From positions 1,138,715 through 1,202,714 of the forward strand of contig CP064960.1 of assembly GCA_016699105.1 (NCBI GenBank): DNA of 64,000 nt, in the 5' to 3' direction. The notes below the pieces were generated by a model. The model did not search any database and had not been told where the DNA came from. It saw only the letters and a list, made by a program, of their open reading frames with translations. Of this stretch, positions 1 to 64,000 are shown in pieces. The translations under genes and the position numbers were made by a program. The DNA is from a bacterium. Its GTDB lineage: Bacteria > Patescibacteriota > Saccharimonadia > UBA4664. Positions within the stretch are counted from its first letter, which is position 1. Each line of letters starts with the position of its first letter.

Positions 1-174
1 GGGCGTTAGCATCGTCGGCGGCCGATTGGGCTTCCTCGGCTTCAGTGCGGGCAGCGTCGACTTCGGCTTGAGCATCGGTAATTTGCTGGCGGACATTTTC
101 GGCTTCTTCGCGTAATTGAGCAGCCTGATCTTCAGCTGCCCGGGCTTCATCGTCTAAATCATCAGCCTTGGCCA
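1..174 (-). CDS. Partial CDS for the N-terminus of an acidic coiled-coil protein; it continues past the window start
   Basis: The reverse complement from the ATG at 174 reads MAKADDLDDEARAAEDQAAQLREEAENVRQQITDAQAEVDAARTEAEEAQSAADDANA. A GGAGGA ribosome-binding site lies 6 nt upstream. There is no stop inside the window. Confidence 0.4.
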
Positions 175-269
175 TTTCGAATCCTCCGGTAAGTGGAAAT
201 TAATCTTAACGTACCCTGGGTGAATCGGCCATGTGCAATCCTACAAGTAATTTAGGTGGCTTGGCGGCA

Positions 270-2282
270 TTAACGGCCGCGAGCAGCTTTGCGAGGAACT
301 TTGTTGGTAGTCTCTTTGATCTCGGAGATTTGGTCACGCAGCAAAGCGGCTTTTTCGAACTGGAGGTTGCCGGCTGCAAGCTCCATTTGCTCGGTTAATT
401 CTTTTACCATGCGCGCCCGGTCTTCTTTGGGAATATCGGCGGGATTGAATTCACGGACATCGGCCGTTTCAGCTTCCACTTCGGCGCGCATGCGCTCACC
501 CATGGCCTTTTTGATACCTTCGGGCGTGATGCCATATTCGACATTGTAAGCTTCTTGGATCTGGCGCCGCGCTTGGGTAGTGTCGATGGCATAGGTCATG
601 GAATCGGTCATTTTGTCGGCGTACATGATGACACGGCCTTCCACGTGTCGGGCAGCTCGCCCAATGGTCTGCACGAGGGCCGCTTTGCCCCGCAAGAAGC
701 CTTCTTTGTCGGCATCAAGTATGGCTACGAGTGAGACTTCGGGTAGATCCAATCCTTCGCGGAGTAGATTGATACCGACGACAACGTCATAGACACCCGC
801 TCGTAGGTCCTGGAGAATGTCGATGCGGTCAAGGGTTTGGACTTCCGAGTGTAAGTATTGCACCAAAATACCGGCTTCCTTCAGGTATTCAGTGAGGTCT
901 TCGGCCATGCGTTTGGTCAGTGTTGTCACGAGCACGCGTTGATGTTTGGCAACGGTGGCTTTGATTTCAGCTACCAAATCATCTATCTGATGTTCAATTG
1001 GCTTGACCTGGATTATGGGATCAAGCAAACCAGTTGGGCGGATGACTTGTTCGACAATTTGGGACGAGTGCGACAGTTCATAATCGCTGGGCGTGGCCGA
1101 TACATAGACGAGTTGATTGACGTGACGATCGAATTCGGCGAATTTGAGAGGCCGGTTATCTAAGGCACTCGGTAATCTGAAACCATAGTCCACCAGTGTT
1201 TCCTTACGAGCGCGGTCGCCATTATACATGCCCCGGATTTGCGGAATAGTGATATGGGACTCGTCCACAAACATCATGAAATCATCTGGGAAGTAGTCGA
1301 GTAATGTCGCTGGTTGCTCACCCGCTTCGCGTTCACCCAAATAGCGGGAATAATTCTCGATACCTTGCACCATACCGGTTTCGGCCAGCATTTCCATATC
1401 GTATTTAGTGCGCTGTTCGAGGCGTTGAGCTTCGAGCAGCTTACCTTCACCTTTAAACTGAATGAGCCGGTTTGTTAATTCTTCGCCAATCTTTTGGACG
1501 GCCACTTGGAGCTTTTCTTGAGGGGTTACATGATGCTTAGCCGGAAAAATCTTCAAGGATTGGCGGTCGGAAAGCATTTCACCGGTCAGTGGGTCGATTT
1601 GGCGGATGCGTTCGAGTTCGTCACCGAAGAATTCCAGCCGGAAAGCTGTTTCGTCACCAATGGGAAAAATATCGACCACGTCACCGCGAACTCGGAAATT
1701 GCCGCGGGCAAAATCGATGTCGTTGCGCTGATATTGGATGTCGGTGAGCTGGCGTAGGAGTTTGTCGCGCAATCGGCGCTCCCCGACGGCTAGATCGACG
1801 GTCATGGCCGTATAATCACTGACATTACCAAGACCGTAAATACAGCTAACTGAAGCCACGATTAGGACATCACGGCGAGTTAGAAGACTCATGGTAGCTG
1901 CGTGGCGTAGGCGGTCAATTTCATCGTTGATAGAGGAATCTTTTTCGATGAAAGTATCTGAGCGCGGGATATAGGCTTCGGGTTGGTAGTAATCGTAATA
2001 ACTAACAAAATATTGGACGGCGTTTTCGGGGAAAAATTGCCGGAATTCGGTATAGAGCTGGGCGGCTAGGGTTTTGTTGTGCGACAACACCAAGGTCGGG
2101 CGCTGGAGCTCTTGTACGATATTGGCCATGGTAAACGTCTTACCAGAGCCAGTCACACCCAGGAGGGTTTGTTCACGATCACCTGCTTTAATGCCCGCAA
2201 TGAGCTTGGCGATAGCTTGGGGCTGGTCACCAGAGGGTTGGTACGAACTGGCAAGCTTAAATAATTGGCTGGATTCGGACAT
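270..2282 (-). CDS. uvrB: Excinuclease ABC subunit B
   Basis: 670 aa ORF. The N-terminus has the UvrB signature [12 protein letters not shown] and a Walker A motif GVTGSGKT. Helicase motifs and the C-terminal UvrB/UvrC interaction region are present. Confidence 0.95.
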
Positions 2283-2323
2283 GACTGCATTGTACAGGAG
2301 GGTATCGCGTCTGAGCTAGGTCT

Positions 2324-3028
2324 TTAGTACTTGAGACTTTCGACTATCGAAATAATGTCTTTGATGTCAGTGGAATCTTTATATTGGTCAAGCGGTTTGG
2401 GTGATAATACGCGCTGACCGTTGGACTCGGCTGAAGTAATGGCAATATAGATTGGCCGCATTTTGGAGGTAGTCGTCGGGTCGGCAATGTTTTTACCCGT
2501 CACTAAGCCCATGAACTCATTTTTTATGTCGGTAATTGCAATGGTTTTGACAAGATTTGATTTGTCAGTGTCAATGAAATTTACATACGCTTGACGACCG
2601 AGCATGGTGATTGACTGTTCAAGAAGAACCTTACAATCTTGGCAACCACCACCAAGTTGACTTGCTCCAGTCAAAATTTCTAGTTGAGTACCAGCCGGAC
2701 TTTTGAAAACGAGCTTATCACTAGGCCCAACACCTGTATTGTCGGCCGCAATGGCTGAGTTTTGGAGTGACCAACTAGTCGGATACGAACCTGAAAATTT
2801 CTCATATTTAGTGGTAAATGATGTACGAGTTGCTGGTGATGGTGACGACGAAACTGCCGAAGATGAAGCCGCAGGAGTAGCTGAACTAGTCGGCTGACTT
2901 GATTTGCGTTTGTCTTGGGCATTGGAATAGGCAAAATACACTCCAGTACCCAACAATACAAGTGCAATTACAGTGATTATTATTGTGCTTGCGTCGCCGC
3001 GTTGATTCATATTCGCCATGTTGTTCAC
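2324..3028 (-). CDS. Hypothetical membrane-anchored extracellular protein with a Ser/Thr/Pro-rich linker
   Basis: 234 aa. One N-terminal TM helix (IIITVIALVLLGTGVYFAY) is followed by a low-complexity S/T/P region and a C-terminal globular part. I recognise no family. Confidence 0.5.
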   Translation of the reverse strand: MNNMANMNQRGDASTIIITVIALVLLGTGVYFAYSNAQDKRKSSQPTSSATPAASSSAVSSSPSPATRTSFTTKYEKFSGSYPTSWSLQNSAIAADNTGVGPSDKLVFKSPAGTQLEILTGASQLGGGCQDCKVLLEQSITMLGRQAYVNFIDTDKSNLVKTIAITDIKNEFMGLVTGKNIADPTTTSKMRPIYIAITSAESNGQRVLSPKPLDQYKDSTDIKDIISIVESLKY

Positions 3029-3131
3029 CTTTTATCCTTGACTAAATTATAACACCTCAGCTTCACGTATATATAAGTTTTTCCATGGCAACAACCATGA
3101 ATCGTTTCTATTTGCTCATTCGATTTTGAAT

Positions 3132-3734
3132 CTATGTGTGCGATATGCCATGGGCAGCATCATTGCGTAGACAGAGTTCATGTCGCAAGAGCGCATCGTC
3201 GGCCACCTCGCTGGGATTGGGAGCTTTTTCGAAGATGAACTTCTCGACTTCACCAGCCGACTGAATCATGACATCGCCATAATTGAATAAGGTTTGCAGA
3301 ATGCCTTTTTTGTGTCCCGAAACATCTTCAACGTTGCGGAAGTTGAGCTGAGAAACCCGGCGGCCAAAAAGCCCGACCTGGTGGACATATATTAAATGTA
3401 CGTTAGTGAATATAAGGACATTGTGACGATACGTATAATAGGACACCAACAGAATGGTGACTGCCAGTAATGATGTAATGAGCATGAGAGACAGCAATAT
3501 TGAGGGCGGAAAAGGTATGGTCTCAGGAAAATTACCCATAGCATAGCCGATAAGAAGTGAGAACATTTCTAAACCGATGGCGCCAAAGATGGCTGGCAAT
3601 AGCGCAAAGGGATGCTGATAGACCAGGCGACGGACAGTTTCGCCGGCATCGAGAGATACACCTATTGGGAATGGTAGTTCAAGCGGAGTTGTACTGTCGT
3701 GGGGAGCGTTGAGGGGAGTTGCCGTGGGTACCAT
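3132..3734 (-). CDS. Membrane protein with a bacterial PH-like (DUF304/YdbT-type) C-terminal domain
   Basis: 200 aa. Two TM helices are followed by a segment resembling bPH_2 (NVHLIYVHQVGLFGRRVSQLNFRNVEDV...GDVMIQSAG). The family call comes from reading the motif, not from a search. Confidence 0.45.
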   Translation of the reverse strand: MVPTATPLNAPHDSTTPLELPFPIGVSLDAGETVRRLVYQHPFALLPAIFGAIGLEMFSLLIGYAMGNFPETIPFPPSILLSLMLITSLLAVTILLVSYYTYRHNVLIFTNVHLIYVHQVGLFGRRVSQLNFRNVEDVSGHKKGILQTLFNYGDVMIQSAGEVEKFIFEKAPNPSEVADDALLRHELCLRNDAAHGISHT

Positions 3735-3774
3735 AATGTTTTGATTATGCGCGTCCAGTGATTCGACGTCTAGT

Positions 3775-4890
3775 TTAACCGACTGTCCCGATACCCGAGA
3801 CTGCTAGTACGAGGATTACAATCGCTAGTCCGGCTAACTGACCAGCTGCAAAGAGTTTGTAATGATTTTGGTGCCAACGGTGCAGTCCTTTGTACCAGAC
3901 GGTGATATGGGTGGCTAGATAGACCAGGAAGAGTAGTAATAATATTCCGAGCGTGACAAGTGTTCCCCAATTGAGTGACTTGATGAGGGCTAAGGGCGCA
4001 AAGAGACTCTTGTTGGCCGAAACTGGCGCTGCATCAGCCGTTTGGAGCTCAGATGGCGGTTTCACAGTCGGAGTGGGGCTGACTTGAGCGATAATTGGGG
4101 TGGGACTGGGGGGGGTTGCCGTGGGTGTAGGAGTAGGTACTGGCGTGGGCGTGGCACTACTGCGCGCTGGTGCAGGTGTGGCGGTGCGAACGGCAACCTT
4201 GGGAGTAGCGGTTGGCTTGGGCGTGACGGTCGGCGCAGGATTGGCTGCCGTGGCGCCATAGTGAGCAACCACCAGTGTTGTTTGACCACCTACAAGGGTA
4301 CCATTTTGGACTGCAAATCCGATTTGGGTGTAATTGGCATTCAAGATATTGGCTTTATGGCCAGCCGAATTCATCCAGCCTTGCACGGTACCGGCAGACG
4401 TATCAAAATCTTTGGCTAAGTTTTCACCAGCATAGGTATAAGGGTAATTGGCTTGAGTAAACCAATGCCATGGCTGTAAACCACTGGGAGATACGTGCGC
4501 CCAATAATTTTCGGCAAACATATTGGCGGCTTTGAGGCTGGCGGATTGGTTGAGCCGGGTATCAAGAGTGAGTGCTGGCAGTCCGACAGCGGTACGTTCG
4601 GCATTGGTGCGAGTGAGTAAATCATTGGCGTTGATACTGGTGGCATAACCAAGCACCGCGCCTGAACCCAGTAATAAGTTAGCAGAAACCTGCACCACCA
4701 GCACCAGGGCGGCTACCGCGGCTAAGCCATGACGCCGGATAAGATGAGGACGGTGATCATTGTGAGCGTGCGGCACCAACCAATGTCGGGAATGGTGCAA
4801 TATTTTGTGATGCAACCGCATCTTTGATGTTGTTTGTTTTTTGGACATATATATTTCATTGTACACCAAAAAACCGGCTGCCAAGGGCAA
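3775..4890 (-). CDS. Secreted CAP/SCP-domain (YkwD-like) protein with a Pro/Thr linker and C-terminal TM helices
   Basis: 371 aa. It has an N-terminal signal/TM, a CAP-domain core (GENLAKDF...GHKANILNANYTQIGFAV), a long PTPTPT linker and two C-terminal hydrophobic helices. Confidence 0.7.
   Translation of the reverse strand: MPLAAGFLVYNEIYMSKKQTTSKMRLHHKILHHSRHWLVPHAHNDHRPHLIRRHGLAAVAALVLVVQVSANLLLGSGAVLGYATSINANDLLTRTNAERTAVGLPALTLDTRLNQSASLKAANMFAENYWAHVSPSGLQPWHWFTQANYPYTYAGENLAKDFDTSAGTVQGWMNSAGHKANILNANYTQIGFAVQNGTLVGGQTTLVVAHYGATAANPAPTVTPKPTATPKVAVRTATPAPARSSATPTPVPTPTPTATPPSPTPIIAQVSPTPTVKPPSELQTADAAPVSANKSLFAPLALIKSLNWGTLVTLGILLLLFLVYLATHITVWYKGLHRWHQNHYKLFAAGQLAGLAIVILVLAVSGIGTVG
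4105..4260. repeat. Low-complexity GC-rich tract encoding a Pro/Thr linker (PTPTPT) inside the CAP-domain gene
   Basis: Tandem ggtgt/ggcgt-type repeats that translate on the minus strand to TPTPVPTPTPTATPPSPTP. Confidence 0.6.
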
Positions 4891-4923
4891 ACCGGTTGAT
4901 TGGATTATTTTAGGGGGAAAATG

Positions 4924-5625
4924 TTACTTTTTGAGATTGAATCGTTGGCGGACGTAGGCACCAATGGTGCCAGTCATAGCCGTCAGTCCGACGAAAGCCA
5001 TGAAGCCTTCAGGACCGGTGGCAGGCAACGTCTCGCCGGCACCGGTGTCGTCACCGAGTACGGTGGGAGTGGTGGTAGGGCTTGGTGTCACCGAAGGCGT
5101 AACCTTGGGTGTAGGCGTCACTTTGGGTGTAGGTGTGGGCGTAGGGCTGACACAACTACCAGTGCGGCCAAAGATTTTGCCACCGATGTATTGGCCACTA
5201 TCACCATCAAGTGTCTTGATTTCGTCGATTACCGGTGGGTAATAGAAATCTAGTTGGGTGTTTTGGCATTCAGCTGGTACACCGACATTAATTTTCTTGG
5301 TGACATTTTTCTGATTGCCAGGGAATACAAAGGTAGTACTGGCGTACATTTTTTGGGGTAATGCAGTTTGGTTAAACTTATTGCCATCATAGGTGTCAGG
5401 CAAAGTAAAACTTTCGAGCACCAAAGTGGTATCAGCACACAGGGGAGCACCGTTCTTGGTAGAAATAGTGCCGGTTCCGCGAGTGAAACCAACATCGTAG
5501 CTGGTTTTGAGGTCACCATCTAAACAAGCTTGTGTCGAACCAGCTTGAACAGGCATGGGGGTAAAAACTACAGCGGCGCTCAACAGCAGACCGACAGCAG
5601 TCAAAGATGCATTTAATTTAATCAT
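4924..5625 (-). CDS. LPXTG-motif cell-wall-anchored surface protein (sortase substrate)
   Basis: 233 aa with an N-terminal signal peptide and a PT-rich linker. The C-terminal sorting signal is LPATG, then a hydrophobic stretch, then a basic tail (RQRFNLKK). Confidence 0.75.
   Translation of the reverse strand: MIKLNASLTAVGLLLSAAVVFTPMPVQAGSTQACLDGDLKTSYDVGFTRGTGTISTKNGAPLCADTTLVLESFTLPDTYDGNKFNQTALPQKMYASTTFVFPGNQKNVTKKINVGVPAECQNTQLDFYYPPVIDEIKTLDGDSGQYIGGKIFGRTGSCVSPTPTPTPKVTPTPKVTPSVTPSPTTTPTVLGDDTGAGETLPATGPEGFMAFVGLTAMTGTIGAYVRQRFNLKK
5040..5170. repeat. Pro/Thr-linker-coding tandem repeat inside the LPXTG gene
   Basis: ggtgtaggcgtcactttgggtgtaggtgtgggcgtaggg repeats, which encode TPTPTPKVTPTPKVTP on the minus strand. 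Confidence 0.6.
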
Positions 5626-5893
5626 GATTTATAATCTCCTCCTCAGAAATTGAGTGATGTTTTTATATTATCATAGCTTTAGCATTTTGTCAATAGCTAT
5701 ATCTGGATAATAAACGAAATACCCCTTGTTTCGCTGAAATCTGTCGCTGGCGGCAACAAATTGTGAGCAAAACAAGGGGTGGGCGTACAGATTTGACTGG
5801 TGATGTTGTCGATTGTGACACATCAATCCCCTTTCCCATAAAGGTGGCGACCAGTCGGTACGGGCGGGGCATTACCTGGCTGGCAATGCAATA

Positions 5894-6151
5894 TCATCCA
5901 GCGCGGCGGGCGCGAGCATTGCGGCGTTTGAGCGCCCGGCGTTCATCTTCACTGTGACCACCCCAAACGCCGGCGTCGTCGCCTTTATCCAATGCTTGAC
6001 GTAAGCAGATGTCAATCACTTCGCAGCGGCGACAGACTTCTTTGGCTTCTTCGATCTGAAGCAAGGCCGGACCGGTGTTTCCGATGGGGAAGAACAGCTC
6101 GGGATCCTCATCGAGGCAGGCGGCGCGGTTTCGCCAATCCATGGTATTCAC
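5894..6151 (-). CDS. WhiB-family (Wbl) Fe-S transcriptional regulator
   Basis: 85 aa. It has the four conserved Cys (C..., CRRC, C) and the WhiB core G[VI]WGG (GVWGG). The C-terminal tail is basic. Confidence 0.85.
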   Translation of the reverse strand: MNTMDWRNRAACLDEDPELFFPIGNTGPALLQIEEAKEVCRRCEVIDICLRQALDKGDDAGVWGGHSEDERRALKRRNARARRAG

Positions 6152-6222
6152 CTCCTTTCATTGAGGTGGATGGGTACGCTCACCTAGGGGTGAGTTAAAC
6201 CTATTATGACACAAATGTTGCT

Positions 6223-6779
6223 TTATCGGCAATCGTGAGTGACGGTGGAGATCTTAAAACTAACAGGCTCGATCAGTTTGGGGGTTTGGATAATGAGGTA
6301 ACGGTTGCTCGGCCGTGAGATGACTGGACACATTGGCCCTGGAGTTTGCTCGACAAAGCTGATACTCGAACCGGTTTGGCTCGTTAAAACGGCTGTTGAT
6401 CGCAAAGAGTAACCATCAGTTGCTTGGTTACCTTGGACAAAAGCGACCACATCATGGTCACTAAAATCGACCGGAATCAGCGGTGGTTGAGTGTTGGTGC
6501 CGGCATGAACTTTCTGCCAAAACGATTGCCAATCGTTGGAGTTGGTTAATAGAAATTGCCCACGGTCAAAATTGGTGGCTAAATCGCCATCGACTAGAAT
6601 CTGAAAGCATTGGTAGTGAAGGCCGGTCCATTTGCTGCCATATTTTGGACGGGACCGGTGTAGTTTTGGTTGCCGGGTCCTCGACAAACAGGCGGCTCCG
6701 TATCAGTAACTACATAACCGGCAGCCGTACAGGAAGCGTAGTCAGTCACAGTGTCAGAGTGGCCAGGTTTAGTGTCCAT
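6223..6779 (-). CDS. Hypothetical protein, apparently split by a frameshift (ORFs 6594..6779 and 6223..6687)
   Basis: Two overlapping minus-strand ORFs in different frames. I recognise no family. The merge is a guess from the overlap. Confidence 0.3.
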
Positions 6780-6863
6780 AAGATAACAAGCACAATTATT
6801 GCCATCGATGCGACAACAATTAAGTGGCGCTGTACCATAGTGACTACAACTCGACTGTCAGAT

Positions 6864-7450
6864 CAGGAAGCCGCCGTGATCGTACTTCGATGAGCTGGAG
6901 CAACCTTTCAACAAGCAGCGTCGGGCTATGATCAAAAATTAGTCCAGCCCGACTGCGCTTGGCGGCTTTGAGGACATCTTCGACCTCTTCGGTCATGCCA
7001 CCGAGCCCAAAAGCACACCAATGGGCTTGCGTTCCTCGATGGCAATCGTCAATTCGTTGAGGGTTCCGATGCGGCCGCCGACCATGACGACGGCGTCACT
7101 TGATCGGATGAGTAGTAAATTGCGGCGGTATGTTCGAACCCAGTAAACAAGACTGTATCAAATGGGTCTAAAGGCAGGCGATATTTTTGACATGTGCTAG
7201 CCGACTGGCAGCAGGCGAGAAGCCAGATTGAGGTTATATTGGTACCACCGGCAACTTTGGCAGCCAAAGCCCCATAATACGGTAGCCCCCGGGTAGCACC
7301 AGTTGTCACAATGTGTCCCCGGCGGACAATTTCACGGGCAGCTGCCATACATAGGTCTTTGCCGGTTTCAATTGACGCACCGCGCGCTGCACCTGATATA
7401 CAGATTTGATAGCGCAGATCGTGCGCTTTGCTGGCAGAAATTTTGGTCAT
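6864..7450 (-). CDS. LOG/TIGR00725-family Rossmann-fold protein, frameshifted
   Basis: The N-terminal ORF (7049..7450) has CISGAARG...GHIVTTGATRG. The C-terminal part appears in another frame (about 6864..7090) as GGRIGTLNELTIAIEERKPIGVLLG. At least two frame changes are needed to join them. Confidence 0.5.
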
Positions 7451-8688
7451 GTCCGGACCAATCGCTCGGGTGCGATCACAGAATTGTTGAGCTTTTCGAG
7501 TAGTTGCTCTTCGAGAACTTTTTCACCGAGATAGCGGGCAAATACTTCATTCCACAAGGCTTCGCGGAAATGATAAAGATAGCGGTCGGCGTACTCAATA
7601 CCGTTGGAATATCCAAGGCTAAGATCCATGAGATTGAAGGTTACAGGTTCGTGGGCGGGACCTTTGGCGACGGCCACATAATCCATTTCGTGCCAAAATT
7701 CGAGTTCGGGAGCCAGCTTGTACAAGACACTTTCAGCCCGCCGCCAGTGCAAGTCTTCCGGTTGCAGATGAGGCTCGAAGATTTCCGGATGTGTTTCGGT
7801 GGTCAATTTACCGAAATAACGCTGAATCACGCGCCAATGGATATGTAGCGAGTCGGTTATTTTAACGTGAGCCGGGTCGGCAATGAGCGTGTCCGAGATG
7901 ATGGCGCCAAAGTTTTGCTTGGTTTGCATGAGCTTGAAAAAGCTCGAGTATAATCTGATCTCGTTATAATAATGCAGCAGTAACGGTAGCACTTTGAGTG
8001 TAATGCCGCGCATAGTTTCGGCTTTCATGGGCATAATAGCGATGGCGCCCATTTCTTTGGAGTGGGTAATGTTGTGCCGCTTCTTCTCGATGAAATGCTC
8101 AGCGATATCACCCCATTTGGCAACCGCAAAGGGCACTACTTTGATACGCCGCGACTCAAAGTCCGATGGTTTGAGGTCCAAATATTGACGGTCGAAATTG
8201 TTGAGCCAATCAGCACTTTCAGCAAACCGTAACGCCAGAAACAGTTCATAAATATCTTCTTCATCGAGTAAACGGCTCACTAAATGGTGTCCCAGTCGGT
8301 CCATGATTGCGGTCGGTGGATTGGCGCGTAAGAGATCGCGGGCTTTGGTTTCTTTGAGAAACCAACCGTCTTTGGGCACCGGTGCGGCAGCGGCCGCATC
8401 GGCAATCAGTGGTATCATTTCGGAGACGCTATCAGTATTGTGGCCACCGATGGCTTTGGCGATATGAGTATCATTGATAGCTACTTGCTTGAGGAGGGCA
8501 GTGTAGAGTTCTGGCCCGGTGGCGGTGGCGGCCAGTCCCATATTTTTTGTAGCCATGGCGGCTTTTTCGGCAATTTCAGCAGCCAGCTTAACGTCAACCC
8601 CTTTTTGGTGCGAAATTAATTCGAGCTGATGGAGTGCATGGTCGAATAATGGTTCTTTGGCTTGGAGAAATCGGCCGATGGTACTCAT
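7447..8688 (-). CDS. Hypothetical protein, 413 aa
   Basis: Long intact ORF with a 4-nt overlap to the upstream PfkB gene. I recognise no family from the sequence. Confidence 0.5.
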   Translation of the reverse strand: MSTIGRFLQAKEPLFDHALHQLELISHQKGVDVKLAAEIAEKAAMATKNMGLAATATGPELYTALLKQVAINDTHIAKAIGGHNTDSVSEMIPLIADAAAAAPVPKDGWFLKETKARDLLRANPPTAIMDRLGHHLVSRLLDEEDIYELFLALRFAESADWLNNFDRQYLDLKPSDFESRRIKVVPFAVAKWGDIAEHFIEKKRHNITHSKEMGAIAIMPMKAETMRGITLKVLPLLLHYYNEIRLYSSFFKLMQTKQNFGAIISDTLIADPAHVKITDSLHIHWRVIQRYFGKLTTETHPEIFEPHLQPEDLHWRRAESVLYKLAPELEFWHEMDYVAVAKGPAHEPVTFNLMDLSLGYSNGIEYADRYLYHFREALWNEVFARYLGEKVLEEQLLEKLNNSVIAPERLVRT

Positions 8689-9656
8689 AGTTTGGTCACC
8701 TTTACTTTCATTCGCTTAACTCGAGGGGTTTTGAGGATACCGGCTTTGGCGCCGACTTGCGCTACCACACTGGTGGCGTTGGCACTTCCCAGCGACAATG
8801 CGTCTTCGATACTCAATCCTTTGGCAAGGGCCGCTACCAGCCCAGAACCAAAAGCATCGCCGGCACCGGTGCGGTCAACTGCCCGGACTTTAGCGTACAT
8901 GCCAGCCTGATAGAGCTTGCCGGCTACGGCGGCATACGAACCAAGCGGACCATTGGTGCCCACGACGTATGGACATACACCATGAGCTTTGGACACAGTC
9001 TCGGATAAATTGGTCCCGCCAAATATTTGACCCAGTTCTTGGGCGTTACATTTGAGAACGGTGATTAGAGGTAATAGGGCGCGCAATTTTTTCATTTGCG
9101 CTAGTTCACCGTTACCAGGATCGATGGCAACTTGGATGCCGTGATTGTTGGCGTGACGCAGGAGTTTAGCAAGCAAGTCCATATTGCCAGCCAGGGAGCT
9201 GATGTAGAACCAGTCGGCCGCCAGTGTTCGGATAGCAATGTCTTTGGCTTTGAGTTCGTGACTAGCACCGCGGTGCGACAAAATCGTACGTTCGCCATTG
9301 GCGGCAACCATAATAACGGAATAGCCGGTATTTTTCTTGGGGTCCTTGACCAATCGCTCAAGGCCAACCCCTTCCTTGGTGAGCGTCCGGATAACCTCAG
9401 TACCAGCCGGGTCGTGTCCGATTTTGCCCACAAATGCCGCCTCAAAACCTTGACGCGCAAACGTCACGGCAGCATTGGTGGCGCCACCACCCGTATCAAA
9501 AACGATCTGGTCGACGTCGATTTTGGCGCCGAGAGGAAACTGCTCGACATAGTCACGTGTCCGCACATCCCGACGTCCGTGCAGGGATTTACCCATTAAA
9601 AAGACATCTTGGGTGGCCGCCCCAAAGGTAATGATCTTGACTGGAATTTGACTCAT
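8685..9656 (-). CDS. PfkB-family carbohydrate kinase (ribokinase/fructokinase-like)
   Basis: 323 aa. The N-terminal GG motif is TGGGATNAAV and the C-terminal PfkB signature is DRTGAGDAFGSGL. Confidence 0.8.
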   Translation of the reverse strand: MSQIPVKIITFGAATQDVFLMGKSLHGRRDVRTRDYVEQFPLGAKIDVDQIVFDTGGGATNAAVTFARQGFEAAFVGKIGHDPAGTEVIRTLTKEGVGLERLVKDPKKNTGYSVIMVAANGERTILSHRGASHELKAKDIAIRTLAADWFYISSLAGNMDLLAKLLRHANNHGIQVAIDPGNGELAQMKKLRALLPLITVLKCNAQELGQIFGGTNLSETVSKAHGVCPYVVGTNGPLGSYAAVAGKLYQAGMYAKVRAVDRTGAGDAFGSGLVAALAKGLSIEDALSLGSANATSVVAQVGAKAGILKTPRVKRMKVKVTKL

Positions 9657-9811
9657 ACTGGTTATGATAATAACAATTCCACCAACAAATGGGTAGTCAG
9701 ATAGGTCTTAAATTGGAGTATTTGACTTTTAATTGGTGTGATATTCTGATATATTATAGATATCGATGACATCCCGGTCATTGAGCACCAATACATTTGA
9801 GGAGAGAGCTC

Positions 9812-10135
9812 GTGGATCTGGTCAGTGACAATTTTGGGCCACCACGTGATGGTGACCTGGCATGCGAATTTCTGACTGCTCGAACGAGCTATGTTGAAGA
9901 GGCTCTGATGACGATTTTGCCGGCGCTATTTGAGCCGACAGACGTTCGCATCACAGTCGAGATTCGAAGCATGTCAAGTGATTGCATTACGGTTGGAGTG
10001 AACCCACGTTCACATCCCGTTGTCATGCACGCACTGAGCGGTTTTGTTCTGCCGACATGCTGGCAAAATGTTGAACTGTCACAGACGGAAACCCGCCGTC
10101 GTGGCCGTCATGCCCGGCAGCCAGTACTATCATGA
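9812..10135 (+). CDS. Hypothetical protein
   Basis: ORF with a GTG start preceded by GAGGAG 8 nt upstream. The track's TTG at 9797 lacks a ribosome-binding site. No family recognised. Confidence 0.3.
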   Translation: MDLVSDNFGPPRDGDLACEFLTARTSYVEEALMTILPALFEPTDVRITVEIRSMSSDCITVGVNPRSHPVVMHALSGFVLPTCWQNVELSQTETRRRGRHARQPVLS

Positions 10136-10271
10136 TCAACCGATCACCACAGCGCGTGCTTGTTGTCATGACGAGCGCACTCACAAGCTGGCTGGCAACA
10201 GTCGAACGCGCAAGCGTTGATCTGGTGTACCATATCTGGTACGGCCACCCGCGATCGTAAGATCGCCTCTC

Positions 10272-10332
10272 CCCCCTTCTCCCCGCAGGAACCTATTGCG
10301 TCACTTCGTGTGACCAAAGTTCCTGCGGGGAG
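10272..10332 (+). promoter_or_regulatory. Long inverted repeat (nested hairpins) in the 5' region of the lipoprotein gene
   Basis: ctccccgcaggaac ... gttcctgcggggag, with an inner hairpin gtcacttcgtgtgac. An AT-rich tract follows. Confidence 0.35.
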
Positions 10333-10416
10333 GCGAACTTTATTGCAATTTATAACTCTATATTATATAATAACCCTAGTTCATTGCTCTTACACAACAT
10401 GGAGGGAGTGGTCAAC

Positions 10417-11319
10417 GTGACCGCTCGATTGGTTCGCTACACGTTCCTCGTCATTGTTGCTGTGACCGCTCTCGCTTTGAGCGGGTGCAGCCCGGATGCT
10501 ATTCCGGTCACGGTTGCATCCGCTGGCGAAGTCCAAGGCGCGATGGTGGCTGCGCCTAGCGCGACCGTCACGTCGGTCGTCCAGCCAACACCAACTGCGG
10601 CGCCGTCAAAGGCGGTCGTGGCTCGTCCGAGTCCATCCAAGACAATCACCAAACCGGTGCCGAATACGAAGCAATCGGTGTGGTGTGCACCCATCGGCGT
10701 GAGCCAGTCTGGGCCGAAACCGCAGGTTGTTGCTCTGTCGAGCGGAACCATGCCAGGTTATTTCGGCACGGTGACCAACAGCGGCTACAAGGTCAAGTTC
10801 GAACGTTTCGACAATGACCTGGTGACAGGTTCGGTTTCGGCCTCAAACGCGACTATCATCATGGTCTACCGGGCAGCCGGCAGCGGCAAGTGTACCCTAG
10901 CCAGTGGTAAGTCCACATCATCTGGGAACGCCACGAGTTACTCTACTCGGTTGCACCAAGGTGATCATGACGTCGTCGTGTACGTGACAAAGTCGATGGC
11001 AACTCAGGTTGCTACGGAGACCTGTCCATCACCCAAGGTGGTAGTGCGCTCAAACACATTCGTGTACAACACGATCACCAAACGGTTCGATGTCAAGGGT
11101 ACCAATTTCGATGGGCTCGCCAAACCCAAACTGATGCCAGCTGGCACCAGTACCAAGGTGAGTATAGCCGCACCAACAGGCATGCTCGTCACGACACACG
11201 TGATTTATTTGAAAAACGGCAAGTGCGAGGACGCGTATAATTTCGGGCCCTCAGTGACCATCAAGGCGCCATCATCTGCCATCCGCTATGTCTGGGGGAC
11301 TGCCGAATTTGGAGAATAG
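10417..11319 (+). CDS. Predicted lipoprotein, hypothetical
   Basis: Signal peptide with a lipobox (ALALSGC). The likely start is a GTG with GGAGGGAG 8 nt upstream; the track ORF starts earlier at 10384. No family recognised. Confidence 0.55.
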   Translation: MTARLVRYTFLVIVAVTALALSGCSPDAIPVTVASAGEVQGAMVAAPSATVTSVVQPTPTAAPSKAVVARPSPSKTITKPVPNTKQSVWCAPIGVSQSGPKPQVVALSSGTMPGYFGTVTNSGYKVKFERFDNDLVTGSVSASNATIIMVYRAAGSGKCTLASGKSTSSGNATSYSTRLHQGDHDVVVYVTKSMATQVATETCPSPKVVVRSNTFVYNTITKRFDVKGTNFDGLAKPKLMPAGTSTKVSIAAPTGMLVTTHVIYLKNGKCEDAYNFGPSVTIKAPSSAIRYVWGTAEFGE

Positions 11320-11354
11320 CTACTATCACGCCACCATCACTCCCCTCTTAAAAC

Positions 11355-11389
11355 CCCTATACCCATCGTAGTGGCCTGACGATGGGTAT
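11355..11389. terminator. Bidirectional intrinsic-terminator-like hairpin between convergent genes
   Basis: A perfect 13-bp stem (ctatacccatcgt / acgatgggtatag) with a 9-nt loop. T/A-rich flanks on both strands. Confidence 0.5.
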
Positions 11390-11414
11390 AGGCCTCCTAA
11401 TATTTATAACTTGT

Positions 11415-12365
11415 TTAATTAAAGGCTTCTTGGTCGATTGAGTTATGTTCAGCGACATGGCCGTGCTTGGTGGTTTTGCCAGCTGAGCCAAAGCTATCGA
11501 TTTTTGATTCCACCACGGCCTGAACGGCTGCTATCACTTCAGGCATGAGCTTGACGATGGCATATTCGGTGGGGTTGGCGGCTAGGACTTTTTCGAGAGT
11601 CATTCGGTAAGCTTTGCGCATATCGGAATTGATGTTCACTTTGCTTATGCCCCGGGTGACGGCTCCCTCGAATTGCTCAGCTGGGGTACCGGAACCGCCA
11701 TGTAGACTGAAATGGGCAGCAGCCGGTGCCGCTGCGACGATTTCTTCAAGTAACTCGAGATCGAGTTGTTTGGGTACTGGATAGGTACCATGCAAGTTGC
11801 CAATAGCAACCGCGTAGGTATCAATGCCGGTTTCGGTAATGAATGCCTTGGCTTCGCTGGGCACCGTGAACGTCTGGCGGATGGTGTCGTAATCGATGGC
11901 ATCGGTATGAACATTGGAGCTCCCACCAAAATAATGCGGTTCACTCTCGACCAGCGCGCCGGTGGTCTTGGCATACTCAACTACTTCTTTGGTGGCGGCA
12001 ATGATTTCGGCGAGTGAGGCATCCTTCTTGGCCTGCGAAAAATCGATATGAATAAATTCAAAGCCTGCGTCAATGCCCGCTTTGGCAGCGGCGACACTGG
12101 GGGCATGATCGAGGTTCAAATAGGCTTCGACGCCATATTCGGTACGATAGTTGTCGACGAGGCAACGGGCATTGGTAAGCCCGATCGCATCTACTTCACC
12201 GGCCGACAATTGTACCAATACCGGACTCTGCTTGGCGGCAGCAGCACGCATGATGGCAATTAGCGTTTCTTGATTGTCGATATTAAACGCGCCCAAGGCA
12301 AAATGTTCTCCTCGGGTACGCTGATATAACGCGCGGGCTGCGGCGATGTGATGGAGTTTAGACAT
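11415..12365 (-). CDS. fba: Class II fructose-bisphosphate aldolase
   Basis: The N-terminus matches class II FBA/tagatose-bisphosphate aldolase (ALYQRTRGEHFALGAFNIDNQETLIAI, ...HFSLHGGSGTP). The start is taken at MSKLHH. Confidence 0.85.
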   Translation of the reverse strand: MSKLHHIAAARALYQRTRGEHFALGAFNIDNQETLIAIMRAAAAKQSPVLVQLSAGEVDAIGLTNARCLVDNYRTEYGVEAYLNLDHAPSVAAAKAGIDAGFEFIHIDFSQAKKDASLAEIIAATKEVVEYAKTTGALVESEPHYFGGSSNVHTDAIDYDTIRQTFTVPSEAKAFITETGIDTYAVAIGNLHGTYPVPKQLDLELLEEIVAAAPAAAHFSLHGGSGTPAEQFEGAVTRGISKVNINSDMRKAYRMTLEKVLAANPTEYAIVKLMPEVIAAVQAVVESKIDSFGSAGKTTKHGHVAEHNSIDQEAFN

Positions 12366-12381
12366 AAGCGAATTATACCAT

Positions 12382-12864
12382 TTATTTACGGGCGAACAGG
12401 GCACCGGCTACGTAAGACATTCCGAAGAGCGCCATGATAGCAGATTGATACATTGGGCCGCCTAATTGGTCCATTCCGAGGCGAAATGCCTGAGACACGA
12501 TAGCCATCACGGCCACACAGACCAAGGTTTGTAACCAAGCAGCTACGCGTAATCGACTGCGGTCAGAATCGATACCAACGGATTTGAGTGCCACCATGGT
12601 TAAAACAAAAATGGCGCTAAAGGCAGCAGCGGCTACGACCATACTGATGAGATATTCGAAGGCAAAATAGTTTTGGCTCAGATCCATAACCGCAGGATGC
12701 AACATCCAGATCATTTGACTAATAAACATGCCTGGAATTAAAACTGCTAAAATACCGGCGATGAACAACACAAGAAATAATAGATCGGTGCGCGACGCAA
12801 GCGGTGTGACAAACAATCTTGATGCTTTTTTAGCAATTCGAGCACGGGCCATGGGCTTACCCAT
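12382..12864 (-). CDS. Small multi-pass membrane protein, hypothetical
   Basis: 160 aa with four predicted TM helices. Confidence 0.45.
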   Translation of the reverse strand: MGKPMARARIAKKASRLFVTPLASRTDLLFLVLFIAGILAVLIPGMFISQMIWMLHPAVMDLSQNYFAFEYLISMVVAAAAFSAIFVLTMVALKSVGIDSDRSRLRVAAWLQTLVCVAVMAIVSQAFRLGMDQLGGPMYQSAIMALFGMSYVAGALFARK

Positions 12865-13850
12865 CCTTTCGTTTCATTAATTCTAAGACGTTTTTAACGA
12901 TATGAGGGGCTGTAAGACCGAAGTGTTCCATGAGCTCTGCTGGTGTACCAGATTCACCGAAGCGATCATTGATACCCATACGACTGACAGGCACCGGGCA
13001 GTGATCGGCTAAAGCTTCGGTGACAGCACCACCCAAGCCACCGGCAACTTGGGCTTCTTCGGCGGTCAAAACAGCTCCGGTGCGGCGGGCGCTGGCACAA
13101 ATCGTAATAGTATCCAAGGGCTTGATCACCGCTACCGATATCACTTCGGCCTCAATCTTGTGCTTGAGGGCTAAGGTTTCGGCAGCTATCAAAGCGTGAT
13201 AGACCATGGTACCGGTAGCAACGATAGTGATATCTTGACCACTGCGGTAAACCTGAGCTTTAGCCAAAGCTGAAAGGCGTTTCGGATGTGGTGATAATTG
13301 GCGTTTTTCCCGGGCTAACCTGATGTAGGCGGGACCCGGATGGGCGGCTAAAGCCTGAACGGCTTTTTTCGGCCTGGAGCGAGTCGATGGGAGCGACTAC
13401 AGTCATGTGAGGTAAGACCCGCATGAGGGCAATATCTTCGAGCATTTGATGAGTGGCGCCATCAGGTCCGACCGAGATTCCAGCGTGAGAACCGACGATT
13501 TTGACACTGGCTTCGTTGAGACAGATGGTGGTGCGTATTTGTTCCCAATTGCGGCCAGGCGAAAAAGCAGCATAGCTAGATACAAAGGGTATTTTGCCAA
13601 CGCTGGCCATGCCTGATGCCACCGTGACTAAGTTTTGTTCGGCAATGCCAACTTCAACAAATCGTTCCGGATAAGCCTTGGCAAAAGCATCCATCTTGGT
13701 AGACTCGGTGAGGTCGGCGCACAGAGCGACGATATCTTTGTTGCGATGGGCAGCTTCCAGCAATCCGCGGCCAAAGCCGGCGCGAATGGGCTCTTGTTTG
13801 ATATCTGGTTTAAGGATATCTGGGTTGAGATGCAGAGAATAATCAATCAT
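12857..13850 (-). CDS. tkt: Transketolase C-terminal subunit, with a 1-bp frameshift in a T6 run at 13364-13369
   Basis: The two ORFs (13260..13850 and 12857..13267) join into a contiguous transketolase pyrimidine-binding plus C-terminal domain. Removing one base of the homopolymer restores AEKAVQALAAHPGPAYIRLAREKRQLSPHPKRLSALAKAQ. Confidence 0.85.
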
Positions 13851-13908
13851 GAGTGTTTAACTTTGTAAATTGTAAAATAAGCCACAATCATTGAGCACAT
13901 TGTGCAAA

Positions 13909-14262
13909 TCAGGGGAATGCCATAGCAGTCAAATTATCTGAAATAGTCGGGCTAGAATTGCCGAATCGAATGGCAATCGGCGCGATAAGCGTAAATAATC
14001 CAGATATAACTGTCACAATCACCGCCAATACCGCGGCTACTTTCCAGATACCCGTGCCAGGAGCTGGAGGTTGCTCACTGGTACGACCGTTCGTTGCGTT
14101 ACCAACGAAGCCAACACCGATGCCAATTAAACTAGCAACAATCTTGATACTACTAAATATGGTTAGCGTCTGGCCCATAGTATCCAGAAAAACCAAGATG
14201 GAAACAACAATTAATACAAAAAAACCAAACCGCTTTAATTGCGTAGGCGAATACTTATTCAT
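13909..14262 (-). CDS. Small 4-TM membrane protein reading frame, with no stop separating it from the transketolase N-subunit
   Basis: MNKYSPTQLKRFGFFVLIVV... is hydrophobic and in frame with the upstream transketolase ORF without an intervening stop. Confidence 0.35.
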   Translation of the reverse strand: MNKYSPTQLKRFGFFVLIVVSILVFLDTMGQTLTIFSSIKIVASLIGIGVGFVGNATNGRTSEQPPAPGTGIWKVAAVLAVIVTVISGLFTLIAPIAIRFGNSSPTISDNLTAMAFP

Positions 14263-15143
14263 GTTCACTCTAATCCGTCCACTCAATGTGCGCAAATCAT
14301 GAAGTGCGACTCGCGCTTGGTCGGCGCGCGGCGGAGCTCCAGGTACATCGGCAGCCCCTGGTGGCATACCATGCCAGTGAAAGTCGTATTCCATATAATC
14401 GACACCCTTTCCGGCTATGGTATGAGCGATAATCACTACCGGGCGCTCGACAATAGCGCGAGCAAGATCGCAGGCAGATATAAAAGCGTCAAAATTATGG
14501 CCGTCAACCTCGATGACATGCCAGCCAAAGGCAGCCCACTTGGCAGCAAGGTCGTCTAACGGCATGACGAGTTCTGTTGGCCCATCGATTTGAATATTGT
14601 TGCGATCGACTATGACGGTCAGATTGACAATTTTTTGGCGGCCGCAAACATCGCGGCTTCCCAGATGTTACCCTCGTCGAGTTCGCCGTCGCCAGTGATG
14701 CAATAGACGCGTTGACGACCACCGTCCATGCGCAAAGCTAGGGCGGCACCGGCTGCCTGACTCAACCCTTCGCCCAATGGCCCACTGGTTGATTCAAGAC
14801 CCGGTAATTTGGTGCGCTCAGGATGACCTTGTAACCTGGAACCAAATTGCCGCAATGTTTGCAATTCTTTCCGCGGGAAATAGCCGGCTTCAGCCATAGT
14901 GGCATAGAGCACTGGTGCGGTATGACCATTCGATAAGAACAGGCGATCACGATCTACCCAATTTGGTTCCTTAGGTCGATAATTTAAGATATGGAAATAC
15001 AGGGCTGTGAAGATGTCAGCCAGTCCCAACGGCCCGGCACTATGGCCGGAACCGGCGGTTGTAAGCATATTGATGATATCCTCCCTGATGCTGGCAGCTG
15101 TTTTAGCTAGCTGGGCATAATCAGGACGGCTCGTTGCAGGCAT
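14263..15143 (-). CDS. tkt: Transketolase N-terminal (TPP-binding) subunit, with a 1-bp frameshift in a T6 run at 14623-14628
   Basis: The N-terminus carries the TPP-binding signature (GHSAGPLGLADIFTALY, GDGELDEGNIWEAAMFAA). After the homopolymer the frame continues as NLTVIVDRNNIQIDGPTELVMPLDD...WHG. Confidence 0.8.
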
Positions 15144-15187
15144 ATGTAGAGCATAACTGGTTTAGAGCTAGGGTGCAATTTTACTGG

Positions 15188-17002
15188 TTAGAGCTGTGGG
15201 CCGACTTCAGCCAGTCCTTGGCCAATAGTAACAATACCTAAGCCTGACGCTTTGACTTTTGCCATGGCGGCGTCGAAATCAGTAGGTTTCGTAGCATAGG
15301 TAGGGTCAACAGGATCTGGGGTGTTGGTGATTTGGTGGTAGACCAAAATCAGCCATGTTTTATTGGCTTTGGCCTGATTGATCCAAGCTTGTATTTCCGC
15401 TTGCGTCGTCAAGTTTGTAATGTTTTGCACTTTGAGGGCACGATTATTGTAAGCGTCTTTGCTATTGTAGCCAGTTTCAACGCTGCGTTGTGATTGGTAA
15501 TAGTTGGCAGCCACTGTTTGGGTCGCCGCCGTATATTCCCCGTATGGATAGGCAAAGTTGGGTACACTTTTGCCAATAAGATTTTGGAGTGTAGTTTGAC
15601 TATTGGCCAATTCAGCAGTTAGTTGATTGGCAGATAGTGTCGGCATATGGGGATGCGTAACCGTATGTGATCCAATTTCGTGTCCAGCTGTTGCGAGGGC
15701 ACGCACTTGAGTGCCGGTCATGTAATCCGGTTGATTCGTAAGTGATCCGGACAAAATATAGAAGGTGACAGGCATGGCGTATTTTTGCAAGATGGGTAAG
15801 CCATTTGTGTATTGATCGGTCCAGCCATCATCGAGCGTAACAGTCACCAGCCCACGACTAAACCCGGTCGGTGTATACAGACCGAAACTATGATCATCGG
15901 TAGTGAGTGTGCCGTTGGCAGCTAACAAATGATATACCGTCACTTGTTTGGCACCGGCGGGAACAGTAAACGGCATCTTGACTTGCGCCCAGGATGTTGA
16001 GGCTGGCACGGCACCGAGATACAAGTATTGTATGGTACCATTGGTCATCGTAACAGCGGCATCAACCTCAGTTGTGACTGTAGATTTATACCAATCGGTA
16101 AATTGATAGGTAGCACCGGCGGTGACGTTTTGCGGAGCAAAGGCCCAGTTGGCATTGCCACTATTATAATTGGCGATTGTTACTTTGGCGCTGCGGCTAC
16201 CACTATGTCCGGTGGTAAAGTATTGAAAACTGGCCGTATTGGTTCCCCAAGATGAAGTAGACCAGTTAGCGGGAGTAGTGCCGCTCGCAGTTTCAAATCC
16301 TGGATTTGCCACTAAGTTTGTAGGGTTGGGTGTAGGAGTGGGAGTTTGAGTTGGGGTTGGGGTAGGAGTAACAGTCGGAACTACGGTCGGAGTTGGCGTG
16401 ACGCTTGGAGTCGCAGTTGGTGTTGGCGTCACTGTTGGAGTTGGGGTTGAGCCGGTAGTAGTGCCAAAGCTGTAGTTATCGGTTTTGAGCGTGCCATTGG
16501 CAGCAATAACGTGGTAAATGGTGAGTTTGGAGGCATTAGCCGGCGAGGTAAAGGTGTAGGTGGCCTGCTTCCACGTTGTACTGGCGGCTGGTGTGCCCAG
16601 CCAGGTGTAGGTGGTTGCCCCAGTCGTTGAAGTCCAGACGGCATCGATTTCTGTAGCCACGCCAGACTGATACCAGTTTGAAAACGTATATTGCGTGTTC
16701 GGAGTCACAGTAATTGGAGTGAAGTACCATTTGGCATCACCATTGGAATAACCTGATACGGTCGCACTAAGACAAGCAGTCCCGTTTTGGCAGCCGGTAG
16801 TCAGGTAAGACAAGGAAGCAGTATTCGTGCCCCAACCACCCTTGCTCCAGCCAGTGGGTGCGCCACTCGTGCTTTGCTCCATTGATGGATTGTTGATTAA
16901 GTTCGGACCAGCAGCTTGAGCGGTAAATGAATTTATACCAGCTACAGCAATGACGAGCATTGCCATCAGCCGAAGAACGTTCGTGCGTTTAAAAATTGTC
17001 AT
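15188..17002 (-). CDS. Secreted multidomain protein: two beta-sandwich (CBM-like) repeats, a PT linker and a C-terminal CE4/NodB polysaccharide deacetylase domain
   Basis: Signal peptide, then internally duplicated about 150-aa modules, then a TPTPTVTPTPT linker. The C-terminal NodB motifs are TLDDGW and GHEIGSHTVTH. Confidence 0.75.
   Translation of the reverse strand: MTIFKRTNVLRLMAMLVIAVAGINSFTAQAAGPNLINNPSMEQSTSGAPTGWSKGGWGTNTASLSYLTTGCQNGTACLSATVSGYSNGDAKWYFTPITVTPNTQYTFSNWYQSGVATEIDAVWTSTTGATTYTWLGTPAASTTWKQATYTFTSPANASKLTIYHVIAANGTLKTDNYSFGTTTGSTPTPTVTPTPTATPSVTPTPTVVPTVTPTPTPTQTPTPTPNPTNLVANPGFETASGTTPANWSTSSWGTNTASFQYFTTGHSGSRSAKVTIANYNSGNANWAFAPQNVTAGATYQFTDWYKSTVTTEVDAAVTMTNGTIQYLYLGAVPASTSWAQVKMPFTVPAGAKQVTVYHLLAANGTLTTDDHSFGLYTPTGFSRGLVTVTLDDGWTDQYTNGLPILQKYAMPVTFYILSGSLTNQPDYMTGTQVRALATAGHEIGSHTVTHPHMPTLSANQLTAELANSQTTLQNLIGKSVPNFAYPYGEYTAATQTVAANYYQSQRSVETGYNSKDAYNNRALKVQNITNLTTQAEIQAWINQAKANKTWLILVYHQITNTPDPVDPTYATKPTDFDAAMAKVKASGLGIVTIGQGLAEVGPQL
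16290..16450. repeat. Pro/Thr-linker-coding repeat inside the CE4 gene
   Basis: Repeats of ggtgtagg/ggagtggg-type units that encode TPTPTVTPTPTATPSVTPTPT. Confidence 0.6.
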
Positions 17003-17092
17003 ACCAGTCCTTTTTATGGTGTAGATAATCCAGCTTAGCTGATAACGAGCCAGCTATCAAGTGATTGAGCTATAAATTCGAGGTTATTAATT

Positions 17093-17123
17093 GGGGCGGA
17101 CACATAAAGTATGTGTCCGCCCC
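17093..17123 (-). terminator. Hairpin terminator downstream of the GH18-like gene
   Basis: A perfect 13-bp stem (ggggcggacacat / atgtgtccgcccc), 21 nt past the stop at 17144. Confidence 0.45.
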
Positions 17124-17143
17124 GGGCATTGTTACGACGATCG

Positions 17144-18370
17144 TTAGTACTCGACGCGCCAGATCATTGTGGGCGCACCAGAGGTCACACTCTCGGCGAG
17201 CTGTTGCTTTTCGTCGGGAGCCGGTAACCAAACTTCATGTTTGAGACCAGCTTCGTCGGTGTAGCTGAAACGATGTTCACCGTCGATGGTTTCGAGCTTG
17301 GTCCAGTTTGGTTGTGCGCTACCAGTGATGATCTTGGCGCTACCGCCAGTCCGTTTGCCAGCGGCATCAACCTTCCAGTCGTAGCCATAGCTGGGTATGG
17401 CCAGCGCCAACTTTGACTCATCGTCGGTCGCAACATGCTCCCAGATGCTGGCAACCCAAGTAGTTGGCGAAATTGCACCAGGATCACTCGTCTGCCAATG
17501 ATGGTTGTAAGCCATCAGTATTACCTGATTGGCGTGCTGGCGGAGACCGGTATAGTCCATGATGAATGGCGGGACATAGGTAGTCGATACCTGGTCCTGC
17601 TCGCGGACGAGCGCTGCCACTCTCAGAATTCGATCTTGCATATGCATAGCTTGAGTGAGTTTGGCGACCAGATCGGTATAACCTTGCGTGATGTAATCGA
17701 CTTGCTGATCGAAAGGTGCCTGCCGTTGTTCGGCGGTTAAGTACCGACTGTACAGACGCGAGATTTCCTGACTAGTAGTCGGTAACGCAAATTCGTAGTC
17801 GAGGGTCAGACCATGAGCTTGCGGCTGATGCGACATAAACTCAGCAATGCGAGTGACATGCTCATTTCGAGCTGCACCCGACATCAAGAGTTTTGCCATG
17901 GCGATGCGCGTAGCTTCCTCGTGTCCGTCGCTCAGTGTGACTAAACGCCATTGACACGGGTATTCATCGGCTTGGCGGGCCAGTGCCGTTTTGAGTCGCG
18001 GATTGAACTGCTCTTTGATTTGATTCTCACCAGTCCACGTCAGCCAAGCGAAATCGACAAGATCTGCCACCGGCAGTGGTCCATTATTGGTCGACCAGTT
18101 TACTACCCAAACACCGTGTGCCTCGAGCAATCTCGGCTGAGCTTTGCACTGTGGAGGACGCGGTGCCGGCGGCGTGCGCGGCAAATTGGCAGTCTTGAGC
18201 GCGACGATGGGCTGCTTCATGATGCGCTCGACGGTACTTGGCTTGGATGTCTTATACTGGGGTTTGATTAGCGACCAGTTCCAGATCAAAGCTACAATGA
18301 CTGCAACTACGAGCACGACAGATATGGAAATCCAGCGAGTTCGGCTGGTCATCTGTAATCCTTCCGTCAA
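17144..18370 (-). CDS. Membrane-anchored GH18-like (chitinase-fold) glycoside hydrolase family protein
   Basis: An N-terminal TM is followed by GH18-like motifs (HGLTLDYEF resembling DGxDxDWE; LMAYNHHW; AIPSYGYDW). Assigned from motifs only. Confidence 0.5.
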   Translation of the reverse strand: MTEGLQMTSRTRWISISVVLVVAVIVALIWNWSLIKPQYKTSKPSTVERIMKQPIVALKTANLPRTPPAPRPPQCKAQPRLLEAHGVWVVNWSTNNGPLPVADLVDFAWLTWTGENQIKEQFNPRLKTALARQADEYPCQWRLVTLSDGHEEATRIAMAKLLMSGAARNEHVTRIAEFMSHQPQAHGLTLDYEFALPTTSQEISRLYSRYLTAEQRQAPFDQQVDYITQGYTDLVAKLTQAMHMQDRILRVAALVREQDQVSTTYVPPFIMDYTGLRQHANQVILMAYNHHWQTSDPGAISPTTWVASIWEHVATDDESKLALAIPSYGYDWKVDAAGKRTGGSAKIITGSAQPNWTKLETIDGEHRFSYTDEAGLKHEVWLPAPDEKQQLAESVTSGAPTMIWRVEY

Positions 18371-18390
18371 AGTGGTAGGGGTGGAGGTGA

Positions 18391-19707
18391 CTAGGGATTC
18401 ATGAATACAGCTTGACGAGGAACGTGTCCCCAGCCAACGAGCCGACCACTCAAGGCGGCAAATAGCGACCGGTAGGTCACAATTACCTGCAGGGGGTCAT
18501 TGATGAGCCGATGAAAAACTGCCCAGAGCGGGTTCCATGACCATTCACGCACGTTATACATGGCGACAAAAGCTGTGACCACGCGAACGGATGTGAACAG
18601 CGCATAATATCCCAGAGTAATTTCCCATCGCCCCTGCCACAAGGCTCCAAAAATTAAGAGCCAGATGAACGGAGCCAGCAACGGCATGAGCGCATTGATG
18701 AGACTGTAGCCCATAATGAAAGCTTGGCTGAAATTCTTAAACAGGTGCCGAAGCACCTCGCGGTGCTTATAAATCACCTGCAGAATACCAAAATACCAAC
18801 GAAACTGCTGCTTCACAAGCGCACGAGGAGTTTCGGGGTAGCGGGTATCAGCAACAGCATGTGGAGCATTGGCAATCTGGTAACCGGCACGCTGCAACCG
18901 CCAACCGGCATCTGCATCTTCAGCCATAGTGTCGGTGGCAAAGCCTCCGAGCTTGCGCATGGCGGCGGTGTCGCATGCTGAACATGCCCCAGACAAGACC
19001 ATGACAACGCCGGCCATAGACTGAGCCATACGGGCTACCGCCATGCCGACAGTGTAGTCTTCCTGCTGCCAGCGAGTGATGAGCTTGGCAAACCAGCCAT
19101 TACCGAGATTCTGGACTGCCACTCGACCCGAAACGGCACCTACCCTGGGATTGGCCATCGGCCGCACCAAGACCGGAATTGTTTCGGCACGAACGAGTGT
19201 GTCAGCGTCAATAAAAACAGTTTTCTCGCCGCGCACAATAGACGGGTTCAACAGGGCAAAATTGAGAGCTGCGCTTTTACCACCGTTGGGTCGGTGAAAG
19301 GCGCGGATCTTGATTGGGCCCATTTTGATTGCCGCTGCATAACTATCGAGAACTTTCCTGGTACCATCTGTCGAGCCATCATTTACAACAACGACTTCGA
19401 CTGCGAATGGATATGAATACGCCAGAATCGAATCGAGCGTATGACCAATGAGATCTTCTTCGTTGTAGGCGGCAATCAGAACTGTTACCAACTTGGGCCA
19501 CGGTGACCAACCGTCAAGGCTATGCCACCACTGGTTTTCTTCGTTGAAATTGTGACGTCGCCACAGCGTGCGGCTCGCATAGATGGATGCGGAACCAATA
19601 ATGAGCGACACAGCTAAACCATAGCCAATGGACATCATCAGACCTGTCTGCGTCCACAAGGAAAAAGCAGTCTGAAAACCGACGGCCCAACTGGCGATGC
19701 GATCCAC
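18391..19707 (-). CDS. Processive family-2 glycosyltransferase (PgaC/IcaA/cellulose-synthase-like)
   Basis: The GT-A core is VLIAAYNEE...VVVVNDGSTDGT. Membrane helices follow, and a QQFRWYFG (QxxRW) motif lies near the C-terminus. Confidence 0.8.
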   Translation of the reverse strand: MDRIASWAVGFQTAFSLWTQTGLMMSIGYGLAVSLIIGSASIYASRTLWRRHNFNEENQWWHSLDGWSPWPKLVTVLIAAYNEEDLIGHTLDSILAYSYPFAVEVVVVNDGSTDGTRKVLDSYAAAIKMGPIKIRAFHRPNGGKSAALNFALLNPSIVRGEKTVFIDADTLVRAETIPVLVRPMANPRVGAVSGRVAVQNLGNGWFAKLITRWQQEDYTVGMAVARMAQSMAGVVMVLSGACSACDTAAMRKLGGFATDTMAEDADAGWRLQRAGYQIANAPHAVADTRYPETPRALVKQQFRWYFGILQVIYKHREVLRHLFKNFSQAFIMGYSLINALMPLLAPFIWLLIFGALWQGRWEITLGYYALFTSVRVVTAFVAMYNVREWSWNPLWAVFHRLINDPLQVIVTYRSLFAALSGRLVGWGHVPRQAVFMNP

Positions 19708-20707
19708 ACCGTTGGCGTAGCAGCTGTGACTGAAACCGGGTGCAAAATCTGGTCGACTGTGACAAATGTGTAACCGGCGGCTTTCGCTCGCGCGATGATG
19801 TCACGTGTCAGTTTGACCGTATTTGCTCGATCGCCACCAGAGTCGTGCATGACAATCATAGCCGGTTGACCGTCGAGACGAAGATCACCTGGCGATGCAG
19901 TCTGACCGTATTCCGTGTAATCATGAGTATCATACGTAAAACTGATTTGCGGCGTGCCTAGCTGTTGGGCGAGGGCAATACCCGCCACACTACGGATACT
20001 TGAGAGTCAACGTCTTCACCAGTGTAGGGCAGGCGAAATGCCGTAGTCTTTCCGCCCTGATTGGCAATTACGCGCGTAGCACTGATGAGCTGTTGGCGAA
20101 CGAAATCGGGCTTCAATGTCGAAACGTCTGAAACGTCGGCGTGGCTCATCGTGTGATTTCCCACACTGTGATTCTTAATCATGCGTTGGAAAACTGACGG
20201 TTGTGCTTGGACGTTTTCACCGACGACAAAGAATGTACCCTTGACGTTATTGCGCTCTAGCTCGTCCATAATCTGATTCGACCACACCGGGTGAGGCCCA
20301 TCATCATAGGTGAGAGCAATGGTTTTTGGAGCCATCGTCAGATGACGGTCTACCGCATAGCGACAACCTTGTGTTGCATGCTTTTCTAACGTGGTAAGCT
20401 CGCGGACAGGAAACTTGGTGAAAGGATCAGTGGCAATGCCATTAGCGCCGATCTCCAAGACTCTACGAGCGATTCCATTTGGAACTCCAATTACCGGCGG
20501 AACTTCACAGGCCCAGTATTCCTGGGCAACCTGTGCTGGGTAGTCGGCGGCCGCATTATGCTCAGGTAAATATGACGGGGTGGCCATAGCTCGCCAGGCG
20601 GTGAGCAATAGTACGACTACAATTGCGACAATACCTAAAATAGCGGCGAAGGGTGTGATCCGAAATCGTTCAGTACCAAAGACCTGGGAGTCTTTCATGC
20701 GGAGCAT
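19638..20707 (-). CDS. Polysaccharide deacetylase (CE4/NodB, PgaB/IcaB-like), frameshifted near 19975-19985
   Basis: ORF 19958..20707 has an N-terminal TM plus NodB motifs (TFFVVG, GNHTMSH). ORF 19638..19988 in another frame gives the C-terminal part (IVMHDSGGDR...GYTFVTVDQI). Confidence 0.7.
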
Positions 20708-20799
20708 CCTCTCGGAGCAGAGATGTCGGAGAACTAACCGGGATTTGTAACCCCGGTCAAATTAGTACTTTAAACTAATTACACGTGTTGGTCAAATAA

Positions 20800-21438
20800 T
20801 CAACTTAAGCCTTCAGCAATAGCTTCCATGGCCACAAACGCAATTTCGGGATCTTTGGCATCATGAATAAAACTACCCACATCCAAGACATCGGCACCGG
20901 CTTCGATGGCCAAGCTGGCAGTAGTTTGGTTGAGTCCCCCATCGACGGCAATTTCGAGATTGGGGTTGATGGCACGGGCTTGGGCAATTTTTTCGAGACA
21001 ATCGGCGCGGAATTCGCCGCCATTGTGTCCCAGTTGACCAGTAAAAACAACCAGATGGTTGATATCTTGGAGCACAGAAGCAGCTTGATCAATGGTGGTT
21101 TCGGTATTTATAGCGAGCCCCACTTTGATATCAACGCGACGCAAATCTTTGAAAAATTCAGCCCGGGCACAGGGCGCTTCAAAATGAACAATCACGAGTT
21201 GAGGCATAAGGGCGCAAATATTCTCGAAGTGACCTTCAGGGTGGTTCATCATGAGGTGTAAATCGAATGGTACGCCATCAATGTCGTATACCTGGCTTAA
21301 GCCGACGGTGCGGACATCAGTGAAAACGCCATCACCGACGTCAATGTGCAGGCGTTTAGCTAGGCCTTTGACATTGCCAATGCGCCGGGCATAGTCGGCA
21401 GGGTCTGTGGCGTTGATGGTGGGTGCGAGAATAGGCAT
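20800..21438 (-). CDS. rpe: Ribulose-phosphate 3-epimerase
   Basis: 212 aa TIM-barrel enzyme. LHIDVGDGVF and VDGGLN are consistent with Rpe. Confidence 0.8.
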   Translation of the reverse strand: MPILAPTINATDPADYARRIGNVKGLAKRLHIDVGDGVFTDVRTVGLSQVYDIDGVPFDLHLMMNHPEGHFENICALMPQLVIVHFEAPCARAEFFKDLRRVDIKVGLAINTETTIDQAASVLQDINHLVVFTGQLGHNGGEFRADCLEKIAQARAINPNLEIAVDGGLNQTTASLAIEAGADVLDVGSFIHDAKDPEIAFVAMEAIAEGLS

Positions 21439-21456
21439 TTATTTAACCTCGTAAAA

Positions 21457-21816
21457 TCATTTGTTTAGTATCAAAAGCATTAAATGTATAAATTCATAAA
21501 CGTAATAACATATGACTACAGCAGCTAAAATGACTAGTATTATGCGCATTTCTCGGGAGAAGTTTGGTTTAGCTGTGTAGCGCTGACCAGTCCGCGTTTT
21601 GACAAATTTCTGTAAAAATAATATTCCGTCATAAACTAATATGATATTGACATATGCAGCCAAAAACCACATTGGCGGATTGGCCATAAGTAAAAGCGTA
21701 AATACGACGCAGCCATCCGAATCTTTGCAGGTTGTCATCATGAAAAATAGATAGCCAATAACGAGCAATCCGATCGCCGCAACAATATTTGCGATGACTA
21801 AGGCTATTTTCTTCAA
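21457..21816 (-). CDS. Small membrane protein, hypothetical
   Basis: 119 aa with three hydrophobic helices. Confidence 0.4.
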   Translation of the reverse strand: MKKIALVIANIVAAIGLLVIGYLFFMMTTCKDSDGCVVFTLLLMANPPMWFLAAYVNIILVYDGILFLQKFVKTRTGQRYTAKPNFSREMRIILVILAAVVICYYVYEFIHLMLLILNK

Positions 21817-21835
21817 CTATTTGCCGTCAATGAGT

Positions 21836-22282
21836 TTAGCCATACAGCTGCTCCAATTCATCAAGGCGCCGTTGGTATTTGGGATCCGATTTGAAATGAG
21901 TCTCGATGAACGTATCCAATATGGAAACAGCATCTTCATCTGAGATAAAACGCGAGGGCAGCACCAATACATTGGCATTGTCGTCGGCGCGGGCACTAGT
22001 GGCGGTTTCTTCGGACCAAGCGAGGGCTGCCCGCACACCATTGACTCGATTGGCTGCCATACTCATTCCCTGCCCTGATCCGCAAATCAGTAATCCCAGA
22101 TCATCATCTTCTCCACCCAAAATACGGCTAGCGACGGCATAAGCGAAGCGAGGGTAATCGTCATCGGCGTCGAGGTTTTGGGCGCCACAGTCTAGTACAT
22201 TATGGCCCTGGTGAACCAGATGTTCACTGAGCATGGTCTTGAGCCGGAAACCTGCATGGTCAGCACCGAGATAGATGGTCAT
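21836..22282 (-). CDS. rpiB: Ribose-5-phosphate isomerase B
   Basis: MTIYLGADHAGFRLK...LLICGSGQGMSMAANR is the RpiB/LacAB signature. The ATG at 22282 overlaps the gap stop. Confidence 0.85.
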   Translation of the reverse strand: MTIYLGADHAGFRLKTMLSEHLVHQGHNVLDCGAQNLDADDDYPRFAYAVASRILGGEDDDLGLLICGSGQGMSMAANRVNGVRAALAWSEETATSARADDNANVLVLPSRFISDEDAVSILDTFIETHFKSDPKYQRRLDELEQLYG

Positions 22283-23292
22283 TCTGAAATTGTTTTCCCG
22301 ACATTCATAACCATCTCGACTAAGCGGTTGGAGTAGCCCCACTCATTGTCATACCAAGCGACGACTTTGAGTAAGTTGCCACCAACTACGTTGGTGAGTG
22401 ACAAATCGACGATTGAGCTATGAGGGTTGCCAATGAAATCGCTTGATACCAGCGGCTCGGAAGTGACGTCTAAAATACCAAGGAGTTTTTCGGATTTGGC
22501 AGCGGTTTTGATGGCCTCATTAACTTCTTCAATAGTGACATCTTTGCTGGTAACGAACGTGAAATCTGATAGTGATACTACCGGGGTAGGGACACGGATA
22601 CTCAAGCCGTCAAACTTGTCTTTGAGGGCCGGAAAAGCTTTGGCGGCAGCGGTAGCGGCGCCAGTGGTGGTAGGCACAATATTTTCAGCGGCATTGCGGC
22701 CTTCACGGAGATCTTTAGCGGGAGCATCTTGCAAAGCTTGGCTGGCAGTGTAGGAATGGACGGTAGTCATCATGGCTTTTTCGATGCCGAAGTTTTCCTG
22801 AATAACGACAGCTACCGGCGTAATACAGTTGGTGGTACAGGAGGCATTTGAGACTACTGTGTCGGTGGCGGCTAGATCGTTTTCATTGACTCCAATCACA
22901 AAGGTGCCAGCACCCTCGCCTTTGGCGGGGCCAGATATAACGACGCGCTTGGCGCCAGCTTTGAGGTGCAAGCCAGCGTCTTCGGCTTTGGTAAAACGGC
23001 CGGTGGATTCAATGACGATATCAACGCCTAGGTCGCCCCAGGGCAAAGCGGCCGGGTCTTTTTCGGCGGTTACTTTGACGGGCTTGCCACCGATGATGAT
23101 GTGGTCGGCATCAAATGTCACAGTCTCATGGTAGGTGCCATAGTTAGAGGCGTGCTTAAGTAAATATGCCAGTGTCTCGGTACTTGTGAGGTCATTGATA
23201 GCAACTACCTCGAGCTCGGGATGGCTACGGGCTATCTTGAAAGCGCTGCGGCCGATGCGGCCGAATCCGTTGATGGCGACTTTGTACGTCAT
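22279..23292 (-). CDS. gap: Glyceraldehyde-3-phosphate dehydrogenase
   Basis: MTYKVAINGFGRIGR at the N-terminus and the catalytic SNASCTTNC. The start is taken at MTYK, the internal Met of the longer track ORF. Confidence 0.95.
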   Translation of the reverse strand: MTYKVAINGFGRIGRSAFKIARSHPELEVVAINDLTSTETLAYLLKHASNYGTYHETVTFDADHIIIGGKPVKVTAEKDPAALPWGDLGVDIVIESTGRFTKAEDAGLHLKAGAKRVVISGPAKGEGAGTFVIGVNENDLAATDTVVSNASCTTNCITPVAVVIQENFGIEKAMMTTVHSYTASQALQDAPAKDLREGRNAAENIVPTTTGAATAAAKAFPALKDKFDGLSIRVPTPVVSLSDFTFVTSKDVTIEEVNEAIKTAAKSEKLLGILDVTSEPLVSSDFIGNPHSSIVDLSLTNVVGGNLLKVVAWYDNEWGYSNRLVEMVMNVGKTISE

Positions 23293-23381
23293 AAAATAAA
23301 GGCTCCTGAAGTGGTTATGCTTTAGTATTAGTGTATAAGCTTTAGAGGGTGTAGGCAATGGCTACGATTTCTGGTATACTG

Positions 23382-23390
23382 CCGGCCACG
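23382..23390 (+). promoter_or_regulatory. Possible extended -10 element (TGGTATACT) ahead of the small-ORF operon
   Basis: TGnTATACT matches the extended -10 consensus. It lies about 40 nt upstream of the first small-ORF ribosome-binding site. Pattern match only. Confidence 0.3.
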
Positions 23391-23428
23391 CAGTACTGTT
23401 TTGTACCTACTGACAGAATGGAGTACCA

Positions 23429-23567
23429 AATGTGTCCGCGTGAGCGATTGACATGGGCGGAATATATCGCCGCAACGCCCGATCCTGATACTCAAGCTGC
23501 AAACGAGCCGCAAATCTCACAGTATCCAAAGGATGACCGCGATCTCGACCCAAAGAGTGAGCACTGA
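23429..23567 (+). CDS. Small acidic protein (45 aa), first gene of a small-ORF operon
   Basis: ATG with GGAG 7 nt upstream. Sequence MCPRERLTWAEYIAATPDPDTQAANEPQISQYPKDDRDLDPKSEH. Its stop overlaps the next start (TGACATG). Confidence 0.35.
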
Positions 23568-23568
23568 C

Positions 23569-23730
23569 ATGATTCGTCGTAGATTCAGTAGTAGAGATCC
23601 ATTGGCGGGAAAAACGAAGAATGAACGGTCAAGAATCGGTCGCAAGTCCTGGGATACTCGCCGAGCTAACGAAGATGCGCGCGATCGACGCGATGCTGAG
23701 CGCGAACGAGATGACAAGAAGGAGCGCTGA
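23569..23730 (+). CDS. Small highly charged protein (53 aa), 'MIRR...DPL' family member 1
   Basis: MIRRRFSSRDPLAGKTKNERSRIGRKSWDTRRANEDARDRRDAERERDDKKER. The stop overlaps the next start through the same GCTGACATGATTNGTCG junction. Confidence 0.4.
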   Translation: MIRRRFSSRDPLAGKTKNERSRIGRKSWDTRRANEDARDRRDAERERDDKKER

Positions 23731-23731
23731 C

Positions 23732-23770
23732 ATGATTGGTCGCGGTGGTAACAACCACAAGCGGAAATAA
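23732..23770 (+). CDS. Tiny ORF (12 aa) at the end of the small-ORF operon
   Basis: MIGRGGNNHKRK, coupled through the repeated TGACATGATT junction. It may be a coupling artefact rather than a real product. Confidence 0.2.
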   Translation: MIGRGGNNHKRK

Positions 23771-23785
23771 CACCACAGCGCCGCC

Positions 23786-23824
23786 ATGTGCTTCCGGGGA
23801 TGATCCCCGGAAGCACATTTTATT
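23786..23824 (+). terminator. Rho-independent terminator
   Basis: A perfect 14-bp stem (atgtgcttccgggg / ccccggaagcacat) followed by TTTTATT. Confidence 0.7.
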
Positions 23825-23840
23825 ATTACTGATTTGAAAA

Positions 23841-23871
23841 GGACTCCTGGGGCAAGACGCCCCAGGAGTCC
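23841..23871 (-). terminator. Hairpin terminator for the convergent minus-strand small genes
   Basis: A perfect 13-bp stem (ggactcctggggc / gccccaggagtcc) with a T-run on the minus strand. Confidence 0.55.
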
Positions 23872-23916
23872 CGGTAGTGCGATCAGATCAGGTCTTGGGT
23901 CGACGACCTTTCTTTC

Positions 23917-24075
23917 TCAGATCCCCTGAAGCCGTCGCCAGGCTCCATATCTCTCATTCGGATCTGACGACTCGTCCGCCAAGATAATGTCGTCAGCCTC
24001 GCTGTCTTTCTCGGTGCGATCCCGCTCCCATACACCATTTTCGTTCTTGAACCATTGTCCGCTCCTGCGACCCAT
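23917..24075 (-). CDS. Small protein (52 aa), hypothetical
   Basis: ATG with a strong GGGAGGTG ribosome-binding site 8 nt upstream. Sequence MGRRSGQWFKNENGVWERDRTEKDSEADDIILADESSDPNERYGAWRRLQGI. Absent from the ORF track because it is under 60 aa. Confidence 0.4.
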   Translation of the reverse strand: MGRRSGQWFKNENGVWERDRTEKDSEADDIILADESSDPNERYGAWRRLQGI

Positions 24076-24237
24076 GCTTATTCACCTCCCTCATCTTTAC
24101 GGGTGCTCCTGTACTTTCAGTTAGTACACAGTGGTAGCCCCGGCGGCAATTCCCGCTCGCGCTCGTCATTGCAAGCGGTACACCCCACGATCCTGAATAT
24201 TCGCTGCTGGTGTTTTTCGCAGTACCGCGCCATGGAG

Positions 24238-24309
24238 CTAGCGGCCCTTACGCTTGGGGCGGGTGGTCTTGCGCGGGCTTTTCTTGTCTGGATTTCGTGT
24301 ACCAAACAT
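24238..24309 (-). CDS. Tiny very basic peptide (23 aa)
   Basis: ATG with AGAGGAG 6 nt upstream. Sequence MFGTRNPDKKSPRKTTRPKRKGR. It sits immediately upstream of the 52-aa gene. Confidence 0.25.
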   Translation of the reverse strand: MFGTRNPDKKSPRKTTRPKRKGR

Positions 24310-24476
24310 GGTTTGCTCCTCTGCTATTGCGTACTCATTAGTACGCTGAGTTTGAGGCGGCCACCTCAAGCTTCTCTCTATTTACCGTTCTTACATGAAT
24401 CGCGGTGACGCTGTAGCCTTTTCCGCACCGCCGCCTGGTCGCGAATTGCTTCCTAGGTGGTGTCGTCACTACGTCG

Positions 24477-24692
24477 TTAAGCTTTCTGAGCGTCGCGACC
24501 AGGTTCGTAGTTGCGAGTGCGCATTCTAGTTACCCCCACGCTTTTAGGATCCTTACGGCGCTTATTGATTTCCCTATGAAGCGCGTCGTCGTCGAGCTTT
24601 TCGCGTTCCGAACGCGGATTCTTCTTCAGCCGATCCAATCGATCCTGTGCTCTGTCAAGCGGATCCTCGTCTTTTTCCTTGCGTCTAATCAT
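24477..24692 (-). CDS. Small highly charged protein (71 aa), 'MIRR...DPL' family member 2
   Basis: MIRRKEKDEDPLDRAQDRLDRLKK... shares MIRR-x5-DPL and its composition with the plus-strand 53-aa ORF. AAGGGAAG lies upstream. Confidence 0.4.
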   Translation of the reverse strand: MIRRKEKDEDPLDRAQDRLDRLKKNPRSEREKLDDDALHREINKRRKDPKSVGVTRMRTRNYEPGRDAQKA

Positions 24693-24824
24693 GCTGATAC
24701 TTCCCTTCTTGGGGGTGTTTATCCTCTACGGCGATTGCTCATTTTTACTTGAGCATCGCGCAATCTGGCTTCGGCTTGCTCGAGCTCAAGCGCATGATGC
24801 TCTCCTTCTGGGTTGGATTTGCGC

Positions 24825-24996
24825 TACTTATTGCGTCGGCCTTTCTTGTTCTGTGCTTCTCGATACGCGGCGTTGGCCTGATCGACATTCGACTGTGTGC
24901 GAGGCTGGTCGGCCGGGTTGTCATTGTTGATGTGCTCAACGCCAGCTTCGATCACCTTACGTCGAGCATCCCAAACGGCTTTTCGTCTACACCAAT
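24825..24996 (-). CDS. Small basic protein (about 57 aa), hypothetical
   Basis: A TTG start 5 nt after a perfect TAAGGAGGTG ribosome-binding site. The C-terminus is R/K-rich. Confidence 0.3.
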
Positions 24997-25203
24997 TCGC
25001 CAATTTAACACCTCCTTAGAATGGCTAGCCTATGGCGTCAACGATGCCAATGATGGCATCAAAGAACATAAAAACCCCGGTCACGAGCGATACCAGAAGA
25101 TGGAACAAGCCTAAGGCGATATTGGCTGACTCCACGGGCGTAGCTGTGACCGCACGGAAGAGGAACAAACCGAGTAAGACGACGCCTGTTCGACGCAGTA
25201 CAG

Positions 25204-26190
25204 TCACAGCTCATCAATTCTTTCGGTACGCTGCCGCGCAGCTATCTCCTCCAAGAGTTCTCGGATAGCGCGTAGATGATCCGTCTGTATGCCGTGATTT
25301 TGTTCAAATCTGACTCGAATATCGTCTAGCAATAACCGCAACTGGGTAGGATACTGAACGAATTTGAGGTCAATCATCGCGATTGAACTTTCTTTGCCAA
25401 GCAACGTCACTGTACCCGGCCAGAACCATGGCGGAACGCGTCGGAACAACCGCTCCAAGAATACGTTGCCATAGGGGCCACCGATGCATCTGCCAAATGA
25501 AGCATCCTCTTCGGTTGTCCATTTGGACTTAAAGGGCTTTGACTTGTACATAAACCCGTGGGCAAACACGATTCGCGCTGATAGCAGGCGGTGCAGGTAG
25601 ATCCCTGCCAGTACAGTAGATGCGACGCTCTGATACACCAGCCAGCTAATGAACCAGATCCAGTTTAGTCCTGTGACCATCACCACAGAAGTCAGGATAA
25701 GGTCCAGCAAGACTAAACCAATGGCAGCAAGCCAAAATATGAATGGCGAATATGTGGCAGCGTAGCCTTCATACTCGTTCATGTCGCATAGGCGCTTGGG
25801 TTCGCGGGTGCGGCCCAAAGTCGGAATTCCTGCTGTCACTACCTCGTGGCTACCCGCGATCGGATAGTAGGGGGAGTCGTACAGAAACCCATGCAGGAAC
25901 CGAGTAGCAGCATTCAAACCATAATGGGTCGGCTGCCGAAAGCGGCGATTTCCACTTGGTCGATTGGCCGGCCGTCGGGGGCGTTGAGGGCGCCTATTCC
26001 GCTGCCGCCACCAGCGTCGCACCCACCCTGTGATTTGACGATGGTAATCCATTTGGAAAAACGGGATGTGTGACATGAAATAGTACGCCACGGCGGTGCC
26101 GGCAAGAATGAGACACCAATTGATGAAGGTTGTCATAGGTACCCCCAATCTGCAGAATCGTTGGATTGCACTAAAATGGGATTGTAACAT
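25204..26190 (-). CDS. Membrane protein, hypothetical
   Basis: 328 aa with several TM helices and an Arg/Pro-rich loop. No family recognised. Confidence 0.5.
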   Translation of the reverse strand: MLQSHFSAIQRFCRLGVPMTTFINWCLILAGTAVAYYFMSHIPFFQMDYHRQITGWVRRWWRQRNRRPQRPRRPANRPSGNRRFRQPTHYGLNAATRFLHGFLYDSPYYPIAGSHEVVTAGIPTLGRTREPKRLCDMNEYEGYAATYSPFIFWLAAIGLVLLDLILTSVVMVTGLNWIWFISWLVYQSVASTVLAGIYLHRLLSARIVFAHGFMYKSKPFKSKWTTEEDASFGRCIGGPYGNVFLERLFRRVPPWFWPGTVTLLGKESSIAMIDLKFVQYPTQLRLLLDDIRVRFEQNHGIQTDHLRAIRELLEEIAARQRTERIDEL

Positions 26191-26267
26191 TCTACTACTC
26201 TTATTGCTTTAAGTAAAATGTAATTGCATATAATTACGTATCTGCAGCCGCGAAGTACAACCAAAAT

Positions 26268-26295
26268 GGCTCCTGGGGAGATTTCCCCAGGAGCC
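26268..26295 (-). terminator. Hairpin terminator-like element, related in sequence to the hairpin at 23841
   Basis: A perfect 12-bp stem (ggctcctgggga / tccccaggagcc) with a 4-nt loop and a T-run on the minus strand. It shares the core CTCCTGGGG. Confidence 0.45.
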
Positions 26296-26476
26296 ATTAC
26301 CTTGCATGTCGCCGTTACTTCTGGCCACGTTCACCTTTGGTGCGCTTGTTGCGATGACCTGGTCGGCCTCTTGGCTAGTTCTTGCCTTCAGCGCTACCAT
26401 CTTTGGAGGAATTGGCGCAACCGCAGGTTGGGTATGTTCGTTGTAACATTGCTTCACTCTTTTCGCGTGTTGGTCA

Positions 26477-26695
26477 TTAGTCCCTGTACTCAGGCATAAA
26501 AGCTTCATCGGGATTTCTGTCACAGTGATCGCGCTTGAATGCATTACCCGGGAAAGCGTAGTCTTCTTGGGCATTTTTAGCCGCTCCCTCGCCGCGCATA
26601 GGCTTTCGGCCGTGCATACGCTGGCGAACTTTCGCTTTTACTTTGTCGTCTTCAATCCATTGCTCTTTTGGGGGCTTGTTTTGGCCGAAGCTCAC
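26477..26695 (-). CDS. Small charged protein (72 aa), hypothetical
   Basis: GTG start with AAGGAG 7 nt upstream. Sequence MSFGQNKPPKEQWIEDDKVKAKVRQRMHGRKPMRGEG.... Confidence 0.45.
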   Translation of the reverse strand: MSFGQNKPPKEQWIEDDKVKAKVRQRMHGRKPMRGEGAAKNAQEDYAFPGNAFKRDHCDRNPDEAFMPEYRD

Positions 26696-26724
26696 GGCTT
26701 ACTCCTTATCGGAAGTAGGATTAA

Positions 26725-27354
26725 CTATTTTCTGATTTCGGCTAATGGAACGAATTCATCTCTCAGATTGACGAACCATTTGAACTGGCGGACATTTTGC
26801 CAGCCGAAGGCGATGGCTAATACGGTCGTAGGTGCCAGGATCACGCAGGCAAATGTATTCGCAAAAGACCAATGAGGCAGTACAAGGGGTAGCCAGAGTA
26901 CAAAGCAGCCGGCAGCAAAATCATTCGCTGTATGAAGTTTGATTACCCATTCGGGCTCGCACCACATCGACGGAGTCTCTTGGCGATTTTGAAGCGCTCG
27001 GTAGATCAAGGTTGTTCGCCTGAGGATGATTGAGCGCAGCAGCCAAACCGACCATTGAACTAAAGCGATGACAAAGATAGTCATCCAATTGTTGAATAAC
27101 GCCATAACGAGGGCGCTGTAGCACAACGAGTAACGGCAGATGAGATCGGCTCGGGAATCAAGCCAATCGCCATAGTTGCTTGTCGTGCCAGTGTACCGTG
27201 CCCAAGCTCCGTCAAAGAAATCGGTTAGTAAACAGATTGAAATTAGTGTTAAGGCCACCATTTGCACGATACGACATTGAGCCAACTCACCCAAAACCGC
27301 GAGCGGTGCCCAGGCGACGATGCTCATTCGAAACCGGGAAAGTTGATTCGCCAT
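26725..27354 (-). CDS. CDP-alcohol phosphatidyltransferase family protein
   Basis: The D-G-x2-A-R...G-x3-D-x3-D motif is present (DFFDGAWARYTGTTSNYGDWLDSRAD). Several TM helices. Confidence 0.7.
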   Translation of the reverse strand: MANQLSRFRMSIVAWAPLAVLGELAQCRIVQMVALTLISICLLTDFFDGAWARYTGTTSNYGDWLDSRADLICRYSLCYSALVMALFNNWMTIFVIALVQWSVWLLRSIILRRTTLIYRALQNRQETPSMWCEPEWVIKLHTANDFAAGCFVLWLPLVLPHWSFANTFACVILAPTTVLAIAFGWQNVRQFKWFVNLRDEFVPLAEIRK

Positions 27355-27506
27355 CTAGTTCGACCGACTTTTGCAAGCCTGGTTGCCTGCAGGCATGGTT
27401 CTCATTGTTTGGAAACCACCCTATCTAGTGGGGTTGTGAACATGTGCGACCGGAAACTTGCCCCGGCTTGGTGCGATAATGGACTGCTAGCCCTACATTG
27501 TCAAGA

Positions 27507-28034
27507 CTAGCTGACGGTTTCGTCGGCGCGCTGAATACACTCCTGGATTATCGCTTCAGCGGCGGAGGTATCTCCCCAACCCTGAACATTGGTGGTGCCG
27601 GGCTTCTTGAGATCTTTGTAGTGGGCGAAATGATGAGCTACTTGATTTTTCCAGGCCTCGCCGAGGTCATCGAGGTTCTTAATCGCATCCCCTGTCGAGC
27701 GATCGTCAGCAGGTACGACCACAACTTTGTGATCCATTTCACCATCATCTTCGAAGTTTAAAACGCCAATGACGCGGCCTTCGACCAGTACACCCATGGG
27801 AATTGGCTCGGGCGACACAATCAGAGTGTCGAGCGGGTCACCGTCCTCGTCGAGGGTACCAGGTATGTAGCCATAGTTGACGGGCTTAGCAAAAATGCCC
27901 GGCTCAACCCGGTCGAGCATAAATAGTTCGCGCTTGACATCCCACTCTATCTTAAGCTGCGAGCCTTGGCTTATTTCAACAATAGTATTAACGGTCTGGT
28001 CTTCCTGGCTGGTCCAGGGTGTAAGTGCGGTCAT
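27507..28034 (-). CDS. ppa: Inorganic pyrophosphatase
   Basis: Family I PPase signatures: EISQGSQLKIEWD and DGDPLDTLIV. Confidence 0.9.
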   Translation of the reverse strand: MTALTPWTSQEDQTVNTIVEISQGSQLKIEWDVKRELFMLDRVEPGIFAKPVNYGYIPGTLDEDGDPLDTLIVSPEPIPMGVLVEGRVIGVLNFEDDGEMDHKVVVVPADDRSTGDAIKNLDDLGEAWKNQVAHHFAHYKDLKKPGTTNVQGWGDTSAAEAIIQECIQRADETVS

Positions 28035-28057
28035 GAGGGATATCTCCGAGAAATTAA

Positions 28058-29095
28058 TTAACTAGATTTTTCCGGCAATTTTACCAGATTTTGAGCATGT
28101 CCTGATTGCCAGGCCACAATATTGTCGGCGGTTGTCTGTCGAATGCGATCCAGAGCCTCAACACTATTATAGGCATTGTGGTTGGTCATAACGACATTTG
28201 GCATCTTAGCCAGTACATCCAAAGCAAGTACCTGGCGGTATTTGGTGTCGGTGATGGCGTTGGCTTCTAGTAACGCGTATTCGGGCGTTACTTGGAGGAA
28301 TTCTTCGCCTTCGAGGACATCAAGACCGGCACCGGCAACCTTGCCAGAATGCAAGGCATCAATGAGGGCTGGTGTGTCGATGAGCGTGCCACGAGCAGTA
28401 TTAACGACAATAACGCCGGATTTTACTTTGGCCAATGTGTCTTTGTTGAGAATGTGCTCAGTCTCGGGTAGGGCCGGCGCGTGCAGGGTGATAGCATCTG
28501 CCTGACCTAGAAGCTCGTCAAGCGAGACATAGGTATAACCTAAATCCCGAGCGGCATCGTTATTGGGCATAGGATCAAATGCCACAACGTTCATACCAAT
28601 GCCACGAGCCATAGCAATCACCTTGCGGCCGATTTTGCCGGTACCAATAACACCTAAGGTTTTGCCGCCCAGATCATGACCTGTCAGATCGGGAGGGGTG
28701 ACGTCTTTGCCGGCTTTGGTGGCCTCGACGCTGGGCACTAAACGACGCGAGACACTCAAGAGTAGCATGACAGCAAATTCGGCGACGGTTTGGTCGCCGT
28801 AGCTTGGTACACTCGATACCGTAATGTCATGATCGGCAGCATACTTGAGGTCAACGTGATCATAACCGGTTGAACGACAAGCAATATGCTTGAGATCTGG
28901 CATTTTGGCCATCAGCTCGGCGGTAGTAGGACTCGTTACATGCATGGCGATTATTTGGGCTTTGGCTGCTTGATCGAAAGTGTCGGCACTGAGACCTTTG
29001 TCGACAAAGACGAGGTCAAATTGCTCGCGCAAATGTGATTCAAAGAAATTTTTATCAGCTTCAAAGGCATCAAAAAAAGTTATGACTGGCTTCAT
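28058..29095 (-). CDS. D-isomer-specific 2-hydroxyacid dehydrogenase (D-lactate dehydrogenase-like)
   Basis: NAD-binding GVIGTGKIGRKV and the catalytic-domain architecture of the D-2-hydroxyacid dehydrogenase family. Confidence 0.8.
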   Translation of the reverse strand: MKPVITFFDAFEADKNFFESHLREQFDLVFVDKGLSADTFDQAAKAQIIAMHVTSPTTAELMAKMPDLKHIACRSTGYDHVDLKYAADHDITVSSVPSYGDQTVAEFAVMLLLSVSRRLVPSVEATKAGKDVTPPDLTGHDLGGKTLGVIGTGKIGRKVIAMARGIGMNVVAFDPMPNNDAARDLGYTYVSLDELLGQADAITLHAPALPETEHILNKDTLAKVKSGVIVVNTARGTLIDTPALIDALHSGKVAGAGLDVLEGEEFLQVTPEYALLEANAITDTKYRQVLALDVLAKMPNVVMTNHNAYNSVEALDRIRQTTADNIVAWQSGHAQNLVKLPEKSS

Positions 29096-29988
29096 GATTT
29101 TCCTTTCAGGCGATCGCGCAAAAAGGCTTCAAATTTGGGGGCGATACTTGGCTCATGGAGCGCTACATCGACAATGGCTTCCAGATATTTTTCTTTATTA
29201 CCACAGTCATGCCATTGACCGTCAATAACCCGCCCAAAAACGGTATCGCTGGCCGCCAATTGATTGATGGCATCAGCCAACACCATTTCACCATTACCGG
29301 CGTTTGGTTGCAGATTTTGTAAGAACGGATAAATTTCAGGTGTTAACACTTGACCCGCCGTGGACACGAAAATGGTGCCATCGACATTTGGGGCATCAGC
29401 GACTTCGGGTTTCTCAATTAAACCAGCCAAAGAATAGGTATTTTGACCAACCTCGTCGCGGATGTCGGCAACACCATACGATTTGGCTCGCGACTGATCC
29501 ATAGGAGCGAGGGCAATCACCGATTTGCCGGTGGTGTTATAGGTTTCAACCAGACTGACGGCTCGGGGTTGCTCAGAACGGAAAAAATCATCGGCGTACA
29601 AAAAGAGAAATGGTTCATCATTGAGTAGATGCATGGCGTTAAGGAGCGGTGTAGCGGTTCCATAAGCACCTTTTTGGCGCAGATATACGAAATTGGCTAG
29701 GTCAGCGACTTGAACCATACGGTCGGCCAACTCATCTTTACCGTCTTTGCGCAATTTGCTTTCGAGCTCATACTGGTGGTCGAAATGGTCCTCAATAGCC
29801 CGCTTGTTGGCGCTACCGACGATAATTATGTCAGTGATACCAGCGGCTACAGCCTCTTCCACCACATATTGGATTATCGGTTTGTCAATGATGGCTAACA
29901 TTTCCTTGGGCATGGCTTTGGTCATGGGCAAGAAACGTGTGCCCAAGCCTGCGGCAGCGATAACGGCCTTCGTAACTTTGGTTGGCAT
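29092..29988 (-). CDS. galU: UTP--glucose-1-phosphate uridylyltransferase
   Basis: KAVIAAAGLGTRFLPMTKAMPKEML is the GalU N-terminal signature. Start at the ATG with AAGGAGG upstream; the track ORF is extended 5'. Confidence 0.85.
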   Translation of the reverse strand: MPTKVTKAVIAAAGLGTRFLPMTKAMPKEMLAIIDKPIIQYVVEEAVAAGITDIIIVGSANKRAIEDHFDHQYELESKLRKDGKDELADRMVQVADLANFVYLRQKGAYGTATPLLNAMHLLNDEPFLFLYADDFFRSEQPRAVSLVETYNTTGKSVIALAPMDQSRAKSYGVADIRDEVGQNTYSLAGLIEKPEVADAPNVDGTIFVSTAGQVLTPEIYPFLQNLQPNAGNGEMVLADAINQLAASDTVFGRVIDGQWHDCGNKEKYLEAIVDVALHEPSIAPKFEAFLRDRLKGKS

Positions 29989-30017
29989 AAAAGCCTCCTT
30001 CGCATTTGATACTACTA

Positions 30018-31136
30018 CTAAACTTGCGTCCTCAGCAACCAGGCTGACCGTTCGAGGGTGCGGTACAACCACGACCGTTGGATCCAAGTCTGGGAAGCGA
30101 TGGTGACACAGTGAGACAGGTCATCGGCAAAGGCGGCGTCAAGCTCGGCTGACAGATCGGCATGCTCGATCGAGATATCGAATTCATCATTGAGCAAGAG
30201 CGACCGATCATCGACGTTTGCAGAGCCAATATGAGACCATTGACCATCGATAGTGAGCGTCTTGCTATGCAATACGGTGGGGCTGTATTCAAATATTTTA
30301 ATACCCGCATCTAGCAATGGCGCATAGAGGGAGCGGCTACACCAGCGAGTGAACCGATGGTTTGTGCGCGGTCCATTGGTGATGATACGCACTAACACGC
30401 CACGGCGTGCAGCCTGTATGAGCGCCTGAGTTATTTTTTCATTGGGTACAAAATAGGCCGTTGTCAGATTGATATTGTGCCGGGCACGGGCAAAAGCGCG
30501 CAGAAACTCGGTTTCGAGGACGGCCGGCCGCTGACCGCCCCGACTAGCGATCGCAGTGATAGATACATCACGATAGGTGCCCGGGGTGGGGAGAGGTTGA
30601 TCGGAAGGAGTCTGTTCGAGAGGTAGCAGTTTTCGGCCCGTCGCGACCAGCCAATTGTCACAAAAAGCCGCTGTCAGCTCCTGACAGACTGGCCCCGTGA
30701 GCCGGCTATGAGTTTCCCTCCAGTGATGCGGACTATGAGCCCGGCCTGTCCATTCTTCAGCAATGCCAACGCCACCAGTAAAACCGATAACACCATCTAC
30801 GACCAAAATTTTCCGGTGAGTCCGGTGGTTGGCTTGCAAGAGATGTTTGACTGTCAGTGGCCGAAACCAAGCAACCTGGACACCAGCCCGCTCGAGCCGG
30901 GTGAGGGTGCGGGTATCCATCGTAGCCCCACCAATAGCGTCGACGACCAAGTGAACTGCCACGCCTGATTTGGCGCGTTCAGCCAGCGCCGACGCAAATT
31001 TGTTGGCAATGGCACTTTTCCAATAAACATAGGTGCAAAAGTCGACTCGCCGCTGAGCTGAAGTAATAGCTTGGAGCATGGCAGGAAATATTTCGTCACC
31101 GTTATGCAGCAACGTAATTGAATTGCCGGTGGTCAT
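30018..31136 (-). CDS. cls: Cardiolipin synthase / phospholipase D family protein
   Basis: Two HKD motifs: HRKILVVDG and HSKTLTIDGQWSHIGSANVD. Start taken at MTTGNS. Confidence 0.8.
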   Translation of the reverse strand: MTTGNSITLLHNGDEIFPAMLQAITSAQRRVDFCTYVYWKSAIANKFASALAERAKSGVAVHLVVDAIGGATMDTRTLTRLERAGVQVAWFRPLTVKHLLQANHRTHRKILVVDGVIGFTGGVGIAEEWTGRAHSPHHWRETHSRLTGPVCQELTAAFCDNWLVATGRKLLPLEQTPSDQPLPTPGTYRDVSITAIASRGGQRPAVLETEFLRAFARARHNINLTTAYFVPNEKITQALIQAARRGVLVRIITNGPRTNHRFTRWCSRSLYAPLLDAGIKIFEYSPTVLHSKTLTIDGQWSHIGSANVDDRSLLLNDEFDISIEHADLSAELDAAFADDLSHCVTIASQTWIQRSWLYRTLERSAWLLRTQV

Positions 31137-32451
31137 GGTAGGCAGGAGGGGTTGGGTTTTTCGCCGATATTGAGCGTGCGCATCCAAGTAAGTGTATCTT
31201 GATACGATTGCAACATAGTGTCGTAGTGCGTGGCTTTGGGATAGACTACTTGCCGGACTGGGCCAGAACTGGTGGCGCACAGTTGCGTGGTCCCGGCAGT
31301 TTGCTGAGAAGCAAGGACGACATTATCGAGCGCTCCAGTATTGATGAGCTTGGCACTGGTTGTAGGGACGCTGCCGACGGCGTTGAGATCGAGCTGGCGG
31401 CCAAATTCTTCGTACTGGCTGCCCGTCCAGGCGTTGTCAGCCAAAACCCGCAAGAAGTCTGGCGAATATACTCCTGCAGGCGTGCGGCCCCAAAACGGTA
31501 TGTTGGTATCAATGCAATGATTGGGGACATCGGTATCGAGTCCGGTGACAACCCGAGGCGTCAGCATTTCGCCCAAGGGGTAGTTGGTGCGGTAGTAATC
31601 GCGATATGAATACAATACATATGGCCCAAACCAATTGATGTTGGCACCGTGGGTGACATCGGCGAGTGTCGTTTTGACGCTCATGACTGGCCCATAACCG
31701 ACGACGCCTTTGATTTTGAGCTCAGGTGCATATTCGGAACAATTTTGTCGGCCCACAGGGCTGCGTGTCCACCTTGGGAGTAGCCACCCGTATATAAATT
31801 GGTCAAGTTGAGCCGGTCTTGGGCGACGGGTAATTCTTTGAGTGCCCGCACGGCATCGAGGAGTGCCCTACCTTCCAATTCACCGACCATATAGTGATGC
31901 GGCCGGGCGACATCGCGCATGCCTTCATAGTCTGTGGTTACAACAGCCATGCCTTGGACAGCGTAAGCAGCTAGATGCGAGTCGTAATTGGCCCAGTTGG
32001 CAATGTGTGGTTGTTCGAGACTGGCTGCACATTTATCGCCGATACCCGTGGTGCCGGGCGCAAAGGCAAAAACCGGTAAATTCGATGTGGGGCTAGCGGG
32101 TAAGTATGCCCGGCCATAGACTGTTATCCAGGCACCCGATGGCGTGCGGGAGCGATAATGAAACGTCACCTTGGTAATGGCATTGGTTATTTGCGGTGTG
32201 AGTGCACCGTAGTTTTCGCGAATGAGTTTGACTACTTCGGGGCTCTGGATGACTTTGACTTCATCGACGGCAATCAGATCACCTGCCTGAATCGTGTCGG
32301 TCAGGGGGTTGCCGGTAGTAAAGACGGCGCCAATACGATCAAAGCGGCCCAAGGCATACGCCGTACCGACACAAGCGATAACGACGAGGCTATAGACGAT
32401 AATGCGAGCGGTATGCCGGCGGCGTTTTGGTTGCCAATTTGGTGTACTCAT
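31133..32451 (-). CDS. Secreted alpha/beta-hydrolase (secretory-lipase-like), with a 1-bp frameshift near 31735
   Basis: N-terminal TM, nucleophile elbow GYSQGG. The continuation appears in another frame (EYAPELKIKGVVGYGPV...). The two track ORFs (31681..32451 and 31133..31756) overlap. Confidence 0.55.
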
Positions 32452-32972
32452 ACATGTCTCCGGACGGTATAGCTCATTATATCAACTTCGATACCGTCAC
32501 GATGGTCTCGCCCAATCCAAGTAAATCCTTGTCGCTCATAATAGCGACGGTGATCGTAGGTGGCCAAGAAGATAGTACCGGCACCTGCTTCGGCTAAATG
32601 CTTTATGGTTCGAGACAATAGACTTAGCCCCGTGTTGGTTCCTCGGTGATTTGGCTCAACATAGAGCCAAAATAGTTGCGCCGGTCCAGTTTTTGGCAAA
32701 GCGCCGATGCAATACCCGACAATATTATTCCCTGAACGGGCGACCAATACAACTCGCTTATCATCGAACCTGGCCTTGAGCAGTTTAAATAGCGAGTGAC
32801 CCGAAATGATTTGGTGCTGTATGTGTGGCGGAAAGTAGCCAAAATGTTGCTTCGTCGCCTGTTCGAATAGCTGTACCAACTGCGGTAATTCGCGTAATCG
32901 AACTGGTGCAATCACGAGCGGAACTTGGGGTGATCTTGAACGACGTTTTGTTTGAGATGAGGCCATTATCAT
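32448..32972 (-). CDS. GNAT-family N-acetyltransferase
   Basis: Acetyl-CoA-binding motif region: RGTNTGLSLLSRTIKHLAEAGAG. Confidence 0.65.
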   Translation of the reverse strand: MIMASSQTKRRSRSPQVPLVIAPVRLRELPQLVQLFEQATKQHFGYFPPHIQHQIISGHSLFKLLKARFDDKRVVLVARSGNNIVGYCIGALPKTGPAQLFWLYVEPNHRGTNTGLSLLSRTIKHLAEAGAGTIFLATYDHRRYYERQGFTWIGRDHRDGIEVDIMSYTVRRHV

Positions 32973-33054
32973 TTAGTTTACCATGAGCATTATCATAATT
33001 TAGGCACCCGCACTCGGACTAGTCAGTTCTAGTCCGAGTGCGGGTGGATTGAAG

Positions 33055-33624
33055 CTACCCAATCTTGCGAGCGACGCAACCAGCGTTCGGAAAACCGCTA
33101 CTTGCCCGCATGCTCTTGATAGATTGTAGCTGTACCGTTCGATCCCCATACGGATATTGTGCCAGAATCACAACTGATCCGCTGGGTGCTTTGGGTCTTG
33201 GATAGGCCCAAAGACCTCGCCCATAGTTTCCGCCCGGTGCCACACTGATTGTGTCGACATTGACACTTCTCGAAGGTGGGCCCCATGTATGGGCGCCCGA
33301 GTGCTCAATTCGAACCACACGGGGTCCCTTGCTGGGTTGGAAGATGGTGGCCTTAAGGCGGACACCGATTTTTCCTGGCTTTGCAGTATCGCAGACGAAT
33401 ACCCCAACAACGTAGCCACCTGGCGCAGCAGGTGCGGCTGACGCAGATGACGTTGTTACCGGCGGTACTGCTTGAGTGGGCTGAGCCAGTCCCAGCACCA
33501 TCGTCAATGCCATCAGTAAGGTGAAAATGACGGCAGATGGCAGCGATCGTTGTCGGATCAATCGCCAGACCTCAGACATGCTTCCTCCATCTGTGATGGT
33601 TGCATTTTTGCGGTTGTGGTGCAC
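33055..33624 (-). CDS. Secreted hypothetical protein
   Basis: Signal peptide plus a Pro-rich linker. No family recognised. Confidence 0.45.
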   Translation of the reverse strand: MHHNRKNATITDGGSMSEVWRLIRQRSLPSAVIFTLLMALTMVLGLAQPTQAVPPVTTSSASAAPAAPGGYVVGVFVCDTAKPGKIGVRLKATIFQPSKGPRVVRIEHSGAHTWGPPSRSVNVDTISVAPGGNYGRGLWAYPRPKAPSGSVVILAQYPYGDRTVQLQSIKSMRASSGFPNAGCVARKIG

Positions 33625-33704
33625 AGGTTCTTGGTGGGCAAGCTCCTGCGATCACATCATACAATTAGACTCGGGTCTGAACTAGTATAATTATGGCGAT
33701 AATC

Positions 33705-34205
33705 TCAAGCCTTACCTTCATGGCGGAGTTTTTGATGGCGAGCATGGCGCGCTTGAGTCCGACGGGCAGCTTCGGTTTCGGCAAGATGTTTGACCTCGTC
33801 CATCTCGACCTTGAGGTCTTTGATATCGACCGAATGTTTGTCAGCCAATCGGCTGAGGGTGCGCATAATAATGGCGATTTCGTGTTCCGCTTGAACGTCG
33901 GTTTCGTAATCGAGCTGCGACCGGATTTCGGCTTTTTGCGAGGCCCGGTTCTGGCTGATCATGACAAATGTCGACAAGAATATGGCTTCAAGTGATACCA
34001 CCATAGTTAGAAGCCCAAAGGGAAAGGTATCAAACGCGTATTGTTGGCCGAAGACGCCGAGCCCGGTTAAAATCCAGCCACCGAACCACAAGACGTGGAA
34101 ATAGACGAATTTGATATTGCCGGCAAACTTGGTAATACCATCGGCTAATTTGTCTTCGATATCCCGGAATTGTTTGATGTATTGATTGGGATTGATCAGT
34201 GCCAT
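33705..34205 (-). CDS. DUF1003-family membrane protein
   Basis: Two TM helices, then LEAIFLSTFVMISQNRASQKAEIRSQLDYETDVQAEHEI, which matches the DUF1003 core. Confidence 0.55.
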   Translation of the reverse strand: MALINPNQYIKQFRDIEDKLADGITKFAGNIKFVYFHVLWFGGWILTGLGVFGQQYAFDTFPFGLLTMVVSLEAIFLSTFVMISQNRASQKAEIRSQLDYETDVQAEHEIAIIMRTLSRLADKHSVDIKDLKVEMDEVKHLAETEAARRTQARHARHQKLRHEGKA

Positions 34206-34656
34206 GGATGAGTGCCCTACTTACTTTACTCAATCATACTCTCACATAGATTCATTAAAGGCGGGTCACGTACGACCCGCCTAGATAGCCACGAAGTTCC
34301 GATCGGTTTCTAGCACCTGCAGTACTCGAAGCAAAAGGAGCAAACTCTACTTTTGCATTTTTTCAATCGGGCTCCACCTCGCTATCTAGCTTATTTGTAG
34401 CATGCTACCCACAGATGCGTCAATAGCATTAGCATTATTCATTTGGCAAGTAGTTTTGTGGGGGGTTTTCTTATCTGTAGGAAAAGGATTGTGGGTGACT
34501 ACTTCGTATGCGATTATATGCATGTTCGGTCTCCCCACAAGCTGAGTTTGGTATGAGAACTGTAGACATTATCCCCAAGCAGGAGTACATTGGGACGGTT
34601 GTCAGCACTCACTGACAGGTTTAGTTGAAAATTCCCGAAGATTTTGGAGATCTGAC

Positions 34657-35112
34657 ATGAGCACATCGGCTTTAGTACTACTCCGCTGGAATGCCGGGGG
34701 CAATCCCCTGGCGGCGGCAAACCAGCAGCACGCCATATATGAACAGCGAGTTCTTCAAGCTGTTCGCAGAAGTCTTTTCACCGTATTGCCCAATACATCA
34801 ATGCCATCTCTTGTGTCATTCAAGGCTGTGCGTGTTGATACTCCAGGTGCCAACGACACGTGTGCTGAACTGGTGGCGAGCGAAGCGCCCGAAATGGTTA
34901 TCATGGTAGTCGATCCCGATGAAGCTATTCCAGGCATCTGCAATGCATTGGCGGAACTAGTTGCAGCTTCGGTCAATCCGATCGACCATGAAGTTTTCTA
35001 CGGCGCGGCCAAGGCCAAGCCTTCGAATTACCTCACACCAGGTCTACCAGGTGTGACAGCCAAGATCGTGGAATCGATGGTGGTAGCCAGTGACGCTCCT
35101 TGTCCTCGTTGA
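34657..35112 (+). CDS. Hypothetical protein
   Basis: 151 aa ORF, first of three co-oriented unknown genes. Confidence 0.4.
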   Translation: MSTSALVLLRWNAGGNPLAAANQQHAIYEQRVLQAVRRSLFTVLPNTSMPSLVSFKAVRVDTPGANDTCAELVASEAPEMVIMVVDPDEAIPGICNALAELVAASVNPIDHEVFYGAAKAKPSNYLTPGLPGVTAKIVESMVVASDAPCPR

Positions 35113-35500
35113 GCGCGCAACGCTCGACCGTATTACCGCGTTGCCCCTGGTCGTCGGTGATTTCTTGGGCACAGCCCAGCAGCAACTGCTTGAAGAAATA
35201 GCCAGCCGACTTGGTAAAGCGACACTCACACCAGTTTCAGACATCGTCGTCGTGCAACATGTCGGATTGCCGCGCGCCAGTGACTTAGCGCTTGTTCGAA
35301 ACCTCGTGCATATTCATCAACCTGATGAAATGGTACTGGTGTTTGACTCGTCGGCGCCCCATGATCACCACGTAACCGAGCGCTTGATGCTACCTCGATT
35401 GATCGTGAGATGCTGGCAGCTGGCTGTCGAGGACGACGTGTTTTACCTGCAAGACTTTATTCGTCCACCTATTGCCACAGAGGCAATTCGTAGAGCCTAA
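35090..35500 (+). CDS. Hypothetical protein
   Basis: 136 aa ORF that overlaps the upstream gene end. Confidence 0.4.
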   Translation: MTLLVLVERATLDRITALPLVVGDFLGTAQQQLLEEIASRLGKATLTPVSDIVVVQHVGLPRASDLALVRNLVHIHQPDEMVLVFDSSAPHDHHVTERLMLPRLIVRCWQLAVEDDVFYLQDFIRPPIATEAIRRA

Positions 35501-35512
35501 GGAGCTATCAAA

Positions 35513-36069
35513 ATGCCTGAAAGTTATATGGCACGTAAACCCGCTGTCGTCATTGTCACCTGTAGTGACCAGCGACGAAATGACGCCCTCAAAGCCTTTA
35601 CGGATGAATTGGAAAAGCAAGGATATACGACGTATACGGTCCGTCAGCCTGGCGGAGCCTTGCAGTATGCCCGTGCATTCTGGTTTGTTGTCGCCTTGCA
35701 ATTGCGGGTTTTTCTCAAGAAGGGTGCACTCTATCTCTATCTCGAGAATCATCCCGATTGCGCAGGTTTGGCGTATTTACGCGATTCGGTTCGCGAGCGG
35801 CACAGTCTCCGTCAACGCGGTATAGAAGACGAGACATCTCATCATCCATGTATGTCTTGCAGCGGGCTGCCAAACGTATGTACCGCGCAGCCTGGTTCGA
35901 CGGATACGATATTAAGGTTGCCTTTCAGCTCGCTGATGGCCCGGACGCTCCCATCATCATTGACGGGAATGGCCCTTTTCCCAAGGGGTCAACTCAGCTG
36001 GATCGGCAACCCTTGAGCCTCAGAAATCGACTGATGCGACGACGGCTCGAATCTGCATCAGCCGACTAA
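35513..36069 (+). CDS. Hypothetical protein with beta-carbonic-anhydrase-like metal-binding motifs, likely frameshifted near 35790-35830
   Basis: CSDQRR and HPDCAG resemble the beta-CA C-x-D-x-R and H-x-x-C-G motifs. The tail of ORF 35513..36016 is low-complexity while overlapping ORF 35758..36069 is protein-like. Tentative. Confidence 0.3.
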
Positions 36070-36127
36070 TTTCGGCTCTGCCACCTCTTTTACTTCCGCA
36101 ATCCAGCGGGCGGTGAAAGGGTGGTTT

Positions 36128-37531
36128 TCATTTGGAGCGCTGCTTACCGATAGAATGTGGTGCCGAACCGTGATCGTACGTGTGTAAATCTTTGGCAGTT
36201 TTAGCCCATTCCGAGATAACGTTGTCGATTATCTTCCAAGATGCCAAGATTTCGGCGCTGGTGGCAAATAAGGATTGATCCCCTTTTAGTCCATCTAATA
36301 AGACTCGTTCATAGGCAGTTGGTTGGGTATGACCGGCAAAGCTCGATGCATAGGCAAAATCCATGGATACGGTATCAGTTTGGTCAGCAAAACCAGGCCG
36401 TTTGGCGAGCAAATCAACCGCAATTCCTTCGTCGGGTTGAAGTCGAAAGACGAGTCGGTTGGTGCCAGCTTCAGGTAAGCCACTATCGGCAAAGGTGAAT
36501 TCAATTTCGGTGGTTTTGCGGTCGAGGGCTTTGCCATTTTGGATGATTACTGGCACACCACGCCAACGGTCGTTGGCAATTGTCAGTTCCAATCGGGCAA
36601 ATGTTTCGGTAGTTGAGGTAGGATTAGCGGCATCGCGTTTATAGCCAGAGTATTGGCCACGCTGAGTCTGGCGCATTACTTGATCTGCCGGTATGGGTAC
36701 AATGTCTTCAAGTAATCTCAATTTGGCTGCGTGGAGCGCTGCAGGTGACCGCCCAGCTGGAGGCTCCATTGTCACCAGGGCTAATAGTTGGAGCAAGTGA
36801 TTCTGGACTACATCGCGCAAGGCACCCACGGGGTCATAAAAAGCCGCTCGCCCTTCGATGCCAATGGTCTCACTGGAAGTGATAGTGATAGCTTTGGTGT
36901 GGTGCCGGTTCCAGACAGCGCTAAACACAGGGTTGGCATTGCGAAATACCAATAAGTTTTGAGCGGTTTCTTTGGCTAAATAATGATCGATCCGATAGAT
37001 TTGATCCTCATGAAAATTCCGGGTCAGCCGTGTGATCAACTCGGTGGCACTTTCCAGGTCGTACCCGAATGGCTTTTCGACCATGAGCCGGCTCGGTTGG
37101 CCGTGATGACACGACCGATGCAGTCCCGCTTCGCCCAAGAGGTCGACGACCGGGCCATAGGCAGTCGGTGGGATCGACAAATAAAACAGCCGGCTCAGAC
37201 AGATACCGGCCTGTTGTTCGAGCTGGTCTAAATAATCGGCCAATGTATGATACGAGTCTGCCGCGGTGAGATCGAGCGACTGGAGCTGCACCATATCCAT
37301 CAGCTGATTGACCAGCTGTGGTTCGACCGTTTGGCCAGTGGCTTGGAGCCGCTCAATGAGATGGTGCCGGATCTGTTGTTTGTTGGGATCGCGCCGGGTA
37401 ACGCCCACAATGATTAACGGCGTGGGCAAAAGGTTGGCGGCCAGCAAATGATACAGCGATGGCAGAAGATAGCGGCGGGATAGGTCTCCAGTGATTCCGA
37501 AAATAATAACGCTGGCGGGTGGTGGCATCAT
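36128..37531 (-). CDS. zwf: Glucose-6-phosphate 1-dehydrogenase
   Basis: IIFGITGDLSRRYLLPSLYHL is the NADP-binding GxxGDLA-type motif. DHYLAKE and the G6PD C-terminal domain are present. Confidence 0.9.
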   Translation of the reverse strand: MMPPPASVIIFGITGDLSRRYLLPSLYHLLAANLLPTPLIIVGVTRRDPNKQQIRHHLIERLQATGQTVEPQLVNQLMDMVQLQSLDLTAADSYHTLADYLDQLEQQAGICLSRLFYLSIPPTAYGPVVDLLGEAGLHRSCHHGQPSRLMVEKPFGYDLESATELITRLTRNFHEDQIYRIDHYLAKETAQNLLVFRNANPVFSAVWNRHHTKAITITSSETIGIEGRAAFYDPVGALRDVVQNHLLQLLALVTMEPPAGRSPAALHAAKLRLLEDIVPIPADQVMRQTQRGQYSGYKRDAANPTSTTETFARLELTIANDRWRGVPVIIQNGKALDRKTTEIEFTFADSGLPEAGTNRLVFRLQPDEGIAVDLLAKRPGFADQTDTVSMDFAYASSFAGHTQPTAYERVLLDGLKGDQSLFATSAEILASWKIIDNVISEWAKTAKDLHTYDHGSAPHSIGKQRSK

Positions 37532-38199
37532 ACTATAGCCTCAGTTCGATCGGACAGAATGGTAACTTGGGGCCATTGTTTGAGCAGTTGGCCGGGTTCA
37601 CTAATCAGTGAATTGTTTGACGTTTCGAGATGCTCGATCACTGGCCATTTGCTCGAGCCCATTGCATATAGCCAGATATGGTCGAGTTGCTGAAGAGCCG
37701 AGGCGGTCAGCGTGATGCGGGAGTAGTCTGACCATTCATAAGCACAGACTGGCTCAGTCGTGCGAGTAGCGGGGCTATCAGGTTTGATACCGGCGATATG
37801 ATAATCAGGGCCGATTCCCAAAACGCCGATGCTGGTGCCATTTTGGAGTACCGGCTCGAGACGCGACCACCAACGCTGAGCGACGGCTGCGGGTGGTTGA
37901 CCGGCCACCAATACGGGCAACATCTGCGCACCAGGAATTTTGAATCCGGCGGCTTCGAGCTGCGTCCAGTTGGAATTGGCATGACCGGGTTCGCCGTAGC
38001 GCTCGTCGATGAGCGTGACCATCAGGCGGTCGAAGGTCAAGCTTTGCTTAGCCAGGAGTTGGGCAGCTGCTATTTGTGGGGCGATGGCTGAGCCGCCCGA
38101 GAGCAACCAAACAACCGGACCATTCGCCAATGATTCAGCAATATGACTGGCAATTATTTGACCAGCAGCGTCTGATGAGTGAATGTCTACAAAGCGCAT
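37528..38199 (-). CDS. pgl: 6-phosphogluconolactonase
   Basis: LLSGGSAIAPQ and LIDERYG motifs of the Pgl/NagB family. It is co-directional with, and overlaps, zwf. The start is taken at MRFVDIH so that it does not overlap galE; a longer 5' extension is possible. Confidence 0.7.
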   Translation of the reverse strand: MRFVDIHSSDAAGQIIASHIAESLANGPVVWLLSGGSAIAPQIAAAQLLAKQSLTFDRLMVTLIDERYGEPGHANSNWTQLEAAGFKIPGAQMLPVLVAGQPPAAVAQRWWSRLEPVLQNGTSIGVLGIGPDYHIAGIKPDSPATRTTEPVCAYEWSDYSRITLTASALQQLDHIWLYAMGSSKWPVIEHLETSNNSLISEPGQLLKQWPQVTILSDRTEAIV

Positions 38200-38235
38200 A
38201 TCACATATGATATCAGACAGTGATAGTATGGAGAT

Positions 38236-39180
38236 ATGAACATACTTGTCACCGGCGCGGCCGGATACATCGGAAGCGTCGTCTGTGCCAAATTGGTGGA
38301 GGCTGGGCACCACGTCATTGGCATTGATAATTTGGGTAGCGGACTTGATCCGATTTTGCCACCAGAAGTTGATTTTCGTCATGGTTCTATCGAGAATATT
38401 GGTAAACTAATATCTGACAAAGACAATGTTGACGGTGTTATTCACTTAGCCGGGCTCATCCAAGTAGGCGAATCGATGAAACAGCCAGAAAAATACTGGC
38501 AAACCAACACATCCTGGCACATTGGCATTGCTGACCGAAATGCGAAAATTGGGTGTCACAAAATCGTATTTTCATCGACCGCGGCTTGTTATGGCACACC
38601 TGAGCGGACCCCGATCGAAGAATCGGATATCCCCCATCCAGACAGCGTATACGGTTGGACGAAACTGGCAGTCGATCAAATGCTGGCAAGCTACGCGGAC
38701 GCCTACGGCTGGGCGGCTCTGAGCTTGCGATACTTCAATGTTGCTGGTGCCTACGGTCGGTATGGAGAGCGACATCAACCTGAAACGCATATTATTCCAC
38801 TGGCACTCGAGGCTATTGCACATCACACAGCGTTTACGTTATTTGGCAATGATTATGCCACGCCCGATGGCACCAATGTGCGCGACTATTTACATGTCGC
38901 CGATCTGGCTGACGCCCATATATTAGCATTAGATCACTTGAAAACTGGTCAGCATGACATCGTTAATTTGAGCACTGGCCTCGGTTCATCAAATTATGAC
39001 ATTTTCAAAGCCATAGAAACTGTCACGGGTCAGAAATTAGACATCGATATTCAAGCCCGGCGGGCTGGTGACCCGGCGATATTGGTAGCCAGCAATGCCA
39101 AAGCTAAGCAGCTTTTGGGATGGCAACCCAAATACACTCTTGAGGACATGGTGCGCGATGCCTGGAAGTTTAAGGCTTGA
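38236..39180 (+). CDS. galE: UDP-glucose 4-epimerase / NAD-dependent epimerase
   Basis: MNILVTGAAGYIGS Rossmann motif, the catalytic YGWTK (YxxxK) and GalE-like length. Confidence 0.85.
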   Translation: MNILVTGAAGYIGSVVCAKLVEAGHHVIGIDNLGSGLDPILPPEVDFRHGSIENIGKLISDKDNVDGVIHLAGLIQVGESMKQPEKYWQTNTSWHIGIADRNAKIGCHKIVFSSTAACYGTPERTPIEESDIPHPDSVYGWTKLAVDQMLASYADAYGWAALSLRYFNVAGAYGRYGERHQPETHIIPLALEAIAHHTAFTLFGNDYATPDGTNVRDYLHVADLADAHILALDHLKTGQHDIVNLSTGLGSSNYDIFKAIETVTGQKLDIDIQARRAGDPAILVASNAKAKQLLGWQPKYTLEDMVRDAWKFKA

Positions 39181-39764
39181 CGTGGGTTTGGAGAAAACTC
39201 GAAACTTGCGGATAGTATTGGGCACACAGTGCGGTATTTACTACTAATAACCCCGGAAATACGACCAGATTTTCCAACCACCCGCCAGTGACTAAGCGCA
39301 ATGATCGTAATGGTGGGAAGCCAAATTTGACCGGCACTGGCAAGAGCCAGGGCACACCTTCGCGGGTGAAAGAGTCCATCACCAGGTGAGAAAGCGCGCC
39401 AATCATAAACGCCCACCACACAAAATCGGTGTTGATGGAGCCGAGACTGGGCGCCAAAATATCGAGTATCCAGCGCGAAAATAGCCCTATTAACCACAAA
39501 CCGAGCAGTGAGTGGGTCAAAAACGGTGTCCACCAAGTAACCGCGACATAGTCCGGCCGAACAGCCCGGCTACCGGTAAATTGCGCCATAGGGGCGCGGT
39601 GGGCTGATCGATATCGGGGCGATGCCTCCCACTTGATTTGCTAAAAACGCCGCTAAAGCCGTGGCGGTTGAAATTTGGTCGGGCGGGTATACGATGACTA
39701 CCACCAAGAGTGCGGTGAGGGCGGCGGTGTCATGGGTGCGTCCAGTCATACCGGTATGATACAT
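39170..39764 (-). CDS. DUF457/YdjM-like membrane-bound metal-dependent hydrolase, frameshifted near 39575-39600
   Basis: ORF 39570..39764 gives the N-terminal part (MTGRTHDTAALTALL). ORF 39170..39589 gives HLVMDSFTREGVPWLLP. Confidence 0.55.
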
Positions 39765-39844
39765 GAATGACAGATTATTAGGTGACCCAGTAAGACGATG
39801 TGGTTGTCTTACTGGGCAATGAAGCGGATTTCTGATCGGAATTT

Positions 39845-40391
39845 TTAGGCAGATTGAGTTTTATGCCGGCGATAGGCAGCAACCGCCTTGTTTAGCTCGA
39901 CAGCTAAAGACGGTACGAATCGGTCTGGGAACTCAGCCGATTCCTTCAGTAGCTCATCTGGTTCAACTGCGCGAAATTCGTCTGCGTCATCAGTTCGCTG
40001 CGGCTCAATATCTGATTCACCAATAAAATTGATGATAAACGCCGACGAGTCTCGCCCGAATCTCCCGGAAAACATTGAGAAAAACTTCAACAAATGTCAG
40101 CGGGCAGGTAAAACCCATCTCTTCTAATTGTTCCCGTTGAGCGGCTACTTCAGGTGGTTCACTGGTTGTAATACCACCGCAGGCCGATATGTCCCAACGG
40201 CCTGGATAATGAGCCTTGTTTTGGGGACGTAGCTGAATCCAGACCTTTCCAGCTGGTGTAAAAATAAACACCAACACATTGGCTGTCAGGTGATTAAGCG
40301 ATTCAGCTTCCCGGCGGTCCATCGTGCCAAGTGACTGGCCAGCGGCGTCGTATATCTCGAGTATTTCAGTGTCAGAGTGCTTCATGACCAT
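39845..40391 (-). CDS. NUDIX hydrolase, frameshifted near 40020-40090
   Basis: Nudix box GGITTSEPPEVAAQREQLEEMGF (G-x5-E-x7-REUxEExGU). The C-terminal continuation is in ORF 39845..40093. Confidence 0.55.
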
Positions 40392-40422
40392 GATTATAGC
40401 AGTTGAAAATCAGATAGATGTA

Positions 40423-40959
40423 TTAATGTCCGCCTTCGACATGAAAGCCGGCCGCCCGCAATTCGCGGGCAGTTCTGGCTTCCAGAGCTTCAGCTGATGC
40501 TTGGCTCCTGAACCGAGGGAGGTGGGAATATAAATCTGGTCGTAATGTGCCCTTGAGCCCATGTTTAAATGGGCGGGCGGCATGAAAAACACTCAAGCCC
40601 GTATTGTGCTGGGCTAAGCGTTCGGCCGGGTCATACCAGGTCTGGCCGACATACAAATGATTGGACGAATCTGATAATTCAACAATGTAGACACCGTACC
40701 GGCGTTGGGCCGGAATGGTGCGAATAGCCGTTATGAGATCAAAGCCGAATTCGAAGTCATCTCGGCGGCGAACAACGTAGTCCGGGTGAAGTGAATAATT
40801 ATACAAGCGCTGCGGGACGATTTGATTTGGTGGTTCGTACACGTAATCTATGAGTATGCCTTGGTTACGACCTTTGGTTGCATAGATGAAGTCGTGTAGA
40901 TCATGGTGCCATTCGGTGTCAGATTGGTTTAGACGGATCAGGTCGGAGTTGATTGGCAT
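40423..40959 (-). CDS. Protein with a C-terminal GIY-YIG nuclease-like domain
   Basis: YGVYIVELSDSSNHLYVGQTWYDPAERLAQH matches the GIY...YIG...R...H/N pattern. The N-terminal 85 aa are unrecognised. Confidence 0.45.
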   Translation of the reverse strand: MPINSDLIRLNQSDTEWHHDLHDFIYATKGRNQGILIDYVYEPPNQIVPQRLYNYSLHPDYVVRRRDDFEFGFDLITAIRTIPAQRRYGVYIVELSDSSNHLYVGQTWYDPAERLAQHNTGLSVFHAARPFKHGLKGTLRPDLYSHLPRFRSQASAEALEARTARELRAAGFHVEGGH

Positions 40960-40980
40960 ACCGCTCTTGTAAAAATTATT

Positions 40981-42201
40981 TTAATTCGGCGACCGTATTT
41001 GACCAGCCGAGCCGGTCCTGACGGCGGCAGTTAGGGCGGCGTCGCCAGCGCGAACTTGGCGGCCAGAATCGTCACTCGACAAGATGCCATAACTGATTTT
41101 GAATGGTAGTTTGGTCAAGTTTTGAGAGGCAGCTTGGGTCAAACAATTGTCGGTGTATGTCTCGCAAGATTCCGCGAGGGCTAACCATTTATCCAAATCT
41201 GGCACTGCTGTCGCATCCAACGCCAGAGTGACTTGGAGCGCTACCCCGCGCGTGACTTCCCGGTTGGCTTGTTGGTCGAACAGAAAATTGCCGAGTGAAT
41301 ACAGGATGAGTTTGCCTTGGTAAGCTTCACTGGTTTGGACCCAATGGGGGTGTCCACCAATGACGGCGTCGGCACCGGCATCAATAAGCCCCCGGTAAAA
41401 CGTGGTTTTCAGCTGATCCGGGGCATCCCGGTACTCGGTGCCAGCATGAGGCATGGCAATAGTGACGAATCGTTCCGCATAGCGGCCGATATCGGTAATG
41501 GCTGACGCGCTGGGAATCTTGAAAACAGCATTGTATCCACACCAAGCTGTCGGCAATTTAACTGTTTTGCTGGCACCATCGATGAAAGTGATCTGGGCAG
41601 GTAAACTCAAAATATTACAGCGGTCGCTGGCTACTTCGGGATCATAGTGGCCAAAAGTTTGGATGCCAGCCGACCCCAGCAAATCGGCAGTTTGACGCCA
41701 GCCGGCGGCGCGTTGATTGTCCGTATGATTGTTGGCCAGACTCATAGCCGAAAACCATTTGGCGGCTTCGGGTAGATAATTCGGTGAACAGTTGAAGGTT
41801 AAAGTGGCCTCTTGGGCGGCGGACGATGCCAACGGGTTGGTAGTAACGGGACACTCCATATTAGCAATCCAGGCGTCATAAGCTGGGCGGTCGAAACTAG
41901 CTAGTCCGGCAAAGGGATAACCATACTTGAGCGGACTGGCCATCGACCAGTCGTGAACGTAGCGACCCCAAAATACATCACCCATAACGAGGAGTTTACT
42001 AGTAACCATCTCGGCCTGAGGGGTTGGCGTAAACGAGGGTAGAGGGGACGATTTGAGCGCAACTGGAGTGGCTGGGCGGGAGATAGTCCACCAGCCAAAC
42101 AAGGTCACCAGCGGCAAACCCACGATGAAACCTAATCCGATCCGGGCTGCGCGCGACTGAATGACTCCATACATAATTATGAGTATACGCGTTGGAAACA
42201 A
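40981..42201 (-). CDS. CapA/PGA_cap-family metallophosphatase-like protein (poly-gamma-glutamate biosynthesis-type)
   Basis: N-terminal TM; LLVMGDVFWGR; SLANNHTDN, the CapA hallmark LANNH; GGHPHW. Confidence 0.7.
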   Translation of the reverse strand: MFPTRILIIMYGVIQSRAARIGLGFIVGLPLVTLFGWWTISRPATPVALKSSPLPSFTPTPQAEMVTSKLLVMGDVFWGRYVHDWSMASPLKYGYPFAGLASFDRPAYDAWIANMECPVTTNPLASSAAQEATLTFNCSPNYLPEAAKWFSAMSLANNHTDNQRAAGWRQTADLLGSAGIQTFGHYDPEVASDRCNILSLPAQITFIDGASKTVKLPTAWCGYNAVFKIPSASAITDIGRYAERFVTIAMPHAGTEYRDAPDQLKTTFYRGLIDAGADAVIGGHPHWVQTSEAYQGKLILYSLGNFLFDQQANREVTRGVALQVTLALDATAVPDLDKWLALAESCETYTDNCLTQAASQNLTKLPFKISYGILSSDDSGRQVRAGDAALTAAVRTGSAGQIRSPN

Positions 42202-42283
42202 AATATTTTAGCACGACATACCGATTTGTGTCGCGCCTCTTAGAGATTGCGGCAAAGTCAGTTTTTTTGCTAACCTACTTGCG

Positions 42284-42499
42284 ATGGGCGAACGCGACCG
42301 TGAACAAAGCACTCAGCAACTACTGATATCGATGGCCGATACTACCTGGCGGATGTTTACGCCGCCTGCCTTGACGGTGGCGCTCGGTCTGTGGGCGGAT
42401 AATTCGTGGCAGACTGGGCCCTGGATGACACTACTGAGCATGATAGTGGGGCTCGGCGGTTCGGTAATGCTCGTCAAACGACAACTAAAAGGTTATTAA
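42284..42499 (+). CDS. Small membrane protein, AtpI/AtpZ-like, at the head of the atp operon
   Basis: 71 aa with two TM helices, immediately upstream of atpB. The assignment rests on position and size. Confidence 0.4.
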   Translation: MGERDREQSTQQLLISMADTTWRMFTPPALTVALGLWADNSWQTGPWMTLLSMIVGLGGSVMLVKRQLKGY

Positions 42500-43294
42500 A
42501 TGAACGTATTGTTTGCTTCAACGGGACCACATGTCAGCTTACCGGCTGAACTGATGTTTTCGGTGGGGCCACTTGATATCTACAACTCACAGTTGCTAGG
42601 AATTCTCGGTACGCTGACCTTTATGGGTTTGTTTTGGTATGCTGCTCGCCGGATTCAACAGCGCCGCTATAATCGCTTGGTTATCTTGATGCTCTGGGGT
42701 TATGAAATGTTGCTTAACACCGTCGAAGAAGTCATGGGTGATCGACAACGGGCCCGCCAATTGGCGCCAATGGCGATAACGCTTTTTTTTGTGATTATGA
42801 TCAACAATTGGTTTGGATTATTGCCATTTGTCGGTCCCGTGACCTGGCATGGTGAGCCCCTGTTTCGAGGGTTGGCTTCAGATTTGAATTTCACGGCCGC
42901 TTTGGCGATTATTACCATGGTGGTAGCGCAAGTATGGGCTGTCAAAACCCATGGCTTTTTTGGTAATCTGGGTCGCTACTTCGGCAACCCATTCAAAGAC
43001 CCTATACATGCCGTTGAAGGCTTTCTCGAGCTGATCGCCGAATTTTCCCGCTTGATAGCCCTTGCAATGCGGTTATTTGGCAACGTGTTTGGGGGTGAAA
43101 TATTACTGCTGGCTATGGCGTTTATCACGTCGTGGGCAGCCTCAGTCGCTTTGGCACCGTTTATGCTGTTGGAGCTGTTTGTTGGAGTAGTCCAGGCCTA
43201 TGTCTTCTTTATGCTTCTGGTGGTGTTTGTGTCGCTCGCTAGCGCACATCATGAATCAGGAGACAAGGATGTCATGGCGGCGGCAACGGTTTAA
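42500..43294 (+). CDS. atpB: F0F1 ATP synthase subunit a
   Basis: Five TM helices and the conserved Arg region (LAMRLFGNVFGGE). Confidence 0.9.
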   Translation: MNVLFASTGPHVSLPAELMFSVGPLDIYNSQLLGILGTLTFMGLFWYAARRIQQRRYNRLVILMLWGYEMLLNTVEEVMGDRQRARQLAPMAITLFFVIMINNWFGLLPFVGPVTWHGEPLFRGLASDLNFTAALAIITMVVAQVWAVKTHGFFGNLGRYFGNPFKDPIHAVEGFLELIAEFSRLIALAMRLFGNVFGGEILLLAMAFITSWAASVALAPFMLLELFVGVVQAYVFFMLLVVFVSLASAHHESGDKDVMAAATV

Positions 43295-43325
43295 ATTAAT
43301 TAGGTTATAAAAAAGGAACTATTCA

Positions 43326-43541
43326 ATGGAATCTCTCGCATTCGGTCTTACTTACTCACTGGCCGCCGGTCTGGCCGCAATCGGTTTGGGCATGGTTGGC
43401 GCATCGGCTGTGAGTGCTGTGGGACGTAACCCCGACGCTCTCGGTAAAGTTCGAACCATGATGATTTTGGCGATGGCCTTCGTAGATGCCTTGGCTATCA
43501 TCGGTTTGGTTGTAGCCTTGATCATCAAGTTCTTGAAGTAA
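43326..43541 (+). CDS. atpE: F0F1 ATP synthase subunit c
   Basis: 71 aa hairpin proteolipid: GLAAIGLGMVGA ... AFVDALAIIGLVVALII. Confidence 0.9.
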   Translation: MESLAFGLTYSLAAGLAAIGLGMVGASAVSAVGRNPDALGKVRTMMILAMAFVDALAIIGLVVALIIKFLK

Positions 43542-43554
43542 GGCGGCACCAAAC

Positions 43555-44113
43555 GTGTTTCATGTCTTATTAGCAAATGAAGAAGTAGCCGCAGCTGCCG
43601 CTGGCACAAGTGCCAGCGGCGTCGGGGCGTTGTTTGAAGCCTTGGGGCTCAATATCCAATCGCTGATCGTCAACTCGGTAGCCTTTTTGTTGGTAGTGTG
43701 GGTGATGGCTAAGTGGGTCTTTCCGCCACTAACTAAAGCTCTGGACGCCAAGCGTGATGAATTGGACGCGGCTTTGCGACTCGAACGCGAAGCCTCGACC
43801 AAACTAGATGAAGCCAAAGCTCAAGCCGGTAAATTGATCGAGCAAGCGCGACTGGAAGCCAATGAAGTTTTGCCGGCTGCTAAATCTGATGCCACAACGC
43901 AATTGGAAGCCGCCCACAAGAAAGCGGCTGCGGCGGCTGAACGGAGTGTGCAAAAGCCCGCGAGCAATTAGCCCGCGACGTTTTGACGGCCCGGCGTGAT
44001 CTCAAAGCTGAGACAGCCAAATTGGTCGCCAGTGCCACTGAAGCTGTGCTCAACGAGAAGCTCGATGATGACCGCGATGGTAAGCTGATAGCCAAGAGTT
44101 TGGAGCGCGCCAA
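43555..44113 (+). CDS. atpF: F0F1 ATP synthase subunit b, with a 1-bp frameshift in an A-run near 43952-43955
   Basis: N-terminal TM plus a coiled coil. The C-terminus (ARDVLTARRDLKAETAKLVASATEAVLNEKL) is in the next frame. Adding one A restores ...ERSVQKAREQLARDV.... Confidence 0.8.
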
Positions 44114-44496
44114 TGGCTAGTCGGGCGCAGGTAGCAGGCTATCTGGCGGAACATTTGGCTGCCGGGCGATCTGAAGCTATTCGGTCAGCCGCGGCATGGC
44201 TTGTGAATACCGGCCGGACTGGTCAAGCTGGTTATTTGGCTCGCGACGTAGCGGCAATATTGGCCACTCGAGGCCACATTCTTGTTCAGGTGACCACTGC
44301 CCGACCTTTGACGGATGATGCAAAACTAAAAATCCAACAATTCTGTAAACACCTAACAGGTGTATCAGAGCTGGAATTAGAACAAAAATTAGACCCCACC
44401 ATTATCGGTGGCGCAATTATCGAAACACCGGGTGCCATTTTGGATGCATCGGTCCGGACTAAATTAGCTCGCTATGTAGAAGGAGTACTGCTATGA
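44113..44496 (+). CDS. atpH: F0F1 ATP synthase subunit delta (short form)
   Basis: Position between atpF and atpA. The C-terminal OSCP-like motif is [18 protein letters not shown]. Confidence 0.75.
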
Positions 44497-46031
44497 GTGA
44501 ATTACAAGTAAAAGAATTAAGTCGCGAGCTGGTCGAAGCTATCGAGGGTCTCAAAGACTCCGACAGCCTGCAAGAAAGCGGTGTTGTAACCCGCGTGTCA
44601 GACGGTGTCGTCTGGATCTACGGCTTGCGCGGAGCTGGCTATAGTGAGGTATTGGAAGTGGCCACCACTGAAGGTGGCGTCGCCAGAGCCTTTGCTTTAA
44701 ACCTAAATGAAGATGAAATTGGAGCCGTGCTCCTCGATAGTGAAACCGGTGTCCGGGCTGGTGCCAAAGTAAAACTATCGGGACACGTACTCGATGTACC
44801 GGTGGGTAAAGAATTACTAGGTCGGGTCGTCGATCCATTAGGACGACCTATAGACGGGCTGGGCGAGATCAAGACCACCCAGCGGGGACTGATTGAAAAA
44901 AATGCTCCCGGCGTAATGCAACGCAAGCACGTACACGAACCATTGGCTACCGGGTTGATTGCTATCGATACCATGGTGCCCATTGGCCGGGGTCAACGCG
45001 AGCTCATCATTGGAGACCGCCAGACGGGCAAAACTGCCATTGCCATCGATACAATGCTCAACCAGCACAAACAGCAGACCGGCGTGGTCAACGTGTACGT
45101 GGCTGTCGGTCAGAAGTTGAGCAAAGTAGCAGCCCTCGTCGAACGATTGAAAGCTGAAGGCGTGATGGATCAAACCATCGTGGTAGCGACTTCCCCCGCC
45201 GACCCAGCGGCATTGTTATACCTGGCGCCTTACGCTGGTACAGCAATGGGTGAGTATTTCCGTGACAACAAACAACATGCCCTCATTATTTATGATGACT
45301 TAAGCAAACACGCGGTAGCGTATCGGCAAATGAGTTTGCTGCTGCGTCGTCCACCGGGTCGTGAAGCCTATCCGGGCGATGTATTCTATCTACACAGTCG
45401 CTTACTGGAACGATCGGCGAAATTGAGTGATGACCTGGGTGCGGGATCGTTAACCGCTTTGCCTATCATTGAGACACAGGCAGGTGATATCTCGGCTTAT
45501 ATTCCGACAAACGTTATTTCTATCACCGATGGACAAATATTTATGGAATCGGACCTGTTCTATCAAGGCATTCGCCCGGCCGTATCGGTGGGACTGAGTG
45601 TGTCCCGCGTGGGAGGCGATGCCCAGACCAAAGCGACCAAGAGTGTGGCCGGAAGTTTGCGGGTTGAGCTAGCACAATTTCGGGAACTGGCCGCATTTTC
45701 CCAATTTGCGAGTGACTTAGACGATGAGACCAAACAACGGATTGCCCGAGGACGCTTGCTGACCGAAATATTGAAGCAAAAGCAATACAGTCCATTGTCG
45801 GTAGCCGAGCAGGTAGCTATGCTCGTAGCCGCCCAAAAAGGAGCTTTCGACAAAGTACCCCAGGCCAAGGTGGGAGCAGCTGCGCACGAACTAACGGTGC
45901 GACTGGCTAAAGACCATACCAAAGTGATGACCGCCCTTAATGAAGGTGCTAAACCGGCCGAAGATACTATTGCTACTGTTGTGGAAGTGGCCAAAAAAGT
46001 GGCTGCCAGCTATCACCAGAGCGAGCAATAA
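44493..46031 (+). CDS. atpA: F0F1 ATP synthase subunit alpha
   Basis: Walker A GDRQTGKT and alpha-subunit signature regions. 512 aa. Confidence 0.95.
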
Positions 46032-46034
46032 CGC

Positions 46035-46889
46035 ATGGCGTCCCTGCAGATCATTAAACGGCGAATCAAGAGTGTTAAAAGCACGCGCCAGATCACCAAG
46101 GCTATGCAGCTGGTGGCTGCTAGTAAGCTGCGCCGGGCGCAAACAGCTGCCACTGCGCCGCAAGCTTATACCGCGGCGGCACGACAGTTATTGCTCAGTT
46201 TGAGCGGACAAACGGCGACTGTCGGGCATCCGTTATTTGCGGTGCGACCCGTGAAACGCGCGCTAACCATTTTCATCGCCGGCGACCGGGGTATGGCTGG
46301 TGGCTACAACGCCAACATTATCCGAGCGCTGGTCCGGCACATGAAAGATATCCCCGCTAACCACGCCGCAATTGCCGTCGGTAAACGCGCAGCTATGCAC
46401 GTAGCGCGGGCTAAAGATGTTGATCAGATTGCTGCCTATGAGGTAGAGACTGGTAACGCTGCGTCGGACATTGCATTGCCAATTTTGAGCGAAGTAATTC
46501 GCCAATTTCAAGATAATGAGATCGACCGGGTAGACATTATTACGACTGACTTTATCTCGACCGTCAACCAAAATGTATCCATTAAACAACTTCTGCCAGT
46601 GCAACTACCAGAAGGTACCAAGCCATCCGGTGAGGCGACTATGGAACCGAATCCTGAAGTGCTCGTTGAAGTAGCAGTGCGGCGGGTATTGGAAGCCGAG
46701 GTGACCCAGGCAATATTAGATGCTCGAGCCAGTGAACAAGCTGCCCGGATGCTTGCTATGATGAATGCCACTGATAATGCCGATGATATCATTGGTGATT
46801 TGACGCTGGTATTCAATAACGCCCGCCAAGCCGGGATTACCCAGCAGCTGACTGAAATAAGTGCGGGATCTGAGGCGGTGACGGCATGA
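46035..46889 (+). CDS. atpG: F0F1 ATP synthase subunit gamma
   Basis: N-terminal IKRRIKSVKSTRQITKAMQLVAASKLRRAQ and C-terminal ITQQLTEI.... Confidence 0.9.
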   Translation: MASLQIIKRRIKSVKSTRQITKAMQLVAASKLRRAQTAATAPQAYTAAARQLLLSLSGQTATVGHPLFAVRPVKRALTIFIAGDRGMAGGYNANIIRALVRHMKDIPANHAAIAVGKRAAMHVARAKDVDQIAAYEVETGNAASDIALPILSEVIRQFQDNEIDRVDIITTDFISTVNQNVSIKQLLPVQLPEGTKPSGEATMEPNPEVLVEVAVRRVLEAEVTQAILDARASEQAARMLAMMNATDNADDIIGDLTLVFNNARQAGITQQLTEISAGSEAVTA

Positions 46890-46965
46890 TACTTAATGAC
46901 ACAATATACCTGCAGGCTGCACATTCCGGTATCGCGACAATTGCAAATTTATGGAGACAATCTAA

Positions 46966-48362
<1,397 letters not shown>

Positions 48363-48368
48363 CCCGCG

Positions 48369-48785
48369 ATGAAAGTAGAACTACTAACACTGTCGGGAAC
48401 CAAATTCTCGGGTGAAGCCGATGAGCTGCGGCTAACTACCACCAATGGTCAGATTGGCATACTCCCCCACCATGAGCCTTTTGTAGCCCAAGTAGTGGCA
48501 GGACCAGTGGTAGTCCGGCCCACAACGGGTCAGCCAGAAATCTTTGCGACCTACGGCGGCATTGTGGAAGTGACAGCTGACGCCGTGCGGCTATTGGCTG
48601 ATGAAGCTGATCATGCCGATGACTTGCTGGCCGATGAAGTCGAAGAGGCGTTGAAACGGGCGACCGAAATGCGCGACAAGGCCAAAGACCGCGTCGAGTT
48701 GGAGCAAGCGCAAAGTATGATTGACCGCGCCAATGTCCGCTTGGGCGTAGCTAAGATGCGCCGGACACATCACCGTGAGCGATAG
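48369..48785 (+). CDS. atpC: F0F1 ATP synthase subunit epsilon
   Basis: 138 aa beta-sandwich plus helical hairpin. Last gene of the operon. Confidence 0.8.
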   Translation: MKVELLTLSGTKFSGEADELRLTTTNGQIGILPHHEPFVAQVVAGPVVVRPTTGQPEIFATYGGIVEVTADAVRLLADEADHADDLLADEVEEALKRATEMRDKAKDRVELEQAQSMIDRANVRLGVAKMRRTHHRER

Positions 48786-49113
48786 TTTGCTAAAACTCAA
48801 TTCCAATCCAGATTTACGTGCCATACAGGAATACGTCAACCAATTGGAAATTGAGCGTGGGTTTACCGGAAACTCCATACAGCAAGAGTGTTTGTTATTG
48901 GGGGAAGAAGTCGGTGAGCTTTTTAAAGCAGTGCGAAAACAACAAAAAATGCGTATAGACGCAAAGTCCAAAGTTACTGAGGTTGAGGAAGAATTAGCAG
49001 ATATACTGATCTACATTTGCGCCATAGCTAATCGTCTCAATGTGAATCTAGAACAGGCGCTACGTGACAAAGAAGAGATTAACAAAAAACGCAATTGGCA
49101 CATGACAGCTTGA
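48775..49113 (+). CDS. MazG-like nucleoside triphosphate pyrophosphohydrolase
   Basis: EExxE-type motifs (LLGEEVGELFKAVRK; EELADILIY). GTG start that overlaps the atpC end. This is the start of a lower-GC segment. Confidence 0.65.
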   Translation: MSDSLLKLNSNPDLRAIQEYVNQLEIERGFTGNSIQQECLLLGEEVGELFKAVRKQQKMRIDAKSKVTEVEEELADILIYICAIANRLNVNLEQALRDKEEINKKRNWHMTA

Positions 49114-49174
49114 TAATAAATCGTATTTCTTTTATCATTGTGCGGCGTTCATAGACTGCCAGAGAGGAATACGT

Positions 49175-49786
49175 ATGAGCCAAAACGTAGGGTTTTTTAT
49201 CGCGTTAGACGGACCAAAGCATTCAGGTAAGTCAACATTATTAGCCCTACTTACTCCTCTGCTGCATGCAATGGACATTCACGCGTTCCTTACCAAAGAG
49301 CCATCAATCCATTTTCATTTAGAAAATGAGGAGGCTTATAGTGGAGAAGACTTAGCCAGACTGCTAGCCAATGATCGGCGCAGGCATTTAGACGAAGTTA
49401 TATTGCCAGCACTTCACGCTTACGATGTTGTGATATCAGATCGATATATAGCGTCGTCACTAGGTTTTCAGGTGCTAGATGGCGTGCCTTTTGAAACAGT
49501 ATGGGCGATGAACAATCAATTTCTACTGCCAGACCTGAATGTTTTTCTGGTCGCAGATGAGGAAATTCTTAAGCAGCGCAGAGCCGGTCGCGGTATGTAC
49601 ACTCGCATTGAGCGATCCAGCAATGTCGCTGATGAAATACTTTTGTACGGGAAGATTTCTGATTTTTTGTCACATCTCGGTGTCGACACAATTACGATTG
49701 AGAATAATGATTCGACATCACGATCTGAAACGGCGCAACGTCTTGCCGTCGCCATAGCTAAAAAAATATCTGAGCATAATGAATAA
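49175..49786 (+). CDS. tmk: Thymidylate kinase-like (dNMP kinase family)
   Basis: P-loop FIALDGPKHSGKST, TKEPS, DRYIASSLGFQ, a LID-like RRAGRG, and PDLNVFLVADEEI. Collinear with Tmk. Confidence 0.7.
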   Translation: MSQNVGFFIALDGPKHSGKSTLLALLTPLLHAMDIHAFLTKEPSIHFHLENEEAYSGEDLARLLANDRRRHLDEVILPALHAYDVVISDRYIASSLGFQVLDGVPFETVWAMNNQFLLPDLNVFLVADEEILKQRRAGRGMYTRIERSSNVADEILLYGKISDFLSHLGVDTITIENNDSTSRSETAQRLAVAIAKKISEHNE

Positions 49787-50297
49787 ACCTCTAGACATCT
49801 TACCAATCGAACCAATAGTGGACCGTCAGTCTGCATTTATGTTTTTACTGGGTATATTGTTTAACCAGCAAGTTCGGAGTGATATCGCTTGGCGCGCGCC
49901 ATACCAACTCGGAAAGCGCTTGGACGGTTTCACCCCGGAACATATTCTGATTTATAGTGAGTCAGAATTTACAGAAATTTTTGGCAGATCTCCAGCCATC
50001 CACCCATTTGTTCAGCGAATGGCACAATATACCTACGCCATAGCCCGAGTAATCGTTAATGAATATGACGGCGATGTGCGGAAAATATGGACCCCAAGCG
50101 TACCTGCTGGCGAGCTTGTCCGGCGTCTAGTAGCTATGCCGGGAATCGGTGATCACAAAGCTCGGATTGCGCTATTCGTAGCTACGGTCCAGCTGGGGAT
50201 ACGGGTTCGTGACGATGGAAGGAGCTATAGTATACGAGATTGCGATGGCTTAGCCACATTGTTCTATCCAAACGAGGAACCAAGCCTGGTTCTGTAA
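49779..50297 (+). CDS. HhH-GPD superfamily (endonuclease III/AlkA-like) domain protein, short form
   Basis: Helix-hairpin-helix LVAMPGIGDHKARIALFV and an upstream FMFLLGILFNQQVRSD region resembling the EndoIII N-terminal core. There is no Fe-S C-terminal extension. Confidence 0.45.
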   Translation: MNKPLDILPIEPIVDRQSAFMFLLGILFNQQVRSDIAWRAPYQLGKRLDGFTPEHILIYSESEFTEIFGRSPAIHPFVQRMAQYTYAIARVIVNEYDGDVRKIWTPSVPAGELVRRLVAMPGIGDHKARIALFVATVQLGIRVRDDGRSYSIRDCDGLATLFYPNEEPSLVL

Positions 50298-50321
50298 GCT
50301 ACCCAAACTATTGGAGTACAC

Positions 50322-51300
50322 ATGCCAACAACTACTTTTCAGTTGCCCGAGCTTCAATTCGACCACCAGGAACAATGCTATCGAAATGAATCTGGCCAAT
50401 CTACCACTGAATTGGTAGCTCAGATGACAGCGCCGTTGAGCGCCACCTACCAGCTAACCCGCTTTTGCAACCTCAAATGCGTGTATTGCTCGGAACCGCC
50501 AGATGGTGTGAGCACTCCGCTGGGGTTACATCTTGAACGGGTAGATCGACTGGCTGGAATGCGGCGCATCATTGTTGCCGGTGGCGAACCCATGGTTTAC
50601 AAGCATTTCTGGCCCTTCATGGAATATCTGCGAGACAGGTTTGAAGTAGTAGTACTGTCAACAAACGCTGTTTTTATCGGACCCGACGAAGCATCGCGAC
50701 TAAAAGAGTTGGTTGATTATGTAGACGTCACGCTTGATGGGCCCCGCCGTCAACACAATGCAATCCGGGGTGACTACGCCAAGGTTACCCGAGGCATGAT
50801 GTCTGTAGCTATAGCCGGTATTCCGCTGTCTGCAATTTGCGTTTACATGCCAGCTGAGCAGCCTGATTCGCGAAACCTGCTCAAAGCAACTCCGGCCGGG
50901 CAATCGCGATGTCATGCACTATATAGCTCAACAAGGTGATCTGCTCGGTGCCGTTAAGACAAAGATTCTTACACCAATTCCGAAAGGTCGAAGCGAAGAT
51001 CTCTTCGATGGGTTCGTCCCACAGCAAGAGTTGGACGACTTGGCTGATTTTTTGGCTGAGGAAAAGGTCAAAACGGCTGGCAGACTCGAATTATCATTTC
51101 TGACTGGCAACGCATTGGTAAGGGTCATGCTTGGCTGATCGAACCAAACGGACGAGTCGTCGCCTCGCCAGTTTGGGGCATGGATGATTGTATCCATCCC
51201 TTTGGAAACATCGATGAACTCGATGCGGCTGGTCTCTGGAATGCATTTCCGTACAAGCAAAACCACCTCGACAAATATCTCGAGCGAACCCTCATAGTCA
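50322..51300 (+). pseudogene. Radical-SAM/SPASM-type enzyme gene disrupted by at least two frameshifts
   Basis: ORF 50322..50939 has CNLKCVYC and GGEP. Two further frames (50914..51138 and about 51120..51300) carry a C-terminal continuation with a SPASM-like tail (IEPNGRVVASPVWGMDDCIHPFGNIDELD...LWNAF). Confidence 0.5.
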
Positions 51301-51317
51301 GGTAAGATTCCTGACTG

Positions 51318-51356
51318 CTCGCTAGCGGAGGCGCTTCTATTCAGCGCCTCCGCTAG
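51318..51356 (+). terminator. Rho-independent terminator after the low-GC gene block
   Basis: A perfect 15-bp stem (cgctagcggaggcgc / gcgcctccgctagcg) followed by a T-rich tract. Confidence 0.55.
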
Positions 51357-51852
51357 CGATAGTTAATAAATTTTTCTAGATTCATTTTGGCAATCCGATC
51401 GAGCTTTAATAACGTCTGTTATACTTATTTCATGATTCTAACGCTACATATTTTGCTGGCGATAATGAGCTTGGTGCAGGCATCGTATCTGTACGCCAGG
51501 CCGAGCGGTAACCAATTTTTGGTTGCTGGAAGCCTCATCGGCACGACGCTTGGAAGTGGGGTGGGTTGACGGTGTTGTCGCCGGCTCACCTAGCACCGGC
51601 GTGCGTCAGCGGTGTGATGTATGTTGCGATTGTTGGTACACTGCTGATTGCAGGTCAACGTAAACTAGTCCAGATGACCTAGCTGTGCGGACTGCCCGAG
51701 CAGGCGTTATGTTAAAGTCATAGCCTTTTTCAGCGTGACGGATTAATTTGACATATATTTCTTCAATGATATGATATGCCCCTGTCATGAGACAGACTCG
51801 AGATGTACCACTATCCACCGCAATGGTGGACTGACAACCAAAGGAGATATGC

Positions 51853-52282
51853 CGTGCTTCTCAGTGAGCTTTTTGCCGGTAGTGATGAAGATGTCCGCAT
51901 TGATACTAATTGGCGGGAGGGAAGCTCTGGGTATTTCGACTCTCGCACCATTACCCAAGCAATTACGTCATGGCAAGATTTCTTGGTCTGGACGTGTCGA
52001 TGGATCAACGAACAGTCCGGGCAGCGGCAGTCTGGCGAATTCCGGCTCATGCCGGTAGCCATCATGCATGATCCCCTGAATCGACCCGGTTTTATGGTGG
52101 TCGTAGGCTGGCTGATTTCAGTAAATCGTGATGATGAAGCCGCAGAAGCTGAGCGGGCGATTGCCATGATCCATAATCCGGATCGGAGTGTTCCCAACGA
52201 GATCAGCCGGATTGATCCAGACAAGCTGCGTGAACTAACGCATATTGTTGGCCTACCGACACAAGCAATGCCTGTTCGTTGA
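51853..52282 (+). CDS. Hypothetical protein
   Basis: GTG start with AGGAG 7 nt upstream (the track ORF begins at 51803). No family recognised. Confidence 0.4.
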
Positions 52283-52295
52283 TCGATATTGATCT

Positions 52296-52333
52296 GATTC
52301 ACCTATGCCACCTCCTACACAGTTGGGAGGTGG
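52296..52333 (+). terminator. Rho-independent terminator (convergent junction)
   Basis: An 11-bp stem (atgccacctcc / ggaggtggcat) followed by TTTCATT. Confidence 0.55.
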
Positions 52334-52341
52334 CATTTTCA

Positions 52342-53048
52342 TTAGGTCTTGGGAATAGGCGTTGATTGATTTGACTGGTTCGTAGAATCACCAAGTACTT
52401 GGCCAGCTCCAGGTTGAGGTGTAGGGTTGGGATCAATCACGACGGGCCCCGGAGTGGGTGATGGTACTAATGCAGGTGATGGAGATGGATCTGGTGAGAC
52501 GTTTGGACTTGGTGAAAGCTGCGGTGAAGGCGATGGTTCGGCTACCTGCGTTGATGAAATGGGGTCATCTTTGGTGATCTCGACTATCGCGTGGACGACG
52601 CTGGCTAATATTCCGGAATGAGGCGCTGGGCTCGGCGATGGGGTGGGCTGACTGATCGACGGCTTGGGCGTGGACGTTGTTTTACTTGAAGGCGCGGTAG
52701 TAGGCTTGGCTTTGGTCGCAGTTTCAGTATTATGGACTAATTCTGTAGTACCGGGTCGGGGCGTTTCAGTAGCCGACCGAGCGTCCCCACCCACAAGGTG
52801 GCGAGCGGCTTTGATGCCAAGGCCAACATGGCAATGGCACTTCCAGCCACAAAGGCAACAACGGCTTTGGGCATATGCAAGCGTAGAAATCGATGCCTTA
52901 GCTTGAGCGCAGCTCCTACGCGGGCGGCATCAAATGGTTCGAGATACTGGTCGAGCTGATTGGCAGCCACCCGACGCCGGGAGCCGTCTTGAAATATTAG
53001 GAGTACAACTTCATCGGTTTCGACACTGTAGTTGGCTAGCTCACTCAT
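52342..53048 (-). CDS. Membrane-anchored protein with a Ser/Pro/Thr-rich extracellular tail, likely frameshifted near 52740-52790
   Basis: ORF 52737..53048 has a cytoplasmic N-terminus and a TM helix. ORF 52342..52794 is a low-complexity PSPSP tail in another frame. Confidence 0.35.
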
Positions 53049-53182
53049 TTGAATATACTAGCATTCTTATCCAACCATGACTGTTAACATTTCTTACGAT
53101 ATTTAAAGTAAAGATGCACTAATCATTGTGAGAGTGCACGAGTGACCAATATATTATTCACCGTTTAAGGTACAATCGGTTT

Positions 53183-54336
53183 ATGCATCGCAGTTTGAAA
53201 TGGCGCCTGCTACTGGGCGCTTTTTTGGAAGATTTTATACTTATTTACCCGTTTTACCAGCTGATGATGCTGGCCCAAGGGGTCAATATCGCCCAAATTT
53301 CTGGGCTATTTATATTGTGGTCATTGGTTTCAATCGTTGCCGAGATACCAACCGGTGTCTTAGCTGACCGCATACCGCGGAGATACCTTTTGGTGACTGC
53401 CCAGATCTTACGGGCGGCAGGGTTCGGCGTGTGGTTAGTGTGGCCTGACTGGTGGGGCTATGCTACAGGTTTTGTCTTGTGGGGTATAAGTGGCGCCTTT
53501 CATTCGGGAACATACCAAGCATTTGTCTACGATGAGCTGGCAGCCGTTGGTCAATCACAACGCTACACTTGGTGGCAAGGCCGCTTGAACGCATTGACGG
53601 AACTAGGTTTAATGCTATGCGCTTTTGCGGGTGCCGCCGCCATCCAATGGGGCTATGACGGGGTTGGTTACATCAGTATTGCTGTCGGGTTAATTACTGC
53701 TGGTTTATATGCCACATTACCATCAGCGCCCCCTCGCGAACAATTGGCTGATACCGGCTACTGGCATGAATTGAAAGTCGGCGTGGGCGAAGCACTACGG
53801 ACGCCGGCCATCCTGCGGTTGGCTATCCTGGGCGCGGTGGTTGGTAGTGTTTATGGTGTGATGGAGGAATATACCCCGGTCTATGCAGCAATCCCAGGAT
53901 TGGAACTGTGGCAAATATCGCTATTGGAAGGCATCATAGGGGTGGCCGTGATCGGCGGCAGTTTGGTAGCACATCGTCTCCAGGCTGTGGGCGACAAAGG
54001 TTTTGCCTGGTTATTGGCGCTGGCTGGATTGGCGCTCATAGCTGCAGCAGCTCCTGGCGTATTCCAGGATTTGGAGCAGTGATGTTGGGCTTTGGTTTAC
54101 TTAAACTACTGGAGGTGGCATATGATGCTCGGTTGCAGCATGAAATATCGAGTCATCGCCGCGCCACTATCACTTCCGTCAGTGGATTTATTCTGGAAAT
54201 ACTAAGTATCGGACTGTTTGGTTTTTTCGGCTTGCTAGCCCAGCTTTACGGTACTTTGACAGCTTTCGGCTGGATTGGTGGAGGTGTTACGATTGTCGGC
54301 TTGTTGTACATCGGCAAAAAGTTCCGCGATAAATAA
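53183..54336 (+). CDS. MFS-type transporter, frameshifted in the 53910-54080 region
   Basis: 12-TM-like hydropathy. The N-terminal ORF (53183..54082) and C-terminal ORF (53908..54336) overlap in different frames. Confidence 0.6.
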
Positions 54337-54360
54337 AGTTCATCTTGCCATCTTATTAGT

Positions 54361-54390
54361 TGTAAAATAGAATTTTTGTGATATAGTATG
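54361..54390 (+). promoter_or_regulatory. Sigma70-like promoter (TTGTAA-16-TATAGT) upstream of the cutinase gene
   Basis: -35 TTGTAA, a 16-nt spacer, -10 TATAGT. The GAGGTGAT ribosome-binding site and ATG at 54521 lie downstream. Confidence 0.35.
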
Positions 54391-54520
54391 CACCTATCTG
54401 CTCAGAAACTATAGCTGAAAGGATTGTATGTAATATTGCCCATTGACGAACACCCGTTAACAGAACTACGGTCAGGTTAGTCAGATAAGCTACTGACCGC
54501 CCTTCGAAATCAGAAATGAG

Positions 54521-55378
54521 GTGATGACGATGTGGCTCAGGCCACTTCGTGCAATCGCAAGCTTAGGATTGGCTTTATCTCTGACTGCAATCGGTCCAAC
54601 CGTTTCAGCGTCAGCATCAACGCCAGTATCGGCTACAGTAGTCAAACCGATGTGTTCAAAAATCGTCGTCTTTGGAGTGCGGGTTCACGCACCAATGCCA
54701 GGATACTGGCATGGCTGATGGTGTAGTCAATCGATTTTTCAATCAATTCCGCTACGCCTATTCTGGGCAGCGGTGCCACCAATGTCGGTTATTCGATTGG
54801 AAATGGTCAGATATCCTGCTGTCCCGGTCACGACTGGAGTCAAATCATACGGCGCCAATTATATGCGCAGTGTTGATGCGGGCGTCAGAGAGCTGGCGGC
54901 AAATGTCCGGACACTCAAGGCCACCTGTCCGAAAAGCGCTTACGTGGCAACGGGTTTCAGTCAAGGTGCCAATGTGATTGGTGAGTTTGGACGCGACTAC
55001 TGGCGGGAGGGTCTACTCAATAACGGGTTGGCATTTGTGTTGTTTGGTAATCCGGCTCGAAATCAGAATGTTAGCGAAACCGAGCTGTACAAACTGCCCG
55101 GAGGAAGTCATGGAATATTGTATTCCGGCCTAAGAGCTATCGGATGGCCTTCACCGCAAGATGAACTGACAACCCCAAAGGGTTACAGCTTGCTGAATAC
55201 CTTTGATGGTTGCGATCCCCGCGACCCAGTCTGTTCATTTAAGGGTGATCGACAGTCATATGAAGATCTGGCCAACTGTGCGCTCTTTAGCTGTTCACAC
55301 TTTGACTATGTCGTCAACGGTTGGACAGGGTTGGCAGCCGAGCGCGTGACTCGCTTGGCAAAGTCGCACATGAATTAG
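54521..55378 (+). CDS. Cutinase-family serine esterase, frameshifted near 54690-54780
   Basis: Signal peptide in ORF 54521..54718. Nucleophile elbow GFSQGA and a Cys pair (CDPRDPVC) in ORF 54773..55378. Confidence 0.6.
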
Positions 55379-55538
55379 TCGGCAGGTATATACCCCACGG
55401 GGCGTTGGAATCATACGAAAGTATGGTCCCGGCGCCCCTGCTTTGTTTTCAGTAATTTAGGGGACAGTCAGCAAGGCGACACTGGCCATCATCAGTGCGG
55501 CCGCCATGAGTTTGCGCCGCCACGAGTGCTCATGAAAT

Positions 55539-56297
55539 TTAACACTCCCAAACACAATACTCCACAGCAGAGCAAAGCTGCGTTTGTAGGTCATGATGAG
55601 AGATGCTGGCGCCAGGCTGTAGGCAAAGCTCTCCAAGTGCTACTGCAATACCATTGGCGAGGGCTTGAGTGCCAGTCGTGGGATGGTAGAGTAACCGCCA
55701 GGGTGAACGGCGAGTGTGGGCGGCAGCTACAACATAAGTAATAACGACCAGACTACCTAGAACCACGATTTGCTCAGCCGCCACCGAATTGTAGTGAGTA
55801 ATGTCGTATTTATATAAACTGACTGTGCCAACACCCATAAAACCGCTCAAGGCGGCTAGTCCCGCTCCCCGACTGCCAGTTTTGGTCCGATGAAAAGCGG
55901 CAATGAGAGCGACAAACATGAGGGCGATACCTGCAAATTGCACCATTGAAATGTGATAACCAAGCGCAATATCGACCACTAATATAAAAGGTATGGTAAT
56001 GAGGCGCATGAAACCGATGGTACTGCGGTCGGCTTGAATGGTGGCTTCGGCGATACTATAAATCATGACGACTTCGAGGCCAAGCCTAATAAGCATGGTC
56101 GGCCAGGCTTGGGCTAGATCGAGTTTGAAATCAGCACCAAAGGCTAAGGTGACCGCCACAAAGACCAATCCCCAGAATAATTCCAAAAATGCCAGCTCAT
56201 AGACATTCTCCCGACGCCATAGGGCAAGCTGTTTGCCCAGCGATTGGGAAATCTCTCCCGACAGAGTAGAAGTAAGAACGAGCAGAGCGCTAAACAT
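55539..56297 (-). CDS. Multi-pass membrane protein (EamA/DMT-like transporter?), hypothetical
   Basis: 252 aa with at least 8 TM helices. The C-terminal tail is of dubious quality and may be frameshifted. Confidence 0.4.
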   Translation of the reverse strand: MFSALLVLTSTLSGEISQSLGKQLALWRRENVYELAFLELFWGLVFVAVTLAFGADFKLDLAQAWPTMLIRLGLEVVMIYSIAEATIQADRSTIGFMRLITIPFILVVDIALGYHISMVQFAGIALMFVALIAAFHRTKTGSRGAGLAALSGFMGVGTVSLYKYDITHYNSVAAEQIVVLGSLVVITYVVAAAHTRRSPWRLLYHPTTGTQALANGIAVALGELCLQPGASISHHDLQTQLCSAVEYCVWEC

Positions 56298-56428
56298 ATC
56301 ACTACAATTATGATCGTTGTAGGCATAATTGTTAAGCTTAAGTAATTCTTTAGACGTTTAACGGGCACCACCGGCATCTATTACTGATGCAGGTGGTGCC
56401 CGAATTAACTGTCATCGAGGGCTGATAA

Positions 56429-56689
56429 TTAAGCCCTCAGATCAGCCTGTTCCTTGAGGAAGACCTCGTATTCGCCCCGGTCGAACTGGAGTGCGGGACT
56501 GAGGCGGTTGGACGGATCCCGGAAGAGGAACCAGTCACCGTCTTGAACGAACCAGTCGGCCGGCGGGGTGGCGTCCCAACGAACACGCGGGATGACCACC
56601 ACCGGTGACTTGTCATCGAGCTTGCTGTCGGTGATATGGACTTCGTCACCGATGTTGGTGACGACGACACAGCGAGCATCAGTACACAT
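56429..56689 (-). CDS. DUF397-like small protein A (GC-rich paralog)
   Basis: 86 aa: MCTDARCVVVT...ITDSKLDDKSPVVVIPRVRW...ALQFDRGEYEVFL. This matches the DUF397 core (C-V-E-V..., RDSKDP.GPVL.F, W..F). Confidence 0.6.
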   Translation of the reverse strand: MCTDARCVVVTNIGDEVHITDSKLDDKSPVVVIPRVRWDATPPADWFVQDGDWFLFRDPSNRLSPALQFDRGEYEVFLKEQADLRA

Positions 56690-56753
56690 TTTGACTCCTA
56701 ATACGTGGTTGAAAGATCAGCTAGCACTTCATCGAGACGATTCAGTGGCTCTC

Positions 56754-57668
56754 TCAATCTGGGTCGGGATCAATCCTACTAGTGAAACATCGCCCCCAAC
56801 GAATATTCGAGATGGCTTCGTCATACCCGTTCCAGACATCACCTACACGGCGGTCTTCAAACCCAGCCATCTCCTCGCAAGGATACAGATGGCCTGTAGG
56901 ACCAATGACTGAACCCCCTGCTTGGCACATTGGGCACGGTACACGTGTCCTTGTCGGTACACCAAAGCCTAAAGCTGCCGACAGTCGATATAATTCAATG
57001 ATAGCCTCCTCCGCTGGCAGCGTATTTGGGTCGAGGCCAGATTGCCAACCAACACCCGTGTCATGCACTAATGCGAAGAAAACTGTATGCAGGGACGGGT
57101 TAAGATTCGTGCTTAAATCGTTCAACAAATCGGGGATGCTGGCGTAGTTGTGCGGCGTCACGTGAATCCTGATGTTAGTACGCAACGCTGTTGTTTCGAC
57201 TGCGCTGAGGTTTTTCACGATGGTATCGTATGTGCCTCGATTGCCAGCTAAGTATCTTGTGGCATCATGGTTAGGCTGTGAGCCGTCGAACGTGATAAGG
57301 GCGGACTTTAGACCTGCTTCGACTAGCCTTTCAGCCAATGACGGTACAAGCAGTACACCGTTGGTCGTCAGGCGAGCATTAGACAGCGCGGGCATGCCCC
57401 TGAGTAATCTGAGGCAATGGTCGGGAAATATGAGCGCCTCGCCGCCGAGCATAACCAGGTTTACCACACTACCTTGTCGCCGGTAGTCAACAAATTTAAA
57501 TACCTGATCCATTATGTCATTCGTCATGGGTCGGCTATTGAGCCGTGGACCAATTTGGCTGATGGCTGGCTGGCGCTGGAAGCAATAAGCGCACGAAGCA
57601 TTGCAAATAAAACTTAAAATGACCATCGCACTATAGGCGGTATCTTTAGGCCATTGCGATTCCGGCAT
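56754..57668 (-). CDS. Radical-SAM enzyme with a C-terminal SPASM/twitch-like Cys-rich domain (peptide-maturase type)
   Basis: CNASCAYC (Cx3Cx2C) near the N-terminus, and GGEALIF. The C-terminus is CPMCQAGGSVIGPTGHLYPCEE...IRWGRC. Its start overlaps the upstream DUF397-B stop by 23 nt. Confidence 0.8.
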   Translation of the reverse strand: MPESQWPKDTAYSAMVILSFICNASCAYCFQRQPAISQIGPRLNSRPMTNDIMDQVFKFVDYRRQGSVVNLVMLGGEALIFPDHCLRLLRGMPALSNARLTTNGVLLVPSLAERLVEAGLKSALITFDGSQPNHDATRYLAGNRGTYDTIVKNLSAVETTALRTNIRIHVTPHNYASIPDLLNDLSTNLNPSLHTVFFALVHDTGVGWQSGLDPNTLPAEEAIIELYRLSAALGFGVPTRTRVPCPMCQAGGSVIGPTGHLYPCEEMAGFEDRRVGDVWNGYDEAISNIRWGRCFTSRIDPDPD

Positions 57669-57918
57669 TCTTAGTCACCTCTTCCAGTAATGCACCATAT
57701 TCGCCTTGGTTGAATTGAAGGGCGGGGCTAAGACGGTTTTCGGGATCCCGAAAGAGGTACCAATCGCCGTCAGCCAAGAACCAATAACTAGGGGGCATGG
57801 CTTCCCAGCGTGCTTTATCGATTCTGATTATTGGTGACTGGCCACTAAGCTTACTGTCTGATATTTGAACTTTGTTATCAGAGATGACGATAACAACGCA
57901 TTGACTGTTTGCGCACAT
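57646..57918 (-). CDS. DUF397-like small protein B (AT-richer paralog)
   Basis: 90 aa: MCANSQCVVIVISDNKVQISDSKLSGQSPIIRIDKARW...ALQFNQGEYGALL. About 60% identical to protein A. Confidence 0.6.
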   Translation of the reverse strand: MCANSQCVVIVISDNKVQISDSKLSGQSPIIRIDKARWEAMPPSYWFLADGDWYLFRDPENRLSPALQFNQGEYGALLEEVTKNAGIAMA

Positions 57919-57993
57919 AACTATTAATCCCTTCAGACGGGGTCAATGAGCGAGCGATATTTCGCCTGTATATAAAATATTCTAGAATACAAA

Positions 57994-58012
57994 TATTCCA
58001 AATATTGGAATA
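57994..58012. promoter_or_regulatory. Perfect palindrome TATTCCAA-ATA-TTGGAATA in the divergent promoter; candidate operator
   Basis: An 8-bp inverted repeat with a 3-bp spacer, 20 nt upstream of the XRE gene ATG. It is flanked by AATATT direct repeats and a TCTAGA palindrome. Confidence 0.4.
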
Positions 58013-58031
58013 ATGTATTACGATACACCAC

Positions 58032-58878
58032 ATGGAAGATTCTTCGCCAATATATCAATCAATTGGTCATTATATTCATGATTTGCGACTCCAAAAGGGC
58101 GTAACTGGAATAAGCTTGGTTCGGACAGCCGGGATGAGCCAATCAAAACTCTCCAAAATCGAAACCGAAAGCATCCGCCAGCCGCGAGCCGAGGATATCA
58201 ACCGGTTGCTAGACGCCTTAGATGCAACTGAATACCAGCGTCAGCAAGCCCGATGGCTTATGGGTCAACCTCGAGCCAATTTCATGGAATCTAAGCCGGT
58301 CAGCCATAATTTCCAAGATTGTTTTCCGTTGAGACACAAGCCACCGAGATAAAAATATTTACTTTTATCATACCGGCTCTTCTCCAGACAGCCACCTATC
58401 AAGATCATGTCCTTAACCGTATGATGTTAAGTCCGTCCTTGCGGAGCAAGGCTCGAAGGTTGCTTCAAGAGCGCCAAGACAGACTGTGGGATCCAAACTG
58501 TCGATTTACATTCCTCATGTATGAATCAGCTCTCTATTCAGCCGCTGCCGGCTATAAGGAGCAGATCGTACAAATAGATAGAATTGAACGCATGCTCGGA
58601 GTTCAAACGCTCAGCTGTGGTATTATCCCTTTACGGCTGGCTTGGTTGCTGACGATCCATGTAATTTTGTCATTTATAACGAGAGGGCAGGATTTTACGA
58701 ATATATGGGTAAAGACGTGGCACTAAATGATATCACTGAGATTCACTTTGCGAAGTCAAGGTTTGAAGCATTTGCAAATATGGCTTCATTTGGTGCAGAT
58801 GTGCTTCCATATCTCGAAAGGGCAAAACAGTATTTCAGGGCACGCATAGATAGCCAGACCGCAAGCGCTCTCAAGTAG
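58032..58878 (+). CDS. XRE-family HTH regulator with a DUF5753-like C-terminal domain (Streptomyces Scr/DUF397-partner type), with two apparent frameshifts
   Basis: HTH GISLVRTAGMSQSKLSKIETE in ORF 58032..58352. IIPALLQTATYQDHV (DUF5753 LLQT motif) in ORF 58319..58726. The C-terminal part is in ORF 58642..58878. Confidence 0.6.
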
Positions 58879-58879
58879 C

Positions 58880-60538
58880 TTAGAAATGATCGCGCACGTG
58901 GGCCATGGAATAGTCCCAGTCGGAGTCGGCTTTTTTGTGCGGATTGAAGATGTTCTCGGGATCGAAGATGCGTTTGACGTCTTTGAAATAGCCGGTAATT
59001 TTGGGTCCGTACATTTGCTCGAGCCAGGGACCTCGAATCATACCATCGTTGTGCTCGCCTGAAAGTGAGCCTCCATATGACAGCACGAGTTCATTAGTCT
59101 CACGCATTGCCGGTTCGAGTTTGGCGCGCTCGTCTCTATCCTCAAGCTTCATCAAAGGGATGATGTGGAAATTCCCGTCGCCCATATGGCCAGCGATGGT
59201 GGCAAAGAGATCATATTTTTTGATAATGAGACGCATTTTGGGTAGAAAATCCGGCAGATGCTCGGGGTTGACTACCAGGTCATCGATAAATGGTGCCGTG
59301 TGCTTGTCTTTGACTTTGCTGCGCAGCAGCTGGAATGACTGCCGACGCATGATCCAGTATTTCTCTGAGCTTTCTTCAGTCGGATCTTCCTCGGTAGCTG
59401 AGATGTGGTAATAGCTGTGTTTGATGTCGAGGTCTTTGTGGAGGGCATGGATTTTCTCCCGAACTTCATCGCGAGTATCGCCGTTGAACTCGACCATCAA
59501 AATGAGCTTGGGAATGCCGTGCATCAGCATGAAAGCATCGGGTATGAGGCTAATAAGTAAATGGATGAATTTGATTGTCCCGAGCATTTTGAGGAAGCTG
59601 GGCATAAATTTGATCGATAGCCATAAGGTGACATCGTCGAACGACTCAAACGTGGCGGGCTTATAGCCTAGGACTTTGTTGATGACATCACCAAGATGGC
59701 TTATGTCGGTCAAAAAGAGCACCAATAATCCGGAGTGGGGTTTATGCGGAACCAGTTTAAATTTAGCTTCAGTCAGAATACCGAGTGTCCCCTGTCCGCC
59801 AATCACTAAATTGGCTAAGTTGAAGATGCCAGTCTTGCGATCCCAGACATCCCAAAGGTTGTAGCCAGTCGCGTTTTTGGAGACATGAGGCTTGGCGGCT
59901 TTGATGGCGGCATAATTGGTATCAACCAGATCAAAAATGCGGCTATACAACTTACCTTCAAAATCTTTTTGCTTCATTTTCTGGTCGAGCTGAGCTTTGG
60001 TAATAGGTCCAAGCTCATACTCTTTGCCGTCAGCTAACACTACCTTGATAGTGTCGACAAAATTCATGGTTTTGCCGTACTCGAGAGATTTTTCGCCACC
60101 CGAGTTGTTGTTTACGATACCACCGATGGCACACAGTCCGCGGCTGGCTGGATATGAGGGCATGAGCGCGTTGTGCTTGAGGGTTTCAACTTCAAAATCC
60201 CGGTAATACATACCAGGCTGAACACGAGCTTTAGTCGCCGAAACCTCATACAGCTGGTTCATATGTCGGGTAAAGTCGGCGACAATTGATTCACCGATCG
60301 AACCACCGGACATATCGGTACCGGCGCTGCGGGGAGTGATTGATAGCTTGGGGTTGGTGGCTTTGTTTTTGGCCACATAACTAACGAGTTTTTGGACGTC
60401 AGCAGAATCTTGGGGAAAGACTACCGCTTCGGGTTTGAGTTCAAAAAGGCTGGCATCATGGGAGTAAAATTCACGCGTTTTAGCGGTAGCGTCAACCTCA
60501 CCCTTGATGACTTTGGAGAGTTCTTCGGCAAGTTTCAT
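58880..60538 (-). CDS. FAD-binding oxidoreductase (FAD_binding_4 / GlcD / D-lactate dehydrogenase-like)
   Basis: 552 aa. N-terminal FAD-binding PCMH domain (VVFPQDSADVQKLVSYV...SITPRSAGTDMSGGS) and a C-terminal FAD-oxidase domain. Confidence 0.8.
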   Translation of the reverse strand: MKLAEELSKVIKGEVDATAKTREFYSHDASLFELKPEAVVFPQDSADVQKLVSYVAKNKATNPKLSITPRSAGTDMSGGSIGESIVADFTRHMNQLYEVSATKARVQPGMYYRDFEVETLKHNALMPSYPASRGLCAIGGIVNNNSGGEKSLEYGKTMNFVDTIKVVLADGKEYELGPITKAQLDQKMKQKDFEGKLYSRIFDLVDTNYAAIKAAKPHVSKNATGYNLWDVWDRKTGIFNLANLVIGGQGTLGILTEAKFKLVPHKPHSGLLVLFLTDISHLGDVINKVLGYKPATFESFDDVTLWLSIKFMPSFLKMLGTIKFIHLLISLIPDAFMLMHGIPKLILMVEFNGDTRDEVREKIHALHKDLDIKHSYYHISATEEDPTEESSEKYWIMRRQSFQLLRSKVKDKHTAPFIDDLVVNPEHLPDFLPKMRLIIKKYDLFATIAGHMGDGNFHIIPLMKLEDRDERAKLEPAMRETNELVLSYGGSLSGEHNDGMIRGPWLEQMYGPKITGYFKDVKRIFDPENIFNPHKKADSDWDYSMAHVRDHF

Positions 60539-60619
60539 ACTTTAGAGCATAACCGTATTAACTAGTTTTGGGTAGGGGTACGTGGGGCTACTTCCTTAAC
60601 TATTGCCCTAGTAACATTA

Positions 60620-60973
60620 TTATACGGTGTGGAGCACTTGGCCGCGACGAAACATTTGGACGATGGCTAATGCGAGTAACAACGCGATGGAAATTGATAT
60701 TTGTTGTTTGCCCCGGGCAAAGAGCGCCGCATAGATAAACAAACCGGCAAAAGCTGGTCCGATGACGAGATCTAATACTTTTTGATAGCGGGGCTGGACT
60801 GGTTCATATATCGTCAAGGCGGCTACATTGGCGAGATTAACCCATTTCACGGGTTGTCTAGATCGTTCGACTCGAAAAAAGCCCTGCTGCTTATGCGGCA
60901 ATTCAGGTGCGGCGCTGGGATAGGCTACAACTTCAGCTTGGCCGTTGGTATAACGAATATGGAGATATTGCAT
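60620..60973 (-). CDS. Small membrane protein, hypothetical
   Basis: 117 aa with two or three TM helices. Confidence 0.4.
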   Translation of the reverse strand: MQYLHIRYTNGQAEVVAYPSAAPELPHKQQGFFRVERSRQPVKWVNLANVAALTIYEPVQPRYQKVLDLVIGPAFAGLFIYAALFARGKQQISISIALLLALAIVQMFRRGQVLHTV

Positions 60974-61039
60974 GAAAGACAGTTGCTACTTAAAACTAAT
61001 GTATATTTATACATTTTTTATGGAGTTGTGTCAATGTAA

Positions 61040-61066
61040 AACCGGCCTTAAATTGGCCGGTTTTAT
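61040..61066. terminator. Bidirectional terminator hairpin
   Basis: A perfect 8-bp stem (aaccggcc / ggccggtt) with a 7-nt loop. T-runs on both strands. Confidence 0.45.
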
Positions 61067-61086
61067 ATTGGGTGTTTCGTGATTGG

Positions 61087-61643
61087 TTAGTTTATTGCGC
61101 TCGAATTACCATGATCTTCACCATCATGGTCGCCCATCATGCCACCACCCATGCCGTGGCCACCTTTTATACCACGACCTTGTCCGGGTCCACCGCCCAT
61201 GAGCCATTTGGCATCAATGCCGTTGTCTTTGGCCCATTGGTCAATTTCAGTGCGAGCTGCTGCCATGGCTGTGTGGCGTTCAGTAGCCGATTTGTCTTTG
61301 AAAGCGTCGCGATTGGCTTCCATTGTGGCTGCCAGCTCATTGTGCTTCGCTAAGACTTTGGCTTTTGGTCGGCGGTCAACTGACCATCAGTGACTGCCTT
61401 GGTCAGACGATCCTCATACGTTTTTTGTCTGTCTGCATCACGAGCAGCATGCTCTTCATCGAACACCGCCTGCACTTTGGCTTTGTCGACGCCGAGTTTG
61501 TCGGCCAGACGTTGGATGAGCGTGGACTGTCGGTCGGTGCCATCACTGGCGGCGCTGACACTGTTTGCTCCATAGACTGTCGCACCGATGACGGCTGCTG
61601 CAGCTAGCGGCATCCAGATTTTGGTTGCTGTGCGCATATTCAA
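61087..61643 (-). CDS. Secreted LTXXQ-motif (CpxP/Spy/ZraP-like) protein with a Gly/Met/His-rich C-terminus, frameshifted near 61323-61350
   Basis: Signal peptide plus GQLTADQ (LTxxQ) in ORF 61350..61643. The continuation in ORF 61087..61323 ends GGHGMGGGMMGDHDGEDHG. Confidence 0.5.
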
Positions 61644-61713
61644 ATATCTCCTGTTTACGTTGCTGGTACATACCAGACAATATCTAGCCTAAAATAGCTG
61701 TCTGATAGAACGC

Positions 61714-63388
61714 TTAGAGCAAATCGTCGAGCGGCAGTGACACATAAAACTGTGAGCCATGACCAAGCCGGCTCGTATACCAGATTTTGCCACCGAGTTC
61801 AGTAGCGAGATCACGACAAAGCGACAATCCAATGCCTAATGCAGGATATTTACCGGCGACTGCCGCCGACCGGTAAAACTGTTCAAATATTTGGTCATGC
61901 TCAGCATCGGCAACACCCAAACCGTCGTCCTGAATTTCGGTAATAATATTTTGACCATCACGCCGCAGGACGATTCTAATTTGCTGAGCAACAGGTGAAA
62001 ATTTGGCAGCATTGTTGACTAGATTATTCAACACTTGGCCTAAGCGATCACGGTCTGACAGTATATGGGCAGCCGTAAAGCCCGATATAGCAATGTGCTG
62101 CTTGATACCCAATTGAGCGTCTGCAACCAGTTCTCGGACAAACTCGTCGTAATCAAAGCTGGTTTTGTTGATCGAGAAAACATGTCCCCCTTTACTGGCT
62201 TGATAGACATCGTTGATCAGAACTGTAAGTTTGCGGTTTTGATGTCCTAAACGCTGAGTTTCAAGTTGCAAGTCACTTGGCGGCGCACCAGACTCAATGC
62301 GATCAGCCAAATGTTTAAGCATGACGTGAGTGGCACCAGCCGAGCCTTTGAGTTCATGCGCGGCCACAGCCAAGAACTGACTTTTGGCCACGAGTAGATT
62401 GACGAGCTTATCTTTGACGAACTTAGATTCATCTAGTTTGGTTTCAGCGTCGGTCGCTCGCTGGATCAACCGAGCTAATTGACCAAACTCGGTATCAGCG
62501 GAAGCCAATTTTGCTAATTTGCTCGTATCGATATTTTGTAAACTGCGAGTCAATGTTAAAAGTGGCTGTAAAACGATTCCCCACAGCGAAAATATAAGAA
62601 GCATCATCGTTGCGAGCGCTGCCGTTACGAGGAGATAAAGTTGCCGTTGTTGGGCCTGGGCTAGACCTGAGATGATTGGAATTGAACTCGAAATACGTAA
62701 AATTACGCTTGGTTGGCCGTTCGCGCCATTGAGGCTCTGCGCAAAGCTGACCCGGTCTTGCTTGAGTTCATCCACCGAACTGTCATTAGGCGAGCCGATA
62801 GTGATGCGAGATTGCGTTATCTCGCCTAAATGTTCAAGTTGCTCCTCACCCCACAACCGACCGACTATCCAATAACCTTTGGGTTCAGTCCGACGTTCGT
62901 CATCGTCACCGGGATGGATGGTGGCTGCCCGGAATTCCATGAGACCGGCGCGCGTGACCTCAAAATAGTGAGCAAAATGATAATTGTGTAATTGGGCAAA
63001 GAAACTCTCGGCAAATCCACCTGACGGATGTCGGCCGTACCTGGCTGAGCCGCGTGATATGCCAATGTCCGGTCCGGACGATACACCCAGGCTGCGGTCG
63101 CGCCATAGTTCGACAAGCCAGCGTCAATGGTGTCACGGGCAAATTCCGGATCCCCGAATCAACAAAATCGACCATTTCATCCCAGAAGGAATAGTCGACC
63201 GATAACGACAATAATGTTTGACCGTCAAGGCTTCTTATCTGAGCAAAGTAAGCTTTGCGCTCAGCTAATTCGTTCTCGAGCAGGGTATGCAAACGCCCAC
63301 CCTCGAACCATTGCTGACCACCGACCAAGGCCGCAATGATGGCAAAGAGAGCCATAAACAAAAGCAGAAAGCGAGCCTGAAGCTTCAT
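61714..63388 (-). CDS. Sensor histidine kinase, frameshifted near 62940-63120
   Basis: HisKA (AAHELKGS...), HATPase_c (NNAAKF, DDGLGV, GLGIGLSLCRDL) and a TM helix in ORF 61714..62940. The N-terminal signal/TM and sensor are in ORF 62960..63388. Confidence 0.7.
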
Positions 63389-63424
63389 ACTACTTATGTT
63401 TATATACTAATTGCCGGGTGGTGA

Positions 63425-63881
63425 CTAGCTTTGGAGGCTGTTTTGCCGGCGTTGGCGCCAAAAAGCCCAGCCGACCAAACCAGTTACCGCCACAAAACTC
63501 AAAAATGAACCAAAAGGTATGGTCGCAAATCCCCACACGGCCAATTGGACTTCGGTACACGATACTCCGCCCACGCACGGTGCAGCCGCTTTCGGAGATG
63601 AGCCCCCATTGCAGCAATGTATGATAAAACGCCACAATCATACCACCCACACTCAGCGGCAAGACGTAGTATGGTAGGTCGGGGTCGCGCCGCAAGATAC
63701 CAATAGGCATGATGAGCGCCAGAGGATACATAAAGATACGCTGTATCCAACACAAGCTACATGGTGGAAGATGCATGATTTCACTCAAACCCCAACTACC
63801 GACTGTGGCTACAAGGGCGATCGTCCATGCCGCATACATAAGGTGCTCAATTTTGATGTAGGATTTAATTCGAGAAATCAT
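63425..63881 (-). CDS. Disulfide bond formation protein B (DsbB/BdbC family), frameshifted near 63600-63640
   Basis: First Cys pair LPPCSLCWIQ in ORF 63390..63881. Second Cys pair APCVGGVSC plus the last TM in ORF 63425..63637. Confidence 0.55.
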
Positions 63882-64000
63882 AAGCTTAACATCGGTTCAA
63901 TGCCACCACCAGTTGTTTGGGGCGTTAACATTACTATATACACAACCATGAGTACCACGAGCCAAACGATTTGCCAACCACCGAGTAATAAGGCCGCTTG
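63878..64000 (-). CDS. Partial CDS for the C-terminus of a membrane protein; it continues past the window end
   Basis: In-frame ...LLLGGWQIVWLVVLMVVYIVMLTPQTTGGGIEPMLSL*. The TGA stop overlaps the dsbB ATG (ATGA). Confidence 0.35.
   Translation of the reverse strand, partial: QAALLLGGWQIVWLVVLMVVYIVMLTPQTTGGGIEPMLSL

Follow-up and report, generated by a model that had tools for sequence, protein, structure and literature searches.

Comparison of sequences indicates that the gap between the pyrophosphatase and GAPDH genes of this bacterium is a lineage-restricted island of small-protein genes, apparently limited to a few related Saccharibacteria. The reading we favor, with a probability of roughly 70%, is that the island turns over rapidly and that the ORF lengths seen in the window (the whole stretch of 64,000 nucleotides that was analyzed, to which all positions refer) are partly an artifact.

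Setting of the cluster and its two transcription units

The gene order pyrophosphatase, gap, GAPDH, RpiB and Rpe is conserved, and it is the gap, the site of the cluster, that varies in content across Saccharibacteria lineages, measuring 0.2–3 kb and holding different genes in other lineages. The closest matches to GAPDH are Saccharimonadales MAGs with 63–71% identity. A sister species, located by way of the 310-aa gene that neighbors the cluster, has small ORFs in the same order (p53, p62, p55, p72 and a membrane peptide). The cluster is carried by these two species only, p72 is carried by three, and no homologs were found at other Saccharibacteria GAPDH loci. A degraded RelA/SpoT or NUDIX gene, each an occupant of the same gap in other Saccharibacteria, was rejected as a source, as tblastn detected no remnant of either here. 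No tRNA was found in the window.

The small ORFs are arranged in two convergent transcription units, the terminators of which lie back-to-back where the units meet. The plus-strand unit consists of a promoter, p45, p53, p12 and a terminator, and the minus-strand unit is composed of a 310-aa membrane protein, a 60-aa membrane peptide (p60tm), p59, p16, p55, p15, p20, p37 and p62, with a separate ribosome-binding site for most of its small ORFs. The near-consensus Shine-Dalgarno (SD) sequences cited in an earlier, sequence-only reading of this DNA are present; those of p59 and p62 are 8-mer matches (background, 0.08% of start triplets in the window), and p16, p12 and p72 have 6-mers (background, 0.7%). 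That reading missed p37, p16 and the membrane peptide, and it placed all of its small ORFs outside a 60-aa ORF track, which is incorrect for the 71- and 72-aa ORFs, both of which lie above that threshold and appear in an ordinary ORF scan.

The plus-strand unit and its junction repeat

A promoter-like site (TAGGCA-17-TATACT, with TG before the −10) is positioned at 23352..23380 of the plus strand, and its −10 is kept in the sister species (TTGAGC-18-TATACT). Because a transcript from this site would start downstream of the ATG at 23358, a 45-aa reading of the first ORF is favored over a 69-aa reading. The 45-, 53- and 12-aa ORFs described earlier on this strand are indeed there, at 23430..23567 (p45), 23569..23730 (p53) and 23732..23770 (p12). 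p45, a candidate coding sequence, is acidic (pI 4.4), has a weak SD (GGAG) and lacks a counterpart in the sister species. Its final 34 nt, together with the junction that follows, are a duplicate of the p53 3′ end; the match is confined to the last 46 nt, and we therefore rejected the notion that p45 is a diverged copy of p53. p53 is a basic protein (pI 11.3, 60% charged) that is 51% identical over 45 aa to its sister ortholog (z=14.2, pN/pS 0.39), with the conserved core DPLA-K..ER..I...W-TRR..ARD-RDA. It has no HTH match, and phmmer against 1.84 billion representatives returned its self-match only.

Two near-identical 20-nt junctions had been reported to connect the three ORFs, each by a TGA/ATG overlap. 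Both are present, AGCACTGACATGATTCGTCG at 23560..23579 and AGCGCTGACATGATTGGTCG at 23723..23742 of the plus strand, but stop and start are separate codons with one base between them (TGA-C-ATG), the reading continuing as ATG ATT CGT CG in the first copy and ATG ATT GGT CG in the second. The 20-nt sequence has 2 matches compared with 0.03 expected, a number reached in 0 of 100 shuffles. The repeat extends to 46 nt with 74% identity (23534-23579 and 23697-23742; local DNA score 22 versus 8.7±1.4 in shuffles), and given this extent a duplication scar accounts better for the junction than a dedicated coupling signal does; the local duplication would have copied the end of p53 and the start codon that follows it.

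The second junction leads into p12 (MIGRGGNNHKRK), which corresponds to the final 12 codons (MRGRGGNNHEKK) of a sister gene of 59 aa, located behind the p53 ortholog within one small operon. The sister 59-aa protein is a member of HTH_58 (Pfam PF19575; 29 bits versus a threshold of 23.8), whereas the gene body encoding the helix-turn-helix is missing in the window, where no ORF scores against the HTH_58 model. As this body is absent, we regard p12 as a remnant, the relic of an HTH_58 regulator gene, and not as an HTH_58 member. The unit ends in an intrinsic terminator (23786..23818, plus strand) with a 3-nt loop and a T-rich tail. It had been noted as a perfect 14-bp terminator, and its perfect stem is in fact slightly longer, at 15 bp.

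The minus-strand unit

The first gene of the minus-strand unit (25204..26136, the longest ORF extending to 26190) encodes a 310-aa orphan membrane protein that is 49–52% identical to its sister ortholog. It has no family match in Pfam, NCBIfam, PHROGs, PADLOC or PDB sequences (PADLOC gave noise alone, E=0.04–0.07), its AlphaFold model is unusable (pLDDT 40), and a profile scan of JGI metagenome contigs, together with a search for the degenerate VPPWFWPG pattern, found no relatives. The GTG start of the hydrophobic 60-aa peptide p60tm (25025..25207) overlaps the stop of this gene (GTGA), and the sister species has a 62-aa membrane peptide at the same position (z=5.5). The next ORF, p59 (24824..25003; 59 aa, TTG start, 8-mer SD AAGGAGGT), is intact in strain L133 despite 8 amino-acid changes, and has no detectable similarity to a sister 30-aa ORF at the matching place.

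The ORFs that follow carry the traces of longer genes. The 16-aa ORF p16 (MRLSSSKPKPDCAMLK; 24745..24795, SD AAGGAG) has counterparts that begin MRWRPGKGKPTD in strain L133 and MGIFRRKAKKPSED in the sister species. The L133 allele allows p16 to be recognized as an old N-terminus, and on this comparison we take p16 to be the leftover N-terminus of an ancestral p55-type gene, whose start would have been abandoned. Strain L133 itself has an in-frame stop within its p55-type gene. The 71-aa ORF of the window (24477..24692) is a fusion of p55 (MIRRKEKDEDPL...KKRGGN; 24525-24692) and p15 (MRTRNYEPGRDAQKA; 24477-24524), which in ten other contigs are a 55-aa ORF, a stop, one base and a 15-aa ORF (TAG-A-ATG). 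p55 is orthologous to a sister 63-aa protein (40% identity over 48 aa, z 2.4; 8 of 500 shuffles equal the score), and searches of large protein databases with the 71-aa or 55-aa form retrieved its own species alone. The seeming spacer at 24320..24476, read in the p15 frame, is a remnant of the remainder of a 45-aa ORF found in the sister, to which it has 50% amino-acid identity over 30 aa; the N-terminus of p15 also matches the sister (z=6.9). Two in-frame stops, that of p15 included, interrupt the ancestral frame; p15 plus the stretch after it are the relic of the 45-aa gene. The three tiniest ORFs (12, 15 and 16 aa) are all vestiges of longer genes.

The ORF p20/p23 (MFGTRNPDKK...; 24238..24309, SD AGGAG) is without a counterpart in the sister, and its C-terminal frame reads ..RPKRKGR in the window, ..WPKRK in strain L133 and ..TTPPQA in ten other contigs. 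p37 (MARYCEKHQQRIFRIVGCTACN...; 24117..24233) is a CxxH-x9-CxxC peptide. Its ORF and residues C5, K7, H8, R14, C18 and C21 are retained in three haplotypes that diverge at about a quarter to 40% of bases in one of the two halves, with synonymous changes at K7, H8 and R14 (the last from AGG to CGC). From this pattern, p37 is probably a small zinc-binding peptide. It shares the paired CxxC/CxxH arrangement of zinc-ribbon and zinc-knuckle peptides, but it matches no Pfam, NCBIfam or PHROG model and is not present in the sister species. The last ORF, p62 (23887..24075; 8-mer SD GGAGGTGA), is 52 aa long in the window (23917-24075) and 62 aa in 8 other contigs, a length that is constant in four haplotypes. 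Its sister ortholog is 41% identical over 49 aa (z 3.8; score reached by 3 of 500 shuffles), and the conserved residues include WF.N..G, W, RT and Y.A.RRLQ.D. A hairpin, GGACTCCTGGGGC..GCCCCAGGAGTCC followed by TTTT (23842..23872, minus strand), is the likely terminator of the unit.

This hairpin has a 9-bp core in common with a second minus-strand terminator, a 15-bp hairpin (core CTCCTGGGG..CCCCAGGAG; 26265..26298) that ends the CDP-alcohol phosphatidyltransferase/p72 unit and is also found in the sister species and a third species. The charged 72-aa ORF reported at 26477..26695 of the minus strand is there, with a GTG start and the SD AAGGAG. p72 is the best-conserved small protein of the locus (three species, 58–66% identity), with 64% identity to its sister counterpart (z=32, dN/dS 0.19). 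Its predicted structure has three helices (pLDDT 62), too weak for a fold search.

Coding evidence

The pS of GAPDH (0.68) indicates that synonymous sites are near saturation between the window species and the sister. DNA similarity in the cluster is mostly undetectable, and the conservation is at the amino-acid level and specific to frame: the predicted pair scored best among the 18 frame combinations for p53 (121 versus 71), p62 (49 versus 32), p55 (54 versus 32) and the membrane peptide (52 versus 29), and it likewise led by a wide margin for p72. Strong SD sequences are retained in both species. These comparisons show that p53, p55, p62, p72 and the membrane peptide behave as very fast-evolving genes, predicted to be translated and to be under long-term purifying selection. 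For p53 and p72, a conserved frame, similarity above chance and a deficit of non-synonymous changes together mark genuine coding sequences. For p62, p55 and p60tm, the frame is kept and similarity is above chance, with modest support from one other species. The conservation in relatives that had been suggested as a check was thus found for these five; p45, p59 and p20 have no similarity to any sister ORF. The latter three are kept as ORFs within the species, and are either species-specific genes or no genes. With the cluster in two species and p72 in three, the comparative evidence is thin.

One alternative is that the region is mostly decaying, functionless DNA, the debris of a few older genes, in which the short frames arise by purine-rich chance and only p53 and p72 still matter. 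We consider this unlikely. In its favor, p12, p15 and p16 are demonstrable remnants, the p55-type gene of L133 is interrupted, alleles are replaced wholesale between strains, and p45, p59 and p20 are unconserved. The within-species piN/piS of p62 and p59 is approximately 1.1, as expected of neutral sequence. A coding-potential model trained on the long genes of the window scored the small ORFs at −1 to −9.5 per 165 nt, between genes (+8.0±6.8) and decoys (−18±10.6). Nevertheless, p62, p55 and the membrane peptide are similar in a frame-specific manner across saturated synonymous divergence, the strong SDs occur in both species, the Cys/His pattern of p37 is kept, and p62 is 62 aa in every one of the four haplotypes.

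Homopolymer deletions in the window

Five 1-nt homopolymer deletions, at about 23922, 24137, 24260, 24541 and 24710, are unique to the window; all of the 8–12 other same-species contigs have the extra base at all five sites. Four distort minus-strand ORFs, and the one at about 24710 sits upstream of p55. The deletion at about 23922, in a C-run, causes p62 to be read as 52 aa, that at about 24541, in a T-run, fuses p55 and p15 to 71 aa, and that at about 24137 alters the p37 C-terminus (38 aa versus 37 in the consensus). The consensus ORF lengths are therefore 62 aa and not 52, 55 plus 15 and not 71, and 20 and not 23. Two genes that are unbroken elsewhere, one of 768 aa (glycosyltransferase/deacetylase) and one of 439 aa (lipase-like), are also split by frameshifts in the window. 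The uniqueness of the deletions and the frameshifts in two conserved genes indicate that the deletions are probably assembly errors, and that the window lengths of 52, 71 and 23 aa are probably artifacts. The minus-strand ORFs of 23, 52 and about 57 aa in the earlier reading thus exist, but the first two lengths are products of the deletions.

The homopolymer differences might instead be real and the locus phase-variable; slippage in short G/C/T runs would then switch the C-terminal tails of p62, p37 and p20 and join p55 to p15. The five indels are in runs of 4–6 identical bases, four of them near ORF 3′ ends, and they are clustered within 0.8 kb: among runs of at least 5 nt, 4 of 7 are contracted inside 23900-24720, compared with 0 of 25 in the rest of that 8.6-kb region, a clustering that random sequencing error does not fully explain. 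Furthermore, the window p20 tail PKRKGR agrees with PKRK of the divergent strain L133, and a −1 shift brings p55 and p15 exactly into frame. We nonetheless judge slippage very unlikely, because the 8–12 other contigs, which were obtained from different samples and some of which are diverged haplotypes, are uniform at these sites; contingency loci usually have runs longer than 4–6 bases; indels alone separate the window from L010, its closest haplotype (3 gaps and 0 mismatches over 751 bp); and two conserved genes are frameshifted too. Since three notable ORFs owe their length to indels that probably arose in assembly, small ORFs called from the window sequence need to be checked against independent assemblies.

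Relation to known families and to non-coding or antisense readings

None of the small ORFs had a usable match in Pfam, NCBIfam, PHROGs, PADLOC or PDB sequences (the sole PHROGs match had E=0.03). A phage or mobile-element origin finds no support: there was no tblastn match in 50,697 phage records, and no relatives were found in IMG/VR. Nothing relevant was found in the literature on HTH_58 or on small proteins of Saccharibacteria. A diversity-generating retroelement was considered and set aside, as the region has no long template/variable repeat pair. The description of these ORFs as small charged proteins of no assignable family is thus apt for several of them, but they are not one family. 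In particular, p53 and p55 had been proposed to be paralogs with the motif MIRR-x5-DPL, which our results do not support. Their similarity is equalled by 9 of 1000 composition-preserving shuffles, their common residues use different codons, the p55 ortholog has neither MIRR nor DPL, and the p53 ortholog lacks MIRR. Cross-species comparison showed no cross-similarity (p53 versus s63, z=0.1; p55 versus s57, z=0.9), and a profile-profile comparison (hhalign) gave a probability of 0.2%.

Resemblance to type I/II toxin-antitoxin systems is found in the adjacency of small genes, in the acidic/basic pair p45 (pI 4.4) and p53 (pI 11.3), and in the small hydrophobic peptides close by. However, the small ORFs have no match in Pfam, PADLOC or NCBIfam, the sister species lacks the acidic partner, and no antisense RNA or recognizable toxin fold was found, so that a toxin/antitoxin-like or other defense role finds no support. 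A ribosome-associated role, also suggested previously, has no Pfam or NCBIfam match behind it.

The alternative that this is a non-coding region making one or more structured RNAs, with incidental ORFs, is highly improbable. Two hairpins do lie in the 170-nt stretch 24310-24480, and no ORF in the region of tiny ORFs exceeds 72 aa, but Rfam gave no match at the gathering score in the whole window or at E≤1 in 23200-27000, folding is unremarkable (z-scores of −1.8, for a stretch that includes the terminator, and −1.3), and the cross-species conservation described above is that of amino acids in frame. Finally, a long plus-strand antisense ORF (24749-25114 and 121 aa in the window, lengthened to 201 aa once the sequence is corrected) is scarcely credible as the real gene with p59, p55 and p60tm as its shadows: gene callers list antisense ORFs of 100–110 aa in several contigs, in L002 the open frame spans 201 aa and its coding potential is like that of p59 and p55, but purine-rich sense strands are expected to leave antisense frames stop-free anyway, the ORF has no SD or promoter, no similarity to the sister was found in the antisense frame, the sense frames score best, and the same indels break it in the window.

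Discussion

Lineage-specific bacterial proteins encoded by small ORFs (less than approximately 70 aa) have been catalogued in microbiome-wide surveys of small genes. The ORFs described here are like them in being short, in having their own ribosome-binding sites, in their arrangement in operons, in being conserved among close relatives only and in lacking a domain assignment. What differs is that many are packed into a hypervariable stretch of 2 kb, and that truncation, duplication and re-starting are visible between strains and the sister species. The locus also has the close spacing of translationally coupled small-gene operons (TGA-C-ATG at both plus-strand junctions, TAG-A-ATG at p55/p15 and GTGA at the 310-aa gene/p60tm), but the 20-nt junction would be a scar of duplication rather than a dedicated coupling signal, and its second copy leads into a 12-codon remnant alone.

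One could envision a more specific form of turnover, in which the pyrophosphatase-GAPDH gap is a hot spot where small genes arise, acquire new starts, become truncated and are exchanged by recombination over species-level time. This is possible but doubtful. Under such a scheme, p55 would have gained a new start, its old one being left as a 16-codon upstream ORF; p45 would have been built in part from a duplicated gene end; the HTH gene would have been reduced to 12 codons; and the divergent patches in p37 and p62 would be swapped alleles. The very basic, Cys/His and membrane peptides would be under diversifying selection because they would act at an interface with the host bacterium or with phage.

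As for function, the very basic proteins, with 45–60% charged residues and a probably helical or disordered structure, would bind nucleic acid. This is a guess from composition and from the neighbor of p53 in the sister species, where p53 is co-transcribed with the helix-turn-helix protein. By the same reasoning, p53 may have a regulatory or nucleoid-associated role that is specific to the lineage.

The genomes of Saccharibacteria are tiny, and much of their lineage-specific content is unannotated. The rapidly turning-over island proposed here would add several families of small proteins, supported by conservation, that escape standard 60-aa thresholds and domain libraries, and it offers an unusually clear view of small-gene turnover between strains.

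Layout of the small-ORF units

On re-reading of the window, the coordinates and sequences given in the sequence-only reading proved accurate. The plus-strand unit has a promoter-like site at 23352-23380 (TAGGCA-17-TATACT, with TG ahead of the −10), ORFs of 45 aa (p45, 23430-23567), 53 aa (p53, 23569-23730) and 12 aa (p12, 23732-23770), and a terminator with a perfect 15-bp stem (23786-23818). The 20-nt junction between these ORFs occurs in exactly two copies in 64 kb, where 0.03 would be expected, and the copies are the ends of a 46-nt repeat (74% identity, spacing 163 nt) that scored 22 against 8.7±1.4 for shuffles. The stop and start codons at the junctions had been described as overlapping; they are adjacent codons (TGA-C-ATG).

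The minus-strand chain begins with the gene for a 310-aa orphan membrane protein (25204-26136), whose stop is overlapped by the GTG start of a 60-aa hydrophobic peptide (25025-25207). There follow, in order, p59, a 16-aa ORF (p16), the 71-aa "MIRR" ORF, a 23-aa ORF, a 38-aa Cys/His ORF and a 52-aa ORF, and a hairpin at 23842-23872 closes the chain. Nowhere else in the window does an interval as long as the cluster (1845 nt) lack ORFs of 150 aa or more. The core CTCCTGGGG..CCCCAGGAG is found in only two hairpins in the window (23844-23868 and 26270-26293), which flank the unit from the 310-aa gene to its last small ORF, one at each end; the upstream hairpin is also kept in a sister species, a diverged Saccharibacterium with the same layout, and in a third species. 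Between p72, a further minus-strand ORF, and the 310-aa gene lies a very hydrophobic 46-aa ORF (MSPLLLATFTFGALVAMTWSASWLVLAFSATIFGGIGATAGWVCSL) on the opposite, plus strand (26306-26446), with no family match and no clear Shine-Dalgarno (SD) sequence; in the sister species this place is taken by an arginine-rich ORF unrelated to it.

Homopolymer deletions in the window

The 71-aa ORF, used as a query, retrieved a single protein cluster, of 55 aa, which was found on ten contigs sharing 95.7-99.6% identity with the window. Judged against all of the 8-12 contigs covering each site, the window is one base short at each of five homopolymer runs of 4-6 nt (at ~23922, 24137, 24260, 24541 and 24710), and no tract-length variation was seen at these sites among the other contigs. 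In the consensus, the 52-aa ORF becomes 62 aa (p62, ..RRLQGDLRKKGRRSKT), the 23-aa ORF 20 aa (p20) and the Cys/His ORF 37 aa (p37), and the 71-aa ORF is replaced by one of 55 aa (p55, ..KDPKKRGGN), followed by TAG-A and then a 15-aa ORF (p15). The closest haplotype, L010, differs from the window by indels only (0 mismatches and 3 gaps in 751 bp).

Two conserved genes, whole in the sister species and in other strains, are split in the window. The 768-aa polysaccharide deacetylase/glycosyltransferase-2 gene (18391-20707) lies in three frames, with breaks near 19710 and ~20004, and is intact in strain L001 and the sister species. The 439-aa lipase-like gene (31133-32451; Pfam LIP/Peptidase_S9 in other strains) is read as two overlapping ORFs through a 1-nt deletion at ~31739, where the base is present in 4/4 other contigs covering the site. 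Because the deletions are seen only in the window, the difference from L010 consists solely of indels, and two conserved genes are split, we think it quite probable that the homopolymer deletions are assembly errors. This explanation does not account for their clustering, since 4/7 runs of at least 5 nt were contracted inside 23900-24720 versus 0/25 outside. For p20, the window and a divergent strain share the same frame.

Comparison with the sister species

For the 310-aa gene, one diverged relative was recovered (49-52% identity), on seven contigs of the sister species with the same synteny. GAPDH gave a pS of 0.68 between the two species; synonymous sites are thus close to saturated, and alignment of neutral sequence would not be expected any more; blastn between the two clusters produced few matches. 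The sister species nevertheless carries, with order and orientation preserved, a 62-aa membrane peptide and ORFs of 30, 63, 45 and 55-58 aa and, on the other strand, a ~57-aa ORF and then a 59-aa ORF. Measured against composition-preserving shuffles, similarity was highest for p72 and sister ORF s66 (64% identity, z=32, dN/dS 0.19) and for p53 and s57 (51% identity, z=14.2), followed by the N-terminus of p15 with s45 (z=6.9) and the two membrane peptides (z=5.5); the scores of p62 with s58 and of p55 with s63 were reached by 3/500 and 8/500 shuffles, respectively. All off-diagonal pairs were at chance, and for each conserved pair the other 17 frame combinations scored far below the predicted one (tblastx was also run). 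p72 is present in the third species too. On these comparisons, the conserved small ORFs are protein-coding genes under long-term constraint, evolving about as fast as the adjoining 310-aa orphan (pN 0.3-0.45). Conservation of the tiny ORFs in related genomes was found for p53, p62, p55, p72 and the membrane peptide; for p45, p59 and p20, the cross-species comparison gave no support.

When a 3-periodic Markov model was trained on 55 long ORFs from the window, both the small ORFs and the 310-aa orphan fell between genes and decoys; because the orphan is also intermediate, the whole island is compositionally atypical. p62 and p59 had a within-species piN/piS of ~1.1 and the membrane peptide one of 0.7, values based on few changes. 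SD sequences are strong for p59, p62, p16, p12 and p72, and weak or absent for p53, p55 and p15, each of which lies close behind the preceding stop codon.

Known families and the proposed paralogs

Toxin-antitoxin and ribosomal readings obtained no supporting match. Neither did a phage reading, and phage genomes and IMG/VR gave no match. The suggestion of a structured non-coding RNA fared no better: Rfam was without a match, both for the window at gathering score and for 23200-27000 at E≤1, and fold energies were ordinary (z = −1.8 and −1.3). That the ORFs cannot be assigned to a known family was borne out by searches of Pfam, NCBIfam, PHROGs, PADLOC and PDB sequences, which yielded no usable match for any of them; phmmer with p53 against 1.84 billion representative proteins recovered only p53 itself.

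p53 and the MIRR ORF had been paired as "MIRR-x5-DPL" paralogs. MIRR and DPL do stand at the same positions in p53 and p55. Paralogy, however, did not hold up: the score of the pair was matched by 9/1000 shuffles, the residues in common are encoded by different codons, MGIFRRKAKKPSEDTP is the start of the p55 ortholog, the p53 ortholog is without MIRR, cross-species comparisons of the two were at chance, and profile-profile comparison gave 0.2%. We treat the motif as a coincidence among arginine- and aspartate-rich peptides.

Gene remnants and allele swaps

The p53 ortholog of the sister species is followed by the gene for a 59-aa HTH_58 protein (29 bits, cut-off 23.8) whose last 12 residues, MRGRGGNNHEKK, match p12, MIGRGGNNHKRK. 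Because of this match, p12 is taken to be the leftover of that HTH_58 gene. One 20-nt junction comprises the end of p53 and the start of the p12 remnant, and the other copy now provides the p53 start codon and "MIR". Similarly, the p15 frame can be followed past stop codons for 30 more codons at 50% identity to the sister 45-aa ORF, and because the similarity goes on through the stops, p15 and the "intergenic" 24320-24476 constitute a disrupted gene.

Strains L133 and L134 have 214 bp (L133 11353-11566) in place of window 24324-24784, the p16-p55-p15 segment. This allele encodes a p55-type protein, with an in-frame TAA, that is much nearer to sister s63. Since that protein begins at the p16 start, p16 is an abandoned N-terminus, and p55 has gained a new start. 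In strain L001, ~830 bp of unalignable DNA (448-1278) with a 182-aa ORF replaces the part of the 310-aa gene at window 25217-25971, another allele swap within the island. At 24068-24179, the L001/L006/L007 clade is set apart from all other strains by ~25 substitutions plus several indels within 110 nt; this patch covers the p62 start and SD and the C-terminal half of p37, and the DNA around it is 97-99% identical.

p37 was not found in the sister species. Its three haplotypes differ at between about a quarter and 40% of the bases of the N- or C-terminal half, and the ORF and residues C5, K7, H8, R14, C18 and C21 are kept in all three, with the R14 codon changed from AGG to CGC and one haplotype having an in-frame 6-nt deletion. 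The simplest reading is a putative small zinc-binding peptide.

Genomic setting and possible function

The neighbouring GAPDH (22279-23292, minus strand) shares 63-71% identity with that of Candidatus Saccharimonadales MAGs, in which the gene order pyrophosphatase-[gap]-GAPDH-RpiB-Rpe is kept. In those genomes the gap spans 0.2-3 kb and is occupied by RelA/SpoT, NUDIX or methyltransferase genes, of which the window retains no trace; its own gap is 4.2 kb and contains a CDP-alcohol phosphatidyltransferase gene, p72, a hairpin terminator, the 310-aa gene and the small-ORF cluster. None of the small ORFs was found in those genomes. Across Saccharibacteria (loci L011-L022 and L035), the slot upstream of GAPDH is variable, filled in many genomes by a RelA/SpoT-like gene of 510-543 aa and in others by NUDIX or methyltransferase genes; no RelA/SpoT homolog was found anywhere in the 64-kb window. 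An 82-aa ORF at 5894-6142 (minus strand) has an 8-mer SD and, judged by eye, a WhiB-type-like Cys pattern (MDWRNRAACLDEDPELFFP..CRRCEV..C).

The small proteins are 30-62% charged and mostly basic (pI 11.3 for p53, 10.1 for p55, 10.3 for p59 and 9.3 for p62), p72 is predicted with low confidence to be helical, and the partner of p53 in the sister species is a helix-turn-helix protein. Our best guess, held with low confidence, is that the proteins bind nucleic acid and would act in regulation or in the nucleoid in a lineage-specific way. We regard the locus as a real but fairly ordinary feature of a Saccharibacteria genome, an accessory, hypervariable island that combines orphan small-protein genes with remnants of genes and is probably disguised in part, in the window, by assembly frameshifts.

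What the first reader, a model, noticed from the sequence alone, without database searches (positions are those of the whole stretch)
48775..51400. Low-GC island after atpC: MazG-like, dTMP-kinase-like, HhH-GPD-like and a degenerate second SPASM radical-SAM gene
Seen in sequence: the about 2.6 kb following the atp operon is visibly more AT-rich than its surroundings (about 42% against about 52% GC in the stretch I sampled, 49141-49800). It encodes four co-oriented genes: a MazG-type NTP pyrophosphohydrolase, a Tmk-like kinase, a short HhH-GPD (glycosylase-fold) protein and a radical-SAM/SPASM gene broken by at least two frameshifts. A strong 15-bp-stem terminator ends the block at 51318-51356. 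A 60-aa hydrophobic ORF (51387-51569) follows.

Inference: the composition and the nucleotide-handling gene content suggest a horizontally acquired, possibly phage-derived, nucleotide-modification or sanitising cassette. A second SPASM-type radical-SAM gene in a 64 kb window is notable. Unlike housekeeping genes with single indels, this one may be truly decaying, since it needs at least two frame changes and its SPASM Cys is replaced.
Basis: partly seen in the sequence, partly recalled or inferred. Interest (0 to 1): 0.55.

Follow-up and report, generated by a model that had tools for sequence, protein, structure and literature searches.

The report
Mobile radical-SAM nucleotide-modifying four-gene cassette
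The stretch after the ATP-synthase operon is an intact, horizontally acquired four-gene cassette of unknown function that recurs in scattered bacteria and archaea, often beside mobile or anti-phage genes; its "broken" radical-SAM gene is only a sequencing artefact.

Summary
The four co-oriented genes are real: MazG-type pyrophosphohydrolase, Tmk-like kinase, a protein with a DNA-glycosylase (HhH) fold, and a radical-SAM enzyme.

**What was wrong in the finding**
- The radical-SAM gene is not decaying. Its two frameshifts are single-A miscounts in A runs (50883-50885 and 51070-51073). Two independent, near-identical contigs carry an intact 327-aa gene, and the corrected window protein is 100% identical to it. 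The same comparison restores atpD.
- It is not a SPASM enzyme. The whole family has a SPASM-derived C-terminus without the cluster cysteines.
- Low GC holds only for mazG and tmk (41-44%). The radical-SAM gene sits at the window mean.

**What was right**
- Horizontal acquisition is well supported. Homology with close relatives stops at the atpC stop, and they carry other genes or none in that slot.
- The cassette differs 0.36% from a sister strain, against about 3% for its flanks.

**What it is**
- The same module occurs in Nocardia, Actinoplanes, Actinomadura, Saccharibacteria, Sphingobacteriales and DPANN archaea. It often lies in conjugative-element-like regions, once next to a Lamassu system.
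- Natural fusions link the radical-SAM domain to MazG and to an endonuclease-IV-like domain.
- It was not found in PADLOC (2023), in the NCBIfam or Pfam models above cut-off, or in the literature held here.
- Best guess, inferred only: it makes a non-canonical deoxynucleotide, and the repair-fold partner acts on DNA carrying it, in phage or mobile-element conflict.

The parts
48369..48785 (+). atpC, the last gene of the atp operon and the left boundary. Homology with cassette-free relatives ends exactly at its stop codon.
   Evidence: blastn of L132, L137 and L039 against the window all stop at 48785.
48775..49113 (+). MazG-type all-alpha NTP pyrophosphohydrolase, 112 aa from the GTG that overlaps atpC. 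NCBI aa, consistent with the TTG at 48787. No terminator lies between atpC and this gene.
   Evidence: Pfam MazG 31.5 bits against cut-off 22. Closest solved relatives are the 2q73/2q5z entries (deposited as hypothetical protein; from my memory the integron iMazG) and dCTP pyrophosphatase 1. 70-72% identical to the first gene of the Nocardia and L003 cassettes.
49175..49786 (+). Tmk-like P-loop dNMP kinase, 203 aa. Its end overlaps the next gene by 8 nt.
   Evidence: Pfam Thymidylate_kin 73.5 bits. TIGR00041 scores 77.7 bits, just under its 83.25 cut-off. Alignment to S. aureus TMK keeps the DRY motif and the RR-H and SSL-xQ segments, and Leu aligns with the Phe of 'LF'; the base-contacting roles of these residues are from memory. 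PADLOC VakA (viperin-associated kinase) E 2.4e-7.
49779..50297 (+). Small protein (172 aa) with the HhH DNA-glycosylase fold, in a sub-branch of the uncharacterised TIGR03252 family.
   Evidence: TIGR03252 E 2.6e-30, 105 bits against cut-off 136.5. AlphaFold model pLDDT 92.5. Best PDB fold matches are NTHL1, endonuclease III, AlkA and TAG, E 2e-5, TM about 0.5. Best viral match is the helical domain of 5-hmdU DNA kinase, E 9e-3. Conserved residues are G25, Q30, R47, H75, F77, W104, G124 and K127.
50322..51305 (+). Radical-SAM enzyme, 327 aa once two homopolymer errors are corrected. CX3CX2C at C49/C53/C56. The C-terminal domain is SPASM-derived but lacks the cluster cysteines.
   Evidence: Pfam Radical_SAM. 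Intact 307-337-aa homologues reach 77% identity over the full length. The corrected translation is identical to the L037 protein. The model of homologue P0001 has pLDDT 92; best folds are SkfB (2e-13) and viperins (1e-10, TM up to 0.71).
50883..50885 (+). First frameshift site: an AAA run where two independent near-identical contigs have AA.
   Evidence: MAFFT comparison of the window with L036 and L037.
51070..51073 (+). Second frameshift site: an AAAA run where the same two contigs have AAAAA.
51319..51359 (+). Perfect 17-bp hairpin with a 7-nt loop that ends the block. It is a probable terminator of the atp-plus-cassette transcript, without an adjacent U-tract.
   Evidence: Not called by the consensus terminator scan.
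48778..48787 (.). Left copy of a 10-nt exact direct repeat, AGCGATAGTT, at the atpC stop. The right copy is at 51355-51364.
   Evidence: Family D11 of the repeat finder and the sequence read. It may be chance, since 21 such families occur in 4.1 kb, but it brackets the cassette and hairpin exactly.
51355..51364 (.). Right copy of the 10-nt direct repeat, at the 3' end of the hairpin.

Best explanation
**What it is (shown).** This is an intact, self-contained, horizontally mobile four-gene operon, inserted directly after atpC and probably read through from the atp operon.

**How it works (inferred).**
1. The MazG-type enzyme turns a deoxynucleoside triphosphate into the monophosphate.
2. The radical-SAM enzyme chemically alters that nucleotide. 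Judging from the Tmk-like partner, it is probably a pyrimidine.
3. The Tmk-like kinase re-phosphorylates the product so that it can re-enter the dNTP pool.
4. The glycosylase-fold protein recognises or cuts DNA according to whether it carries the altered base. In archaeal versions an endonuclease-IV-like protein takes this place.

The module most likely serves in conflict with phages or other mobile DNA. Either it poisons replicating invader DNA and then excises it, or it marks DNA as self.
For: **Intactness.** Near-identical contigs L036 and L037 carry an unbroken gene. The two corrections are single A's in A runs. All 13 substitutions scored within atpC and the cassette genes against L037 are synonymous.

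**Mobility.**
- The cassette is absent from all 80 atpC relatives found in metagenomes, and from the six loci shown (L132-L137) that encode the AtpC representative of the window's 90% cluster. These carry different genes, or none, in that slot.
- Cassette divergence from L037 is 0.36%, against 3.25% for atpD and 2.75% downstream.
- The same genes occur in Nocardia, Actinoplanes, Actinomadura, Herbihabitans, Thermomonospora, Phytohabitans, Saccharibacteria, Sphingobacteriales, Aenigmatarchaeota and Nanoarchaeota.
- Cassette GC differs from flank GC in nearly every host.
- No other neighbouring gene is shared between loci.

**Functional coupling.**
- Natural fusions exist: MazG plus radical SAM (P0244), endonuclease-IV-like TIM barrel plus radical SAM (P0239), and PfkB kinase plus a related radical-SAM domain (P0288).
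- The tmk and HhH genes overlap by 1-8 nt in 8 of 10 loci.
- The kinase slot is sometimes filled by a guanylate-kinase-family or an added AAA_28 kinase.
- Streptomyces phage Gilgamesh has a distant full-length radical-SAM homologue (E 9e-41) close to a P-loop kinase and a Nudix pyrophosphohydrolase.

**A DNA step.**
- The HhH model matches only DNA glycosylases.
- The archaeal TIM barrels hit only deoxyribonuclease IV models in NCBIfam, at E 8e-9 and far below cut-off.

**Conflict context.**
- The cassette lies next to Lamassu genes LmuA (3e-53) and LmuB (2e-122) and a serine recombinase in L003.
- It lies beside TrwB/TraG coupling-protein genes in Nocardia (with a relaxase) and Sphingobacteriales (with serine recombinases).
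- An OLD/AriA-like ATPase occupies the same post-atpC slot in relative L040.

**Logical precedents (my own knowledge).** T4 dCTPase, hydroxymethylase and dNMP kinase; MazZ and PurZ in 2-aminoadenine phages; viperin with CMPK2.
Against: - No substrate, product or phenotype is known. Every mechanistic step is inferred from folds and gene context.
- The radical-SAM enzyme's nearest sequence relatives are peptide and cofactor maturases (MftC, AhbD, SkfB), not nucleotide enzymes.
- The canonical glycosylase Asp is not conserved across the HhH family. That protein may therefore bind DNA or a nucleotide without cutting.
- A pyrophosphohydrolase and a kinase in one operon would form a futile cycle unless their specificities differ.
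- In this genome the operon appears to be transcribed constitutively with atp genes, which sits badly with a strongly toxic product.
- Only about 3 of 9 contexts hold recognisable defence genes.
Confidence: 0.42

Rival explanations
1. It is a DNA hypermodification system acting on DNA after replication, analogous to phage thymidine hypermodification. The translationally coupled Tmk-like and HhH proteins would form a two-subunit DNA-base kinase or transferase. The radical-SAM enzyme would remodel the appended or activated group. The purpose would be to protect host or mobile-element DNA from nucleases.
For: - It uses the same three enzyme classes as the characterised phage pathways: a P-loop 5-hmdU DNA kinase, an HhH glycosylase-like amino-acid:DNA transferase, and a radical-SAM isomerase (PMC8989533).
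- The best viral fold match of the HhH model is the helical domain of 5-hmdU DNA kinases (E 9e-3). An amino-acid:DNA transferase also appears, with TM 0.50.
- The tmk and HhH genes overlap in most loci.
- The cassette is carried on conjugative-element-like regions.
Against: - No sequence homology was found to phage M6 gp51 or gp55 (transferases), gp53 (radical SAM) or gp54 (kinase).
- No Pfam model of those phage families appeared among the hits.
- The cassette holds no dUMP hydroxymethylase or other source of 5-hmdU.
- The MazG-to-radical-SAM fusion points to free nucleotides.
- The fold matches are weak.
Confidence: 0.2
2. It is a nucleotide-pool sanitising and DNA-repair kit, essentially the first reader's reading. 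MazG would destroy a damaged dNTP, the glycosylase-fold or endonuclease-IV-like protein would remove the same lesion from DNA, the radical-SAM enzyme would reverse or process the lesion as spore photoproduct lyase does, and Tmk would supply dTDP.
For: - The MazG is of the DCTPP1-type subtype, whose members I recall as house-cleaning enzymes.
- Two different DNA-repair folds are recruited to the same core.
- Neighbours in some loci are repair genes: Pnkp/Hen1, Thg1 and a DNA ligase in Herbihabitans, and apparent Ku and ATP-dependent ligase ORFs (read from sequence, not HMM-checked) in the Aenigmatarchaeota locus.
- The operon is expressed together with a housekeeping operon here.
Against: - The family is rare and patchy, with 66 representatives at E<=1e-30 among 1.84 billion proteins.
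- It is carried on mobile elements and absent from close relatives of this genome, which is unlike core repair.
- The radical-SAM enzyme shows no specific similarity to spore photoproduct lyase.
- A kinase is not needed for sanitising.
Confidence: 0.15
3. It is the biosynthesis and self-resistance set for a secreted nucleoside-analogue antibiotic. The radical-SAM enzyme and kinase would make the analogue, while MazG and the glycosylase-fold protein would protect the producer.
For: - Most hosts are Actinobacteria.
- The logic resembles oxetanocin biosynthesis (OxsB/OxsA; my own knowledge).
- The PfkB and sugar-isomerase-like TIM-barrel fusions suit small-molecule sugar chemistry.
Against: - No transporter, regulator or tailoring gene is conserved next to the cassette.
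- The cassette occurs in Saccharibacteria and in DPANN archaea, lineages generally described as small-genome symbionts, which are unlikely antibiotic producers.
- It sits in defence and conjugative contexts, not biosynthetic clusters.
Confidence: 0.08
4. It is a decaying, non-functional remnant of a foreign cassette, as the first reader suggested for the radical-SAM gene.
For: The window sequence as given has two frame changes in the radical-SAM gene.
Against: - Both changes are one-base length differences in A runs relative to two independent assemblies.
- The corrected protein is identical to theirs and keeps every residue that is invariant in the family.
- atpD, an essential gene, carries the same kind of error.
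- All substitutions in the cassette are synonymous.
Confidence: 0.02

Closest known systems
Phage thymidine hypermodification pathways (5-hmdU DNA kinase, amino-acid:DNA transferase or aGPT-Pplase, radical-SAM isomerase; phages M6, ViI, SP10; PMC8989533)
   Same: - It combines a P-loop kinase, an HhH DNA-glycosylase-fold protein and a radical-SAM enzyme in one gene cluster devoted to a pyrimidine.
- The HhH model's best viral fold match is the helical domain of 5-hmdU DNA kinase.
   Different: - No sequence homology was found to the M6 proteins.
- The kinase here is a genuine Tmk relative.
- The radical-SAM enzyme belongs to the SPASM/twitch branch rather than the spore-photoproduct-lyase branch.
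- The cassette has no hydroxymethylase or PLP enzyme.
- It has a MazG gene that is fused to the radical-SAM domain in some relatives.
- It is found in cells and conjugative elements, not in phages.
Prokaryotic viperins with associated nucleotide kinases (pVip plus Vak; eukaryotic viperin plus CMPK2)
   Same: - A compact radical-SAM enzyme of about 300 aa without auxiliary clusters is encoded beside an NMP kinase, in mobile or defence contexts.
- Viperins are among the best structural matches (TM up to 0.71).
- There are weak PADLOC hits to pVip (4e-11) and VakA (2e-7).
   Different: - It fails the viperin family models: NF038283 scores 33.5 bits against a 180 cut-off, and TIGR04278 scores 25 against 450.
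- The hits cover only the generic N-terminal core.
- The C-terminal domain is SPASM-derived.
- There are two extra conserved partners, MazG and a DNA-repair-fold protein.
Pre-replicative modified-nucleotide pathways of phages (T4 gp56 dCTPase, gp42, gp1 kinase; MazZ and PurZ for 2-aminoadenine) (my own knowledge)
   Same: The logic is the same: a MazG-type enzyme supplies a dNMP, a modifying enzyme alters it, and a dedicated dNMP kinase returns it to the pool.
   Different: - The modifying enzyme here is a radical-SAM protein of an uncharacterised family.
- The cassette is cellular.
- A DNA-repair-fold protein is an obligatory member.
TIGR03252 'HhH-GPD-type base excision DNA repair protein' of Actinobacteria
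   Same: It is the nearest sequence family of the third gene (E 2.6e-30). Stand-alone members occur in Nocardia, Tsukamurella and others.
   Different: - The score is below the family cut-off (105 against 136.5).
- The cassette proteins form their own branch, always linked to the kinase and radical-SAM genes.
- The family itself has no tested function that I could find.

Membership tests
MazG / all-alpha NTP pyrophosphohydrolase (PF03819) | Profile match above the curated cut-off | tested here: met
   31.5 bits against a cut-off of 22.
MazG / all-alpha NTP pyrophosphohydrolase (PF03819) | Acidic metal-binding motifs (ExxE ... ExxD) | tested here: met
   GEEVGE and EEELAD are read in the translation. 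They align with the solved iMazG/DCTPP1-type entries.
dTMP kinase (PF02223 / TIGR00041) | Profile match above the curated cut-off | tested here: inconclusive
   Pfam scores 73.5 bits against a cut-off of 27, which is met. The NCBIfam equivalog scores 77.7 bits against 83.25, which is not met.
dTMP kinase (PF02223 / TIGR00041) | P-loop, DRY motif and thymine-contacting residues | tested here: inconclusive
   The P-loop GPKHSGKST, the DRY motif and the Arg- and Gln-containing segments align with S. aureus TMK. Leu replaces the Phe of 'LF'; that this Phe stacks on the base is from memory, so substrate identity is not established.
HhH-GPD DNA glycosylases (PF00730) | Profile match above the curated cut-off | tested here: not met
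   Pfam scores 14 bits against a cut-off of 26.2. TIGR03252 scores 105.4 against 136.5.
HhH-GPD DNA glycosylases (PF00730) | Fold: two helical domains with a helix-hairpin-helix | tested here: met
   The model has pLDDT 92.5. The top 50 PDB matches are all HhH glycosylases, the best being NTHL1 at E 2e-5. The hairpin is PGIGDHKA.
HhH-GPD DNA glycosylases (PF00730) | Conserved catalytic Asp about 20 residues after the hairpin | tested here: inconclusive
   Asp145 and Asp146 are present in the window protein and its close clade. They are replaced by Thr, Ala or Ile in the Actinomadura and Herbihabitans branch.
Radical SAM superfamily (PF04055) | CX3CX2C cluster motif and core profile match | tested here: met
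   The motif is C49-x3-C53-x2-C56, invariant in the family. Pfam scores 60.5 bits on the intact protein.
SPASM / twitch radical-SAM subgroup (PF13186) | C-terminal domain with cysteines for auxiliary Fe-S clusters | tested here: not met
   There is no SPASM hit at E<0.1 on the intact protein. Only one conserved C-terminal Cys (C293) exists in the family. Relatives P0244 and P0239 give sub-threshold SPASM hits, so the domain is SPASM-derived but lacks the cluster cysteines.
Viperin / pVip (NF038283, TIGR04278) | Family profile above the cut-off over the full length | tested here: not met
   The scores are 33.5 bits against 180 and 25.3 against 450, and cover the N-terminal core only. Structural similarity is moderate, TM 0.5-0.7.
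Phage thymidine hypermodification system | Homology to 5-HMUDK, AADT (aGPT-Pplase) and the radical-SAM isomerase | tested here: not met
   hhalign and BLASTP against M6 gp51, gp53, gp54 and gp55 give probabilities of 0.6% or less, or P-loop similarity only.
Phage thymidine hypermodification system | A source of 5-hmdU (dUMP hydroxymethylase) in the cluster | tested here: not met
   No such gene lies in the cassette or is conserved beside it.
Known anti-phage systems (PADLOC-DB v2.0.0) | Specific match of the components to a catalogued system | tested here: not met
   There are only weak, partial hits to pVip, VakA and PDC-M51B, and none for MazG or the HhH protein.
Horizontally acquired genomic island | Absent from close relatives at the same site | tested here: met
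   L132-L137 and L039 lack the cassette, and homology ends at the atpC stop.
Horizontally acquired genomic island | Deviant composition | tested here: inconclusive
   mazG and tmk have z of -3.8 and -2.8. The radical-SAM gene is at the mean, and the tetranucleotide signature is normal.
Horizontally acquired genomic island | Mobility genes or flanking repeats | tested here: inconclusive
   There is no integrase or transposase inside. A 10-nt exact direct repeat brackets the cassette, but it may be chance.

The most novel reading that the evidence does not exclude
This is a previously undescribed conflict system. A radical-SAM enzyme with a SPASM-derived domain that lacks the cluster cysteines manufactures a non-canonical deoxynucleotide. 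A dedicated kinase feeds it into DNA synthesis. A dedicated glycosylase-fold or endonuclease-IV-fold partner then reads that mark, either destroying replicating invader DNA or telling self from non-self. The system circulates as a portable four-gene cassette among Actinobacteria, Saccharibacteria and DPANN archaea.
Probability: 0.3. Interest if true: 0.85.

Novelty: new variant of a known kind. Interest (0 to 1): 0.6.

Why it matters
If the inferred role holds, it would add a new radical-SAM chemistry on deoxynucleotides. It would also add a new way for cells or mobile elements to use the nucleotide pool and base-excision enzymes in conflicts with phages, alongside viperins and phage DNA hypermodification.

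The cassette is small, self-contained and present in cultivable hosts (Nocardia asteroides, Actinoplanes, Actinomadura). It can therefore be tested directly.

On the practical side, the case shows that apparent pseudogenes in this assembly are homopolymer artefacts.

The post-atpC slot is a variable region in this lineage.

Tried and rejected
- **Pseudogene or decay.** Rejected by comparison with independent contigs.
- **Phage origin.** Scans of IMG/VR and of 50,697 phage records found no close homologue of the radical-SAM enzyme and none at all of the HhH protein. The only find was a distant analogue in Streptomyces phage Gilgamesh.
- **Plasmid search.** This gave only mycofactocin-type and other unrelated radical-SAM genes, plus a variant Tmk-HhH pair on a Rhizobium plasmid.
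- **Viperin membership and thymidine-hypermodification membership.** Both were tested and not met.
- **Extra conserved cassette genes.** LigT-like proteins and small ORFs were checked, and none is shared between loci.
- **PDB sequence search with the HhH protein.** It returned only a spurious CD19 hit, so fold search was needed.
- **Literature searches.** Five term combinations aimed at this gene combination found nothing relevant, and one for TIGR03252 found nothing at all.
- **Taxonomic placement of the window genome.**
  - The sources name it only 'MAG: bacterium'.
  - Rfam found no rRNA.
  - tblastx against the flanks of cassette-bearing loci found no shared genes.
  - The phylum stays undetermined. 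The 1.32-Mb contig and the actinobacterial-type accessory genes only hint at a small-genome associate of Actinobacteria.

Full report
**1. The observation**

Four co-oriented ORFs follow atpC: 48775-49113, 49175-49786, 49779-50297, and a radical-SAM gene split over three frame pieces between 50322 and 51305.

- MazG: Pfam 31.5 bits against a cut-off of 22.
- Thymidylate_kin: Pfam 73.5 bits. The NCBIfam dTMP-kinase equivalog scores 77.7, just under its 83.25 cut-off.
- HhH protein: it matches the uncharacterised TIGR03252 'HhH-GPD-type' family at E 2.6e-30, but scores below the cut-offs of both that model and Pfam HhH-GPD.
- Radical_SAM: Pfam 61.5 bits.

The hairpin at the end of the block is real and stronger than described. 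It has a perfect 17-bp stem, dG -42 kcal/mol and z -7.9, but lacks an adjacent T-run.

The compositional claim is only partly right. The GC values are mazG 0.410 (z -3.8 against 64 ORFs of the window), tmk 0.436 (z -2.8), the HhH gene 0.476 and the radical-SAM gene about 0.51. The last equals the window mean of 0.506. The tetranucleotide signature is unremarkable. The same rise in GC from mazG to the radical-SAM gene is seen in the close-clade cassettes (Nocardia, L003 and Actinoplanes sp. L006). It is therefore partly a property of the cassette itself.

**2. The 'decaying' gene is an assembly artefact**

A search with the pieced-together protein found intact 307-337-aa homologues. The closest, from Nocardia asteroides, is 73-77% identical over the full length.

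Exact-protein look-ups then recovered two independent contigs of nearly the same sequence.

- L037 is NCBI GCA_020050275.1, 98.4% identical over window 47317-51924.
- L036 is a Logan assembly of SRR12762291, 99.2% identical.
- In L037 the radical-SAM gene is a single 327-aa ORF. In L036 it is an unbroken ORF of at least 292 aa that runs off the contig end.

The window differs by one extra A in an AAA run (50883-50885) and one missing A in an AAAA run (51070-51073). Applying these two corrections gives a 327-aa protein 100% identical to that of L037.

The same comparison repairs the atpD frameshift (a missing G at 47927). It also extends the '60-aa hydrophobic ORF' to 83 aa (a missing T at 51563). 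That makes 5 indels in 4.6 kb. The source record is a 1.32-Mb 'MAG: bacterium' contig. Indels in short runs of this kind are typical of long-read assemblies; that reading is my inference.

The 'replaced SPASM cysteine' is not decay either.

- Across 20-43 homologues, the only conserved cysteines are the CX3CX2C triad, C173 and C293. The positions in question (Ala284, Ser285) are invariant.
- The intact protein gives no Pfam SPASM hit at E<0.1.
- More distant relatives give sub-threshold SPASM hits.
- The C-terminal domain is therefore SPASM-derived but lacks the cluster cysteines family-wide.

**3. Horizontal acquisition is well supported**

- None of 80 metagenomic loci encoding AtpC relatives (41-91% identity) has the cassette downstream.
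- The six loci shown (L132-L137) for the AtpC sequence that represents the window's 90% cluster, from different samples, show two other arrangements. In L132-L136 atpC is followed by an EamA gene, and in the longer ones by a block running on to an ECF sigma factor. In the other (L137), atpC is followed directly by the 244-aa gene and cutinase block.
- Nucleotide homology with the window stops exactly at the atpC stop (48785) and resumes at 52753.
- Against L037, the cassette differs at 0.36% of sites, all synonymous. This compares with 3.25% in atpD and 2.75% downstream. That pattern suggests recent spread of the cassette between strains.
- A 10-nt exact direct repeat (AGCGATAGTT) sits at the atpC stop and again just after the hairpin. 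It brackets the insert neatly but could be chance.
- There is no terminator between atpC and mazG, so the cassette is probably read through from the atp operon (inference).

**4. The cassette is a conserved, portable module**

A genome scan plus tblastn found the same genes together in many hosts.

| Host group | Arrangement |
|---|---|
| Nocardia, Actinoplanes | Same order as the window |
| Actinomadura and some other Actinobacteria (e.g. a Streptosporangiaceae MAG) | mazG moved downstream of the radical-SAM gene |
| Herbihabitans, Phytohabitans | tmk-HhH-radical SAM, with an added AAA_28 kinase and a weak convergent MazG |
| Thermomonospora | tmk-HhH-radical SAM; no mazG hit in the stretch held |
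| Two Saccharibacteria MAGs | One (L010) has mazG, HhH on the opposite strand and the radical-SAM gene; the other (L005) shows only the radical-SAM gene, at a contig end |
| Sphingobacteriales | A guanylate-kinase-family gene replaces tmk |
| Aenigmatarchaeota, Nanoarchaeota | Radical SAM plus tmk, with an endonuclease-IV-like TIM-barrel gene in place of the HhH gene; Nanoarchaeota also has mazG |

- No other neighbouring gene is shared between loci.
- Cassette GC departs from flank GC in almost every host.
- The radical-SAM family is rare. Only 66 representatives reach E<=1e-30 among 1.84 billion, and roughly 30 of them are full length.
- Three of the hits listed in that search are natural fusions: MazG plus radical SAM (P0244), AP_endonuc_2 TIM barrel plus radical SAM (P0239), and PfkB kinase plus a related radical-SAM domain (P0288).
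- The tmk and HhH genes overlap by 1-8 nt in 8 of 10 loci examined, which suggests translational coupling.

Contexts are mobile or conflict-related.

- The Nocardia locus has TrwB and relaxase genes.
- The Sphingobacteriales locus has TraG/TrwB, a SymE toxin and serine recombinases.
- L003 has a complete Lamassu pair (LmuA 3e-53, LmuB 2e-122) immediately upstream.
- In relative L040 an OLD/AriA-like ATPase occupies the post-atpC slot.

**5. Structure and comparison with known systems**

- The HhH protein models with high confidence (pLDDT 92.5). It matches only HhH DNA glycosylases in the PDB: NTHL1, endonuclease III, AlkA, TAG and OGG1, at E 2e-5 and TM about 0.5.
- Among viral models its best match is the helical domain of 5-hmdU DNA kinases (E 9e-3). 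An amino-acid:DNA transferase also appears with TM 0.50.
- The canonical catalytic Asp is present in the window protein but is not conserved family-wide.
- The radical-SAM model (homologue P0001, pLDDT 92) is closest to SkfB and to viperins, with TM up to 0.71. It fails the viperin family models (33.5 bits against 180).
- The MazG is closest to the solved entries 2q73/2q5z and to dCTP pyrophosphatase 1. From memory, 2q73/2q5z are the integron-borne iMazG.
- The Tmk-like protein aligns with S. aureus TMK across the DRY motif and the Arg- and Gln-containing segments. Leu replaces the Phe that, from memory, stacks on the base.

The characterised phage thymidine-hypermodification pathways use the same three enzyme classes: a P-loop DNA-base kinase, an HhH glycosylase-like transferase and a radical-SAM isomerase (PMC8989533). 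However, profile and BLAST comparisons with phage M6 gp51, gp53, gp54 and gp55 show no homology. No hydroxymethylase accompanies the cassette.

Streptomyces phage Gilgamesh carries a distant full-length homologue of the radical-SAM enzyme (E 9e-41). It lies near a P-loop kinase and a Nudix pyrophosphohydrolase, which makes it an analogous module.

PADLOC, PHROGs and NCBIfam hold no specific model for the cassette. Literature searches for the gene combination and for TIGR03252 found nothing relevant.

**6. How it most likely works**

*Shown:*
- The operon is intact, conserved and mobile.
- MazG and the repair-fold partner are physically fused to the radical-SAM domain in some lineages.
- A nucleotide kinase is nearly always present, though its family varies.
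- Two different DNA-repair folds can fill the fourth slot.

*Inferred:*
1. MazG supplies a dNMP.
2. The radical-SAM enzyme modifies it.
3. The kinase returns it to the pool.
4. The HhH or endonuclease-IV-like protein acts on DNA according to the presence of the altered base.

The purpose would be conflict with phages or other mobile DNA.

*Rivals:*
- A post-replicative DNA hypermodification system with Tmk-HhH as a split DNA-base kinase.
- A sanitising and repair kit.
- Biosynthesis of a nucleoside antibiotic.
- A dead remnant, which is refuted.

None of the mechanistic steps has been tested. The radical-SAM enzyme's nearest sequence relatives are peptide and cofactor maturases, so the substrate assignment is the weakest link.

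**7. Verdict**

The gene content and the horizontal origin were right. The reading was wrong on decay, SPASM and probable phage origin, and overstated the extent of the low-GC stretch.

The block is a member of an uncharacterised, rare, mobile four-gene module. Its composition places it between viperin-kinase defence and phage nucleotide or DNA hypermodification, without belonging to either.

Noticed in passing
window 46966-48362 (atpD), indel at 47927: The essential atpD gene is split into two ORFs by a missing G relative to L037. This is an assembly error, not biology.
   Followed up: yes
window 52342-53048 (-), 53183-54336 (+), 54672-55378 (+), 56754-57668 (-): Several other genes look truncated or split by the same kind of indel. 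The 244-aa gene of relatives is split into 150-aa and 103-aa ORFs. The MFS transporter and the cutinase/PE-PPE-like gene each appear as two overlapping ORFs. The second radical-SAM protein is 304 aa here against 323-324 aa in relatives.
   Followed up: partly
window about 54.7-58.7 kb; L132 15262-19055: A block conserved in relatives holds a cutinase/PE-PPE-like gene, a DUF397 protein, a second and unrelated radical-SAM gene, and an HTH_31/DUF5753 regulator. From my memory DUF397, DUF5753 and PE-PPE are typically actinobacterial families, which hints at further gene flow from Actinobacteria.
   Followed up: partly
window 48786-52750, compared with L039, L040, L041, L132 and L137: The slot just after atpC is hypervariable in this lineage. 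Depending on the relative, it holds an EamA-to-ECF-sigma block, nothing, an OLD/AriA-like ATPase (L040), or, in L041, direct adjacency to the FAD-linked oxidase that lies at 58880-60538 in the window.
   Followed up: partly
window 51803-52282 (+): A 159-aa ORF with no Pfam, NCBIfam, PADLOC or PHROGs hit and no homologue in any fetched locus lies between the cassette and the point where homology with relatives resumes.
   Followed up: partly
L123 (Streptomyces phage Gilgamesh MN234216) 7893-11611: gp39 is a distant radical-SAM homologue. It is followed by two unknown proteins (gp40, gp41), a P-loop kinase (gp42) and a Nudix hydrolase (gp43). This may be a phage counterpart of the cassette.
   Followed up: partly
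L139 (Rhizobium sp. T1473 plasmid NZ_CP149876) 1-5498: A dTMP-kinase gene overlapping an HhH-like gene sits next to a TPR protein and two divergent radical-SAM genes, the complete one of which carries a true SPASM domain. The locus is on a conjugative plasmid with IS fragments downstream. It is a second variant of the kinase, HhH and radical-SAM theme.
   Followed up: partly
L130 (Herbihabitans) 1724-5652 and 11624-12848; L019 11670-13438: RNA- and DNA-repair genes lie near the cassette in some hosts: Pnkp/Hen1, and a Thg1-like gene with an AAA_33 kinase (Pfam). ORFs that look like Ku and an ATP-dependent ligase (read from sequence only) follow it in L019. It is not clear whether this is more than coincidence.
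   Followed up: no
window 2324-3028 (-), 22.5-26 kb, 15 kb, 57.3-59.4 kb: There are other compositional outliers. One gene has GC 0.435, as low as tmk. The strongest tetranucleotide deviations of the window lie at 22.5-26 kb, about 15 kb and about 57.5 kb.
   Followed up: no
L005 (Saccharibacteria MAG) 2-964: Here the radical-SAM homologue has GC 0.60 in a contig of GC 0.45. This is the reverse of the window and fits recent capture from a high-GC (actinobacterial) donor.
   Followed up: no

Follow-up and report, generated by a model that had tools for sequence, protein, structure and literature searches.

Why should a radical-SAM enzyme be encoded between two small DUF397-like genes, next to an XRE regulator? 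Proteins of the DUF397/BldB family are abundant in actinomycetes, where they control development and antibiotic production, and their biochemical function is unknown (PMC10294661). The locus lies in a stretch of 64,000 nucleotides, here called the window, whose host is a Saccharimonadales-type genome and not an actinobacterium. Our analysis suggests, at a probability of roughly 0.4, that the enzyme cross-links the flexible N-terminal cysteine tail of the small proteins. If true, a cysteine-modifying enzyme dedicated to two DUF397-like proteins would provide a testable handle on their conserved cysteines. In the open-access literature searched we found no link between DUF397 proteins and a radical-SAM maturase, in agreement with the first-pass annotation of this DNA, and the literature searched held no enzymatic post-translational modification of the DUF397/BldB family.

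Three co-oriented genes are found on the minus strand in the order smallB (57646..57918, 90 aa), radical-SAM enzyme (56698..57668) and smallA (56429..56689, 86 aa), and the XRE/DUF5753 gene is divergent on the plus strand (58032..58878). The co-oriented trio and a 23-nt overlap of the smallB stop with the enzyme start had been claimed before; indeed, the two small ORFs flank a radical-SAM ORF that starts at 57668, and the overlap spans 57646-57668. A GAGG ribosome-binding site is located 9 nt 5′ of the enzyme ATG. The enzyme ORF found in the window covers 56754-57668 and encodes 304 aa, cut short by the loss of 1 nt (GG to G) at around 56755. The enzyme has 323 aa in contig L090, which is 97.6% identical to the window; after correction the gene of the window also encodes 323 aa and ends 8 nt before the ATG of smallA, which has its own AGGAG ribosome-binding site. 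The XRE/DUF5753 gene of the window has likewise lost one nucleotide from an A5 run (58325) and one from a G4 run (58629), which spreads it over three frames, and it is intact, with 282 aa, in L090, L003, and L004. The frameshifts in both genes are probably assembly errors, since all of them are 1-nt homopolymer deletions, the adjoining membrane gene (55457-56297) is split as well, and smallB, enzyme, smallA, and XRE (four of four) are intact in L090.

Directly after smallA, a stem-loop on the minus strand (56362..56402) folds at −33.7 kcal/mol as RNA (z = −6.3 versus shuffles). The hairpin lacks a U-tract on its 3′ side and was for this reason absent from the output of a scan for consensus terminators. 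The stem-loop is likely the 3′ end of the one operon that smallB, the enzyme gene, and smallA would form; the hairpin and a promoter-like site separate this operon from the downstream gene for a membrane protein, for which no Pfam match was obtained.

The divergent gene encodes a WhiJ-like regulator. Its pieces in the window match HTH_31 (40 bits) and DUF5753 (44 bits), and the intact orthologue of L090 has both domains above the Pfam cut-offs (HTH_31, 38 bits versus 27; DUF5753, 55 bits versus 23.4). Thus, the families and the orientation given in the first-pass annotation hold, although the gene as read in the window is broken. The XRE/DUF5753 gene adjoins the small genes divergently in the window, L090, L001 to L004, and L093. 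The intergenic region contains a perfect inverted repeat with 8-nt arms, TATTCCAA-ATA-TTGGAATA (57994..58012), a candidate operator of the regulator; the sequence around it has changed little in L001 and L093. Related XRE genes (32 to 40% identity) are paired divergently with genes for 120- to 122-aa Cx4C proteins, with no enzyme, in some cases in the same FAD-oxidase neighborhood. The 120-aa partners (L098 and L100) were considered as homologues of smallA and smallB and discarded, the similarity not being significant.

SmallA and smallB are paralogs (51% identical) that share the conserved core recorded in the first-pass annotation. Their assignment to DUF397 was marginal in Pfam (PF04149; 23.3 bits for smallA and 24.1 bits for smallB versus a cut-off of 24), with only residues ~4 to 41 matched, but a profile of the small-protein family, searched exhaustively against 1.8 billion representatives, retrieved canonical DUF397 proteins with E values of 2e-4 to 9e-4. 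From this we regard them as divergent DUF397 members. The family motifs, a CxE in strand 2 and an RDS closing strand 3 (Kaur et al. 2020), are altered: in CxE the Cys is kept and the Glu replaced by Val (C7-V-V), and in RDS the D-S-K is kept and the Arg replaced by Thr or Ser. Every copy begins exactly with MC, and Cys2 and Cys7 (MC-x4-C) are invariant, which bears out the conserved N-terminal cysteines noted earlier. The AF2 model of smallA (pLDDT 83) leaves residues 1 to 7 unstructured; a leader is absent from the small proteins. Structure prediction gives a beta/alpha repeat with Pur-alpha as the best match, the fold typical of DUF397 being a small one of beta strands with a terminal helix, and the C-terminal half is common to the extended DUF397 proteins P0051, P0052, and P0054. 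Both the Cx4C motif and the strand Cys are general features of a DUF397 subtype whose genes have no such enzyme nearby. An anSME-type motif was sought in the N-terminal tail and rejected, the sulfatase motif C-x-P/A-x-R not being conserved in smallA or smallB. Orthologues of smallA have 94, 77, and 69% identity, the protein itself being annotated as a "hypothetical protein" (QQR52366.1), and the 90% identity cluster of smallB has six members, each of 90 aa.

Compared to the WhiJ/BldB modules of Streptomyces, the same two Pfam families are adjacent and the small proteins again occur as paralogs. The locus differs from those modules in its Saccharimonadales-type host, in small genes that are divergent from the XRE gene instead of downstream of it, in small proteins that lack the N-terminal WxKSS strand and carry the substitutions in CxE and RDS, and in the radical-SAM gene placed between the small genes.

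The enzyme matches Pfam Radical_SAM (PF04055) with 48.5 bits (cut-off 29.5), and the cluster motif C22-x3-C26-x2-C29 (CX3CX2C) is invariant. Only four further cysteines are conserved, all C-terminal (C245, C248, C264, and C294). A SPASM domain has seven cysteines, in the order CX9-15GX4C, gap, CX2CX5CX3C, gap, C, and carries two auxiliary clusters. C248-x10-G-x4-C264 corresponds to the start of this region, and the model predicts a beta-hairpin at residues 253 to 262, but the CX2CX5CX3C block, present in the aligned SCIFF-type maturases, is missing and Pfam gave no match to SPASM (PF13186). The earlier description as a radical-SAM enzyme with a SPASM-like domain therefore stands for the core and not for a full SPASM. 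As judged from its cysteines, the enzyme appears to be a partial-SPASM, twitch-like protein, and the four C-terminal cysteines would suffice to bind one auxiliary cluster. The core strand begins after only 14 residues, the alignments to NCBIfam models begin at model position ~85, and a domain at the position of the PqqD-like recognition element (RRE) of RRE-dependent RiPP maturases is absent.

Closer inspection of the family relations placed the enzyme near, and outside of, the curated maturases. In NCBIfam it reaches at most 100 bits, versus curated cut-offs of 340 to 600, and the nearest models (TIGR04463, geopeptide, CefB, and PapB) are all maturases of Cys peptides. The scores were 69 bits for the ranthipeptide model NF047865 (cut-off 340), 43 bits for SCIFF TIGR03974 (cut-off 425), 42 bits for BlsE, 32.8 bits for the anSME model TIGR03942 (cut-off 349), and 32 bits for TIGR03906 (cut-off 453). 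Since every NCBIfam cut-off was missed, the enzyme is not a well-characterized type such as anSME, a possibility that the first-pass annotation had raised. The best sequence match in the PDB is CteB (E = 2.8e-20), and the best fold matches are anSME (E = 6e-12, TM 0.65) and CteB; BlsE, MoaA, and BtrN are also among the sequence and fold matches. The enzyme thus resembles the CteB/SCIFF and PapB-type maturases in the CX3CX2C motif, in the CX10GX4C start of SPASM, and in having relatives beside Cys-containing precursors, and differs from them in scores far below the cut-offs, in the absent CX2CX5CX3C block, and in the absent domain at the RRE position. Their substrates differ as well, the candidate here being a foldable protein of 86 to 90 aa with N-terminal cysteines and no leader. 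The enzymes anSME and QhpD modify cysteines of proteins instead of leader peptides. Like the enzyme here, anSME has no RRE and opens straight with the radical-SAM core, and its substrate is a protein; QhpD introduces Cys-to-Asp/Glu cross-links within a small subunit of ~80 to 110 aa. Both have a full SPASM domain, whereas that of the enzyme is partial. An anti-phage defense system was considered and rejected, because the PADLOC models gave only generic matches (the pVip core with 34.8 bits and weak HTH matches) and none for the small proteins.

Three diverged lineages, all of one narrow clade, share the arrangement of enzyme and small proteins, which is thus not limited to this contig; the flanking genes of the three are syntenic as well. 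In lineage 3, a full-type small gene upstream of the enzyme overlaps its start by 14 nt. In lineage 2, the upstream gene is a 43-aa ORF that keeps MCANSQCVVV... and has a stop/start overlap with the enzyme; this copy has a TTG start and an internal deletion of ~50 residues and could be a product of decay. In all three lineages a second small gene, equipped with a ribosome-binding site of its own, lies 3′ of the enzyme, 8 to 14 nt after the stop. The locus is under purifying selection (dN/dS of 0.06 to 0.19 between lineages, with dS saturated). Contig L093 has the XRE and small genes with the enzyme almost wholly missing, which suggests that an enzyme-less variant exists. A word-indexed search of 5.8 billion proteins found only three further short-type enzymes, the search with the small proteins also found three further short-type members, and a scan of metagenome contigs found one locus, which was unrelated.

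The only other relatives of the enzyme are ~33 actinobacterial homologues (L011 to L043) with 31 to 36% identity and the same four C-terminal cysteines. These carry ~65 extra N-terminal residues, which gave no PqqD match in Pfam. All actinobacterial relatives surveyed have, as the next gene upstream of the enzyme, one for a short precursor (18 to 77 aa) with an acidic leader and an invariant Cys in a C-terminal core, and an MFS exporter follows about half of the enzymes. The cassettes thus share with our locus the four C-terminal cysteines and a candidate substrate gene immediately upstream, and differ in the N-terminal domain, in the leader-bearing precursors, and in their surroundings, with DUF397 or XRE genes near none of the 33 loci within 6 kb on either side.

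In our model, the operon lies between the divergent promoter/operator region and the strong downstream hairpin and would be controlled by the divergent WhiJ-like XRE/DUF5753 regulator. The enzyme would have branched off, with the N-terminal domain missing, from the mostly actinobacterial family whose members mature short precursor peptides with a Cys core, and its gene would have come to lie inside an older XRE/Cx4C-small-protein module in the Saccharimonadales clade. Its substrates would then most likely be the DUF397-like proteins themselves. The flexible tail, (Met)-Cys2-x4-Cys7, would enter the active site, where a Cys thiolate may engage the single auxiliary Fe-S cluster; the 5′-deoxyadenosyl radical would take a hydrogen from some residue close by. 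The product could be a cross-link of the thioether type, comparable to those made by CteB, PapB, or QhpD. Gene order, overlaps, family relations, and the purifying selection are direct observations; that the genes form an operon, the identity of the substrate, and the chemistry of the cross-link are what we infer from sequence.

Several observations support the small proteins as substrates. Among curated models the closest are Cys-peptide maturases, the best solved relative is CteB, which forms thioethers, and anSME and CteB lead the fold neighbors. The slot upstream of the enzyme, held by a Cys-core precursor in actinobacteria, is filled here by a DUF397-like gene or its 43-aa derivative, and in three lineages a second small copy, with a separate ribosome-binding site, comes after the enzyme. 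The invariant MC start, Cys2 and Cys7, the unstructured residues 1 to 7, the low dN/dS, and the four C-terminal cysteines speak in the same direction, and loss of the ~65-aa N-terminal domain fits a leaderless substrate. However, the Cx4C motif also occurs in this DUF397 subtype without an enzyme, XRE/Cx4C pairs and the L093 variant do without it, the conserved order could be plain inheritance given the syntenic flanks, and the upstream copy of lineage 2 could be decay. Also against substrates of this kind, the Cys core of the actinobacterial precursors is C-terminal after a leader, while the cysteines here are at the extreme N terminus. Resemblance of CVVVT to the cores CGIHI and CVVQT was rejected as support: against only 112 background Cys pentamers it ranked within the top 4.5 to 10% in a position matrix of the actinobacterial cores, and the median true core scored far higher, a result that argues against the substrate reading.

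What else could the enzyme be doing here? A substantial minority of the probability falls to the view that XRE/DUF5753 and the DUF397-like proteins are a regulatory pair of the WhiJ/BldB type, with the intergenic repeat as the binding site of the regulator and with small proteins that modulate the regulator through oligomerization, and that the radical-SAM gene is regulated cargo with its real substrate elsewhere. Indeed, WhiJ9 of Streptomyces binds divergent intergenic repeats and controls the adjacent gene, and BldB does not bind DNA and hetero-oligomerizes with paralogs (PMC10294661); fourteen XRE/DUF397 pairs of S. coelicolor were pleiotropic regulators that did not behave as toxin-antitoxin systems (PMC10364602); and DUF397 genes typically stand in tandem beside an HTH gene (PMC7159879). 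The perfect palindrome and the enzyme-free XRE/small-protein pairs in related genomes are consistent with this. However, the locus has no other precursor-like ORF, the upstream slot is that of the substrate gene elsewhere throughout the enzyme family, and the overlap of the enzyme start with the upstream small gene in three of three lineages, with the second copy 8 to 14 nt on, is tighter than a regulator and its target need. The same missing ~65 residues that fit a leaderless substrate could also mean that the DUF397-like proteins stand in for the lost domain in trans and present another peptide or protein to the enzyme, which we consider unlikely. On visual comparison, the small proteins in their C-terminal half (DWFVQDGDWFLFRDP..LSPA) look similar to the actinobacterial N-terminal domain (GWWFVGNQTWTLIQPD..VSPA), in the register that hhalign also gave, but the hhalign result was not significant (P = 0.04, probability 1%), the Pur-alpha-like fold is not that of a winged-helix RRE, and the locus holds no third-party substrate candidate. 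With that probability of 1%, and since extended DUF397 proteins share this half, it was rejected as a split-off piece of the actinobacterial domain.

Slightly less likely still is a twitch-type enzyme like BtrN or BlsE that acts on a metabolite and stands beside the small genes by accident. The four conserved C-terminal cysteines and the presence of BlsE, MoaA, and BtrN among the matches would suit such an enzyme, but the score for peptide maturases (100 bits) is much higher than that for BlsE, and Cys-core peptides accompany the ~33 relatives, as does an MFS exporter in about half of the cases. Least probable of all, and by our estimate very improbable, is that the locus is a decaying remnant of horizontally acquired DNA with real frameshifts in enzyme and regulator. 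Three frameshifts within 2.5 kb and the truncated upstream copy of lineage 2 might be taken that way; the homopolymer pattern, the split membrane gene, the intact genes of L090, and the dN/dS values are against it.

Here nature provides a maturase without recognition domain next to a leaderless candidate substrate and, if the model is true, a peptide maturase that lost its recognition domain and switched to a protein. It is possible, though less likely than not, that a RiPP-type maturase was repurposed in this way to modify a leaderless, foldable BldB/DUF397 protein at its N-terminal Cys tail. The genes of the cassette, which sits in a reduced Saccharimonadales genome, probably came together from actinobacterial sources. 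Saccharibacteria are epibionts of actinobacterial hosts, and actinobacterial-type regulator families together with a maturase in such a genome would fit gene flow from host to epibiont.

The actinobacterial set, with at least 33 loci, has the look of a RiPP family that is apparently uncurated; a description of this radical-SAM/Cys-core family was not found in the open-access literature searched, and it may be of wider natural-product interest than the Saccharimonadales locus. Its Cys cores are very short and in some precursors repeated three times, as exemplified by the three CGIQIGAEE repeats of the Micromonospora precursor (L017), and another example is MEIDVYEMEDEARDVCGVKG of Frigoribacterium (L041).

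The open reading frames confirm the gene order of the first-pass annotation, in which the radical-SAM enzyme (56754-57668 as read, minus strand) lies between two small DUF397-like genes of the same orientation, smallA (56429-56689, minus strand, 86 aa; QQR52366.1, annotated as hypothetical) and smallB (57646-57918, minus strand, 90 aa). The 23-nt overlap (57646-57668) of the smallB stop with the enzyme ATG was also correctly described; a GAGG ribosome-binding site lies 9 nt upstream of this ATG. The divergent XRE-HTH/DUF5753 gene is indeed present on the plus strand, but as read it is split into three overlapping ORF pieces (58032-58352, 58319-58726, and 58642-58878), which jointly make up one protein. 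All four genes are intact in L090, a 4.9-kb public contig of 97.6% identity (XRE, 282 aa; smallB, 90 aa; enzyme, 323 aa; smallA, 86 aa), and compared to it, the window has 1-nt homopolymer deletions at 58629 (G4 to G3), 58325 (A5 to A4), and 56755 (GG to G) that disrupt the radical-SAM and XRE genes. The membrane-protein gene 3′ of these three genes (55457-56297) is likewise split by a frameshift (approximate position, 55640) relative to its 289-aa orthologue in the related contig L001. Since L090 is intact, the deletions fall in homopolymers, and the membrane gene is split too, the sequences suggest assembly indel errors rather than pseudogenes. After correction, the enzyme gene covers 56698-57668; 8 nt separate its stop codon, which lies under an AGGAG site, from the smallA ATG. 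SmallA is followed by a strong hairpin (56362-56402; −33.7 kcal/mol, z = −6.3), and the divergent intergenic region contains a perfect 8-nt inverted repeat, TATTCCAA-ATA-TTGGAATA (57994-58012), as a candidate operator; most of the intergenic sequence around it is conserved in the other lineages.

Uniqueness to this contig, which the first pass had named as grounds for refutation, does not hold: the arrangement recurs in three diverged lineages, all of one narrow uncultured clade, with syntenic flanks (FAD oxidase, membrane protein, and cutinase genes); scans for additional members found none. In lineage 1 (the window and L090), XRE diverges from smallB, enzyme, and smallA. In lineage 2 (L001-L004 and L010; enzyme 69% identical), it diverges from a 43-aa TTG-start ORF, enzyme, and smallA. 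This ORF (MCANSQCVVVAYKGDSVHV-DTR-EYAGFLEEV..; L001 5901-6032, also in L002-L004 and L010) retains the overlap with the enzyme start. Its two ends, MCANSQCVVV at the N-terminus and EY..LEEV at the C-terminus, are preserved in frame. It looks like smallB minus about 50 internal residues after an in-frame deletion. Its N-terminal stretch matches smallA of its own genome, which suggests gene conversion. In lineage 3 (L091 and L092; enzyme 58-60% identical), an upstream small gene is represented by its 3′ end (..EVFLKEQADHGAD, then the stop), which has a 14-nt overlap with the enzyme ATG, and a second small copy (MCNTCQCVVVTIDGD..) begins 14 nt past the enzyme stop. A comparison of lineages 1 and 2 gives saturated dS; dN/dS values of 0.06 (XRE), 0.10 (enzyme), and 0.135 (smallA) place all three genes under purifying selection.

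The enzyme had been taken for a radical-SAM protein with a SPASM-like Cys-rich domain. Pfam returned a Radical_SAM match but not SPASM. The best NCBIfam matches are Cys-peptide maturases (TIGR04463, geopeptide, CefB, PapB, and SCIFF), all far under the cut-offs and with alignments from about model position 85. Among solved structures, the closest sequence relative is CteB (E = 2.8e-20), which forms thioethers, and anSME and CteB are the top fold matches of the AF2 model (pLDDT 80). In addition to CX3CX2C, the enzyme has four family-conserved cysteines (C245, C248, C264, and C294). They include the first SPASM element, C248-x10-G-x4-C264; alignment with SCIFF-type enzymes shows no counterpart of their CX2CX5CX3C block. 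From its cysteines, the C-terminus is classed here not as a full but as a partial, twitch-like SPASM domain that would hold one auxiliary cluster at most.

Among 5.8 billion proteins, only three short-type enzymes were found (99, 69, and 60% identity), along with four actinobacterial proteins of 394-396 aa (about 35% identity), and a one-genome-per-species scan added about 33 loci (31-36% identity), nearly all from Actinomycetota (including Micromonospora, Microbispora, Streptosporangium, Streptomyces, Catellatospora, and Frigoribacterium). The actinobacterial enzymes have an additional ~65-aa N-terminal domain (consensus PRLLRGE.GWWFLGPGG.ARL); the short enzyme has lost this domain, which occupies the recognition-element position. 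At all surveyed actinobacterial loci, the gene immediately upstream of the enzyme encodes an 18-77-aa peptide (e.g., L016 5491-5724, L017 5488-5718, L013 5556-5690, and L041 5645-5707) with an acidic leader and, at its C-terminus, a short core containing an invariant Cys, such as ..DVCGVKG, ..VVCGINL, ..DCYGIHIENN, ..PWCGVHQEKAN, or ..APCVVQTGVEN; the cores of loci L011-L043 include CGIKG, CGINL, CYGIHIE, and PWCGVHQEK. Threefold repeats of CGIQIGAEE or KCGIYIKAE are also seen, and precursors of Micromonospora and Streptomyces carry their core three times. An MFS exporter adjoins about half of the loci. NCBIfam has no model for these enzymes or their peptides, a search of open-access literature found no paper on them, and the description that fits them best is an uncurated RiPP family with Cys-centred chemistry. 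Whether the pairing recurs with enzyme orthologues generally had also been asked; no DUF397-like or XRE/DUF5753 gene lies within 6 kb at the about 33 actinobacterial loci. At some actinobacterial loci (L006 1-4450 and L005 1-2886), the precursor/enzyme pair adjoins conflict-system-type genes (S8 peptidase, sigma factor, TPR-CHAT, and NB-ARC).

SmallA and smallB are 51% identical. Five small-protein sequences all have Cys2, Cys7, V8, V9, DSKL, SP, W38, and the WF..DGDW.LFRDP..RL.PALQF..GE block. Their DUF397-like nature was only borderline in Pfam (23.3 and 24.1 bits; cut-off, 24). Searched exhaustively with an HMMER profile, 1.84 billion representatives yielded only the own clade, canonical DUF397 proteins (E = 2e-4 to 9e-4), and two repetitive proteins, taken as spurious. 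The DUF397 matches include extended forms of 119-126 aa that share the second 'L.F..E..F' module with the small proteins, and several have the same C-x4-C spacing (C-ESAN-C, C-ANGS-C, and C-GNGA-C); on these grounds, smallA and smallB are regarded as divergent DUF397 members. They are without the first WxKSS strand, and therefore, Cys2 is at the extreme N-terminus. Instead of the published DUF397 motifs CxE and RDS (PMC7159879), they have CVV and (T/S)DS.

XRE relatives also occur without the enzyme. Four (L098-L101; 39-40% identity) share the FAD-oxidase neighbourhood and have as divergent partner a 120-aa protein that begins with MKKCSMGNCPGIVV, and a fifth (L102; 32%) has a divergent 122-aa partner with the DUF397 marks FCGSGGCAYVEL .. 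VRVSSN .. FSPMEWEAA; none of these five loci has a radical-SAM gene. The partners (L098 3419-3781, L100 3431-3793, and L102 2499-2867) begin with or contain C-x4-C, and homology of the 120-aa partners (L098 and L100) to smallA or smallB is not statistically significant. In the lineage-3 contig L093, XRE and an 86-aa small gene are followed by 47 nt and then just the final 30 nt of the enzyme gene. Every overlap of L093 1304-1380 with L091 (1-30 and 969-998) is exactly 30 nt, pointing to contig ends at branch points of an assembly graph with an inferred k of 31; L093 may be an enzyme-less allele coexisting with an enzyme-bearing one, or the junction may be a graph artefact caused by the paralogous repeats. 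Taken together, these loci make the pair of XRE and Cx4C small protein look older, and the enzyme a later addition.

How might the enzyme and the small proteins be connected? Members of the enzyme family would act on a Cys-containing product of the gene immediately upstream. In the Saccharimonadales clade, the gene in this position encodes a DUF397-like protein or an N-terminal fragment of one, and the translational coupling is retained; the small proteins have no leader, the enzyme is without the recognition-position domain, and the invariant flexible MC-x4-C tail is the obvious candidate modification site. On this circumstantial evidence we favor, at a probability of roughly 40%, that the enzyme cross-links the small proteins, most likely by a thioether. 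The strongest rival, itself somewhat unlikely, is that XRE and DUF397 form a regulatory pair like WhiJ/BldB (PMC10294661, PMC10364602), as the enzyme-less loci might suggest, and that the enzyme, as regulated cargo, acts on another substrate. Both readings can be compatible if modification tunes the regulatory activity of the small proteins.

Further alternatives are minor. The DUF397-like proteins might serve as a trans-acting recognition partner of the enzyme, the twitch-like C-terminus might belong to a small-molecule enzyme, or the locus, with its shortened lineage-2 ORF but purifying selection on three genes, might be a decaying remnant. As the first-pass annotation had stated, a link of DUF397 to a radical-SAM maturase seems undescribed: a full-text search of open-access literature found no such paper. 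The component families are known, and the novelty lies in how they are combined and in a configuration with neither recognition-position domain nor leader. Cross-linking of the small proteins would bear on an unsolved protein family, DUF397.

The first pass had implied an actinobacterium, but the host is not one: the only genome record with a matching locus (L010) is labelled Candidatus Saccharimonadales. Proteins of the window match those of a 1,322,297-bp NCBI MAG contig exactly. DUF397 is described as restricted to actinobacteria (PMC7159879), and the presence of DUF397, XRE/DUF5753, and an actinobacterial-type maturase in a Saccharimonadales-type genome may point to acquisition from actinobacterial hosts. 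The remaining window is ordinary chromosome (UvrB, AtpA, and G6PD) with a GC content of about 50%; an unrelated 205-aa ORF (50322-50939, plus strand) gives a weak radical-SAM family profile match (27 bits).
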